Shown here piece by piece: positions 1 to 64,000 of a stretch of DNA of 64,000 nt; within the stretch, counting starts at the first letter, position 1, and every line of letters starts with the position of its first letter. Under the pieces are notes generated by a model. That model did not search any database. It was not told the DNA's origin and saw nothing but the letters and a program-made list of their open reading frames with translations. The translations under genes and the position numbers were made by a program. Source of the stretch: Mytilus californianus (lineage: Eukaryota); the NCBI RefSeq assembly GCF_021869535.1, contig NW_026262679.1, positions 121,768,001-121,832,000 on the forward strand. Direction: 5' to 3'.

Positions 1-290
1 CAAATGACTATTAAACAGCTACAGGTCAGCGTACAGTTTCAACAATAAAAAACCAAAACCTCTTGTAAGCTATAAAAGGCACATGAATGATATTGCTCAG
101 TTACTCATGTTTGTTAGCGCTAAATCTCCCAAACCCTGGGGAAATGGTGCAACAGCACGATATTCGAACAAACTGTAAAATAAGTTGAAAAAGGAGGTTG
201 ACTCATACTGGTATTAAGCACAAAGTATCGACCGATAAGAGTATATTTACAGTTACTGAGATCTTAATCAAAGCCAAATTTCAGCTAATA

Positions 291-937
291 TAAGAATACG
301 AAGATGTAGTATGATTGCCAACGAGACAACTCTCCACCAGAGACCAAATGACGTAGTAGTTAACAAATATAGGTAACCGTACGACCTTCAACACTGAACA
401 ATACCCACACCGCATAGCAAGCTTTAAATGACCCAGAAATGTCATGCAGATGTAAAACAATTCAAACGAGAAAACTAACGGCGTGATTTATGTACAAAAC
501 TATAAACGAAAAACAAATATGATATACAACAACAAACGACAACCACTGAGTTACAGGCTCCTGACTTGGGAAAGACACATACAGAATGTGCAGAATGTGG
601 TGGGGTTAAACATGTTTGCTGTCGCCACCCCCCCCCCCCCCAAAAAAAAAACCTGGCACAGTGGTGTAACAGTTCGACATAAGAACAACCTAGGAAAATC
701 AGTTGAAAGGCTTAGCTCATTAGATCGGACGTGGCAGGAAATTCATACATCCTTCACAGCAAAAAATTATACAAAGTACAGATATGAGAGTACTCGCAGT
801 TACTGACAACAGCAGCTAGTTCAAATAGATATAAGAAGATGTGGTATGAGTGCCAATGAGACAACTCTCCATCCAAGTCAAAATTTATAAAAGTAAACCA
901 TTATAGGTCAGAGTACGGTCTTCAACATGGAGCCTAA
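291..937 (+). mobile_element. Copies of an abundant dispersed non-coding repeat family (head ataagaagatgtggtatg..gccaatgagacaactctcc)
   Basis: Same head motif at 291, 831 and 28284, and in reverse at ~11870-11905 and ~12630-12668. Confidence 0.7.
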
Positions 938-1275
938 AGCCAATAACAACTAATAAAAATCATGACTAAAATATTAATCAGTACATATCCGACATCCAAT
1001 GGATTTAGTGTAAAGACGTCATTAAAAGTCCGAAAAAACATGACCTTTTGTAATGCCAAACTATAGGTATCGACAGATTGTAGAACCGTGCATATGTGTA
1101 TAAAAGAGAGGCGAAAGCTGCCAAAGGGATATTCAAACTCACATGTCGAAAATAAACTGACAACGCCATGGCTAAAAAAGAAAAAGACAAACAGACAAAC
1201 AGACAAACAACAGTACACAAAACACAACATAGAAAACTAAAGACTGAGCAACATGAACCCCACCAAAAACTTGAG

Positions 1276-2160
1276 GTAATCTCAGGTTCTCTGGAAGGGT
1301 ATCCTGCTGCACATGTGGCACCACTTGTGTTGCTCATGTTAGTACAAACCCGGTGATAAGTCTAATTCGGTAGGTCTCACTCGGGGAAAAGGGGACGGCA
1401 TTGTAGTTACGACAAAGTTGGAACATATCCGTTGTCATCTGTGAAACATATATTCCATAACGGTCAACCGACTCATGATGGTGTCCATAAAATTAACGAA
1501 GGGATGATTTCAACCTCACCACTTGGAACTCTTGGTTTAATAGCTTCCTTGTGAGCAGCAACCCTATATCAAGGAAATCATGATAGGAAATACAAGCCCT
1601 GGAATATCGTATCAACTGGGAGATATATAATTCGTATGCAGGCGCTGCTGGAATGTTCCTACTTAGAAATGAAAAGTTCACAATTGGAAAGCTGAAATCA
1701 TCTCTTTTATCGTAAAGTTTTGATTCAATCGACCCTCATTGTCAAATTCTAGATGTAAGTCAAGATTTGAGACAGACTTAACTGTATCTGTTGTATCCTT
1801 TATCTCAAGTTCGATGGGATAGATGCGTTCAGCATATAGTCACCAGAGTTTGAATTATTTAGTAAGAGAGCATCATCTTTAGATCAGAAAGTGAAGTTAA
1901 AGGATACTGCTAACTTCATTTCTTTCTTCATAAGAAGTTCCTGTATGAAGTCAGCCTCATATGAATACAGGAACAAGTCGGTAAGTAGAGGAGCACAGTT
2001 GGTTCCCATGGGCATGTCGATTGTTTGTTGAAAAAAAAAAGTCCTCCAAACGTAACAAATATGTTGTCAATCAAGAAATCATACATCTTGATAATGTCAG
2101 TTTCAGAGAAATTTGTGTTTGAATATAACAACAATAAACATATATTATAGACTACCATTG
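1276..2160 (-). pseudogene. Degraded Penelope-like element reverse-transcriptase fragment
   Basis: Minus-strand peptides FLIDNIFVTFGG, (frameshifted) PMGTNCAPLLADL, IYPIELEIKDTTD, LYDKRDDFSFPI, NIPAAPAY..YISQLIRYSRAC. The RT YIDD region has decayed to *SKDD; frameshifts present. Confidence 0.75.
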
Positions 2161-5100
2161 TGTATGCTTGCCTATTAACAAAAGCCTTTTTCTGCAGTCC
2201 TTTATTTATCAGTAATTTTACAAATGTATAAGAAAATATATTATTAAAACTTGAGGTATCATAATAAGCTTTAAAAGTTCCATTTATTTCTTATATATCT
2301 TTTTTTTCTTACAAGTTAAACTTTTGTTAACTTGCTTCAAATGTTTTCGTGTCCATTCTCTGGTTGATTGTTGTCTGCTTAAAATCCAGTCGCAAGTATG
2401 TCATGCATATTCAGACAGAGAACAAATTAAAACAATTAATCTGATAGGTAGTCTTCGCAAAGTGGGCCGACGTGGAAAAAGGGCAGGGTAATAACACTGC
2501 CACTGAAAATATGAAAGTACATGTACATGCATGTTGGATACATGGTAGACATAAATTTTATCAGAAACAGGCCATCTACGGATCACTCACAAGTTATTGC
2601 AAGGGTCTTCAAGGCACTGGAAGTGTGGCTCTTTAACTATACGAGACTTCGAATTTAGTGCAACAGAAAAATGAAAACAACTCTATATAAATTTCATGCG
2701 TCCGATGCGCTTTTCTGGCTTTAACATCATCAGGAATGCTCAAATCCGAATATTTGAACGCAAAGGATGTATAAGAACCGAAACATTTGTAGAGCTATAT
2801 GACCAAAAAGGACCTAAAATAATAGACAAATCCATCTAAGGTCAACTTTGCCTAAGGGATTTGAAACCTTAGTTTCTTAATAATTTCTAAAATTATAAAC
2901 GGACAATTTTGGGAAGTTCTGTTATAAACCATATCAGTACCAAAGTGACTACTGAGCTGATGATACCCTCGGGGACTGAAAGTCCACCAGCAAGAATATT
3001 GACCCAGTGCTGTAAAAATGAAAATAACACTTTATAATTGTCATGCGTCCGAAACACTCTTCTCGATTTACCTCCACCAGGAACGCTCAAAGCCGAATAT
3101 TTCAAATTGCAATTTTTTTCGGACGTGACTGCGTATTTATACATCCAAATAACCAGGAGAGTCAAATTTCTAATTTGGAGGTACTAGGATCAATTTAAAA
3201 ACCCGAGATACCCTTGCAATATTATGTTCTATCGTCCTTAAATTCGGCAATATTTCGCATGTTACGTAATTGTTACCTGGACACCAATTTAAGAAGCTTT
3301 ATTAATCGTGCCCAAAAAATGAATGTTGTTTAATTGTGCAACATAGAAACAAAAAATGAAATATATAAGTTTTAGTAATCTGAATCAAGAATACTGCTAG
3401 GACGTAGGTAAAACACTTAAACAACTTCTATATATCTATTAACAGGAAACTACTTTTAATTTGATAATATATATATATATATATATATAAGTCTAAATTG
3501 AAAACAATATATATATATATATAATACGTGTCGATATTATAGGCATTTCTATTGATTATCTTGTTAGAAATAGCCATAACTGAATAACTTTTTTCTTTAA
3601 TGTATCTTATCCAATATCCAGCAATGATATATATATTCATTTGTGCATGTATTTTAGCCATAAAGATGTCTTTAATGCTTTTATTCATTACAAACATGCG
3701 TTTAAAAGTTCAAAATATACATTTATAATTTTTGAATAATAGACCTTATTTACGGTAAATAGTTTAAACCGCTATTGAGAAATAAAAAATGTCCAAAGAC
3801 AAAAGTTTAGACGGTTCAATGATATAGAATCTAACCGTTGGTTCAGATGATCATAGAAACATTGAATACGGAAAAATATAAAAAGGACAGATATAAAATG
3901 TTAGTACCAAAAACAACCCAGCTAAAAAAACTTTGTCTGATGCTTAAAGACCTTTATTCACTTACTAATAGGCAAAGCATTACAATATCCATGGACTTGT
4001 ACTTTTTTTTAATATAAGAAATGCATCTGATCAAACAGATCACTGACAAAGCACTTCTACCGATACGTGGCATTGGTAGCCATTAAAACAACAGATAACT
4101 ATATTAACTGCAACCGAAGCAACTTAACTGATTTATAAAGCAAAGATGAAGTAGAACTATTTGCAAACCAAAAAAGGTAAGCCTTATATGCGGCCTTAAA
4201 CCATCTAAAAAGTAAACTGGTCTGTATTTTGATGCCTTTATGTATTTTATTGTCAAACTTTTGATCTCTAGGGTTCTTGATGAAGATTAGTAGAGAAATA
4301 AGTTTTGTGAGGATTGAAGTCGGTATTATATTTGTATGTTAACTATTTGACAGAGACCCCCCCCCCCCCTTTTCCCCCAAAAAAAAAATCTGTTTCAGTT
4401 TCACAGATAATTTTTGAGAATTCTGAAAACATAGAAGATCAAATTAATGACTTTAAAGTTCAAAAGGTTTTGGGATCTATATTTCGTGTTATATTAAGTA
4501 GCTCGAAACTAGGACATAATGCATGCTAGATATTCTCATCCAATGTCTCACACTTCAAAAGCACATAAAGTTGATGAAAATGGTTATGACCGAATAGAAA
4601 AATTACCAATCTTACCTTATCCGATCAACACAATAAATGTTAAAAAGATGCTGTTAAAAAGAAAGCAACCGGGGTTTTCTTCCATTTATCCATTTAACTA
4701 AGACACTCATAAGGTCAGCAAAAAAATACTGCATAAACAGATTAAACATTCTAAAAGATTGATTTTGATGATTTTCGCTTTTGTCGTTATTGCCCTTTAT
4801 TGCATTAATAATGACAACAATAAAGGGCAATAACGACAAAAGCGAAAATCGTCAAAATCAATCTTGACCTCCATTTTGTGACTGTCATGTGAAAAAAACC
4901 AGATTAAAATTAAAAGAGGATTTGGTTTAAGCGTTCTCAAGTAATCATATGGAATCGACATAAAATGCCATTTTCCAATCAATCATGGATCATAACTTCT
5001 GAACGAGAAAAGCGAAAATCGCAAATATTGAAATTGACCTCCATTTGATACCAGTAACACCATAGCCACCCGTCCGCCCGCCATACTACCCATCAAAACC

Positions 5101-5474
5101 CGGATTTCAGTCGTTAAATCCAGTTTTACGACATTTTTTATACTTCCATTTAGTTTTAACAATCAAAGATATTGCATGATAACAAAGACACTCATAAGGT
5201 CAGCGAAAAAATACTGCATAAACTGATTAAACATTCTAAAAGATTACGATTTAATTTAATAAGTGAGGATAGGAATACATTTATTTGTTATTGAATAAAC
5301 TGTTTGCACATGCATGGATATATATATGTCTCGCCTTTGTGACCCAATCACAAACTTTGACAATTGTACATGTTTATGCCGTGGGCAGCGTAAGTCTTGC
5401 TTCAGCGACTTTTATAACTTGAAAAGAAAAATGGATTAATTCATAAAATCAAATAGTTAGAAGCTGTCTTTCAG

Positions 5475-5798
5475 TTATAGTTCTTCTTTACCCGTATTTC
5501 TTATTTGATCATTTGTTTCTTCCTGGATATTTTCGTCATTTAATGTTATTTCTTGTGGCTTTTTAGGATTTAAAAGGAAACTGACGTCATCTTCCATCTC
5601 TACCAGCATTGGTTGTTGATTGTAATAATCGTTGCCAGGCAGCTCTTGATCATTTTTTCCGTCGAGAGCATCTTGATCATTGTTCGTAAAAAAGGATTCA
5701 AAATCTGGTATTTGTTCAAACATTTCAGAAAAATCACAGGTGTGAAATTCATCCATCGTTAAAATGCCATTCTTATCATTGTCGATTATATCAAACAT
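5475..5798 (-). CDS. JmjC/EF-hand gene exon 7 (terminal; EF-hand, acidic tail, KEEL stop)
   Basis: Acceptor aatttcag|ATG TTT GAT at 5798; phase 0; stop at 5475-5477. Confidence 0.85.
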   Translation of the reverse strand: MFDIIDNDKNGILTMDEFHTCDFSEMFEQIPDFESFFTNNDQDALDGKNDQELPGNDYYNQQPMLVEMEDDVSFLLNPKKPQEITLNDENIQEETNDQIRNTGKEEL

Positions 5799-8700
5799 CT
5801 GAAATTAAGAAAGACATTATTGACTTATACATCCCAAAAAGATAAATATAAAAACTACAGAAAGAGACATGCGCGTCTTTCATGGCTTTACTTTTTATTT
5901 GTCAATTCGTCGAAAACGCTGAAAAAGTGGCAGACATCTGGTTAGTCGAAGCGGAATATGAAATTTGACTGAGAATATAAAAGCGCTAAATGGACCTACA
6001 GAATCTTACAATGAACTATGGGTTTTAACAGTTAAGTGAATACTTTCGATTTGCATGCGTTAATTTTTGCATTTTGTGTGTGTGTTTTTTTTTTAATTTA
6101 AAAAAGTCTTAAAGATACCGCATTGTTGGCTGCTTTGTCGGCCGGTACGAACACAAAACGCTTTGCGATACCTTGAAGTTTGTTTTTAATGCATGGAATG
6201 GGCGTATCACTAACCGTTTTATGAGTATCTAAATTGTTTTCGAAAGGTGATGTGCAAATATCCATATATTGGAACATAGCCATTGTAACCTGTGACACAG
6301 ATAACCCATAACAGTCGACCGTAGAACTTTCGAAGGGATGACATCAACTTTTCAAATCGGATCCCTTGGTGCAATAGCTTCATTTGAAGCATCAACCCTC
6401 TATCAATGAAATCATGTTAGATGTTTAAACTTCACCTAAAATTCCTCAACGATAAAAATGTATTTATTAAGTGCAATATATGTTAGTTCTATGGGTATTC
6501 TAACCTTAATTAGAGCATCATCTGGTACTTCCTTTACAGCAATCTTTCTGATTCTAACTGCAAAGTCTTCAAAATTGACAGTTTTTAGATCATCCAATGC
6601 ATCCAGAAACATATCTCTGAAAAAGGAATACAAGTTTGTTAAATAAAAGTGCATTTTCTTACCTTTAATCATCACTTATTGATAGTATTGTATGGTATTC
6701 CACGATTTGGATGTGGTATCGTTCAAATTTGTATATATATATCTATTGAAGTTTAAAGTATATGAAATGTAGGCCATTGAGGCTTAAGTGATACAACCTG
6801 ATTAAAATTCAGATATATCGGAACTCGCGTACACGAAATCAGAGATTTATATTTTAACTAGATTGTATGTGATGCTATCAAATTGCAATAAGCACAAGTA
6901 TCTCAAATTACACGATTTTGGTATATAAAAAGTACTGAACTTTACAAAATCACATCTCAATGTATTTGAAGCATGAGCTTCTTACTTTTCCCATAAAATA
7001 AGAGTATATTACATATGTCAGTTGGACGAAAATTAAACACGCCAGTAATATTCTTATTTAGAACAGAAGCTTATATATGCTAGATGCATTCCATTTGTTA
7101 AATTATAAGAATGTATGTCACAATTTTGGTCTCTAGATTTTGTTGTAACTTCAAGTTGGCAGCTGTTCTTGCCAATAATAGTTTCTAATTTCGAAGTTAA
7201 ATCAAACTTAATAAAATATAATTATTTAGCTTTATTCTTTTTATCTCCGTACGTTGCTGTTTTGAAGAAAAAAAAATCAGTGAAAAAACCTATAATATAT
7301 TATTTACAACGTTTTCTTTACATCTAGAATAAGAATGTTATAAGAATTAAATAAAAATAGTGTCAATCAGTTGTCTTACCGTACTTCATCATCTAGAGAG
7401 AATTCTTCTTCATTCTTTAACTCTATATTCTTCAGTGATTTTGGCTTAAGTTTGTCTTCACTTTCTTTGCATGCTGTTTTGTCAAACCAACGAAGATGGT
7501 TAGACCAAATGTTAACAGCCAAATTACGCCCAGAATGAGAATACACTTGATGGTACCATCTAAAAGTAATCATTTTTTATTTATTTGAGTTTATGGGATT
7601 AGTTATACATTGTTTAGTAATGCGCATGTGCAAATTCAAACTACAAGATTCAGCTGACGTTTTGTACATGGAGCCATTTTCATGATAAAACGTTTCGTTT
7701 ACCCTCAGGAACAGAATTTTGTTAAAAGCATAACTGGAAGGTGTGTTCTAAGACTCCTCATTATTTGTCTGTTGTAATTTTTTAAATATTGCAGTTGGCG
7801 CACATGATTAACTTCTGAAGCAGAGTTCACCCCCGGTTTTTTTGGTGAGGTTCGTTTTGCTCAATCTTTAGTTTTGTTATTACTTTTTCCAATAAAGAAT
7901 ATATATATAAATAAACAGAACACAGAAATAAGATAAAGATATTTTACACCCAATATTTTTTACCATTTTATTGAAACGCCTTTGCCCACGTCAGCTGCAG
8001 AACAAGGATTTTAAAAGGCGGAGGTCTGGATGGTAGCCAAAAAGTACCGGTATTGCCTTAACGAAATGGACAGTCAAAATGAAAAAAATGAACTAAACAA
8101 TTTTGGGTCATAAAGGGGAGGACAACATTTGCAAGGATTTGCCCCTGAATGCTAGTAGTTCTAAATTTGGTTTTAAAATATATAAAAAGCAACAGATAAT
8201 ATGGACAGTTTTAAACTACTTGTTACTATGGATACGAACTGATAGGGTATAAATAGACAATCTCCTTTGGTAATGTTTGCCATATACCATGGTAAGTCAC
8301 GTAGTTTGGGAAATTTCTCCATATCCACAGCTTCAACATCAACTTTACTATAGGAACCATACTGCATGAAATGATCCGCTTCAATCTCAGGTTTGTATTT
8401 CTAAAAAATACATCTAGACGTTAACGAATCAGATTTAACAATGTCAGAATTCAGTAATCAAGAGGAACACTAAAAGATCGAGCAAGTAAATAAGAGACCA
8501 TGGAAGACATCAAAACAAAACAAATTCACCAAATAAACGGACAGATCATCCAGTTGATAAAAACATCATACTGTAATACAATAATGGTACAAAATACCAT
8601 GCAATTACATGTGCAGACATGAAAAATACATCATGTTCAATGTTATAAATGTCAAATCAAACAAGTCAATAACTTTTTGTAAAAGAAAAAAAAACATGAC

Positions 8701-11700
8701 AGAAATACGTTAGTTGAAACATGGCAATTTGTTAAATCGTAAATATTGCACAAACGTATGTTTGGAGAACCAGAAATAGCACGACTGACACAAAATCTTC
8801 GCAAACATTGGTCTTTGGTGAATTTGGTGAATTATGTTAAAATTTGTTTTTATGAAACATAAATATTTCTATCTGTTAATACCTTATGAAACATGATCAA
8901 GTCTTTGTTTCCATCCAGTAAACAGTTGATATTGTCAAGTCCGTCATTATGGAGAACAGACCTTGTCCCACCGCTACTGAACCACATTATAACTGATTTT
9001 ATAGCCTTTTCTAAACCTCCACATTGCAGAGATATTGGTATTGTAATATCAGCTGCAAGAAGGTAGACAATGTTCAAATGTGATACAATGGTACATATTT
9101 TACGTTGTTACATAGGAGAATAAGAATTTTTGTAAAAAGGTATTAGATAATTTTTATATAGCCTGCATTTGCATTTTAATATAAGAACCAAATATGTAGG
9201 TATGTTGTGTTCAAGGACTTTTGTACTGGCAGTCATGATGGATTACCTGTTTTAGTCCGACTAGAGGGAAAATATTTCCATAATATATCACAATATATGT
9301 AGATTCTTACAAAAAACGGGGCAAATTACCTTTCATTTCTTTTGCAACGTCATAAACCATGTAGACATTTGATTGGTTGTATATCTGAAGGAACTTTGAC
9401 ATCGGCATTGCGTAAGCCTGTGCGTTACGGTCTTCTTTCTTGCCTCCTTCCACGTCCACATAAATTCTTCCATATTTTTCCCTACAATACGATAGATCAT
9501 GTACCTTGAAATCGTAATTGCGATTTATTTAACTAACTGTATTGCAGCCGGCCAGTGCATAACCATGTCAACCATTGGCGCTGTGGGCATGGACGTGGAA
9601 AATAAGGATCGAGGGGCAGCATATATATTAACGACTTTTATTGTACTATCGTATGGATATGAGTAAGAAGACACCAAGAGTCTCTTTATGTAATATATAT
9701 TGTCTATTTGGTGGATAAATGGTTTAGATGTCAGATGTTTTAGAGAATTTTTGAAATTTTATCCATAATGTTAAATTGCTACGAATAAAAGATGGTGTGG
9801 TGTATATAGGTCAATGGCAACACAAAACAACCCTTTAAGTATAGCATTATAGACTGGAGTGAACTATCCCGACTAGTTGTGCAATTTGATTGGTTACCTT
9901 GACAGGGTACATGAGCACATATACCCTGTAAACAAAAGCGGAGATCAGAATGGTAATTAATGTTAAAATCAGGACACTCCAGTATAATATAATTGTTATT
10001 CGGGCTTCACAGGGGATATGGGCTCATAGGCCTTGTTGTCAGTGCATCGACATCCCCTTTGCATGGCGGCTTTGTGATATGTGAAACGCTAACAGGAGCC
10101 TATATCAAGTAATCCCATGTTCTTTGGAAGTCTTTGTATTTGTATTTGTCCTGTACCTTCATTGATATTTTAGTTATTAGATACAGATTATACCTCGGTT
10201 AAATGGATTTTCGGCATTCTCCGCCGTACTAGGCTTGAACTCGTGTGCTCCGGAAAGGGTAAGTAGTAAGGTTTAACACTGAAATATATTATAATTAAGA
10301 CTCTATCGATTTAGAAATAGCCAACACAATGACACCAGGTAATTTTGGAAGATTGGTTTGAAGCAACAGACATGACAAATCTTTCTGTTGATAATGATTT
10401 CAGTTTTTAGAAATTTAATAGAATATTCTGCATTGTTCTGGAAGTTTCTGATAAAAGTAGCATTTTTGATTTTCATCCAAGATCGTTCCTTCTTTGCCCA
10501 ACGCTCGATGAGTAACACTAAAGAATTGTGCTAGAAAAAGATGGACACAGAAAAATATGACATTTTGGATATTCACTAGCCTTGTTTGATTATTATCTAG
10601 TTATCGCAAAATGCATTTGATTTATAAAATTTTCTGTGCTTTGCTAAGACTAAACGGGTGGGACCGATACAACAGACAAAACGTAAGGAAACAATGATTC
10701 ATTGTTGCTTGCTTAACTTCCTGTGGCAAATAGTTCATGCATGTCCAGGACAATAAGGAATAATGCCAGTCAAAACTAAATTCCTGGAACAGTGCCAGTC
10801 ATAATAATTTTCATGGAACTGTGCTATTCATAACAAGATTTCTGGAACTGTGCCAGTCATAATAAGATTCCTGGAACTGTGTCAGTCACAATAGGATTTC
10901 ATGAACTGTGCCAGTCACAGTAAGATTCCCGGAACAGTGCCAGTCACTATAAAATTCCTGAAACTGTGCCAGTCACTATAAGATTCCTGGAACAATGCCA
11001 AACGCAACAAGATTCCTTACTTTGAGCATAAACAAGTTCTGGGGTTAAACTAGTTTTGTGAGTATTCGACTCCACCGATATCATCTTGATGAAAAACTTA
11101 TACAGTAAAAATTCTTCTATTTTATTCTTAATTCTTAATATTTTAGCCCCACATTAACATGTGTATACTGTTGTCTTCTCCACTTTTTCTCTATTCTATA
11201 TATTTTTTGTTCATTATTCTCTATTCTGTAAACCCCATCCAGATCCCCGAAGAAGACCACAGCATTAATTATACCGTATAATTTATTGTTGTACATATAT
11301 ATATCCGCATTACTGTTGTGTTTTCTAACCTAGATTTATTCTACGTTCTTCTATGTACCTATTATAAATATTTCAATGATTAAGATTAAAAGGAGAATTG
11401 AGATTTAAACTAGTTTAACCGAGGCACACCAATCAATACTTTTTTAAAAGACTGATATATTTGATAAATGTTTTTGTTTGATGTTTTTCTGCTTTGTATC
11501 GATCTGATGAGTTAAGCCTTTTCCAGCTGATTTTTATAGATTGTTCTAATGCTGTGCTGTTACACCACTGTCCCAGGTTAGGGGAGGATTGAGCGCTCAC
11601 AAACATGTTTAACCCCGCCACATTCTTTATGTTCCTGTCCCTAGTCAGGAGCCTGTAGTTCAGTGGTTGTCGTTGGTTCATGTCTGTCATATTTGTTTTT

Positions 11701-13163
11701 CGTAAGTTGTTTTGTTATAAATTAGGCCGTTAGTTTTCTCAATTGAATTGCTTCATATTTTTCATGTCTGGGCCTTTTATAGCCGACTATACGGTATGTG
11801 TTTTTTCATTGTTGAAGGCCGTACGGTTGCCTATAATTGTTTACATCCACTTCATTTGAACTTGGGTGGATAGTTGTCTCATTGGTAATCATACCACATC
11901 TCCTTATTTTTATATTAATCCCGTCATCGCATCTGATCTCACTTCGTTTAGAGTTCATGTTTTTTATCTGTTTTCATTCCTAAAATTGTCTGTCTTGACA
12001 TATATGATAGAACATACATTCAAAGTATCTGATTTATACCATTTTACAGAGTTTTTTTCATTTTCATTGGTATACTAAGATTAAATTGCGTCATGCTAAC
12101 TCCCTGAATGTGACCCAGATCCGACTAATTTAAGGTTTTGCTTGTTATACACTTATTTATTAAGTATCGATTGGATAAACATAGTACATATAAACATATA
12201 AACATATGCATAGTACATATAAACATGTAAACATATGCATAGTACATATAAACATATAAACATATGCATAGTACATATAAACATATGCATAGTACATATA
12301 AACATATGCATAGTACATATACACATACTGTTGCAGGTTAGGGTGAAGGTTGGCGCCTGTTAAAACGTTTAAACGCTGCATTTGTTTGCACCTGTCCTAA
12401 GTCAGGAGCCTGTTGTTTAGTGGTTTTGTTTGTTGATGTGGTTCATAAGTGTTTCTCGTTTCTCGTTTTTTATATAGATTAAACCGTTGGTTTTCCTGTT
12501 TGAATTGTTTTACACTAGTCATTTTGGGACCCTTTATAGCTTGCTGTTCGGTGTGAGCCAAGGCTCCGTGTTGAAGGCCGTACTTTGACCTATAATTGCT
12601 AACTTTTTACACATTGTGACTTGGATGGAGAGTTGTCTCATTGGCACTCATACCACATCTTCTTATTTCTATATGCATAGTACATAAAAACATAAGCATA
12701 GTACATATACACATATGCATAGTACATAATTATAAACATATGCATAGTACATATACACATATGCATAGTACATATAAACATATGCATAGTACAGATAAAC
12801 ATAGTACATATACACATATAGATATAAGAAGATGTGGTATGAGTGCCAATGATATATGCAAAGTACAGATAAACATAGTACATACTCTAGATACTGATCA
12901 GTCCATAACTTGTATGCTGGAAATTGTCCATTTTCTAGAACACCTTTTACAACAAACGGTTCACTTTTCGCAATGTAATTTTCATAAAAATCTGTAGGAG
13001 ATGGAAATTCCTTCAATATTGTAACTCCTCCAAGAGATTTTCTATGGTGACCAAGAGGCTTAAGATGTCCAGGTACATATTCGGACACAGTTAAAGCAAA
13101 GAACGTGAAATAAGATAATAAGGAATAAACAAAGTTGAATTTTCCATCTGTGAATACTACCAT
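5475..13163 (-). CDS. Secretory-pathway JmjC/cupin-like (Cupin_8-type) 2-oxoglutarate/Fe(II) dioxygenase with C-terminal EF-hand and KEEL; 7 exons, 458 aa
   Basis: Exons (minus): 13163-12886, 9481-9330, 9052-8883, 8400-8240, 7559-7380, 6616-6505, 5798-5475. All introns GT-AG with compatible phases; total 1377 nt. JmjC motifs WFSSGGTRSVLHNDGLDNINCLLDGNK and GDCLFIPYQWYHQV (H-x-D...H triad). EF-hand loop DNDKNGILTMDE. Hydrophobic N-terminus; C-terminus GKEEL*. Confidence 0.85.
6098..6435 (-). pseudogene. Penelope-like RT fragments in JmjC intron 6
   Basis: FVFVPADKAANNAV motif plus a degenerate KLLHQG..FEKLMSSLRKFYGR segment. Confidence 0.55.
6505..6616 (-). CDS. JmjC/EF-hand gene exon 6
   Basis: tttttcag|A GAT ATG ... 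ATT AAG|gttaga; DMFLDALDDLKTVNFEDFAVRIRKIAVKEVPDDALIK. Confidence 0.8.
7380..7559 (-). CDS. JmjC/EF-hand gene exon 5
   Basis: ttttag|A TGG TAC CAT ... GTA CG|gtaaga; WYHQV supplies the distal metal-binding His. Confidence 0.85.
8240..8400 (-). CDS. JmjC/EF-hand gene exon 4
   Basis: tttttag|AAA TAC ... TAT CA|gttcgt; KVDVEAVDMEKFPKLRDLPWYMANITKGDCLFIPY. Confidence 0.85.
8883..9052 (-). CDS. JmjC/EF-hand gene exon 3
   Basis: cttgcag|CT GAT ... CAT AAG|gtatta; contains LHNDGLDN (HxD). Confidence 0.85.
9330..9481 (-). CDS. JmjC/EF-hand gene exon 2
   Basis: ttgtag|G GAA AAA TAT ... AAA G|gtaatt; EKYGRIYVDVEGGKKEDRNAQAYAMPMSKFLQIYNQSNVYMV. Not in the ORF track; found by manual translation. Confidence 0.8.
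10757..11017. repeat. 29-bp minisatellite, ~9 copies
   Basis: ggaactgtgccagtcataataagattcct; ggaac at 10786, 10815, 10844 and onward. Confidence 0.85.
11450..11915 (-). mobile_element. Dispersed repeat copy, same family as 291-937
   Basis: Reverse complement of the 300-800 sequence (gagttaagccttttcc.., aggagcctgtagttcagtggttgtcg). Confidence 0.7.
12177..12885. repeat. 21-bp minisatellite (aaacatatgcatagtacatat) in two blocks split by a dispersed-repeat copy (12329-12670)
   Basis: Blocks 12177-12328 and 12671-12885; the second ends at the exon-1 donor. Confidence 0.85.
12886..13163 (-). CDS. JmjC/EF-hand gene exon 1 (signal peptide, start of cupin domain)
   Basis: ATG at 13163; GHLKPLGHHR...FPSPTDFYENYIAKSEPFVVKG...WTDQYL; donor GA|gtatgt. 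Confidence 0.8.
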
Positions 13164-13871
13164 ATCGAAAATTTAGTAACAACCCGGTAAAATCGACTAC
13201 ATATGTATCCTGTTACAATTTAATGTATATTAAAAATCCCCTTCAACGCATATTATTCCTATTTCCGACATAGTCAATACCTAGAAATTTAACTAAAATA
13301 TAACTTGGACACGTGTCGGTATGATATTATTATCGTTTTTACATATTTGTCAGCAAGTTTGTTAATGATTTTGTCATGTATCATGCTAGTTTTTTTTCTG
13401 TTTCGTGTATAAATTATATCATATATTTGAAATAAACTATATGTCTTTCATTGTAATAACAAACTTGAATGTACAGGATGTTTATACATAAGTATATATA
13501 TGCTGATAAATTTATGAATATTAATTACAAGGTGAAGTATTTTTATCCATATGCAGCAAAATCAATTCATTATCCTAGATCCTTAGTGGTCAGTTTAACT
13601 TTTCCTTCTTTAAAACTATGATGTCAAATGTCAACTTTGAAACTTTATATAAATGGTGGGTTTGACATTTTTGCAAATCCAAAGCAAAATGTTTAAAACC
13701 TTTAAAATTTAAGACAAATGTGATAGTTTCGGTTCCTGTTTCTGAAACAGCCGGAATCCGAATTCTAAAATAAAAACTGTTTGAATAAAAGGTGAGTGCA
13801 ACTACACATCCGAATGTTAACGAATCGCGTAACCCCAATTTTATTTTTTATTTTCCTAAAGCACACATTTA

Positions 13872-14068
13872 TGAGGGACCTGATGGGGGGGGGGGGGGGT
13901 CTCATCACGATTCACGATTTGATTTTTGTGTCAATCACGATTCACAGAAAATAAATTTCCATGATCACGGATCACGAAAATATAAAAAAAAATAAATCTA
14001 GAAAAACGGATCACGATAGCGAAAATGCGCCGATCACGAAGAACGAAAATAACCCATCAGGCCCCTCA
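13872..14068. mobile_element. MITE (~197 bp)
   Basis: 16-bp TIR tgagggacctgatggg / cccatcaggcccctca (1 mismatch); TTTA on both flanks; internal atcacga repeats. Confidence 0.65.
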
Positions 14069-14376
14069 TTTATGGCAAGTCGTTGTGGAATTTATTCCCT
14101 ATTTATTAATATCAATAAATCATTTATTAATATTATAAATTATTTTTTAATATTAATAAATCGAATTTTAATATTAAAAAATCATATTCACATTTAGAGC
14201 TTTGATCAATTTTTTTTTAATTCTACCATAAGTGTTTCTTTCTATTCTAACACAGTAGGTTTTTCCATGTATAACCGTTATAAAATCGTTAATTTTGCAA
14301 CACCATGCAGTAAGTCCGCGACCCATACTTTTTTGTGTCATTACATTTTTGAAAAAAAGTCCTATACAGGAGCCTG

Positions 14377-17300
14377 TGTAACACAACACAAGGTTATTTG
14401 GAACAACAATTTATTCAAGCCGATCTGGACCAGTGTCTATAAAGGACGGTCTCCCCCATAACAGTGCATGCAAATAGTTTATATACATTTCATTTGAATA
14501 TAACAGTTTATCAAACTTTCTATTACTTTGACAATAATAGTTTTCATTCTAAGGATACACAGATGAATATCTATCAAGCTGACTTTAATTGACATGTTTT
14601 TACCAATCTGGACAATTTATAGTTGTGAATCTTGCGTATGTCCAGTTCATTAACTAATTGTTATTATAATATGTCAGCATTTGGCCTAAATGTGTACATG
14701 TTCTTATATTTACATGTAATTTTAACCTTAAATTAAAACAATCTGTCTAAAACTTATTTGTATAATTTTCTTGATAGATATTTCCCTGTGTTATTTTTTC
14801 AATTTTATTAAACATATTAAGAATATATAAATATATAAATATATATATTTTGAAGCCTATCATATTGTCACATTCCTCCCTTTCTTAAGAAATATAACTT
14901 TATATTTTAGTTTAAATCGGTGACAATACGAATGCTTGCAAATTAAAAATACAACATTCATAAACAAAATCATTTCAACAGTTCAACAACATCTAAATGT
15001 CCAGCAATGTATAGTTCATACTGTCTTTGTATGAATAACTAAGTTGTAAAAGTTCTATCATTACATTCTTCGTAACATCAAAGATCAGAACTTCAGAATA
15101 CAACGAAAAGGCGCAACCATTAACTGCGGACCGTCTTCATAACCCCGACTCCAGTGGACTGCTCCTCCGAACGTCGTTGTCAACTCCAACAATCTGTTTG
15201 TTTGTCTGCAACGCCAATCCCCGTCATTCAGAAGTACTGCAATTACTCCGACTGTCGTTGATAACTCCGACCTCCATGCGCAACTACTCCGACTCCATAT
15301 GATCCACCATCTGTCGTTGATATACTCCGACCTCCAAGCGATCCACCATCTGTCGTTGATATACTCCGACCTCCAAGTGATCCACCATATGTCGTTCATA
15401 TACTCCGACCTCCAAGTGATCCACCATCTGTAGTTTATATAACTCCTAACTGACCTAGCTTACCTACCCTGTTGATTCAGGGTCCCTGACTAGGTTGCTC
15501 AGTTATCACCGGCTGAAACAATTCAGGCAAATCTACCTGTGATGTTGTAGAACGATTCCCTCTACCAATATAAAGTTATGTGATCGTATAGTTTTATTTA
15601 CATCTAAACGTCTGCGTTGTGTCCAAAAATCGAAGCCAATATCCAGTGTTCTTTTCCAATCATCATTCTTGTGGTCAGTTAACTTGATTGCTACTACTCA
15701 TTGTTTGACAAGTTGAGTACTGGATAATGGTTCTTAGTGGCTGGTTCTAATAGTGGTACAGAAGCTATTTTAACATCTCTGGAAGCAGTACCATCGCCCT
15801 CAACATTAGTTGACACCACTTCATTGCCACCAAGATATCTAGTGACTATTTGAACCTCTTAATTATAATTCTCGATTGGCTAAAAACCTACACTTAAATT
15901 TTTGACTATGTTTGCAAAATAAATATAACAAAATACCTATAAATATAACAACAAAATAAATTAATACATTTACCAAGTTTGATAGTTCAAAGTCGTCCTC
16001 AATAAGTTCTTATTGCTTTAATTTGGTAAATGGACTTATCAATATGTAATTTACTTAACTAGAATATAAAAACTCGAAAAAACACGAAATGGTTTCTTTA
16101 TTAAAGTTTATTTTTTTACTAAGTTATATAATAATTTTTTTTTACTGTGTATCAATTTACCCCCCAAATAACAACCTTTTAATATATACTTCGCTCTCGC
16201 AGACACTGAAAAGGTTTTAAATAAGGTTTGACATTTAACCACCACTTTCCTTCCTTTTCCATAAACAAAGCTGTGATAAAGAGATGACTGATATTAATAC
16301 GAATTCTAAACAATCAATATTTTTTCAGTGATCCATCTGAAGCGACAATTAGAATGAATATGATTAATTAAAACAAAAGTATATTATTTACAAAAATAGT
16401 TCATATACACATAAAAATTATACTTATAAATAAACAAACTAGTTATAAAGAAGCCTATGACTACAAAGTGCTAGTCGTAAACAAACAAAACATTGTGAGA
16501 ATGTTTAACATTAATTAGTCTTTCTTTCAGACATAAATTTTTCGTTTATTTTTCTTTAGTATACTTATTTTTTCAACAGGCATGTTCTGACTATTTTCTA
16601 AACTATATCTATCAGAACTATTATCATTTGTCATCTCATTTAAACCGGAAGTTATAGATGACCTTATGACCCTCTTCTCTCATTTTTTCTTGGCTTGCTA
16701 ATTTCCTTTTTTTTTCTATCAGCATCACATTAATATTCGTCGGAAGATGTATCGCGTTATTGTTTATAACGATTAATCATATGATACTTATTTCCATATA
16801 TTTAAGTTCTAAATTATTTATTCTATTAATATTGTAATCCGTGTTACAATGCAATATTATAAAAACATTTTCATTAACCCTTATTATGGATTTTTTTTTA
16901 TATTATCAATCATTCATTTGATTTGCTCATTGATGATTATACATGATGTTCAAATATCCCTTTGAACATATTAAAAAAAATATATCCTATGTTTCGTCTA
17001 TCGCGAAATACTTAAAAACTTAAAACCCTTAGAGTGAACAAAACAATTGTATCATTTTTTATCATTTATGCGCTATTTTCTGAAGATAAGTCCGCCATTC
17101 TTTAAAAATACCACAATAAGGGTTGGTTTTATTTTTTACAGAAAAATTGTTACAATAACAACCGTGTTTAACACTACCCAACAACGTACACCATTTTCAT
17201 GGCTTAGCAACGTATGCCTTATTAACTGTGCGAAAAAAAGGTTTGGATTCTAAATAACATAGAATGTTTTGTTTCTCTAAACAAATGTGCTTACGCACTT

Positions 17301-18649
17301 ACCCAACTGCGTCAACCATATTTAAACAACCATATGGTTATAACATCGCAGAAATATCCTTTACTTCGTCGCTAAAAGGTTCTTAAATGAAACTTTCTTA
17401 TACTAGTGTATACAGGCGCGTATATTCTAGAATTACGGATTGTATCTTCAGAAAACAACTCAAATTATGAATCAAAACAGAGATTATTATATTCCAAATC
17501 AAGATATAAATGTTTTAATCTTATCATTATTCACTCAGTTAAATACTCGTGCATCTTAAGATTTCTTTTACTTATTGTGAATTAATTCTAAAATATTAAT
17601 ATTCACGTGTTTTAAATAATATATTTCTGTCTTTTAATAGAAAGCATTTAAAAACATTTTGTCATTATAATTAAAATGTGTACGCAAGTCTTTTATATTG
17701 ACTTATACAATCAAATACATAATATAAAGTGCCCTCACCTTCATAATGATTACATTAAGAAATATCAATAAAAAAATTAAACCTTCACCATTGAATCAGA
17801 AAAAAATAAATATCTACATTTTCACTTATGAAATCAACATTATTTTAACAGAACATTTCTTCTGATGAGTTCAGCCAAGTTAACATCTTGAGCATGTAAA
17901 AGTGAGCTTACATATATTACACCTATACCTAACTTTTCTGATTTTGAACCATCAACACTTTTATTCGAATGTATGCCCTTTTTAAATACCTTTTGAGTGA
18001 GACTTTGAACTTGTGTTTCTAAATTTCGGAAAACTAACCTTACATCATTAAATTCTTTATCAGCCATTTTGCGAAATTAAATAAAGATTATCAATAATAG
18101 TCACTTTACCTTAGCATCCTTTGGTCACGGTTAACCAAAAATAACCACTGTGTAACACAACACAAGGTTATTTGAAACAACAGTTTATTCAAGCCAGTCT
18201 GAACCAGTGTCCATAACGGACGGTCTCCCCCATAACAGTGCATGCAAATAGTTTATATACATTTCATTTGAATATAACAGTTTATCAAACTTTCTATTAC
18301 TTTGACAATAATAGTTTTCATTCTAAGGATACACAGATGAATATCTATCAAGCTGACTTTAATTGACATGTTTTTACCAATCTGGACAATTTATAGTTGT
18401 GAATCTTGCGTATGTCCAGTTCATTAAGTTCTAATTGTTATTATAACATGTCAGCATTTGGCCTAAATGTGTACATGTTCTTATATTTACATGTAATTTT
18501 AACCTTAAATTAAAACAATCTGTCTAAAACTTATTTGTATAATTTTCTTGATAGATATTTCCCTGTGTTATTTTTTCAATTTTATTAAACATATTAAGAA
18601 TATATAAATATATAAATATATATATTTTGAAGCCTATCATATTGTCACA
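14377..18649 (-). mobile_element. Non-autonomous or degenerate LTR retroelement (~4.3 kb), minus orientation
   Basis: LTRs 14377-14872 (496 bp) and 18151-18649 (499 bp), TGTAAC...GTCACA; TSD CCTG (14373-14376 and 18650-18653); PPT on minus AAGAAAGGGAGGAA (14873-14886); no gag/pol ORF inside. Confidence 0.85.
15301..15445. repeat. 39-bp minisatellite (~4 copies) inside the non-coding LTR element
   Basis: gatccaccat at 15301, 15340, 15379 and 15418. Confidence 0.85.
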
Positions 18650-18917
18650 CCTGTTGTTCAGTATGGAAAGCCAACGGGGTCAAAATTGTCAATTTGTAAC
18701 TTGTAACTGTGTAATGTGTACATTTGTGATGTGTATAGTCCCCAATTACAGTAGAAAAGTATTTTTTACAAAAACCAACAACGAACACTAATAAAGGTCT
18801 TAAGGAAAAGGGCATATATTTTAATCTTTATAGCTCTCCTTTTATATTCTTCCTTAAATTCTTCAATAGCCGGGAATTGAGTTTATGCTAAACCGAAAAT
18901 GTTTTTTTTTCTTCATT

Positions 18918-18938
18918 ACTTCCGTTTGGTAACTTCCG
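18918..18938. promoter_or_regulatory. Tandem ETS-like ACTTCCG motifs near the probable PIGO TSS
   Basis: ACTTCCGT at 18918 and 18932, 40-60 nt upstream of the ATG; common in housekeeping promoters. Motif match only. Confidence 0.3.
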
Positions 18939-18976
18939 TAACACCGGCGAAATGTGAAGAAAATTTTCAGGAAAAA

Positions 18977-19728
18977 ATGGGACAAAACTTTAAATGCTTT
19001 TTCCTTTTATGCTTTCTTATCTTACTTTACGTTTGTGGGTTGCTTATATTTGCAAAAGGATTTCTTTTGAAAAGAGTAGTTGTAGAAAGAAACAGTAGCT
19101 GTAAAGTTGACTTTGCCATGCAAAGTGACATGCACGGAGAAAAGGGTTGTTGGATGCATGTCCGTTATAAGAAAGCTATTATAATCGTAATAGATGCACT
19201 AAGATATGATTTCGCTTCATTTGATTCCACAGCAAATGATTCTATTCCATACAAAAATAGATTAAATTTTATTAAAAATTCTCTGATGAAACCAAACAAT
19301 GCAAAACTTTACAAATTTATCGCTGATCCACCTACAACGACACTACAGAGATTAAAAGGCTTGACTACGGGAAGTCTTCCTACATTTGTTGATGCTGGAT
19401 CTAATTTTGCTAGCTCTGAAATTACAGAGGATAATTTTATAGATCAGTTGATTCGCCACAACAAAAGAATAAAGTTTCTTGGTGACGACACTTGGATAGG
19501 ACTGTTCCCTAACAGATTTTATAAACAGATTCCATTTCCATCATTTAATGTGAAAGATTTACATACCGTTGATGATGGTGTTTTGAAACATCTTTACAAA
19601 GAACAGAATAAGAATGACTGGGAAGTGTTGGTTGCTCATTTCCTTGGTGTTGATCACTGTGGACATAGATATGGTCCAAACCATTCAGCTATGAGAGACA
19701 AATTGTCTCAAATGAATGATATGATAAG
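18977..19728 (+). CDS. PIGO: PIGO coding exon 1
   Basis: MGQNF...; TM helix then alkaline-phosphatase-like domain; donor AG|gtaata. Confidence 0.9.
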
Positions 19729-22700
19729 GTAATACACCTCAAGATCGGCATATTTTTATTATGATGCTTTTTACATACATTGTATTGATTGTGTAAATAT
19801 TATTATGTACACGTAAGTGATAATAAATTAAGGTCAAGATGCCCTGAGGGACATAAATCAAATTGGTTCACCCAAATGTTGCAAAGCACCTGTCCTACCT
19901 CCATGACAAATATATTGTTGTGCCTGCAGATAAAGCCTCACATAACATTGTTTTTGTGTGTAAATCACTTGGCTTTCCAAATTTGTAGCCTCGAGCAATT
20001 CTGGTGACCTGGGAACCTCAATTACTTGTTTTTGTCTTATACCAATTTATCACATGAAAAGTTATTTGTTAATTTATATCACCCTATTTTATCGTTTGCT
20101 AGCATATCATTGGATTTTGAATACTGAAAGTACTTCTGATTCTTTTAACTTTATGAATAACAGGGCATAAAGATTACCATTTCCCGTTTCCCGGGTAAAG
20201 TAAATTATAACACTGGAAAGTGACATAGCAGTTGCTAATATCCCGTCGGGAAAGTCGTTTTCCGGTAAATAAATAAAATAATTGGTCCCTATTACTTGTT
20301 TAAATGTCAAAATACTTCTGTAAGATCATCTGAGCGTCGAATTTCCATGATTTCATCACATTTTTATGTGTTTTACACGTGTGCCTTTTGGTATTTAGTT
20401 AGATCGTTAGCAGACTGGTTTAAATTTAAGATATCCGGTTTGTAGCAAGGGAAACAGTTTGTAAATATTGCGGACGCTCAGAAAATGAGCTTGCATAAAT
20501 ACTTTGACATTTCAAGCGCTAAAAGAAAAACAGAATATGATGTAAAGGGGAATAGTATCCCCAAAAAACAGAAGGATAATAAATATGACAGGGACTGATT
20601 ACTTAATGATATTGAAAAAAAAAGGGTAATGACATTGAGACACTTAAAACATAATATTTACAAACTCAAAGTGTACAGTCAGAGTACATTTACTGAAAAA
20701 ACAGTCAATATTATTATTATATTCAGATCATCAACATAGATCAAGAAAGCAGAATTCAATCCAATCCAGCATTAATGAACCACATATTTTATGAACCACG
20801 CATTAATGAACCAACCTACCTGTATTTTGTAACAAGGGTGCAATGCTGAAATGTCTCGCCTGTTTAATTATAATTCCATACACATAATATGGATTGTCTA
20901 TTGCTTATAGTATATAAATTTAAAAAAGTCACACAAAATTATCATAATCAGTTGACATGTTAAACCCTTAAAAGTATGCTCAGATTGCAGGATTGTGCAT
21001 CTTAAATTTCAAAATTTTCTTGGGGCATGCCCCCAAACCCCTCGAGCCAATTCGACCCACTTTGCGGGTCTCAACCGGGGATAGTGGATTTGCACACGGG
21101 AAAGTGAACTTTTTTTTATCACTTTCCCTTGGGTAAGTGGCCTTCCAAAAAATTCTTCATGCCCTGGAATTTTTTTTTGTTTTTATTTTCAAGGAATGTG
21201 ACAAGGTTGATGAAAGATGACACAATATTATTTGTGATGGGTGATCATGGAATGACTAAAACAGGAGACCACGGAGGAGACAGTAAAGACGAATTAGAAG
21301 CAGCATTATTTGTGTATAGTCCAGCACAGATAACCAGCCAACATAATCTATGGGTAACATTTAAGTTAGGTCAAGAAAAAATGTTGTGATTTTTTTTTAC
21401 CAATGGTGAACCTTGAAATTGGTAGGATATCATATTTATGTTCAAATCTTAGTCTGTGCCATTAAAACCTTAACCATAAAATGTGAAAGGGCTGTTGATT
21501 AAACTTTTTTAGTCATATTAATTTTAACGCAGATTTTTACGTGATGCAATTGTGAGGAGACTTAGGCATTGGGCTTGGGACTTAAGATGCTGTCCGTGTC
21601 AAAAGCATACTATAAGCATACATCGACATGGATTATTCTTAAGTTGAAATTGGGGTTTGAACTAGCTTTAAATAACTGCAAATTATTTTAGATTATTTAC
21701 ATATTATTAGTGCTAAGTACCTGTCTGATAAGTTAAGCCCTTTCCAACTGATTTTTACAGTTTGTTCTTGTGTTGTGTTGTAACACCATTGACCCAGATT
21801 ATAATGGGGTTGCCTGTTCACAAACATGATTATTTTTTTTACCCAGCCACATTCTTTAAGTGCCTGTCTCAAGCTGTGAATCTTTAATCCAGTGGTTGTC
21901 ATTGGCTGCATTTTGCCATATTTGTTTTTTTGTTTGTAGTTGTAGTTTAAATCAGTCTCCTCGTTTTACTTTTTAATTGTTTCAAATTTTGAGTGGACGT
22001 TGATAAAGGAAATTTATAATTTATTTTAGAAAAATATAGTCCTGATACTTCTCAAGACTTTCCTTCATCTTCCCCAGTGTTTTCCCCACCTTTTATGGAC
22101 TGGTTCTAGGTCTTCTTGCATTAATAGAATAAGAGAATAAAAAAAACCCACATTAATGAAGACTGCTTTGTTTATTAGCTCACCTGGCCCAAAGGGCCAA
22201 GTGAGCTTTTCTCATCACTTGGCGTCCGGCGTCGTCGTCCGTCATCGTCGTCCGTCCTCGTTGTCGTCCATCGTTGTTAACTTTTACAAAAATCTTCTCC
22301 TCTGAAACTACTGGGCAAAATTTGACCAAACTTGGCCACAATCATTATTGGGGTATCTAGTTTAAAAAATGTGTCCTGGTGACCCGGCCAACCAACCAAG
22401 ATGGCCGCCATGGCTAAAAATAGAACATAGGGGTAAAATGTAGATTTTGGCTTATATCTCTGAAACCAAAGCATTTAGAGCAAATCTGACATGGGGTAAA
22501 ATTGTTTATCAGGTCAAGATCTATCTGCCCTGAAATTTTCAGATGAATCGGACAACCCGTTGTTGGGTTGCTGCCCCTGAATTGGTAATTTTAAGGAAAT
22601 TTTGCCGTTTTTGGTTATTATCTTGAATATTATTATAGATAGAGATAAACTGTGAACAGCAATAATGTACAGCAAAGTAAGATCTACAAATAAGTCATGA

Positions 22701-25700
22701 TCAACTTGACCAAAATGGTCAGTTGACCCCTTAAGGAGTTATTGCCCTTTATAGTCAATTTTTAACCATTTTTTGTAAATTTTTGTAATCTTTTACAAAA
22801 ATCTTCTCCTCTGAAACTACTAAGACAAATTTAACCAAACTTGTCCACAATCATCATTAGGGTATCTAGTTTAAAAAATGTGTCCGATGACCCTGCCCGT
22901 GAACCAAGATGGCCGACATGGCTAAAAAATAGTACATAGGGTAAAATGCAGTTTTTGGCTCATATCTCTGAAACCAAAGCATTTAGAGCAAATCTGACGT
23001 AGATAAAATTGTTCATTAGGTCAAGATCTATCTGCCCTGAAATTTTCAGACCAATCAGGCAACACGTTGTTGGGTTGCTGCCCCTGAATTGGTAATTTTA
23101 AGAAAATTTTGCAGCTTTTGGTTATTATCTTGAATATTATTATAGATAGAGATAAACTGTGAACAGCAATAATGTACCGCAAAGTAAGATCTACAAATAA
23201 GTCAACATGACCAAAATTGTCAATTGACCCCTTAAGGAGTTATTGCCCTTTATAGTCAATTTTTTACAATTTTCATAAATTTTGTAAATTTTTGTAAATT
23301 TTTACAAAATATTTTCCACTGTAACTACTGGGCCAAGTTCATTATAGATAGAGATAATTGTAAGCAGCAAGAATGTTCAGTAAAGTAAGATCTACAAACA
23401 CATCACCATCACCAAAACACAATTTTGTCATGAATCCATCTGTGTCCTTTGTTTAATATGCACATAGACCAAGGTGAGCGACACAGGCTCTTTAGAGCCT
23501 CTAGTATAATGTAAATAATTCATTCCAATATTGCTGGAAGAGAATAATATGGCATCTGGTAAAGAATTGGAGGTTGCTGCTTCATCACAATCAAAATTGT
23601 CCAAAAATAAATTTGAGCAAAACTTTTCATTTTACTTTCCCTAGGAAGATACAAAGATGATTGCTAATACTTGTACTTTGATATTGTAGAAAGAAAGGGA
23701 CACAATTTCCCAGATAGATTTTGTACCAACCATCTCTCTGCTATTAGGTATACCAATACCTTTCTCTAACCTGGGACAGGTGATAGAGGAACTATTTACA
23801 CACTGCCCATGGTGGCAAACTACCAGCGATATCAAGAAGGTAATTATGAACAAAGCAGTATATCACATTGTAAAAATTTACCAAAACCACAACAATAAAC
23901 TAATAAACTGTTGCTACAGAGATATCAGATATGTGTTGCCTGTGTAAGCTTATCACAAATTTTTAAAGTTTTATTGTACTGACTCCACCTATGTAGGAAA
24001 CAGCAAGCCTGCATCTTGCTTCAGCCTTACTAGCAACTTTAGTTCCAGACGAGACAAAGACATGTATGAGGGATCAAATGTACATTGCATAATATGCTTG
24101 GATACACATACTAAGAACTTAAAAGTTATTAATTACTAAGTCTTGAACAGTGAGTCAGATATTAGTATCTAACTACAGATACAATTAATTGTTTGGTTAA
24201 TTGGATTTTTGTGAAGTATAGGTTCACATATAGTTCAATCAATTGTGGCTATGGGTATGTCTTTAGTCTTGTGATTCCATCTGGCTTCAATTTAGGTTTA
24301 GTTGTGTGTAAGAGTGTTTATAAAGAAAGACAAAACCTTAATTTTTTTTTCCAGTAACCAATTTAAAAGTTTTGGTTACAACAGAAATTAATAATACATG
24401 TATTATTTCTGGAAAACATTTTCATTTTTTAACAAGGTTCTTTACAATATCTGTTGATGCTTAATTGATGTGAAATGCAAGTTTAACAATATTTAAAAGA
24501 TTGCAACTACATTTTTTATTTTATGGTTATGTAATATATTTGTATTAACATGATTAACATATGCGGAAGCTTGTAAATAGCATTTATTGATTTTGTTGTA
24601 CAATTTATTTTTTTTATTAATGATGATTATACAGTAATGTCAGCTGTCATTAGTTGACAAATATTTTAACATTTTGTTGTATTTACAACATATTTGTATT
24701 GTATTGTTACAGAATAAGATACCCTTGAGTATAGAAAAAACAAACGTACAAGAGACTCTAAGTAAATATATTTGTACCAATATTATGCAGACTGTTTATT
24801 GATATACACAGAAGGTATCTTCCATTTCAAAGTTTTGTCAATGTTGAAAATTTTTTAGTTAGCATAGTTCTGAATTTGATTGATTGATAATTGTTGTTTG
24901 CTGAATGTCCAGTGGCAAATATTCCATAAATAGTCAGGATGATTTTGAAAGGAACCTTACTGTTCTACAATCATATAAAAATTTGAAGTTGAATACAAAA
25001 ACATGATATAATTTTTAGCTCACCTGGCCGACATTTTACAATTGGATAAAATTAGTACCCACTGAAAATAAATGAATCTTCAGAATTAGTGATACTAGTG
25101 ATACATAGACGATTAAATTTCATAAAATCATTGTTTACTGAATCCGACAATACTTCAGACAATAAATAGATTTATATCTGTATAAAGATACATTTATTGA
25201 ATGATTTGGTATACAATTGAATGCAGTCTCCTTGTATTGATTTAACTGATGATTACTGTGCTGTGGAAAGACTCCCATAATGCTGAAAAAGGATTTATTC
25301 AGATTAAAAAACTACTGTATTTTCTTTTTTTTAGGTTTATCACAGCACCAAAGCTTTAAGATTGAATGCCAAACAAATCAGTTACTACCTTACATCTTAC
25401 TATGAATACTCTTCAGACTTTCCAATACAAACGTATTATGAACTACAGAATCTTTTAGATCATGCAGAAAAAGACTTACAAGCTTTAGTTACCGCTATGG
25501 TAAAAGATGGAGCAACAAGGGACATTACTGAAGATTTGAAAATTTTGAGAGGCCATTACATTGAATACATATCAGAAGTTGGGAAAATTTGTAAAGGAAT
25601 TTGGGCCAAATTTGATATGATGTCAATTTCAATAGGAATATTGACACTTATTTTGGCGATTTCAACTAATATATATTACATACGAATTTCAGATAGTAGT

Positions 25701-28700
25701 GAGGTACCAAATACTGTGGTCATTTTAATTCTATATTGTGTGGTTTATTTGACTTATGCAGTGTTTCAGACATTTTTTGTGGGAGAAACATTGTCAGCAT
25801 TCATGGTATATATTCTGGCTGTAGTTGGTATTATAATGATATGGATTTTAACCTATAACTTTTCTGCACCTGAAGCAGTACCAGAAACATGCCTTTCGTT
25901 AAACATCAATAACATATTTTCATGGATGATAATGTTACTATATTTTGTATTATTCTTTTCAAACAGTTTTGTAGTGCATGAAGACTCAGTAACTTTGTTC
26001 TATACTCAGACATTATCATGGATATTTTGTTTTAAAAGTATTCAGTCATTTCTAGTCAAATATGATACTTCACAATTGGATCAAAAAGCCAAAAGACACA
26101 AAACACAACATAAAACTTATGATATTATGAGAACTTTGACTCAGCCATCAATATTAGCAATATTTGTGACACTACTTTTAAATGTGCTTGTCAGATTTTC
26201 ATCAAATTTTCGAGCATGTCGTGAAGAACAATGGACTTGTTCTTTGTCACTTTTCCTGTATCCATTAGCTAGCTTACCAGACGAGTTGACTAGCTACAGA
26301 AATGTTAGATACTTTTTTAGTGTAGGTTGTGTCATTTTCTTTCTTCTAGCAATTCGTAAATATGTAAAACATTCTGGAAATTTTCAAGGAAATTCTGCAG
26401 GAATAATATGTATAAAATACATATATCCTGTATGTGGTGTTGCAATTGCTTTGCACTGGGCTTTGCAAGGACTACCTCAGCCAATACTTGATGCTTTACC
26501 AGTGTGGCAACAGATATTTTTGCCAAGGCTTGTGTATATACTTCTATTTATATCATTCATAGCTACCACCATTAAACCATTAACGATTCATCTACTACCG
26601 AAACAGGAGAAATTTTCTGTTCAGGCTGATGGGACTGTTATACCACAGGTTTACAACAAAATCAAGCAAAACTTTAAGGATGAGAAAGAGGCTGAGCATC
26701 CACCAATTGTGTTTGGTCTCGGCACAACATACTCGTCAGCGCTGATCAACTTTGTTGTGATCTTCTACTTATTACTTGTTCTGCTGTTGGGAGATGGCAC
26801 TTCACCTAGCCTATTATTTGCATTTTTATCAGTTTGGTTATTTTTAGAAGTATATACAGCTTCAGTAACATTTACAAAGATGGTTTTCTCAGGAGATGAA
26901 AGTTCAGGATTTGGGTTGACAAAAGCATGTAAGTGTTTTTTCACATACGACTATTCATACTTAAGGACAAAGGTAGAATAGATGAAATTTAAATTCATGT
27001 ATTTCCCGTTCATTTTCTATGTCACAATGCTTATGTTATTATTGTATGTCGCAATGCTTATGTTATTGTATGTCACAGTAAGAACCAATAGTTCAATGAC
27101 TTCATGTACACCGAGGTCCTCAGGTCAATTGGGGTAACTCATTCATAAAAAAACCCTCAAGATTGGTCTATATGGGGCAATCAGAGATAAAAAGCTGATG
27201 AGTCATGGGAAATATTTTTAAACTAATGTTATACTGAAATATATGTTGTAAGATATACAGTACAGATGTTAAAAAGAAAAATGTTCCATCCAAGCTTACC
27301 ATTAGGCATACACCTAACATGATGTACACAGTTGATATCAACTGTTGACATTTATTTTATTTCATTATGTTTTTGAAAATATCTTGATAATCTGATGGAA
27401 CCATGATAGCATCATTGTAGGAAATTGGGTTCAAACCCCAGTCTAACATGTCTGAATAATCCAAAGATTCTAAAATTGGTATTCACTACTTCACCACCAA
27501 ACACACAATTTTTTGAAGAAAGAGTTAATACTGGTTAGCTTAGAGTCAGACCAATATACCTGTATCCCATTAGGATATCATGTCCTTGGATCTGTAACCT
27601 TGTGAGGTAGCATTTAAAAATGCAGCTCAGAGTGTTAGTTTAGTATTTAGCTGTGCATCTTTATATTACATTAACATGTTAACTTTCTGAATATGATTGT
27701 AATACTTGCCACTGGATAGACAGTCATCAATCTATCAGTTTAACCGAATTATTTTTATTTGTAGGTAAAGTCAATAACATTTGGCCACCTGTAGTGTTTA
27801 TGTCAACTTTGTTCTCTTCATATTTTTATTTGTAGGTAAAGTCAATAACATTTGGCCACCTGTTGTGTTTATGTCAACTTTGTTCTCTTCATATTTTTAT
27901 TCTACTGGACATCAAGCTGCAGTACCATCAATTAAGTGGGAATCTGCATTTACTGGTTTCCATGGTGATTTCGACTACAATGTTATTCCTGCTATTCTGA
28001 TCACTTTAAACACTTTTGCGGCAGAGGTATTCTATAGTGTTCTGTGTCCACTGCTTGTCATATGGCCACTGACCGATGGATTGTTTCTTAAATCCATGGC
28101 AACAAAGAAGGAAGAACCTGGACATTGGAAGGGGGACTTCCTTTTATTGGAGGATGAAGATGTGTTTAAGCAGATGTTGTTTAGACTCTTTTCTTCCATG
28201 TTTTTTTTTCAGGGAATCAAGGTAAAGTTCTAGAAACTATCTTAGGTTACAAGTATTTTAAATAAAGAGATCTTAAGTAAAAATAAGAAGATGTGGTATG
28301 ATTGCCAAAAAGACAATTCTCCACCAGAAACTAAATGATGTAGAAGTTAGCAACTATAGGTCACCATATGGTCTTCAACAATGAGCGAAACCCATGCCGC
28401 ATAATGCATCTATTGATAAACACAATGTAGAACTTGTTGATTGATGATTGCTTCATGCGGTATCAAAATGTACATGGCTCATGTATTATGAATTTTTCAA
28501 ATCTTTGGGAGAAAAAGGCTGTTAATTATCAGTCATGATTTTTGTCTCGCGATCGCCTGCGACGAAAGTTGTGGAAACCAAGACATAGGGATTGCTTTTC
28601 TGGGGATGGCTGCAGCGGTGGCGTCAACAATTGTTAAGTTTTCTGCTTAAGTTAAATAGTTGATAGGAACTAATTGTGATAGATCATTGATATTTAATAT

Positions 28701-31028
28701 AAAGTTGCATTACTATCAGTACATCTCAGTTTGTCGACCATTTCTAGGCCCTGCCCCCTAGGTCATGGTCCAGCAACTTTGAATTAACTAGCAATTTAGA
28801 GATAACTGTATTGTATTTGAAGCTTTGCGGACATCCATCGGTAGCTTTACTGTCGCATATTTAGTTTACCTGGCGACGCGTAGTGGAGACAGGTAAACCG
28901 TTATTTGCGACAGTAAAACTACCGATGGACAACCGCAAAGCTTCAAATACAATACAGTTATCTCTATTCTAATGCAAAATAAACGAATCATTCAATTTTA
29001 GTCATTATTATAGTGTAAATTTTCATTAAACGAAAATTCCGCGAAATGATGTTATCTTCTTTGGCGCCGAAACTGGGTGACGTCATAAGTATGCTTCCGG
29101 CATCAAACTTAAACACCGGGCGTTTTCTGGCTTCTTGTCTGCTTCAGACTGTAATAAAATTTGATAAAAAGAAGATTTCTAGGTGCAAAATGTGAGTTTT
29201 TTTGCTTATTATTGGAGAAATTACATGTCAATACATTCCAGAATTCAAAATATCGGCTTCCTTAGTTACAGACAGGGAGATAGAGAATTTTACGCTTATT
29301 GTCATCCAATCAGAACCATTGATACAAAATAATTGCATTAGAATTTTCAATGTTAAGTTAGTTTGATAGGAACTACTTGTGATAGATCATTGATATTTAA
29401 TATGAAGTTGTTTTACTATCAGTATATATCAGTTTGACAAATGTTTTGAAGCCCTGTCCCCTAAGTCATGGTCCAGTGACTTTGAATTAATAAGCAATTT
29501 CCCATGTTAAGTTTTCTACTTAAGTTAGTTTGATATAGGATCTGCTAGTGATAAATCATTGATATTTTGTATGAAGTCCCATTACTATCAGTTCATATCA
29601 TTCTGGTGACTATTTTGGGGCCGTGGCCCCTAGGACATGGTCCAGTGACTTTGAATTAATAAGCAATTTTCAATGTTAAGTGTTCTGCTGGAGTTAGTTT
29701 GATAGGATCTACTTGAGATAGATCAAGGATATTTTGTATGAAGTTGCATTACTATCTGTACAAACATTGTATCTGTATGACGACTATTTTGAGGCCCTGC
29801 CCCCTAGGTCATGGTCCAGTGACTTTGAATTAGTTAGAAATTTCAACGTTAAGTTTTCTGCTTAAGTCAGTTTGATAAGAACTACTTGTGACAGATCAAT
29901 GATATTTTGTATAAAGTTGCATTACTATCAGTACATTTCAGTTTGTCCACCATTTCTAGGCCCTGCCCACAAGATCATGGTCCAGCGACTTTTAATAAAT
30001 AAGCAATGTTGCTGTCCATCAAATTGTCTTTTTCTGAATTTTATGTGGACAGGCGAGACATAAATCTGTGTCAACAGTTTATTTAAAGAAAATTTATATG
30101 TTTGCTTTTGATCTTTTTGAAAAATAAGGAAAAACAGCAAAACTGCTAATGAAATAGAGATATGATTAACATTTTGGCCCTGTTCATTCTAATAAAAAAT
30201 TACACAGTATTATAAATCTATCAAATAACATCATCCAGTTGTTCATAATTTAAGATAAATTAAAGCTCCATGCAAACTAACAACAGAACTTTCAATGAAA
30301 CACAACACAATAACCTAACAGAAATTATTTTGAACACATTGTATGCATGTAATTTTCTTTTTCATGTGACATATTTAAAATTACATACCTTATGACTTAA
30401 GGCTGTACTTAGGTCAGGTTTAGGAATTTTTGTCAGATGTTCATATATACTCCTTAATTTTTTTCCTATTATACAGGGTAAAATATTTTGCCCCATAACA
30501 CCCATTTGTCTTTTCATATAATACTCCCAATAGCTAATAAAAGGTCATTTACCAGATTCTAGATTTCTTTTCTCTCGATTTGAAACCCAAATAATACCAA
30601 TGCAAATGTAAGGTAAAAGTCCGAGTCAGCCTTTTCCTGACATTTTTTAAAAATTAAATATCTCGAAAAGGAGCTCCATAACCTATCAATATTTTTAGCT
30701 TATTTTGATTCTTAACTAATGCTCTTCTGACTTACAGTATCAATTTTAAATTCAAGATTTCTTGAATTTCACCTAAGTACATCGTTAATTTGTAAAACAT
30801 CATGAATATAAAAAAAAACTTTTTCAGGTTTTGGGTTCAATGTGTGCAGCAGCTTTACATAGAAGACATCTGATGGTATGGAAGATATTTGCTCCAAGAT
30901 TTGTCTTTGCTGCTGTATCAAGCTTTGCTGTCTTTGTTTGTACACTATTGACGTATTTGATTATTATCAATATTCACCATGCCTTGACAAGATGGGTAAA
31001 GCAACTGGAACAAAAAAAGAAAAAATAA
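18977..31028 (+). CDS. PIGO: GPI ethanolamine phosphate transferase 3, catalytic subunit; 6 exons, 1080 aa
   Basis: Exons 18977-19728, 21194-21353, 23690-23839, 25335-26928, 27836-28221, 30828-31028 (3243 nt, phases compatible). Motifs [101 protein letters not shown]. Confidence 0.93.
19869..19970 (+). pseudogene. Short Penelope-like RT fragment in PIGO intron 1
   Basis: [33 protein letters not shown]. Confidence 0.6.
21194..21353 (+). CDS. PIGO: PIGO coding exon 2
   Basis: ttcaag|G AAT GTG; GDHGM..GDHGG motif; TGG|gtaaca. Confidence 0.9.
22175..23505 (+). mobile_element. Helentron/HINE-like non-autonomous element in PIGO intron 2
   Basis: 5' subTIR gctcacctgg; (gtc)n microsatellite; internal long tandem units; 3' subTIR ccaaggtgagc (23469-23479); stem-loop aggctc-ttta-gagcct (23485-23500). 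Confidence 0.75.
23690..23839 (+). CDS. PIGO: PIGO coding exon 3
   Basis: ttgtag|AAA GAA AGG; [23 protein letters not shown]; AAG|gtaatt. Confidence 0.88.
25335..26928 (+). CDS. PIGO: PIGO coding exon 4 (multi-pass TM region)
   Basis: tttttag|GTT TAT CAC; ALRLNAKQI; long hydrophobic ORF; GCA T|gtaagt. Confidence 0.9.
27751..27892 (+). repeat. 71-bp tandem duplication spanning the PIGO intron 4 / exon 5 boundary
   Basis: 27751-27821 and 27822-27892 are identical except one A/T substitution. Confidence 0.95.
27836..28221 (+). CDS. PIGO: PIGO coding exon 5 (uses the downstream of two duplicated acceptors)
   Basis: ttgtag|GT AAA GTC; [22 protein letters not shown]; AAG|gtaaag. Confidence 0.85.
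28539..30080 (+). mobile_element. HINE-like element with ~170-bp satellite-like array in PIGO intron 5
   Basis: SubTIRs gtctcgc / ggcgagac; catggtccag recurs at 28764, 29467, 29636, 29810 and 29976. Confidence 0.7.
28797..29341. mobile_element. Hairpin-bearing non-autonomous element nested in the satellite array
   Basis: 170-bp imperfect palindrome 28797-28966; inverted ttctaatgcaa / ttgcattagaa; AATT on both flanks, interrupting a host unit. Confidence 0.6.
30828..31028 (+). CDS. PIGO: PIGO terminal coding exon 6
   Basis: ttttcag|GTT TTG GGT; [14 protein letters not shown]; stop TAA. Confidence 0.9.
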   Translation, partial: VLGSMCAAALHRRHLMVWKIFAPRFVFAAVSSFAVFVCTLLTYLIIINIHHALTRWVKQLEQKKKK

Positions 31029-32649
31029 TGAAAAAGACATCCTCATTTAAAGGGCATAGTATACTCTCTTTCCAGTTAAAGGCATATCTCATTTCCATAG
31101 TGATTTTTTTGGCCATTCACCCTCAGTTATGGGTGATAGACTTGTAGTTTACATGCTAAAGTGTTGCTATTTTATTTCAACATTTACAATTACACACAGA
31201 AGAGACATAGCTCTGTGTCAACAGTTTATTTTGTCTTTAAGAATAATACAGCTTTATATTAGGAAATCTTATTTTTGAGAGAGAGAAAAATTATAATATT
31301 TTTCTTTTGACTTATTATTTATGGAACCATCTTTTAATTGATATTCATTATATCCTGTCCAACACAAAGGTTTTCAATTATGTGCCAATTTTATAAAATG
31401 TATACTGAACTTTAAATGGTCATTTGTACTGTTTGTTTAAAAAATTTCAGAACTATTGATATATTTGTCTCATATAATTTGCACTAGAATAGTAAAATAC
31501 CATTATGTCATTGATTACAGTATTAAGTTTATTACAATAATGTTTTAGAAATTGATATTTATAAAGTATAAGACTTAAAAATAATTACTCTTTGTATGCT
31601 TACTTGTAATCAAGTTGGAAAAATCATGTGAATGGAGATTTATTTTCAGTTGCATTTTAGAAATTTATATTTATATAGTATCAGATTTCAAACCATTTAT
31701 TATTTGTATGCTTAAGTGTAAACGTTTTAAAATACTCATGTGAATGGAGATTTATTTGTAGTTGCAATGTGTCTGGTGTTGGTACATTATATACATTTAT
31801 ATTATTGTCAAATGAAATTAAATTTAAGCAAGAAACAGTACATGGGGATTCAGAGAAAAACTGTATTCATAGTAAAAAAATATAAGCTTTAAGTGCTCAT
31901 TATTATGAGATAGTAAATGTTGCTATAGTAAACTTGGTGCATTTGATAGTAAACTATAGATATGTTTTTTTTTTCTATTTTGTCATATTTATGTGTAAAT
32001 ATTCAAATGTATTTTACATAAACAGATTCTGCCAACATTAGTTGTCATGTTTATATTTGAAATAAAAGTGCTGAATTTCTCACGTTCAACTTTATATTGT
32101 ATCGTAGACCATCAGTCTATCATCTGGAAGTATGGGTAAATTTTCAAAAGTATCAAGTATATTTTTGTACAAAGGTCAAGGACAGTCAGAAACAAGGTCA
32201 AAAGGCATCAGAAGAATAAGGGTTGTTTACAAGGAATATCAAACACAAAAACATCATTTGATAATTATATGATGTAAATTTTTCATCAGGTCATTTGATT
32301 TTAGAAGATTTCAATCATTTTTATAGGCCAATGTGTGGTTACATGTACATAGATCCCTCTCTATTGAGATATCTTTGGCTTTCCCACATTTTAGCTTATG
32401 TAGAGTCAATGAGGATGTGCATCAGAAAACAAATGGCTTTTACAAACTTAAAAATCATTTTAAGTTTTATATAACATTTTGATGAAACATTCCATTATGC
32501 AAGTTTTTCACATACCTATCTGATGACAGATGTTGAAGAAAATATATATTGTCTGGTTTATATTTGAAATCTCACTTAATAAAAATTAGTTAAATTTGTC
32601 CAGAAACAGAAATCATCTTGAACATATTAATTCAGGTACAAGCTCATAA

Positions 32650-35600
32650 TTTTTGTCTAGCCTGCGATGAAAGTTGCAGAATGCGAGACATGGGTATTAC
32701 AATCCGGTGGTGGCGGCAATAGTGAAGATTTGTATAAATCTTTATATTATATAGCTAGAAGACCTAGGTGCTTCATACCTTGTATACAGATACCTTATGT
32801 AACGAAGTTTCGGTCCGTCATATGTCAAGTGTCTTTTACCTCATTTTCTTGATTCAATGACTGCTTGAAAAAATTACTGTTTTCTTGAAAAGTGAAATTC
32901 TCTCTTATGAGTAATAGGATAATTATATTTGGTATACAGGTTCCTTGCAAGGTCTACATTTCTGTCAGGTTCACCTCATTTCATGGATCAGTGGTCAAGG
33001 TTAAAGTTGTGTGGTCAAGTCTGTATCTCGGATACTATAAGCAGTAGGTCAACTATATTTGGTGTATGGAATGATTGTAAGGTGTACATGTCTATCTGGC
33101 AGGTTTCATCTGACTTTGACCTCAATTTCATGGTTTATTGGACAATGTTTAGTTTTTGTGGATTGGCCTATCTCTCAGATACTATTTGCAATAGGGCCAC
33201 TATATATGGTGTATGGAATGATTGTTAGGTGTATACATAACTGGTGTATATGTCTGTCTGGCATGGTTCATCTGACCTTGACTCCCATTTTCATGGTTCA
33301 TAGGTCAATGTTAAGATTTTGTGATATGATCTGTTTCTCAGATACTATAAGCGATAGGACCACTATATTTGGTTTATGGAATGATTGTTAGGTGTAAATG
33401 TCTGTCTGGCATTGTTCATCTGACCTTTACTCCATTTTCATGAATCATTGATAATGTTAAGTTAATGTGATACTTGTAGTAAAACCCTCATATTACAGAC
33501 TTTCAACATGAAGTTAATCATAAGTTAAATAAGCTAGACATTTCAGTATGTGCACTCTTGTGTTCATTAACATGATGAAAATTTGTATGCCCATGCCGTC
33601 ACCAGAGAGGACATTGAGTGTTACCCTTGTCCGTCTGTACGTACGTCCCAAAATTGGTTTCCGTTCTCGAACTTTAGTTTGCCTCCACCAAATGTTATGA
33701 AACTTATACACAATGCTTATTACCACAAAACACAGATCAAGTTCGAATTTGGGTGGCTTCACTTTTACTGTTCTCAAGTTATGCCCCTTTATAAAGTTAT
33801 ATGCAAGCAGGGGCATCATCTGTGTACCATGGACACATTCTCCATTTATTTATTTTTGTATTGTATTTGCCCAACATATTTTTACATCCTGCCAGCAAGT
33901 ATTATCCCTTATTTGGTCTCAACTGCAGAGAATGATCCTAATCCAATGGCAGCATCAGCCTAAGTTATATATTTCAGATGGTATAAACTCTGAATAAGCC
34001 ATATCTAGTAGATAGCTATATAAATGCCTTATGGTCTCGACTTTTGAATATCTGTGTAGCATATGTCTGAAGTCCCAAGTCTGTCTAACAGGGTTCATTT
34101 GACCTTGGTTTCATTTTTAAAGTTCATCAATCAACTATAAAGTTATATGACGAGGTCAGTTTCTCTTCTACTGAAATAATGGGTCAAATATATTTGGTAT
34201 ATAGAATGATTATTAGGGATAAATGTTTGTCTGACAGGGTTCATCTGACATCTTCAGGTTTTCACGGTGCATAGATAAATTCAATATTGAGTTTTGATTA
34301 TTAGGTCAGTTTCTCAGCTACTATAAATGATAGGTAAATTATATTTGGTGTTTAGAATGGTTGTTGAGGCCATTTGTCCTTCTGACTGGGTTCATCTGAC
34401 TATGACCTTATTTCATAGTTCATTAATCAATGTTAAATTTTAGCTCACTTGGCATCCGTTGTCTGTTGTCGTCCATTAACTTTTACAAAAATCTTCTCCT
34501 CTGAAACTACTGGGCCAAATTTAACTAAACTTGGCCCCAATCATTATTAGGTATCTAGTTAAAAAATTGTGTCTGATGACCCCGGCTGTCAACTAAGATG
34601 GTTGATATGGCTAAAAACAGAACATAGGGGTAAAATGCAAGTTTGCTTATATTTTGGAAAACTTTTATAAATAGAGAAAATCTGACAGAAACAAAAATAT
34701 TCAGAATGTTGAGCTCTTCCTATTGTCCATTTAAGTCAAAACTGTCAGACGACTTCTTATAGGAGTAACTGCCCTTAAATGACGATTTTTTACCATTTTG
34801 AAAAATGTTTTCCCTTTTATCTCAAAAATTATAATAGATAAATAGAATCTTTAAAAAGCAAAAATGTTCAGCATAACAGGTTCTTCAAATAAGTCAACAT
34901 CGCTGAAATCATCAGTTGACTCCTTATTAAAGTTGTTGCCAAATTCCCAATTTTTTGCATTATTACCTAATATCTTTAAAACTATAATAAATAGAGAGGA
35001 TCTTTAAATAGCACAAATGATCAGCAAGACAAGATCTACAAATGTGCCATAATGGCCGAAATCTTCAGTCGACAATTATGTCAACATGACTAAAATTGTG
35101 AGGTAACACTTAATAGAGTTATTCCCCTTTTATGATGATTTTTGTCGAGCCTTCGACTTTAGTCGAAAAAGCGAGACATAGCAATCCTACATTCCGTCGG
35201 CGTTGTCGGCGGCAAACACAAATATTCACTCTGTGGTTAAAGTTTTTGAAATTTTAATAACTTTCTTAAACTATCCTTGATTTCTACCAAACTTGGACAG
35301 AAGCTTGTTTATGATCATAAGATAGTATCCAGAAGTAAATATTGTAAAAATAAAATTCCATTTTTTCCGTATTTTACTTATAAATGGACTTAGTTTTTCT
35401 GCCAGGAAATATTACATTCACTCTGTGGTTAAAGTTTTTAAAATTTTAATAACTTTCTTAAACTATCCTGGGTTTGTACCAAACTTGGACAGAAGCTTGT
35501 TTATGATCATAAGATATTATTCAGTAGTAAATTTTGTAAAAAAATAAATCCATTTTTTCCTTATTTTACTTTTAAATGGACTTAGATTTTCTGCCAGGAA

Positions 35601-36020
35601 ACAACACATTAACTCTGTGGTTAAAGTTTTTAAAATTTTAATAACTTTCTTATACTATTTTGGATTTGTATCAAACTTGGACAGAAGCTTGTTTATGATC
35701 AAATGCTAGTATCTAGAAGGAAATTTTGTTTTCTTCCAGATAAAATTACATTCAGTCTGCAGTTAAAGTTTTTAAACATTTATTAGATTCATAAACTATC
35801 CTTGATTTTTACCAAACTTGGACTGAAGCTTCTTACAATCAAAAGATAGTATCAAGTGGAATATTTTTATTGATTTACTTCCTCATTTTTGTAGAGCCTA
35901 TGATTAACAGAAAAAGTAGGCGAGACACTGGGTTCCTCGGAACCCTTACAAATTTTTACTAAAAAGTGGCCATTTTTGAAGATGCAGGTGAGTGAAACTA
36001 ACTTTAGAGCCTCTTGTTGG
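32650..36020. mobile_element. Cluster of nested HINE-like repeats between PIGO and UBL7
   Basis: Several subTIR/stem-loop elements, e.g. 33583-33845 and 35139-35955. The latter has 192-bp units (actctgtggttaaag at 35228, 35420, 35612) and a gggttcc-tc-ggaaccc hairpin. Confidence 0.6.
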
Positions 36021-37742
36021 CAGTTACAACAGATTGCCAGTTACTATAAGTTATAGCTCAGCTGTATTATAGAACCATTATAAGGTGTAAATGAAAAAAA
36101 AAACTTAATAAATTGCATTAGTCTGAAGCACTTTTGTTGAACTATCATGAGGAACACTCAAACCTTGATATTGAAAATGCCTATCTGAAGGATCATTGAT
36201 AATGTTAAGTTATTGTGATACCTGTAGTAAGACCTTGATATAAAAGACTATAAGTATAAATATTCAATCATAATCAGTTAGGCAGATGAGACATTTCAGC
36301 ATGTGCATTCTTAGTTGTTTGTAGTAACATAATGATAGGTTACAGGAAAATAAGAGCAATAAACTACATACAGTCTAAAAGTGTTTAGTTATAGAAGAAA
36401 ACATGAAATTAAAGAAATAGACTGAACTGAGAAATTCTATTGAATATATCTGTTAAACTCAAAAAAAGGTGATCCATGATCAAGGTGCCTGTGATCTCTT
36501 GTCAGATAAAGAGGAACACACTAATTATCCTTTATCAGATCATGATAACTAGAAGTAAGTATATATTAACTATCAATAGAAGAGAATATTTTATTGTTCA
36601 ATCAAGGGTATAAATGGGATGTACAAAGCTGACATTTATGATATGCAGTACATTTATCAACACAAATACTATAAACCATATAAATTTTGATAATAACTGG
36701 ATCTCTTCCTATATGAAGCTATGCACAGATATTCCTCTAGAATGGGTCACTTTTTACAAATATATACAAAAATGGATGATAGCGCTGGCCATTTCAGCAA
36801 TAATTAACTTTTTTGCATTTCAATTTTTAGTTATATAAAATGTCTAGATAATAGTCATCTTTCTTACAAGGGTGTTGAATAGTTATGAAAAAAAGATAGT
36901 GTACATGCTAAATAAATATATATGTATATGTATATGCAACACCAAAATTAAAAAAAAAAGTTCAAAGTAAATAAATACAAATTATGAAATATTAAGGGGA
37001 CGAAGTCCCCTATTGCGGTAGAAAAATCAATAAATTTAAAAAGAAAAAAAAAAAAAAAAAAATTGGGAAAAATTCCCGAAATTTTCATTCTACTAATGAA
37101 CTCAAAATCGTTAACTTTTTTATTTTCAGACTTTTTTATTTTCCCGCATTTGCGCAGAAATCTACTTCCTTTTTCCTGTCTTGTTTGCATGAGTCTTTGA
37201 GTAAAATATTTATTTATCAGTCTAGTAAAATATAGGAAGGAACGCAATACCAATTTCATTTTTAATAATTCCTTGAGTGGCTTGATATGAAAAACCGTTA
37301 CCTGATGATAGCGTTTCTTTGTTTACATTGAATATGACGTCATAACATAAATTACATCACAACTAAAATCCCTAACAACAAAACCGACATCGGTAACGTT
37401 ACGGTATTTCCGTTTCTTTTTTAACAGATTTTGAAGTTAAAATGTTTGAATTAAAAAAAATAATTCATAAAGACTTAGTCCCCTTTCACAGGTAATGCCT
37501 GCCTCATATTAATAACAACAGTGATATATGTCAATAGCTCATAAATTTTATTGTCTGATTAGATGTCTGTGTCAATACTGTCCATCTGTGAATAATGTCA
37601 AATAAGGAAATTGTCCTGAGGTCTCAAAAATTAAACCGGTACCACAGGACTTTTTTTCTTAATTACTGGTTCCTATTATTTTTACTTGAATTTTGCAAGG
37701 GAGAATAGGCCGTGTAATTTTAAACCAGTTTCCAAAACAATA

Positions 37743-37884
37743 ATGGCTTCCTTAAAAATTTGTAACCGTACAGTACAAGGAAAAACTGACAAAATAACGC
37801 TTAATTTTGTTAATCTGAAAGGCAACTCCTTGTTTTTAAAAGAGGAAGTTTCTAAAGTCATCAATTTACCTCCCTCTGACATCG
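37743..37884 (+). CDS. UBL7: UBL7 coding exon 1
   Basis: MASLKICNRT...VINLPPSDI; donor G|gtaatg in phase 1, matching the next exon; upstream acceptor ttttgcaag near 37698. Confidence 0.7.
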
Positions 37885-40800
37885 GTAATGAGATTTCATT
37901 GTTTGTTATCATGTTTATTGAACATTTCTTCACTTTTAAATTTTCCATAATTTGTTCTCAACATGCTGTGCAATTCTAGAAAAAAACGTGCTTCCCATGC
38001 TATCTAACAAGCAAAAGAATGGCAATACATGTAATACATTAACCCGGTTTGGCACAACCCACCAAACAGAATGATTCCAAAATGAGTTACAGTGGAATCC
38101 CCTGTTTCTGTTCGGCTAGTGATATCACGCATTACCTGATTTCGTCATATCTACTCTGTTTCTTAAATAGAATTGTTTTTGTAATTGTTTTAGTCTTTCT
38201 AAGGGACAGAATAGATTAAAATTATAAAATACAAGTATAATTGCAATCCCATGATTAACCATTTTCCATAAAAATTAGACATTATTAGAGAAAAATTGGT
38301 TTCATTTCATGGCACATTTTATCAAACTGATAAAAACTTTTGCTCTGCATCCTTGGCAGTCTCTTTGGTTCAAACTGAACTCTTATTTCGAAGTAAAAAA
38401 TCCTTCCATTAATAAAAATAAACTATTTTTAGAAGGCATGCACAAACATCAGCGGACAATTGAAAACCGGTCAGAACTTGGGTTTACCTAATTTTGGACA
38501 CACATTACACAAATGCATAAAGGTGAAATCATACATTGAGAAGATTTTGTGAAAATAAAGTATTGTAAGGTACTGGTGAATGTTATACTGAAACAAATAG
38601 GTATTAAATTGTGCGGTGTAATTTATAAGTAAATACTTAATTTGTGGCAAGACTGACACATATTTTATAATGATTTTTTACAATTGTGGCAGTAATCCAC
38701 TATACTTATTACTATGATCACAAGTCAAAATTCAAGTTTTTACCAAATATTATCTTTTAAACTTAACGGTTGTGTTCTTGCGCATAGTAACTTGGCTTGC
38801 AGCGAGCTAGAGAAACATTTTACATTTGAAATCAAAGATATGGCATTAATTTACTATTTTTTTATGGATTTCACAGGCCAAAGTTTCACTTTTTGCCAAT
38901 AAATTACAGGGGGAGGCATTTCATTAGCTAAAACATAGTTTTACAAGTAAGGTGTGTACATATGTTGGTACAAAGGTGATATATATCCAGTAAAGCAACT
39001 GATTTTATGTGAAAGCTCTGGAATTTGAAATGATTTTATCATTGTTTACATTTTTTGTGTACAAGTGTTACGGCAGGGAATGTATGTAATTACTCATGGA
39101 TTACCTTCTTCATGCTATATATCATGTAATTCCCGTATTAAGGATCATTTCTGGTAACCAAATATTCATATTTAAACGTCTGATATGCCTGGTATACATA
39201 GGGAAATACTTTAACTGCAATTGTTTACTGACCGGCGATTTTGCCGTCTGCCATTTTGTGGGGAATGAAACGTTGATTTTATCTCTTTTGATACAAATTC
39301 GTCCCCTGATCAATTGATCTAATATTGCATTTTTAATACCACACATTTAATATTTTATAAGTATACCCTGCCGGACACAAATATATTGTAAATATTTAGA
39401 TGGTTGTAATGAACTATGTTATATGTTATTTACTTTGTATGTTCTTACGCAGATCGTCTGCTAAATCAATGCGCGCGCAGTGGTGTCCGATTGTTTATTT
39501 CAAGCTTCTTTATCGATATTTTAGATGCTATAGCTTTGTTTTAATATTTTATGTATAAGGACAATCATAGGACAACTCAAGATGATTTCAATTCTATGTT
39601 TTTCAATATCGTAATTTTGTATAGTTCCGGCTACCCGGAAAGGACAAGTAACCATTGGATTAGTATGTCACGTGACACTTACAATTTAGTATATAAACGC
39701 GTGAGCATTCAGTAATGGCAGATAGCCCAAAGTTTTGCTGGCGGCAAGTTTGAACCTAGAAAACAATAAATTTCCAAATAAAGCAGTAATAACCTTTAGG
39801 TGAGAATTAGGATAACATAATGAAGTTTAAATAGCCGTCTTTTGTACAGTAAGCTATCTCCCACCACGTCGGACACCACAAATATATGTATTTTAGGATT
39901 TATTATTCAGTACACTTGAACGCTATTGTTTATTTATATAAAATCATATAATGTTATATGATTTTTTTTAACAGTTCAGCAAATAAAACTGTTAGCATTG
40001 AAAAGATCACTTTATTTTATCAAACTTGGATACATTCAAAAAGTATTTGCATTTACACTGGTAAAACAACTTGAGCTGGAGGACGCTCGTTCGAAATTAA
40101 AAACTATGGAAAGCCGTTAGCAACATAAATAGCACAGTAACAAATAAATACAAAGGAAGCCGTTTAATACACATACATTAACCAAACAGAGGAACTATAT
40201 TTAAACACAAACTGAGGTGCTCCGGGGAGCAGATACTGCATTTTATGAGTGTTCGTATGTAAACTGCCCAGTATAGGACAGGATACTCTCGGGTGGCTTA
40301 CAATTTGGTGTCAGAAGTGGGATGCTAAAATTCTAATTAGCATCCAGGATACGAACCTTGGAATAACCTGTCAACTTAACAATGTGGTTTAAGCCCGACG
40401 TGGTGGATTTACTGTACAAAAATTAATTATAACTAAAAAAATATGAAACAACAAATAAAATTAAAAGTCTTTATTTAGAATATGGCTGATGCTGGTAGGA
40501 ACTCCCCAGACCCTGAAATAAATTTCCGTAGGGAAAGGGATTTAGATGACTTAGGACAAGGGGATCAAATACATACTGATGACAATGACGACTTTGATAG
40601 GGAATCTATTTTACAAGGTCATGGTGATGAAATAGCTCAGAGACCTAAAGGACGGGATGAATATCAGAGACATGATTTTGATGATAGGAATGATAGGGGT
40701 AATCATAACATGCAACCAATTGGCCCACCAAAGGTAACACTTAAACCTGAACCCTTCTCTGGGAAGGATTGTTGGGAGGAATACTTGTCGCATTTTGAGG

Positions 40801-43800
40801 ACTGCGCTGAATTGGGACAATGGGGAAATCGTACAAAACTGTTGTTTTTGGCAGCTAGCTTGAGGGGTCAAGCAAGGACATACTACATGAGCTTGTCTCC
40901 TGACGACAGGCGCACATACCAAATGCTAACACAAAAGTTAGATCAAAGGTTTGGGAGTTCAAAACACAAAAATCGTTGGCTCTCAAAGTTAGAGATGCGC
41001 AGGCGCATGCCAGGGGAAAGCATAGCTGAAGTGGGGGATGACATAAGGCAATTAGCGCAAAAGGCGTACTATGACCTTGACTTAGCAGCGCAGGAGTCTC
41101 TAGCATTAAACCAGTTGTTTAAGGTAATACCTGTAGAAATGAAATGTCGCTGTATTGACAAGGAATGTCAAACAATAGCAGACGCTGTTGATGTTATAGA
41201 AAGATATGAGTCAATACTCGGGGATGGAGACAAAAAGAAATCAACAATCAGAGCTGTGGAGTCGAAGGACATCGAAGGACACATGAGTGAAAAGGATTAT
41301 CAGAGCAATTTGCAGGCTTTACAAGATAGGATAGCAAAGCTGGAACAAGGACACGGGAATCGGGATACAAAGAGGGCAAATACTGGCAGGTGTTACAGTT
41401 GCAACTCACCAGACCATTTTATGAGGAACTGTCCACACAAAAACAACCAAAGAGCAAGAGGGAACTTCCAGGGCAACCAAAGACACAATACCTCTTTTAA
41501 TAATAACCAGGGAAACGACAGAACGCTGGCTCAATAGGTCGTGAGTTAGTGACAGAAGATAAAAGGCCTGATATAAAGGGAGAAAAACATGTCCGGACAG
41601 GACATATAGGGGAAACAGATGATAATTGGGATAATGGGTTTTATACAAATGGGTTAATCTATGGGTTTCCTGTCAACTTTTTAATTGACAGTGGCTCAAC
41701 AGCGTCAATATTATCTATTGAGGTTTACGAAAAATTGCCTTTAAATGTTTGGTGTTCTTTAGTGCCAAACAAGTCCGAAGTATTTGACGTTAATGGCAAC
41801 AAAGTTTTTGCTATTGGATCAATCACATTAGAACTAAAGCTTGGTCTAGAAAATTTCAGTCAAAATTTTATGATATGTAATATAAATCAGGATGGAATAC
41901 TTGGACAGGATTTCTTACTTAAGGAAGTAAGTAAAGTTAATTATCAGCGAATGGTCTTACACACGATCCACAACCAGGAAATACAATGTTGGATTGGAGG
42001 GAAGGCAAATATGATTTGCAGAGTAGAAATTAAAGACAACATGACAATTCCTCCAATGACGAGTACTATGATGCCTGTAGAAATACCGGGTGTAAATCAT
42101 TTAACAGAATACGGATTAATAGAGGGCACGACAGGAACAGCAAAGTCTACATTAGCAATACCTGGGATTATAAATACAAAAGATCAAGCACACTTTGTTA
42201 ATGTTGTCAACTATGGTGACGACGAAGTTAAACTGTATAAAAAGGAAACAATAGGAACATGTGAATCATATACTGAGCATGATTTGAAATCAGAGCAGAT
42301 TAGAACACTACAAGAAGATTGCTTTACAGCTGGTGAAGAAATACCAGAACATCTTATTGACTTATTAAAAAGGAGTTCAACTTATTTAAATGAAAACCAA
42401 AGACAACAGCTTTCCAGACTCCTTTCACAGTACCAAAATGTCTTTTCACGGACAGATGATGACATAGGGAGGACAGACCTTGTAACACATAGAATAAATA
42501 CAGGAAATGCAATACCCTTTAGGCAAAGATCTAGACGTATGCCACTTGGAAAGCAAGAGATGGAAAAATCAGAAGTCAACCGGATGTTGGACAAAGGAAT
42601 CATTGAACCATCTTCTAGTCCTTGGGCATCGAATATTGTCCTTGTAATGAAGAAAAATGGCAGGCCTAGGTGCTGTGTTGATTACAGAATTTTGAATGAC
42701 GTCACTAAAAAGGATTCCTACCCGATTCCGAGGGTAGACGAGTGCCTAGACTCGCTCGCTGGGGGGAAATTCTTCGGGTCAATGGACCTAAATTCAGGAT
42801 TTTGGCAAATTGGCATGGCTCCCGACGACAAGGAAAAGACCGCATTTCTGACAAGTTTAGGGTTATATCAATTCACTGTCATGCCCTTTGGACTTGCAAA
42901 TTCCCCATCTACTTTTGAGCGTCTTATGGAAAATGTTCTCAGAGGGCTACAGTGGAAAGAACTATTACTCTATATGGACGATATCATATCAGTAAGTTCA
43001 ACATTTGAAGAGGGTCTTGGAAGGTTAGAAAGAATCTTTATACGCCTACAAAATGCACATCTAAAATTGAAACCTGCCAAATGCATTTTCTTTCAAAAAC
43101 AAGTCAGGTTCCTTGGACATATCGTGTCTGAGGATGGAATTTCCACCGATCTAGAGAAAACAAAAGCTATAGATGACTGGCCAATCCCCAAATCTGCAAA
43201 ACAGGTGCGCAGCTTTTTAGGACTTTGTTCTTACTATAGGCGATTTGTTAAGGGATTTGCAGCAATTGCAAGACCAATGCACAAAATTTGCGAAAAGAAT
43301 AGCCGTTTTGCTTGGAATGACGAGTGTCAAAAGGCATTTGAACAGTTGAAAAATGCTTTAACAAGTACACCTGTGCTTGCCTACCCTCTTCCAAATTTGC
43401 CATTCATACTTGACACAGATGCAAGTGATAAGGCTGTCGGGGCAGTTTTGTCACAAATTCAAGAGGGTCTTGAACGAGTTATTGCATACATGAGCAAATC
43501 TATGAACATACATGAGCAGGCATACTGTGTAACTCGAAAAGAGCTACTTGCTGTAATTATAGCACTAAAGACATTTCATCATTATTTATATGGCCAGAAA
43601 GTTTTGCTGCGCACAGATAACGCAGCTGTATCATGGATGAAAAATCTAAAGAAACCCACTGGTCAAACAGCCAGATGGCTCGAAGAACTGGGAACTTACA
43701 ATTTGACAGTGACACACAGGGCTGGAAGGAAACACTCAAATGCCGATGCTCTGTCCAGAAGACCTTGTAAATCATGCGAGAAACAAGAATCTGGAAACCA

Positions 43801-46800
43801 CACAAGTGACGACGAAACAGACGAAATTCAACTTGAAGAATCTGATTTTGTTAACCAGGAGTTACATGAAAATGAGGAGCCAACACCAAGAATAGAAATA
43901 GTACGAATATGTACAAGAAGTCAGACAGGAAATCAGTCTAGTGCTACACCAAGTGGCTATTGCATAGAAGGATGGGACCCTGACAGTATTAGACAATGCC
44001 AATTGGAAGACCCAGACATGTCACTCATTGTGACATATCTTCAAGAAAAGAAAAATAAACCTGACTGGGACCAAGTATCAAAAGGAACATCATACCAGAA
44101 AACAATATGGCGACAATGGGATAGGCTGACAATAAACAATGGCATGCTTTATAGAAAATTTTATTGTTCTGATAAAGACGATGTAGACAACTTCAAATTG
44201 CAGCTCCTGGTACCAAAATCACACCAAAAGACAGTCTTTAAGTATTTCCATGACGTTCCATCTGCAGGTCATTTAGGACCAGATAAAATGCTAAGTAGGA
44301 TCCAGCAGCTCTTTTACTGGCCAGCTATGAGAAGCTCAATAACAAGGTACTGCAAAGAATGTGACCAATGTGCTGCTAGGAAATCACTTAAACGAAACAA
44401 GGCTCCATTAGGTCAATACTTGGTTGGCGAGCCTATGGAACGTGTTGCGATTGATATTCTTGGTCCACTTCCGTTAACAAAACGACAAAACCGTTATGTT
44501 CTTGTCCTTTGTGACTGCTTTTCTAAATGGACTGAAGCATATGCTATTCCGGACCAGGAATCCCTGACCATTGCCCGGACCATCGTGAATGAATTTATTT
44601 GTAGGTTTGGTTCACCATTACAGCTTCACTCTGATCAAGGAAGGTCTTTTGAAGCAAAGCTGTTCCAAGATCTGTGTGATCTCCTGAAAATTGACAAAAC
44701 TAGAAGTACAAGTCAACACCCCCAATCTAATGGAAGCGTTGAAAGATTTAACAGGACACTGCTAAGCATGCTAACATTTTATTGTCAAAATGATCAGAGA
44801 AACTGGGATGAGATTTTGCCACAGGTTATGATGGCATACAGATCATCAGTCCACGCCAGCACAGGACAGACCCCTAACATGATGATGTTTGGCAGAAACA
44901 TATTTCTTCCTATGGAAGCTGTTATTCCACGTCCTGATGGACCAGATGAATCCACTACCCCTGAAACGGATAAATATATAAATGAATTACAGGACGCTAT
45001 GTTAAAGTCACATGTACTGGCTAGGAAACATCTTAAGCAGAATTCTGAGTATCAAAAACGTCACTATGACTTGAAAGCAGTAAAGCGCGAATTACAAATA
45101 GGTCAAGCTGTATGGCTTTATGATGCATCAAAGAGAAAAGGAATTTGTCATAAGTTGACACTAAAATGGAAAGGACCATATGTTGTCACAAGGAAAATTG
45201 ATGACATCACTTACCTTGTGAAAAGGTCAAAGAAACAGCCAGGGAAGGTCTACCACATCGATAGACTACTGCCCTATCAAGGACGAAATCCGCCCACTTG
45301 GTTCTCCAGTAGGAAGGCCTGAGATGCCTTTCATAGTTGTTGTTTGAATAGCCGAAATTAGTTGTACAAGTTGTTACGTTTTTAATTGTTTTGATGAGTT
45401 ACTATGTTTAAGAGTAACTGTATGACTTATCTCAGACTGGAGAAAGTCATGTTGGAATTCCTAGAGTTGGATCCACTCTGGAAGAATATGTAAGGGAGAC
45501 AAATGGCCATTGTTTCTCAGGACATATTATTGGCTGTAAGGGAAGGATGATCCTTCCTGCCAGGGGAATGGCAGATTAAACTGTACTGCCAAGCGTTTTA
45601 TTTTATGCGCAAGCTGCGCGGCGGAAAGCAATTAACGACAACTTTTTGTCTTGAGGAGGCTTGAGATTTTTTTTAATAGGGAGACCAAGGGGGTGGATAT
45701 CATATTTTTTATTGAAATGTAGGCTGATCCATTTACTACCAGCATATGCCATATGGGGGGAGGATTTTAAAACACATAAGCAAATATAGTCACACAACAG
45801 CACACTACATACATATCTTTTATTGTATATGTTATATAAATGGTGGAGGGATTTTAAAGATTTGATTCGATTTCAGAATGAGACCATCATCACAAGTGGA
45901 GGTGAAGTGTTGGCTGTGTCCCATGACGTTTAGGACAAGGAGACAACTAAAGAACCATCTGGCAGCTGCCCCACACAAACGGCTTTCAGTCGTTTGTGTT
46001 TGGTGTCCTGAAGAGAAGTCGTACAGGAGGATGGTTGACCTGAAGGAGCACATCATGGCCAACCACCGCAGCAAAATAGAGATCATGCCGTACAGTTTCT
46101 TGAGTGAGAACAATGGGTTTTGGATGTCGAATTACCCAGAGACATATGCAAAGGTAATCTCACCATCAAATGAAAACTCCCAAGAGGCCATGAAAGCCAG
46201 GATTGAGGTCCTAGAATTCCTAAACAGGGTTGGAAACACCAACAGGAAGAAGGAGGATTGGACTCAAGGCTGGAAGTGTCCTAGGGAAATGGTTAGAGGT
46301 ACGCAGGAGGAAGAGGTTGAGCAGGAGAAAACCAATGGGTCATATTCACCAACACGCCCCACCATTTATGAAGGGCTGGCCCTCCAGCAACTTACATTAG
46401 GACTTGGGGATTCGACAGCCATCTTCAAATTAGACCTTGGAGTGTCTATACGATTCTATCAGATAAGTTTGAATGACTTGGTTCTAAGAGATCACAAAAT
46501 GCTTGATGCTTTAATAAGGAGGATGACGGCACTGGTAAACACCAAGTATGCAGGATCACATACCTTCTCAGCCTCTATAGACGGTAAATTAAAGTCTATA
46601 GTGACGCCGGTAGTAGCTAGGAAACTATCCATATCAGAGGAATATATAGCAGACATAAAAACGTCCGATGAACTCTTCCCAGGGAAACATACAATAGCCA
46701 TCACAAATCCGTTATCACCACTTAAAACACCATCAACCTCAGATATTATATTGGAAGATGACAGTGACAATGAAGAACCAGAGATTCTGAACGAGAAAGC

Positions 46801-49800
46801 AACAAGCCAGAAGAAAAGTAAGAAGACAGAGAATGAAGGAGAGAAAAATGGAGAGAAAAGAAAGAAAAAGAATAACCACCAGGAACAGAAGGCTAAGAAA
46901 ATAAAGCAAGGAAAGGGTGACAAGGAACAGGACGAGGAAATCAGACTTAAAGAGGAAGAACTAAGGAAGCAGGAAAAACAAAAACAGGATGAGGAAATGA
47001 GACTACAGGAGGAAGAACAAAAGAGAAGGGAAGAACAGAAACAGGAGGAAATTAGACTGAAGGAGGAAGAACAAAAGAAGCAGGAAAAACGAAAACAGGA
47101 CGAGGAAGTCAGACTAAAGGAGGCAGAACTAAAGAGAAAGGAAAAACAAAAACAGGAGGAGGAAATCAGACGGAAGGAAGAAGAACAAAGGAAGCAGGAA
47201 AAACAAAAACAGGATGAGGAAATGAGACTAAAGGAGGAAGAACAAAAGAGAAGGGAAGAACAGAAACAGGAGGAAATTAGACTGAAGGAGGAAGAACAAA
47301 AGAAGCAGGAAAAACGAAAACAGGACGAGGAAGTCAGACTAAAGGAGGCAGAACTAAAGAGAAAGGAAAAACAGAAACAGGAGGAGGAAATCAGACGGAA
47401 GGAGGAAGAACAAAGGAAGCAGGAAAAACAGAAACAGGACGAAGAAGAAAGGTTGAAGGAGGAAAAGAGGATACAAGAAGAAAAACACAATGAAGAAAGT
47501 AAAAGAAAGGAACTGGAAGCATCAGAAGATCGGGGCACAGATTGTACAACTCTAAACGGCAACATTACCGCAAGTGAACGGGCAAGGACACTTCTGAGGA
47601 AAGGTGGCATGCCACTTTTCCCAGCTGGGAGAAGGGAGTGGAATCAAGAAGAAGTCATCCCACTGATTACCATCCCAGCAGTTGTTAGTTGGCCACCTAA
47701 AAATTGGAAAAAGATGACTCCAGAGCAAAAGTATTTTAATTGGGAGTATGCCAGTATAGCTCTGGAGTTGAACTCGGGAAAGCAATTACAATTCACAAAG
47801 GAAGAGTTGCTACTCAAGTATCACTTTTTAGCATTACCAGGCACAAAAACACCGACAGGAAGTGAAGAAAACACAATGGCAACCAAATCTCGGTTTTATT
47901 TATATCAAGCTTTGGCTTATATAATAAAGAGTGACAAAGAAGACACATCAACTGTACAAACATTAAAGATGTTAGAAACTGCAGTGAAGGAGAGAGATAA
48001 CTCCACAGACGATGTGATAAAGAGAATAGATGCTCTTGATATTCCCTTGAGACTCGGAGAAGACATTGAACACTAACATTTTAGATCTCAAACTTCATAA
48101 TAATTATGTGCTAAAATTTTCAATTCAGGAGAATTCATTGTCTTTAAAGGTGGGGGAAGTGTAAGGTACTGGTGAATGTTATACTGAAACAAATAGGTAT
48201 TAAATTGTGCGGTGTAATTTATAAGTAAATACTTAATTTGTGGCAAGACTGACACATATTTTATAATGATTTTTTACAATTGTGGCAGTAATCCACTATA
48301 CTTATTACTATGATCACAAGTCAAAATTCAAGTTTTTACCAAATATTATCTTTTAAACTTAACGGTTGTGTTCTTGCGCATAGTAACTTGGCTTGCAGCG
48401 AGCTAGAGAAACATTTTACATTTGAAATCAAAGATATGGCATTAATTTACTATTTTTTTATGGATTTCACAGGCCAAAGTTTCACTTTTTGCCAATAAAT
48501 TACAGGGGGAGGCATTTCATTAGCTAAAACATAGTTTTACAAGTAAGGTGTGTACATATGTTGGTACAAAGGTGATATATATCCAGTAAAGCAACTGATT
48601 TTATGTGAAAGCTCTGGAATTTGAAATGATTTTATCATTGTTTACATTTTTTGTGTACAAGTGTTACGGCAGGGAATGTATGTAATTACTCATGGATTAC
48701 CTTCTTCATGCTATATATCATGTAATTCCCGTATTAAGGATCATTTCTGGTAACCAAATATTCATATTTAAACGTCTGATATGCCTGGTATACATAGGGA
48801 AATACTTTAACTGCAATTGTTTACTGACCGGCGATTTTGCCGTCTGCCATTTTGTGGGGAATGAAACGTTGATTTTATCTCTTTTGATACAAATTCGTCC
48901 CCTGATCAATTGATCTAATATTGCATTTTTAATACCACACATTTAATATTTTATAAGTATACCCTGCCGGACACAAATATATTGTAAATATTTAGATGGT
49001 TGTAATGAACTATGTTATATGTTATTTACTTTGTATGTTCTTACGCAGATCGTCTGCTAAATCAATGCGCGCGCAGTGGTGTCCGATTGTTTATTTCAAG
49101 CTTCTTTATCGATATTTTAGATGCTATAGCTTTGTTTTAATATTTTATGTATAAGGACAATCATAGGACAACTCAAGATGATTTCAATTCTATGTTTTTC
49201 AATATCGTAATTTTGTATAGTTCCGGCTACCCGGAAAGGACAAGTAACCATTGGATTAGTATGTCACGTGACACTTACAATTTAGTATATAAACGCGTGA
49301 GCATTCAGTAATGGCAGATAGCCCAAAGTTTTGCTGGCGGCAAGTTTGAACCTAGAAAACAATAAATTTCCAAATAAAGCAGTAATAACCTTTAGGTGAG
49401 AATTAGGATAACATAATGAAGTTTAAATAGCCGTCTTTTGTACAGTAAGCTATCTCCCACCACGTCGGACACCACAAATATATGTATTTTAGGATTTATT
49501 ATTCAGTACACTTGAACGCTATTGTTTATTTATATAAAATCATATAATGTTATATGATTTTTTTTAACAGTTCAGCAAATAAAACTGTTAGCATTGAAAA
49601 GATCACTTTATTTTATCAAACTTGGATACATTCAAAAAGTATTTGCATTTACACTGGTAAAACAACTTGAGCTGGAGGACGCTCGTTCGAAATTAAAAAC
49701 TATGGAAAGCCGTTAGCAACACAAATAGCACAGTAACAAATAAATACAAAGGAAGCCGTTTAATACACATACATTAACCAAACAGAGGAACTATATTTAA

Positions 49801-52800
49801 ACACAAACTGAGGTGCTCCGGGGAGCAGATACTGCATTTTATGAGTGTTCGTATGTAAACTGCCCAGTATAGGACAGGATACTCTCGGGTGGCTTACAGT
49901 ATGTTATGAATTTTTTCACAATTTTTTATCTGATTTTTGTTTTTATGAGTTTACCGAAGTGAAACCAAACATCTTAGGTGCGTGGATACACTGGATTGCA
50001 CCGTACTAACCCTTAAAGAATTCGCAGTTTCAGAATCTAATGAATTTTGGGTAATATTTTCAAAAGCGTACACAGAAACTTTGTGATTGGCTTAAAGCGT
50101 CCTCAACAATTGATATTTCATGATGTCATTATCATTTTGGGGTAATAAAATTACCCCAATCCTTTAGATGCTGACACTGTGAATTGTAGTCCTAATAAGT
50201 ATGACAATATACAACATTTTTGTACAAAGCACCAAGCAATTTTTATACGTGGACACAAAACAAATTTTGCTCTCAACTTTGAGATTCAAATATTTTTACC
50301 ATGAAGTTTTTTCTGATAGCTAGAAATGTTTACACATATACAAACTGCTTTCTCTTTGCCTAATGGGGCAAAATATTTCTCAAAATATCCAAAATTTATG
50401 ATTAATTTAGTTAAAATTCCAGCCGAGATGAAGATGACCCATTTAAAAAAAAAAACTATTTCCCAAAATCCTCACTTCCTAGAGTATAAAATAAATCTTT
50501 AAACCAATATCCGTAAAATTTGACTCACCTGAATACCAGGATAACATAAATTAAATGTTAGGAAATCTGATCAGGTCCATCAAATTTTATGGAGTTTGGT
50601 TTGTAAAGAAATAAAATAGCCTTACTAGAAGTCATAATTGTTTATCCTGTTTTGGACCTTTTGATTCTGAAATAATGATTTTCTTATCTTACAGGTTCAT
50701 TATAACCATGTTACAGGGAAAGTTAAAAATCAGAAAAGCACAAACAAACAAATAAGGAAAGTTAATAATCAGTAAAGCAAACATCCTTAAAAGATCCCGG
50801 ATACACATACTTTATGAAATTTCTCATTATCTGTTTGTTTGATTTTACAGAATTAATTTACTGTGGTAAAAAATTACAAGACAATCAACCATTAGAGGGT
50901 GCTGGTTTAAAAGCTGGTGCTACAGTTTTTGCATTAAAGAAATTTGTTGCAGAGAAAGATGACTCACAGGGTAAATTTTTGTTATAACATTACTTAAAAT
51001 GCATAGATTATATCATTTCATGCAAAGTGTAGAATATATCATTACATAACATGTGTAGAATATATCATTACATAACATGTGTAGAATATATCATTATATA
51101 ACATGTGTAGAATATATCATTACATAACATGTGTAGAATATATCATTATATAACATGTGTAGAATATATCATTACATAACAAGTGTAGAATATATCATTA
51201 TATAACATGTGTAGAATATATCATTACATAACGTGTGTAGAATATATCATGACATAACATTTGTAGAATATATCATTACATAACATGTGTAGATTATATC
51301 ATTATATACAAAGGGTAGAAGATATTTAATGTTGATAAGAATTGCATACTAGTAGAAGTGTAAAAAAGTAAATTGAATTATTGTCAAATGTTCAATGCTT
51401 CAAAATTTTGTAGATTTACTTCACAGCATATTTAAATCTATTAAAGCAGTAGAATAATCTTATAACATGTGTTTTAAGCTCACCTTTCTTTAGCCATCAC
51501 TTGGCGTCCGTCGGCGTCGTCCGTCTGGTGTAAACTATTTCAAGCATCTTCTCCTCTGAAACTACTGAACCAATTCCAACCAAACTTAAGCTAAATGATC
51601 TTTAGGGTATCTAGAATAAAGTTTGTGTTTTATTTTTTGTTTCATCAAAAAACATGTACGCCATGGCTAAAAATAGAACATAGGGGTAAAATGCAGTTTT
51701 TGGCTTATATCTCAAAAACCAAAGTAGTTAGAGCAAATCTGACAAGGAATAAAAGTGTTCATAAGGTAAAGTTCTATCAGCCCTGAAATTTTCAGATGAA
51801 TCTAACAACCCATTGTTGGGTTGCTGCCACTAAATTGGTAATTTTAAGGAAATTTTGCAGTTTTTATACGACCGCAAAAATTAAAAATTTTTTGGTCGTA
51901 TATTGGTATGACGTTGGCGTCGTCCGAAGACACATTGGTTTTCGCACTCTAACTTTAGTTTAAGTGAATGGATCTCCATGAAATTTTACCATAAGGTTCT
52001 ATACCACGAAAGGAAGGTTGGGATTGATTTTGGGGGTTATGGTACCAACAGTTAAGGAAAAAGGGGCCAAAAATAAGCATTTTTGTAACTTCCAGACAAT
52101 AACTTCTGTGTAAGTGTATGGATCTCTCTGACATTGTACCACAAGGTTCCATATCACAAAGGGAAGGCTGTTATTGATTTTGGGGGTAATTGCCTCAACA
52201 TTTTAGGAATTAGGGGCCACAAAAGGGGCAAAAAACAAGCATTTTTCTAGTTTCATGACAATAACTTGTGTGTAAGTGTTTGGATATTTCTGAAATTGTA
52301 CTACAAGGTTCCATATCACAAAGGGAAAGCTGGAATTGAGTTTGGGGGTAATTGCCCGAAACGTTTAGGAATTGGGGGCCAAAAAGGGGCCAAAAATAAG
52401 CATTTTTCTAGTTTCCAGACAATAACTTGTGTTCAAGTGTATGGATCTCTCTGAAATTGTACTGCAAGGTACCATACCACAAAGGGAAGGCTGGGATTGA
52501 GTTTGGGGGTGATGAATCATAAGGGGGTTCAAAAAATTTTTTGGGGGGGGCAGGGATTTTTTTTTTTTTTCTTTTTTTTTCTTTTTTTCCTTTTTTTTTC
52601 TTTTAAAATTTTCCATTTTAAGTTGGTTATTTCTGATTTATATTTAAAAGCAAATAATAATGATATGGTAGGAGATACACACCAAACAGAATGTGTAAAT
52701 TATTATATAATAAGTATTGTGCAATAGCAAGAAATTTTCAATTGCACAGTATTGCACATTAGCAAGAAATGTTCAATTGCACAGTATTGCACAATAGCAA

Positions 52801-55800
52801 GAAATCTCCAATTGCACAGTATTGCGCAATAGCAAGAAATATCCAATAGCACAATATTGCGCAATAGCAAGAAATTGTCAATTGTACAGTATTGCGCAAT
52901 AGCAAGAAATATTCAATTGCACAGTATTGTGCAAAAGAAGATACTTCGTATAAATTGCTTATTTCTTGATCAATTTCAATAGGGTTTTATTCTTGAATTC
53001 TTGGGGTTCTTTAATATGCTGAATCTAACCGTGTATTAAGTTTTTGGATTTTGGGCCCCGTTTTTAAATTGGTCCACATTGAGGTCCAAAGGGTCCAAAA
53101 TTTAACTTTGTTTGATTTCATCAGAAATTGAATTATTGGGGTTCTTTGATATGCCGAATCTAACCGTGTATTTAGATTCTTAATTTTTGGTTCCGTTTTC
53201 AAATTGGTCTACATTAAGGTCCAAAGGGTCCAAAATTAAACTTTGTTTGATTTTAACAAAAATTGAATTCTTAGGGTTCTCTGATATGCTGAATCTAAAC
53301 ATGTATTTAGATTTTTGATTATGGGCCCAGTTTTCAAGTTGGTCCAAATCGGGGTCCAAAATTAAACTTTGTTTGATTTCAACAAAAATTGAATATATGG
53401 GGTTCTTTGATATGCTGAATCTAACCATGTATTTAGATTTTTGATTATGGGCCCAGTTTTCAAGTTGGTCCAAATCGGGGTCCAAAATTAAACTTTGTTT
53501 GATTTCAACAAAAATTGAATATATGGGGTTCTTTGATATGCTGAATCTAACCATGTATTTAGATTTTTGATTTTTGGGCCCCGTTATCAACTTTGTCCAC
53601 ATTGAGGTCAAAAGGGTCCAAAATTAAACTTTGTTTGATTTCAACAAAAATTGAATGTATGGGGTTCTTTGATATGCTGAATCTAACCATGTATTTAGAT
53701 TTTTGATTATGAGCCCAGTTTTCAAGTTGGTCCAAATCGGGGTCCAAAATTAAACTTTGTTTGATTTCAACAAAAATTGAATATATGGGGTTCTTTGATA
53801 TGCTGAATCTAACCATGTATTTAGATTTTTGATTATGGGCCCAGTTTTCAAGTTGGTCCAAATCGGGGTCCAAAATTAAACTTTGTTTGATTTCAACAAA
53901 AATTGAATATATGGGGTTCTTTGATATGCTGAATCTAACCATGTATTTAGATTTTTGATTATGGGCCCAGTTTTCAAGTTGGTCCAAATCGGGGTCCAAA
54001 ATTAAACTTTGTTTGATTTCAACAAAAATTGAATATATGGGGTTCTTTGATATGCTGAATCTAACCATGTATTTAGATTTTTGATTTTTGGGCCCCGTTA
54101 TCAACTTTGTCCACATTGAGGTCAAAAGGGTCCAAAATTAAACTTTGTTTGATTTCAACAAAAATTGAATGTATGGGGTTCTTTGATATGCTGAATCTAA
54201 CCATGTATTTAAATTTTTGATTATGAGCCCAGTTTTCAAGTTGGTCCAAATCGGGGTCCAAAATTAAACTTTGTTTGATTTCAACAAAAATTGAATATAT
54301 GGGGTTCTTTGATATGCTGAATCTAACCATGTATTTAGATTTTTGATTATGGGCCCAGTTTTCAAGTTGGTCCAAATCGGGGTCCAAAATTAAACTTTGT
54401 TTGATTTCAACAGAAATTGAATTATTGGGGTTCTTTGATATGCTGAATCTAACCGTGTATTTAGATTCTTAATTTTTGGTTCCGTTTTCAGATTGGTCTA
54501 CATTAAGGTCCAAAGGGTCCAAAATTAAACTTTGTTTGATTTTAACAAAAATTGAATTCTTAGGGTTCTTTGAATGCTGAATCTAAACATGTATTTAGAT
54601 TTTTGATTATGGGCCCAGTTTTCAAGTTGGTCCAAATCGGGGTCCAAAATTAAACTTTGTTTGATTTCAACAAAAATTGAATATATGGGGTTCTTTGATA
54701 TGCTGAATCTAACCATGTATTTAGATTTTTGATTTTTGGGCCCTGTTATCAACTTTGTCCACATTGAGGTCAAAAGGGTCCAAAATTAAACTTTGTTTGA
54801 TTTCATCAAAAATTGAATTCTTGGGGGTTCATTAATATGCTGAATCTAACCATGTATTTAGATTTTGGATATTGGACCATAATAGGTGAATGTCCAATTT
54901 AAAATTTTTAAGTTCTTAGACCACATTCATTCTGTGTCAGAAACCTATGCTGTGTCAAATATTTAATCACAATCCAAATTCAGAGCTGTATCAAGCTTGA
55001 ATGTTGTGTCCATACTTGCCCCAACTGTTCAGGGTTCAACCTCTGTGGTCGTATCAAGCTGCGCCCTGCGGAGCATTTTGTTGGTTATTATCTTGAATAG
55101 TATTAATGTTAAAGATAAACTGTTAACAGCAAATATGTTCAGCAAAGTAAGATCTACAAATAAGCTTATATGACCAAAATTGTCAATTGACCCCTTAAAG
55201 AGCTAATGCCCTAAAGGACAATTTTACACAATTAGTTTATCATGTTTTCTAACTTTAAAAAATCTTCTCCTCTGAAACCACTGAACCAATTCCAACCAAA
55301 CTTATGCTGAATGATGCTTAGGGTATCTAGAATAAAGATTGTGTTTTATTTACTGTTTCGTCAAAAAACATAGCCGCCATGGCTAAAATTAGAACATAGG
55401 AGTAAAATGCAGTTTTTGGCTAATATATCTCAAACACTTAAGCAATTAGAGCAAATCTGATGTGAGGTTAAAATGTTCATTAGGCCAATTTCTATCAGCC
55501 ATGAAATTTTCAAACGAATCTAACAGTCCATTGTTGGGTTGCTGTCACTAAATTGGTAATTTTAAGGAATTTTGCAGTTTTTATACGACCGCAAAAAAAT
55601 TTTGTGGTCGTATATTGGTATGACGTTGGCGTCGTCGTCGTCGTCCGAAGACACATTGGTTTTCGCACTCTAACTTTAGTTTAAGTGAATGGATCTTTTT
55701 GAAATTTGACCATAAGATTAAATACCACAAAAGGAAGGTTGGGATTGATTTTGGGGGTTATGTTACCAACAGTTAAGGAATTAGGGGCCAAAAAGGGGCC

Positions 55801-58800
55801 AAAAATAAGCATTTTCTAGTTTCCAGACAATAACTGTGGAACGGTGTATGGATCTCTCTGAAATTATACTACAAGTTTCCATACCACAAAGGGATGGTTA
55901 GGATTTGCTTTGGGGGGTTATGGCTCAAACCGTTTAGGAATTAGGGGCAAAAAAGGGGGAAAAACAAGGTTGTCCTGGTTAATGGACAAATACTTTAGTA
56001 CAAAACATAATTTAAAGCAGTGTAAGGGAGATAAATCAAATACATCATTGAAATTATCTCCCTTACACTGCTTTTAAATTATGTATAAAGTAATGGTTAA
56101 TGAACAATAAAGATAATTTAAAACAGTGTAAGGGAGGTAATCCAAATACAACGTTTTGGTTACTTCCCTTACACTGCTTTTAAATTATGTTTAAAGAAAT
56201 GCATATTTATAAAGGAAGACCAGTAAAAATATCTGCAAATGTTGCATCTTTTTTTTTTACAAAAAAATCCATATGAAAGATTTGACACTATATTTTTAAT
56301 TCTATTATAAAATAGATTAAGTTAGCACTATGGTAAATTTAAATGGGTAATTATGGTTGCCAACTCCATTGGAAATTTGAATTGAGATTATGACCATATC
56401 TTGAGGGAAAGAATTTTTTGGGGGGAAAAGGGGGGGGGGGGATAAAAAGAAATTGTGGGGGGTCAATTTTTTCTCATTTCAGATTTCAGAAATTAAAAAG
56501 AATTATTCTTCAAATATTATTTTTTTTTCAAATTTCAAATATTGAATCATTTCAAGAAGTAATCTTTAATTGCACAGTATGGCGCATTAGATTTGTAAAA
56601 TCTTTGATCACATTTATTTATTTGTTATGCCGAATCTAACAGTGTATTTAGATTTTTAATTTTGTGTCCAGTTTTCAAATTGGTCTACATTAAGGTCCAA
56701 AGGGTCCAAAATTAAACTTTGTTTGTTTGATTTTAGCAAAAATTGAATATACATGTATGAGGTTCTTTGATATGCTGAATCTAAACATGTATTTAGATTT
56801 TTGATTTTTGGCCCAGATTTCAAGTTGGTCCAAATTGGGGTCCAAAATTAAACTTTGTTTGATTTCAACAAAAATTGAATAAATGGGGTTCTTTGATATG
56901 CTGATCCTAACCATGTATTTAGATTTTTTATTTGTGGACCCCGTTATCAAATTGGTTCATATTGAGGTCAAAAGGGTCCAAAATTAAACTTTGTTTGATT
57001 TCATCAAAAATTGAATTATTGGGGTTCTTTGATATGCCAAATCTAACCGTGTATTTAGATTTTTAATTTTGGGTCCTGTTTTTTAAATTGGTCTTCATTG
57101 AGGTCCAAAGGGTCCAAAATTAAACTTAGTTTGATTTTAACAAAAATTGAATTCTTGGGGTTCTTTGATATGCTGAATCTAAACATGTGTTTAGATTTTT
57201 GATTATGGGCCTAGTTTTCAAGTTGGTCCAAATTGTGGTCCAAAATTAAAATTGATTGATTTCAACAAAAATTGAATATATGGGGTTCTTTGATATGCTG
57301 AATCTAACCATGAATTTAGATTTTTTATTTGTGGGCCCCGCTATCAAATTGGTTCATATTGAGGTCAAAAGGGTCCAAAATTAAACTTTGTTTGATTTCA
57401 TCAAAAATTGAATTATTTGGGTTCTTTGATATTCCAAATTTAACTGTGTATTTAGATTTTTAATTTTAAGTCCTGTTTTTAAATTGGTCTACATTAAGGT
57501 CCAAAGGGTCCAAAATTAATCTTAGTTTGATTTTAGCAAAAATTGAATTCTTGGGGTTCTTTGATATGCTGAATCTAAACATGTGTTTAAATTTTTGATT
57601 ATGGGCCCAGTTTTCAAGTTTGTCCAAGTTGGGGTCCAAAATTAAACTTTGTTTGATTTTAACAAAAATTGAATATATGGGGTTCTTTGATATGCTGAAT
57701 CTAACCATGTATTTTGATTTTGGACATTGGACCATAATAGGTAAATTAAAAAAAATTCAAGTTCTTAGACCACATTCTTTCTGTGTCAGAAACCTATGCT
57801 GTGTCAAATATTTAATAACAATCCAAATTCAGAGCTGTATCAAGCTTGAATGTTGTGTCCATACTTGCCCCAACTGTTCAGGGTTCGACCTCTGCGGTCG
57901 TATCAAGCTGCGCCCCAGCTAAGCATTTTATTGGTCATTATCTTGAATATTATTAATGATAAATATAAACTGTGAACAGCAAAAATGTTCAGCAAAGTAA
58001 GATCTACAAATAAGTTAAAACTGACCAAAATTGTCAAATGTGTCCTTAAGGAGTTATTGGCCTTTTAAGACAATTTTTCACAATTTGTTCGTCTAGTTTG
58101 CTTACTTTAAAAAATCTTCTCCTTTGAAACTGCTGAATCAATTTCAGCCAAACTTGGACTGAATGAGTTTCAGAGTATCTAGTATAAATTTTGTATTTTA
58201 TTTTCTTGTACGTCAAGAAACAGCCACTATGGCTAAAATGGAACATAGGGGTAAAATGTATTTCTTTGCTTTTGAAAAAAATATGACAGATAAAAAGAAC
58301 ATCTCAATGGAATTTTTAAGCCACTCATTAATATATATTAAAAAGCAAAAAAATCATTGATGAAAGATTTAAGCAAAAAATTACAGATGAGCGATTCAGG
58401 CTCTTGAGAGCCTCTTGTTTACATCTATATTTTCTTTTTTTTGTTTTATTGGAAAATGGAAGGAGGTGTAATATCTATCATACTCGCGTAGTTAAAGCCA
58501 GAATTTATACTATTATAATATCATAGAAAAATATAGAAACATATAATTATATTTGCAATTAAAAACAATTTTCTAACATGAATAAAGTAAGTAAACATAA
58601 CTTATTTTCATAGATATGATGGCAGATGTAGATGTTAGACAGCTAACACAAACAGTTAGAGCAGCATTGGTGACACAAGATTATTCGGCTATAGTAAGTT
58701 TATTATGTAATCATTGTATTTGTCCAGGATCATAAAAAACATCCTTTCTTTTAACACCAAAATACTGGTCAAGATAAATTTTTAGCAGTACAGCTTTCTG

Positions 58801-61800
58801 CTTGTTTAGGAGTTTTGCCTTAATTGCAAAATTTACAGTTAACTGGTGATAAGTTTTGCTTACCTTCAAAACAAAAGTCAGAATATTTTGGAGAAAAAAG
58901 TATCAAGCACTGGTATCATTTGAAATTCAGTAATGAAGAAGTTGAAACATTTTTTGCTTCATGTAGGATTTATGTGCTTCAAAACAAGGAGAATTGGTTG
59001 ATTCTGTGAGATAGCTCGAGTTTACTTTAATCAAAAGCCTGAAAGAATCATATTGAATCCAATTTACAGTAAAACAGCCATTATCATTTGTTGAGTATGC
59101 TAAAAAATCCATAATATTTAAATTTTCTGCATAATGATTCAAGTTTTCATATTTGGAATATGATTTCTGATAGTTAGAAATGGATTTTAAAGGTAGCAGA
59201 TTTTTTGTTACAGATTAAAAGCTGGTGACAAGTTTAAATTTCCAAATTTGTTGTCTCTGTTTAATAGGAATGAAAGGAAATTTAAGATATACATCAATTA
59301 CAAAGCAACTTAATAACACATCAGAGTAAAATGTGTCTATATACCTTGTTTCCTTTGATCTGTTCTATTTGATATATATTTTGTAGGTAGAAAGAATGGT
59401 GAACAATCCAGAGACACTAGAAAATGTTATTGCAGCTTCTCCAGGCTTAGAGAAGGACCCAGTGGCTATTGGTAGATCTATTTTAAGTTAACCTCTGTCA
59501 ATATACCTTATAACACTATACATAAAAGAATTATACTAAAATATGCTCAAATCATTTAAAGAAATTCTGACTTGAAAATGACATATAGTCCGTTTGACTT
59601 CTTTAAATCTTCAGAAAATAATTCTTTAAAACTTCATTTCTGCAAATAAACATTTTTTTTCTTGATGTATGTTAATGTATGATATATAAGTATATATGAA
59701 TGGAAGGCTGTTACACTATTCATACTTACTCCATCAAGTATTTTATATAAAAAAAAAGGAGTAACATAGAGACCTAATGGGTAACTTTTTTGATTATTAG
59801 CCTAAAATTATGATATTCATAGTCAGAGTTCGTATATATCATACATTAACATACATCAAGAAAAAAAATAAATTTTTAAGAATTATTTTCTGAAGATTTA
59901 TAGAAGTCAAAAGGACTATACTTAACATGTCATAAAATCAAACATTATAATTTCATGAAATATATTCTAATATCTGCTCAAAGTTAAAAAGCAACAATTA
60001 TTAAAAAAAAATCATATTTTTTTTGTTACAGCTATGCTTCAAGACAGGGCTTTGTTAGCTATTCTAGCACATCCAGGAAATATCAGACAGTGAGTTCTGT
60101 AAATTGAAATCAGTTATTTATGTTTAAGGTAGAATAGGAGTATGAACAAAAAAATGACACTTAAAAGATATGTCAAAATTTAGATCATTTCTGATTATTT
60201 TCGTAGATATACATAATAAAAAGATATACATAACGAAAAGGTCACCATGCTTTTTTTCAAGCTAGGTAGAGGTTGTGCACAACTTTCATATTTTGTATGA
60301 ATTGTATATGAAATAAGCACTGTTATATGACTTGATAGATAATTAATAGAAAGAATTTCAAAAGAAATTATGAGCAACTAGATCTTACAAAATTCCATCA
60401 GAAAAGAAAAAAAATTAAATCACCTCAGTCATTTTCTTGTTGCATAACAACATAGATAATTTATTTACTGTACAATATTTTATAAAAACATATCTGAGTG
60501 ATCTCAACATAAAAACATTTAAAGAAAAAGAAAAAAAAAATCTTGAAAAAAAGCTACTAGCATAAGATAAAGTCATATGAATTTAGTCATTTAAAAAAAG
60601 ACTATTATATAAATTCCATTATTTGCCTCAACATTTCCTAATTTCAGCACCTTCACCAATTATTTATGGTTGCTTATAGTATTTTTATCTAATATTACAC
60701 TACCTTACTGCAAATTTTGGTTCATCAGGTGGATTGTTGTACTTCTTCTATTCATGTTTAATTGTGATATAAGGTCAATACAGTTCACAGAACTAAAATT
60801 TTTCATTTAAATTTGCTCTGTAAAAATATAATGTCTGTAAAAGCAAACAAAAAATCCCTAGAATGAACTGGCCTAAATATTGGAAGGTAGAAAACAAAAA
60901 GTAAGAAAAATAATGACACAATCTTCACTTGTGCAAGAAATTGATTTTTATTATTTAATCAGATTTGAAAAAATTGTTTTAAAATATATTTCACAGAATA
61001 TTAGAGAAACATCCAGCTTTTGGACAAGCAGCAATGATGGTAGCAGCAGCAGTCTGTGAAGAAGGCTCTAAGATGGAGGCTGGTGCAGAAAGATTAGCTC
61101 CTGGTATTTGTTTTCATTTTTAGCTCACTTGGTCTGGGAACCTGCTGTCTTAGTATCTATAACATTCTCATTTTCTGAAATAGATAATAATTCAATTATC
61201 TGGATAAAAGTCCCTGTTTCTTTTCTATAGTATTAAACATACAAAGCATACCCATAAAGGTTGCCAAAAATGACTAGGTAACCTTTATCTTCTAGGAGGT
61301 GAATAGAATTTGTCGGTTTCAAAGGGTCTGTGGATTCTTAGGAAAATTCCATTCTGGAGTTAAGAGGTACCATTTGAATAATGATTCTAGTACGGTAGAT
61401 ATACTTTAATCTTGAGCAATGAATGTGTTTACTAATAATCAGATCATAATTGTGATGGTAAAACTTGTAGTGTCTATTTCTCCCTAAAACTACTACTTGA
61501 ATATAGATGTAATTGTGTAAACTCAATACATTGAGATCAAAATGCAACTTTTGATCCATGATAAAATCATTACAATAAGCTTGCCTTTTCTGTATCAGAC
61601 CTAATGTTATTTTCTAGAATTGATTGTGTAATTGATTTGTAATTTCCAAGGGCTTACTATTTTGATTATTTCCAGGTGCTTACTCATTTGAACAAATGTC
61701 AGATGATGAAGATATGGAACCACAAAATAGACCAGGAACTTCTGTAAGTGTTTTATGTGGGGAGAACCACAAAATAGACCAGGAACTTCTGTAAGTGTTT

Positions 61801-63770
61801 TATGTGGGGAGATCCACAAAATAGACCAGGAACTTCTGTAAGTGTTTTATGTGGGGAGATCCAAAAAATAGACCAGGAACTTCTGTAAGTGTTTTATGTG
61901 GGGAGAACCACAAAATAGACCAGAAACTTCTGTAAGTGTTTTATGTGGGGAGAACCACAAAATAGACCAGGAACTTCTGTAAGTGTTTTATGTGGGGAGA
62001 TCCACAAAATAGACCAGGAACTTCTGTAAGTGTTTTATGAGGGGAGATCCAAAAAAAAGACCAGGAACTTCTGTAAGTGTTTTATGTGGGGAGAACCACA
62101 AAATAGACCAGGAACTTCTGTAAGTGTTTTATGTGGGGAGAACCACAAAATAGACCAGGAACTTCTGTAAGTGTTTTATGTGGGGAGATCCACAAAATAG
62201 ACCAGGAACTTCTGTAAGTGTTTTATGTGGGGAGATCCAAAAAATAGACCAGGAACTTCTGTAAGTGTTTTATGTGGGGAGAACCACAAAATAGACCAGG
62301 AACTTCTGTAAGTGTTTTATGTGGGAAAAACCACAAAATAGACCAGGAACTTCTGTAAGTGTTTTATGTGGGGAGATCCAAAAAATAGACAAGGAAATTC
62401 TGTAAGTGTTTAATGTAGGGAGAACCATAAAATAGACGAGAAACTTCTGTAAGTGTTTATTGTGGGGAGAACAACAAAATAGGCAAGGAAATTCTGTAAT
62501 TGTTTTTTTTGGGAGAACCACAAAATAGACAAGGAACTTCTGTAAGTGTTTTAATTGGGGGAGAACCACAAAAAAGATATGGAACTTCTGTTATTGTTTT
62601 GTGTTGGTAGAACCAAAAAAATAGACCAGAAACTTTTGTAAGTGTTTAATGTGGTGAGAACCCCAAAATAGACCAGGAACTTGTTGGGAGAACCACAAAA
62701 TAGACTAGGAACTTCTGTAAGTGTTTTATGTGGGGAGAACCCCAAAATCGACCAAGAATTTCTGTAAGTGTTTTATGTTGGGAGAACCACAAAGTAGACG
62801 AGGAAATTCTGTAAGTGTTTTATGTGGGGAGAACCACAAAAAAGGCAAGGAACTTCTGTAAGTGTTTTATGTGGGTAGAACCACAAAATAGACCAGAAAC
62901 TTCTGTAAGTGTTGTAATGTGGGGAGTACCCCAAAATAGACCAGGAAATTGTTGGAAGCACCACAAAATAGACAAGGAAGTTCTGTAAGTGTTTTATGTG
63001 GGGAGAACCACAAAATAGACTAGGAACTTCTGTCCTTCAACTTCACGCCATATAATAGATTGACCAACGTCTAGATAAGTTGTAAAAGAATGCAAAAAAG
63101 AATTACCAATATTTCATGGTTAAGTTGCTTGGAAGAATTTTTAAAACATCTTTACTTAGTAAAAGTTCACATTCAAGTTTAGTAATTTCATATACTGAGC
63201 GACCTGTAACTTAGTGTGAGGATGCAGCTCAGGAAATGTCAACCTCCAACAAAAAGAAGGTTACTTTGACCTATATTTCACATTTTATAAGTTTATGCAT
63301 GTTGAGCTCATATCTGATACATGTAGTAACCTTACCTTTACCATAATTCTCTCCGCGCCAGAAGTCGCATAAGGCCTCCACTATCTGATAGTAAGTGTCC
63401 TACAATTGTTTAACCTGCTGTAAGGGTGGTATTTAAATTTTATCACAGCTATCCATGTAAAGTAAGCTGGGGGAAAATAAAATAAAAATTGTGAATGCCA
63501 ACCCAACACTGGTTGAATTTACAAGCTTATGAAAATGTAAAAATCTTTCCTCAAGGCAAAAATGTGCTTTTAGAAATACAGGTTTTATTGCCATTTGTTT
63601 TGATTAAAACTTGCATGGCAAATACGCTAGGTTTTTGTAATTAAATAGGTGACTGGCAACTATTATATTTTTTATAGGCTCCAAGATCAGCAATAACACC
63701 AGCACAGTTAGCAGCTGCCTTAGCCTCAGCAGGAGGCCCATCTCAACCAGACACCAGTCCACAACCACAG
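37743..63770 (+). CDS. UBL7: Ubiquitin-like protein 7, 3'-partial (UBA-domain exons lie beyond the window)
   Basis: Exons 37743-37884, 50851-50970, 58614-58693, 59387-59471, 60032-60089, 60997-61103, 61676-61743, 63678-63770 (753 nt, in frame). UBL domain ELIYCGKKLQDNQPL. Segments LENVIAASPGLEKDPVAIAMLQD, HPAFGQA, FEQMSDDED and ITPAQLAAALA match recalled vertebrate UBL7 LDQIIVATPGLSSDPIALGVLQD, HPALVNA, FEGLSDDED and ITQSELATALA. Confidence 0.85.
38564..40302 (+). repeat. 5' LTR (1739 bp)
   Basis: Direct repeat of 48160-49898 (offset 9596); only one mismatch spotted by eye (T40126 vs C49722). Confidence 0.97.
40306..40323 (+). promoter_or_regulatory. Primer-binding site complementary to the tRNA-Leu 3' end
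   Basis: TGGTGTCAGAAGTGGGAT, 3 nt after the LTR; reverse complement of ATCCCACTTCTGACACCA. Confidence 0.9.
40482..41537 (+). CDS. gag: Gag polyprotein (351 aa) with CCHC zinc knuckle
   Basis: Retrotransposon-gag-like core (PEPFSGKDCWEEYLSHFEDCAELGQW...LRGQARTYY); CYSCNSPDHFMRNC knuckle. Confidence 0.92.
   Translation: MADAGRNSPDPEINFRRERDLDDLGQGDQIHTDDNDDFDRESILQGHGDEIAQRPKGRDEYQRHDFDDRNDRGNHNMQPIGPPKVTLKPEPFSGKDCWEEYLSHFEDCAELGQWGNRTKLLFLAASLRGQARTYYMSLSPDDRRTYQMLTQKLDQRFGSSKHKNRWLSKLEMRRRMPGESIAEVGDDIRQLAQKAYYDLDLAAQESLALNQLFKVIPVEMKCRCIDKECQTIADAVDVIERYESILGDGDKKKSTIRAVESKDIEGHMSEKDYQSNLQALQDRIAKLEQGHGNRDTKRANTGRCYSCNSPDHFMRNCPHKNNQRARGNFQGNQRHNTSFNNNQGNDRTLAQ
41507..45322 (+). CDS. pol: Pol polyprotein: aspartic protease, RT, RNase H, integrase (intact)
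   Basis: LIDSGST; LLLYMDDII; LDTDAS...CVTRKELLAV...RTDN; HDVPSAGH...CDQC; IDILGP/LHSDQG/GSVERFN (DDE); KWKGPY. No stops. Confidence 0.96.
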   Translation, partial: PGKRQNAGSIGRELVTEDKRPDIKGEKHVRTGHIGETDDNWDNGFYTNGLIYGFPVNFLIDSGSTASILSIEVYEKLPLNVWCSLVPNKSEVFDVNGNKVFAIGSITLELKLGLENFSQNFMICNINQDGILGQDFLLKEVSKVNYQRMVLHTIHNQEIQCWIGGKANMICRVEIKDNMTIPPMTSTMMPVEIPGVNHLTEYGLIEGTTGTAKSTLAIPGIINTKDQAHFVNVVNYGDDEVKLYKKETIGTCESYTEHDLKSEQIRTLQEDCFTAGEEIPEHLIDLLKRSSTYLNENQRQQLSRLLSQYQNVFSRTDDDIGRTDLVTHRINTGNAIPFRQRSRRMPLGKQEMEKSEVNRMLDKGIIEPSSSPWASNIVLVMKKNGRPRCCVDYRILNDVTKKDSYPIPRVDECLDSLAGGKFFGSMDLNSGFWQIGMAPDDKEKTAFLTSLGLYQFTVMPFGLANSPSTFERLMENVLRGLQWKELLLYMDDIISVSSTFEEGLGRLERIFIRLQNAHLKLKPAKCIFFQKQVRFLGHIVSEDGISTDLEKTKAIDDWPIPKSAKQVRSFLGLCSYYRRFVKGFAAIARPMHKICEKNSRFAWNDECQKAFEQLKNALTSTPVLAYPLPNLPFILDTDASDKAVGAVLSQIQEGLERVIAYMSKSMNIHEQAYCVTRKELLAVIIALKTFHHYLYGQKVLLRTDNAAVSWMKNLKKPTGQTARWLEELGTYNLTVTHRAGRKHSNADALSRRPCKSCEKQESGNHTSDDETDEIQLEESDFVNQELHENEEPTPRIEIVRICTRSQTGNQSSATPSGYCIEGWDPDSIRQCQLEDPDMSLIVTYLQEKKNKPDWDQVSKGTSYQKTIWRQWDRLTINNGMLYRKFYCSDKDDVDNFKLQLLVPKSHQKTVFKYFHDVPSAGHLGPDKMLSRIQQLFYWPAMRSSITRYCKECDQCAARKSLKRNKAPLGQYLVGEPMERVAIDILGPLPLTKRQNRYVLVLCDCFSKWTEAYAIPDQESLTIARTIVNEFICRFGSPLQLHSDQGRSFEAKLFQDLCDLLKIDKTRSTSQHPQSNGSVERFNRTLLSMLTFYCQNDQRNWDEILPQVMMAYRSSVHASTGQTPNMMMFGRNIFLPMEAVIPRPDGPDESTTPETDKYINELQDAMLKSHVLARKHLKQNSEYQKRHYDLKAVKRELQIGQAVWLYDASKRKGICHKLTLKWKGPYVVTRKIDDITYLVKRSKKQPGKVYHIDRLLPYQGRNPPTWFSSRKA
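41510..41516 (+). promoter_or_regulatory. -1 ribosomal frameshift slippery heptamer G GGA AAC
   Basis: X XXY YYZ in the gag frame (CAG GGA AAC); the pol (-1) frame is open from 41507. Confidence 0.75.
45878..48076 (+). CDS. Retrotransposon accessory ORF3 (732 aa): two C2H2-like zinc fingers, E/K/R/Q helical repeat, unknown C-terminal domain
   Basis: CWLCPMTFRTRRQLKNHLAAAPH and CVWCPEEKSYRRMVDLKEHIMANH; KRKKK basic patch; no signal peptide or TM segment; lies between pol and the PPT. Confidence 0.85.
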   Translation: MRPSSQVEVKCWLCPMTFRTRRQLKNHLAAAPHKRLSVVCVWCPEEKSYRRMVDLKEHIMANHRSKIEIMPYSFLSENNGFWMSNYPETYAKVISPSNENSQEAMKARIEVLEFLNRVGNTNRKKEDWTQGWKCPREMVRGTQEEEVEQEKTNGSYSPTRPTIYEGLALQQLTLGLGDSTAIFKLDLGVSIRFYQISLNDLVLRDHKMLDALIRRMTALVNTKYAGSHTFSASIDGKLKSIVTPVVARKLSISEEYIADIKTSDELFPGKHTIAITNPLSPLKTPSTSDIILEDDSDNEEPEILNEKATSQKKSKKTENEGEKNGEKRKKKNNHQEQKAKKIKQGKGDKEQDEEIRLKEEELRKQEKQKQDEEMRLQEEEQKRREEQKQEEIRLKEEEQKKQEKRKQDEEVRLKEAELKRKEKQKQEEEIRRKEEEQRKQEKQKQDEEMRLKEEEQKRREEQKQEEIRLKEEEQKKQEKRKQDEEVRLKEAELKRKEKQKQEEEIRRKEEEQRKQEKQKQDEEERLKEEKRIQEEKHNEESKRKELEASEDRGTDCTTLNGNITASERARTLLRKGGMPLFPAGRREWNQEEVIPLITIPAVVSWPPKNWKKMTPEQKYFNWEYASIALELNSGKQLQFTKEELLLKYHFLALPGTKTPTGSEENTMATKSRFYLYQALAYIIKSDKEDTSTVQTLKMLETAVKERDNSTDDVIKRIDALDIPLRLGEDIEH
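46931..47470 (+). repeat. Coding tandem repeat of 54/57-bp units with a 225-bp higher-order duplication
   Basis: Nine full units of (D/E)EE(I/M/V)R(L/R)(K/Q)E..Q; caggatgaggaaatgagact recurs at 46985 and 47210. Confidence 0.9.
48146..48159 (+). promoter_or_regulatory. Polypurine tract
   Basis: AAAGGTGGGGGAAG directly abutting the 3' LTR TG. Confidence 0.88.
48160..49898 (+). repeat. 3' LTR (1739 bp)
   Basis: Copy of 38564-40302; preceded by the PPT and followed by the GTAT TSD. Confidence 0.97.
50851..50970 (+). CDS. UBL7: UBL7 coding exon 2 (ubiquitin-like domain)
   Basis: ttttacag|AA TTA ATT TAC TGT GGT ... CAG G|gtaaat. Confidence 0.88.
51027..51310. repeat. 26-bp minisatellite, ~11 copies
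   Basis: gtagaatatatcattacataacatgt at 51029, 51055 and onward. Confidence 0.9.
52715..52935. repeat. ~34-bp minisatellite, ~6 copies
   Basis: aattgcacagtattgcgcaatagcaagaaat units. Confidence 0.8.
52990..54880. repeat. Satellite array of 126-bp and ~136-bp variant monomers
   Basis: gggtccaaaattaaactttgtttgattt recurring, e.g. 53352 and 53478 (period 126). Confidence 0.92.
56630..57720. repeat. Second satellite array of the same monomer family, regular trimer order
   Basis: Variant order C-A-B-C-A-B-C-A. Confidence 0.85.
58614..58693 (+). CDS. UBL7: UBL7 coding exon 3
   Basis: ttcatag|AT ATG ATG ... GCT ATA|gtaagt; bridges phase 1 to phase 0. Confidence 0.75.
59387..59471 (+). CDS. UBL7: UBL7 coding exon 4
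   Basis: ttgtag|GTA GAA AGA ... ATT G|gtagat. Confidence 0.85.
60032..60089 (+). CDS. UBL7: UBL7 coding exon 5
   Basis: gttacag|CT ATG CTT CAA GAC ... AGA CA|gtgagt. Confidence 0.85.
60997..61103 (+). CDS. UBL7: UBL7 coding exon 6
   Basis: ttcacag|A ATA TTA GAG ... CCT G|gtattt. Confidence 0.85.
61676..61743 (+). CDS. UBL7: UBL7 coding exon 7 (its last 27 nt form part of the first minisatellite unit)
   Basis: tttccag|GT GCT TAC ... ACT TCT|gtaagt; GAYSFEQMSDDEDMEPQNRPGTS. Confidence 0.85.
61717..63033 (+). repeat. 47-bp minisatellite (~29 units), each unit = 27 nt of UBL7 exon 7 + 20 nt of intron including GTAAGT
   Basis: gaaccacaaaatagaccaggaacttct|gtaagtgttttatgtgggga; tctgtaagt at 61741, 61788, 61835 and onward. 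Confidence 0.95.
63678..63770 (+). CDS. UBL7: UBL7 coding exon 8
   Basis: tttatag|GCT CCA AGA ... CCA CAG|gtattt; SAITPAQLAAALASA. Confidence 0.85.
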
Positions 63771-64000
63771 GTATTTTATAATATTATTTCAAATTGTTTT
63801 TCAAAAATCAGTTTACAAGTACTTATGGATACCAAAATTTAGAGTCATCCAAGGTTTGTATATATACAAAAATTGAAAAGTTAGTGTCACAAAGTATAAA
63901 GTGTTAATATAGGTATTATTTGTAGAAACTGTTAATTTGGGTTAAGATAGATCTTGTTTCTAAACTTCACAAATATGACTGGTTCAAATGAATTCTATCA

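Follow-up and report, generated by a model that had tools for sequence, protein, structure and literature searches.

A young and complete Ty3/Gypsy element of the mussel Mytilus californianus carries, between integrase and the 3' LTR, an open reading frame of 732 codons, ORF3, which is almost certainly a selected accessory gene, a true third gene belonging to a lineage of these retrotransposons in bivalves. The element occupies positions 38564-49898 of the window, i.e. the 64,000-nucleotide stretch of contig NW_026262679.1 (121,768,001 to 121,832,000, forward strand) that was analysed, and its gag, pol and ORF3 frames are all open. The two LTRs (38564-40302 and 48160-49898) differ by a single base, have TG..CA ends and are flanked by a target duplication; a primer binding site (PBS) after the 5' LTR and a polypurine tract (PPT) before the 3' LTR complete the hallmarks of a Ty3/Gypsy LTR element, and the pol domains follow the order PR-RT-RNase H-IN, with integrase located 3' of RT. 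With both LTRs and the target duplication located, the uninterrupted ATG-to-TAA frame pointed out by an earlier note on this DNA is indeed part of the mobilised unit. The features of the element outside ORF3 are the following:

38560-38563, + strand: target-site duplication GTAT (4 bp), 5' copy
38564-40302, + strand: 5' LTR, 1739 bp, TG..CA, one mismatch with the 3' LTR
40305-40357, + strand: leader with PBS (about 40305-40324), short hairpin and a stretch like a tRNA T-arm complement
40482-41537, + strand: gag, 351 aa, intact; zf-CCHC and Retrotrans_gag matches, both just under the Pfam cut-off
41510-41516, + strand: GGGAAAC slippery heptamer, read directly from the sequence, within the 31-nt gag/pol overlap
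41549-45322, + strand: pol, 1257 aa as listed, intact; PR, RT, RNase H and IN (H2C2, rve, p58_C)
48146-48159, + strand: polypurine tract, directly 5' of the 3' LTR
48160-49898, + strand: 3' LTR, 1739 bp
49899-49902, + strand: target-site duplication GTAT, 3' copy

Pol is read in the -1 frame with respect to gag and opens 31 nt upstream of the gag stop. The leader stretch comprising PBS, hairpin and T-arm-like sequence is conserved in all lineages examined; Rfam and ARAGORN searches of the element returned no RNA family and no tRNA. A weak dUTPase-like Pfam match in pol was not confirmed on follow-up.

All full-length loci that were examined, from Mytilus species, from Potamilus, from a contig of lucinid origin and from further assemblies, have an ORF3 homologue in the interval from integrase to the 3' LTR. 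The arrangement gag-pol-ORF3 is enclosed by near-identical LTRs in L001 and L009, L002, L006, L007 and L012, and pol followed by ORF3 is also present in L003, L008, L010 and L011. ORF3 keeps its position in elements with pol identity down to about 39-57% and is retained in the same slot across at least three bivalve orders; young copies keep its frame intact. The C-terminal domain defines a family of 248 unnamed clusters at 50% identity, and the N-terminal domain is also present in 59 of the 66 long representatives, most of them with two N-terminal C2H2 fingers. The same position in diverged elements rules out the one-off capture of a single-copy host gene, and neutral evolution is ruled out by a dN/dS of about 0.07 for the N-domain; these were two outcomes against which the earlier note had asked its proposal to be checked. 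In detail, dN/dS is 0.065 for the ORF3 N-domain (one measurable pair), 0.06-0.12 for pol and 0.15 for gag, while the C-domain gives pN 0.18 versus pS 0.75, with pS saturated. Thus, purifying selection acts on ORF3 as strongly as on pol.

L004, one of the homologues, lacks pol within 10 kb, as might be expected if ORF3 were a passenger, namely a zinc-finger gene taken from the host that plays no part in the cycle of the element. That copy is itself interrupted, with the finger-coding part lying upstream in another frame, and its reading as a domesticated host copy is not supported. The conserved position at high pol divergence, the intact young copies, the strong purifying selection and the absence of any host-gene-like homologue among the named matches of the ORF3 searches make a passenger hardly credible.

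The ORF3 product can be divided into two folded domains, separated by a linker region:

45878-48076, + strand: ORF3, accessory gene, 732 aa, uninterrupted from ATG to TAA
45878-46303, + strand: N sub-domain 1 (residues 1-142), fingers and a helical part, net charge +9, pLDDT mostly >90
45908-46066, + strand: two C2H2 fingers, residues 11-33 and 40-63
46346-46672, + strand: N sub-domain 2 (residues 157-265), predicted alpha/beta, without known relative
46712-46777, + strand: conserved linear motif LSPL-x-TP-STS, followed by a hydrophobic and acidic patch
46856-46870, + strand: KRKKK basic run, residues 327-331, candidate nuclear localisation signal (NLS)
46913-47557, + strand: E/K/R/Q-rich linker, residues 346-560 (about), lineage-specific
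47555-48073, + strand: C-terminal domain (residues 560-732), family hallmark, pLDDT 92.6, pTM 0.86

Finger 1 reads C11-x2-C14-x12-H27-x5-H33 and finger 2 C40-x2-C43-x14-H58-x4-H63, with the same spacings already noticed in the first reading of the sequence. The zinc ligands are nearly invariant across the family, spacing and hydrophobic core are those of C2H2 fingers, and both fingers are modelled as beta-beta-alpha. With the N-domain alone as query, Pfam zf-C2H2 is matched at 26.4 bits versus a cut-off of 25.2, and the family profile matches the finger pairs of CTCF, ZBTB, Tramtrack and ADR1 (E about 1e-4 for CTCF/ZBTB). Judged from sequence and model, the ORF3 fingers are genuine C2H2-type fingers. 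Contact positions of finger 1 are variable, with 7-10 residue types per position, and positions -1 and +3 of finger 2 are nearly fixed. The similarity to Tramtrack, ADR1, CTCF and ZBTB modules concerns finger spacing, predicted fold and profile; differently from these tandem modules, ORF3 has only two fingers, joined by a linker which we take not to be of the canonical DNA-binding type and surrounded by a larger helical sub-domain, and the rest of the protein is unrelated.

N- and C-domains both fold confidently (pLDDT 83 and 92.6, respectively) and, beyond the fingers, neither has a significant neighbour in PDB, BFVD or Pfam, in agreement with the earlier description of a domain of unknown type. 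N sub-domain 2 and the C-domain, the latter mostly helical in its model, are thus two candidate new folds. The LSPL-x-TP-STS motif has nearly invariant alignment columns and lies in a region predicted to be disordered (pLDDT <50). The KRKKK run and the C-terminal motifs listed in the earlier note are present, and so is its E/K/R/Q repeat, whose length of about 180 residues needs correction: the tandem part covers 46926-47446 and consists of nine 57-nt (19-aa) units, together with a higher-order unit of 225 nt (95%), and the charged stretch extends over residues 346-560, approximately. This stretch is 69% charged and 12% hydrophobic and has the sequence characters of an ER/K single helix, which are found in a few lineages only; by sequence it would resemble such a helix more than a coiled coil. 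A charged helical spacer, proposed as a constituent part of the protein, is not a conserved one, since the linker between the domains varies from about 0 to 377 residues and is not E/K-rich in most family members; composition and linker variation also speak against a coiled-coil spacer as a conserved feature. An antisense frame at 46492-47610 is an artefact, a Ser/Phe/Leu-rich low-complexity mirror of the linker repeat.

Three sequence signals bear on the expression of ORF3:

39797-39805, + strand: donor-like TAG/GTGAGA in the 5' LTR, a candidate 5' splice site only
45842-45850, + strand: purine-rich GGTGGAGGG, PPT-like, about 30 nt 5' of ORF3
45860-45877, + strand: acceptor-like site, a pyrimidine-rich tract leading to CAG, one base and the ORF3 ATG

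A pyrimidine-rich YAG stands directly 5' of the ORF3 ATG in 10/10 loci (8 independent lineages), compared with a background of 5.9% (P about 1e-10), which suggests that ORF3 is made from a spliced subgenomic mRNA. The otherwise diverged L001/L009 LTRs have an identical TAG/GTGAGA island in a comparable place, about 500-530 nt upstream of the LTR end; the leader was searched for a canonical donor in a conserved position, and none was found. The GGTGGAGGG motif occurs in four Mytilus-type families (window/L006, L001/L009, L003) and is absent from L002, L007 and L008. In LTR elements, spliced messages are the typical source of ORF3 products (PMC5408684).

ORF3 shares with the env gene of errantiviruses and retroviruses both the slot between IN and the 3' LTR and a probable spliced subgenomic mRNA, with a putative acceptor just before the start codon. 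Position and env-like expression signal would suit a structural or transmission protein, either a particle component or an envelope substitute aiding cell-to-cell spread. Unlike env, ORF3 has no hydrophobic N-terminus or signal peptide and no transmembrane segment (maximum 19-residue Kyte-Doolittle value 0.94), and Pfam, PDB sequence, PDB fold and BFVD fold searches revealed no similarity to envelope proteins, to viral fusion or attachment glycoproteins or to other annotated proteins of transposable elements, so that its initial classification as a non-env protein holds. Moreover, ORF3 is similar to neither gag nor pol of its own element, which also dismisses it as a duplicate of either, and the helical C-domain resembles neither this gag nor solved capsids. 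A structural or transmission function is therefore very improbable; zinc fingers, basic module and NLS-like run point instead to an intracellular, probably nuclear, protein.

On these sequence features, the ORF3 product is probably a nuclear nucleic-acid-binding adaptor. As for its job, we give about an even chance to control of the element's own expression, with transcription and RNA export taking roughly equal shares. The mRNA of ORF3 would be a spliced subgenomic one, with the 3' splice site immediately 5' of the start ATG; the protein would then enter the nucleus, where fingers and basic sub-domain could bind the element's nucleic acid, either LTR DNA or the conserved leader RNA. The C-domain thus tethered, together with the conserved acidic/phospho-type disordered motif, may recruit a partner, and ORF3 would either activate LTR transcription or free unspliced genomic RNA for export. 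The beta-beta-alpha fingers with their profile matches to DNA-binding finger pairs, the net charge of +9 and the KRKKK run, the YAG before the ATG in all 10 loci and the donor-like island in the LTRs of two diverged families are all consistent with such a role. However, two fingers alone provide little specificity and C2H2 fingers can bind protein too, the linker between them seems non-canonical, the search of the leader gave no canonical donor in a conserved position, and the C-domain has no recognisable function.

A worked example of an accessory protein of this kind is CERV of Cer1, a Gypsy-family element of C. elegans, which is not an env, is nuclear, is produced from a spliced mRNA and is required for genomic RNA export (PMC10309623). 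Like ORF3, CERV is a lineage-restricted product of an animal LTR element and has several structured domains connected by flexible linkers, a basic run of the KRKK type and a candidate finger rich in cysteine. Because of these shared features (non-env nature, splicing, which is probable for ORF3, domains, basic run and finger), CERV was taken as the working model for ORF3 function. The two proteins, compared by description, also differ: CERV is a 5-exon product, has exons in common with gag and includes a GTPase-like G domain, whereas ORF3 is a single ORF after pol, and the searches with its domain models matched neither a GTPase-like nor any other fold. The traits of a CERV-like export factor seen in ORF3 are the acceptor-like site and the NLS-like run only.

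Extra genes near the 3' end are also typical of complex retroviruses, such as those for foamy virus Tas, HTLV Tax/Rex, lentiviral Tat/Rev and MMTV Rem, which are expressed from spliced RNAs and, as ORF3 might do, target the LTR or unspliced RNA inside the nucleus. No sequence or fold similarity between ORF3 and these regulators was detected; to our knowledge none of them uses C2H2 fingers, and most are much smaller than ORF3. Somewhat tentatively, the bivalve Gypsy lineage may be regarded as a "complex" retroelement that has evolved by itself a sequence-specific regulatory or tethering protein, combining a two-finger reader of nucleic acids with two new folds and encoded by a spliced mRNA of its own; this would have happened independently of the complex retroviruses of vertebrates and of Cer1 in nematodes.

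The same architecture could also serve an integration tether, with fingers and N-domain on chromatin or DNA and a linker-held C-domain on integrase or the pre-integration complex, following the logic of host tethering factors, in which an integrase-binding helical domain is coupled to a chromatin reader. Two ordered modules with a linker free in length and composition, the basic finger module with KRKKK and the mostly helical C-domain are in line with this function, as is L005, an internally deleted derivative in which the C-domain alone is retained, in frame after PR. The target duplications of the copies (GTAT, ATAT three times and ATAC; one imperfect) indicate only a short RTAY-type preference, but integrase alone could explain it, and no wider common target was seen among 6 insertion sites. 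Furthermore, the fold search with the C-domain gave no match to known integrase-binding domains and the histories of ORF3 and gag-pol disagree in one pair of copies, where ORF3 has been exchanged with respect to pol; a tightly co-adapted partner of integrase would not be expected to behave in this way. Since the histories differ in this pair, ORF3 can do without a tightly co-adapted gag-pol, and the exchange is compatible with a partner in the host or in a cis-element, without naming one. A tether is thus unlikely.

Accessory proteins of complex retroviruses often serve counter-defence, and ORF3 could likewise bind and neutralise a component of host silencing, for example of the piRNA or chromatin machinery, through its C-domain or its disordered motif. 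In the same pairs, protein identity is 34-60% for ORF3 versus 44-73% for pol, indicating that ORF3 evolves faster, and the short linear motif conserved within its disordered part would fit this activity. On the other hand, the dN/dS of the measurable pair gives no sign of positive selection, the most conserved residues sit in the cores of the folded domains, and the fingers are left unexplained; counter-defence is accordingly rather improbable, and control of the element's own expression is the reading we prefer.

Non-env genes in sense orientation after pol, specific to single families, are also found in bdelloid rotifers, where they encode GDSL esterases and DEDDy exonucleases (PMC5408684), and among the additional ORFs of plant LTR elements (PMC7264820). 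Those ORFs have recognisable enzymatic domains or transmembrane and coiled-coil features, whereas mussel ORF3 combines C2H2 fingers with two domains without relatives and, compared with them, is retained across bivalve orders.

Literature searches found no prior description of this ORF3. Extra non-env genes of animal LTR retrotransposons have rarely been characterised, Cer1 CERV being the one worked example found, and ORF3 provides a second system, independent of the first, in which to study the self-regulation of retroelements by proteins that they encode. It also defines a large unnamed family attached to one Gypsy lineage, which is of use for annotation, where homologues now stand under generic, neurofilament-like or symbiont entries: database labels include "C2H2-type domain-containing protein", "uncharacterized protein" and "neurofilament medium polypeptide-like", and some homologues are filed under MAGs of bacterial symbionts.

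The comparisons show that ORF3, the third gene of the Mytilus californianus Gypsy element, is an ancient accessory gene under selection and not an env gene. The reading frame claimed in the earlier note is real, and it lies in a complete Ty3/Gypsy element with the following organization:

38564-49898: whole element, 11,335 bp, with two LTRs of 1739 bp each, which differ by one base, end in TG..CA and are bordered by a GTAT target duplication
40305-40357: PBS region 3' of the 5' LTR, made up of the PBS, a short hairpin and then a stretch resembling the complement of a tRNA T-arm
40482-41537: gag, with a CCHC knuckle
41549-45322: pol, in the order PR, RT, RNase H, IN
45842-45850: GGTGGAGGG, a PPT-like purine motif about 30 nt 5' of ORF3
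45878-48076 (+): ORF3, 732 codons from ATG to TAA, followed by the PPT 5' of the 3' LTR

All genes are unbroken in this copy. Gag and pol overlap by 31 nt (41507-41537), pol being in the -1 frame and opening 31 nt before the gag stop, and a GGGAAAC heptamer is found within the overlap at 41510-41516. A -1 overlap with such a heptamer typically goes with programmed -1 frameshifting, and the sequence of this junction is consistent with that mechanism. The single mismatch between the LTRs indicates that the insertion is young, with an estimated age on the order of 10^5 years at a generic, assumed neutral rate; a search for a second copy of the element within the window found none. Between PR and RT (about 41963-42253, pol residues 139-235) weak Pfam matches to dUTPase (E 0.025) and to a phage ring protein (E 4e-4) are present. 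A dUTPase occupies this position in some retroelements; a search of solved structures gave no confirmation of a dUTPase in pol.

Matches to both ends of ORF3 are found in five Mytilus species. The best one, annotated in M. californianus, is 99-100% identical, and several of the homologous gene models fuse parts of ORF3 to integrase or to RT/RNase H. The RefSeq model P0012 of M. californianus, a near-identical copy, carries the label "neurofilament medium polypeptide-like", evidently because of its E/K-rich repeat. Genomic context was examined at twelve loci with homologues (L001-L012).

Loci carrying ORF3 homologues: origin, similarity to the window copy, and state of the genes
L001 and L009: ENA assembly; pol 57-58% amino acid identity; LTRs ~1483-1485 bp, 99.9% identical; gag and pol open in both, ORF3 open in L001 and with at least one interruption in L009
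L002: M. edulis; pol 52% amino acid identity; LTRs ~1025 bp, 99.9% identical
L003: central copy, pol with at least two interruptions and ORF3 with at least one; next copy, pol with at least three
L004: ORF3 with at least one interruption; gag and pol absent nearby
L005: gag, PR and ORF3 C-domain left after a single large internal deletion
L006: M. edulis; pol 95-97% amino acid identity; LTRs 98.5% identical; gag and ORF3 open, pol with one large internal deletion
L007: Potamilus streckersoni (Unionida); pol 39-56% amino acid identity; LTRs ~1760 bp, 96.9% identical; pol with at least two interruptions
L012: M. coruscus; pol DNA 94-97% identical

The order gag-pol-ORF3 is found in L001, L009, L002, L006, L012 and L007, with two flanking LTRs wherever LTRs were measured, and pol followed by ORF3 also in L003, L008, L010 and L011. 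The earlier note asked whether homologues consistently lie between a gypsy IN and the PPT; they follow pol at L001-L003 and L006-L012, down to a pol identity of 39-56%. L008, 6.8 kb long, is deposited under a Candidatus Thiodiazotropha metagenome-assembled genome (MAG); as this bacterium lives in symbiosis with lucinid clams, the contig is taken as host DNA. L008 together with the proteins P0187-P0191 and P0106, in which the IN end and ORF3 are deposited as MAG proteins of the same organism, are probably host DNA mis-binned into MAGs.

Selection was estimated between the window copy and the M. edulis copy L006, treating each aligned segment separately and joining none.

Divergence between the window copy and L006
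gag: dN/dS 0.15, dS 0.25
pol, two segments: dN/dS 0.06 and 0.12, dS 0.16
ORF3 N-domain: dN/dS 0.065, dS 0.88; nucleotide identity 82-87%
ORF3 C-domain: dN/dS not computable, dS saturated (pN 0.18, pS 0.75); nucleotide identity 73%
leader, gag and pol: nucleotide identity 93-97%
pol-ORF3 gap: nucleotide identity 91%
LTR: nucleotide identity 81-87%

The dN/dS of the ORF3 N-domain is far below the value of about 1 that the earlier note had set against its claim, and purifying selection on ORF3 is as strong as on pol; that the gene is a mere passenger is hardly credible. In the same pair of elements the synonymous divergence of ORF3 is several-fold above that of gag-pol. The fall in nucleotide identity along the element indicates that the 3' module, formed by ORF3 and the LTR, has a history different from that of gag-pol, as recombination between RNAs of two subfamilies packaged together would predict. 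By itself, the linkage of ORF3 with the LTR is uninformative on function, since ORF3 lies next to U3.

At the protein level, the two C2H2 fingers (residues 11-33 and 40-63) have the ligand spacings described in the earlier note. AlphaFold2 models the N-terminal 310 residues with a mean pLDDT of 83 (46-sequence alignment) as two ordered parts: residues 1-142, with a net charge of +9, are predicted to form two beta-beta-alpha fingers packed with helices, and residues 157-265 an alpha/beta domain. Residues 266-310 are predicted to be disordered, yet contain a nearly invariant motif, LSPL-x-TP-STS and after it a hydrophobic/acidic patch. A KRKKK basic run follows at residues 327-331, and then the linker (residues 346-560), which is 69% charged and 12% hydrophobic and contains nine 19-aa repeats. 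The C-domain (residues 560-732) is predicted as a single compact domain (pLDDT 92.6, pTM 0.86). As the earlier note had stated, a transmembrane segment and a signal-like N-terminus are both absent; a structural or transmission protein is a very improbable reading of ORF3.

When the C-domain was searched exhaustively with HMMER at an E-value limit of 0.001, 248 clusters (50% identity) matched; at a limit of 1e-10, 133 did. The longer proteins have this domain at their extreme C-terminus. A profile HMM built from the N-domain alignment matches 59 out of 66 listed representatives at least 400 aa long, most of them with both fingers. The linker ranges from about 0 to 377 residues across the family and is E/K-rich only in a minority; in L002 (M. 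edulis OY782959) it is rich in Ser/Thr/Pro and not charged. Thus the conserved unit combines the fingers and N-domain with the C-domain across a free linker, and the charged helical spacer, which had been regarded as part of the protein, is not kept family-wide: the charged repeat has been elaborated only locally.

Pfam searches of the window ORF3 and 46 family members returned only C2H2-type families, and the only PDB sequences matched by the family profile are tandem finger pairs (CTCF, ZBTB proteins, Tramtrack, ADR1; E ~1e-4, profile positions 4-65). With Foldseek, the C-domain model gave no match with E < 1 in PDB (TM up to 0.22) or BFVD (TM up to 0.28), and the N-domain, searched as a two-part model, none with E < 0.1 in PDB; ORF3 has no similarity to the gag and pol of its own element. 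Among 40 members in which both fingers could be parsed, finger 1 varies at its base-contacting positions, each having 7-10 residue types, and positions -1 and +3 of finger 2 show only two each. This pattern is only suggestive of a pair in which one recognition element varies and the other is constant.

Additional ORFs other than env are already known as a category (PMC5408684, PMC7264820, PMC10309623). A literature search covering bivalve Gypsy elements and C2H2-bearing ORF3s of LTR retrotransposons found no published description of this gene; a survey of mollusc LTR elements nowhere mentions a third ORF, and a study of metazoan env-Gypsy elements, which treats molluscs only in passing, mentions neither a third ORF nor zinc fingers.

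Concerning expression, a pyrimidine-rich tract ending in YAG is located zero or one base 5' of the ORF3 ATG in all ten loci with a readable conserved start, which represent eight independent lineages; for L001 and L009 this ATG is the second Met, counterpart of the start in the window. The background is 5.9% among 9973 ATGs of the same sequences, corresponding to ~1e-10 for 8/8, and outside this tract the pol-ORF3 gap can hardly be aligned from one lineage to another. From this conservation we infer a 3' splice site, and hence a candidate spliced subgenomic mRNA for ORF3. Such a messenger is usual for the ORF3s of LTR elements (PMC5408684). No canonical splice donor common to the leaders of the compared lineages was found; the donor matrix used was approximate and served for ranking only. 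A TAG|GTGAGA island is located ~500-530 nt before the LTR end, identical in two families with otherwise diverged LTRs. The GGTGGAGGG motif, shared by four Mytilus-type families, may serve as an internal PPT or in splicing.

The protein would thus be made from spliced RNA; the basic run and the finger module point to a nuclear location, where ORF3 may bind nucleic acid, while the tethered C-domain and the conserved disordered motif would engage a partner. Across these lineages, conserved sequence that could provide a constant target is limited to the PBS/leader block, the ends of the LTRs and the purine motifs resembling the PPT. The PBS-hairpin block recurs in L001, L002, L006, L007 and L009, from Mytilus to Potamilus, and suggests an extended or bipartite primer-binding region; no tRNA gene is present within the window. 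The reading we favour, at about even odds, is that ORF3 is a regulator of the element's own expression, either as an LTR-directed activator or as an export factor for unspliced RNA. The latter option resembles CERV, the non-env accessory protein of the Caenorhabditis elegans element Cer1, which exports unspliced Cer1 RNA (PMC10309623). A role as integration tether is unlikely: target duplications in the window, L001, L006, L007 and L009 (GTAT, ATAT three times, ATAC) display a short RTAY-type preference, but such 4-bp duplications are explicable without a tether; in L002 the duplication is an imperfect pair. A counter-defence factor seems less likely still.

Some copies show further peculiarities. 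Deposited ORF3 gene models of L007 and L012 differ from the straight translation, and interruptions of ORF3 are likely in both. L005 (Logan SRR23477409), a 4.9-kb contig with gag and then PR fused in frame to the ORF3 C-domain alone, is an internally deleted derivative retaining this domain. L003 (ENA ERZ21930238) contains at least three related copies in a head-to-tail tandem array, and L002 is inserted in an array of ~2-kb tandem units. In L004 (ENA ERZ26052378) the homologue has hAT transposase fragments nearby but no pol within 10 kb; the part coding for its fingers is upstream in a different frame.

Two window ORFs lie outside the element: 18899-19732, of 277 aa, probably represents a host exon and has a partial type I phosphodiesterase/nucleotide pyrophosphatase domain at its end; 25362-26981, 539 aa long and starting with TTG, matches no Pfam family. 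Just 3' of the element, at 50931-53990, four different tandem-repeat arrays are found, with periods of 26, 35, ~126-136 and ~150-162 nt.
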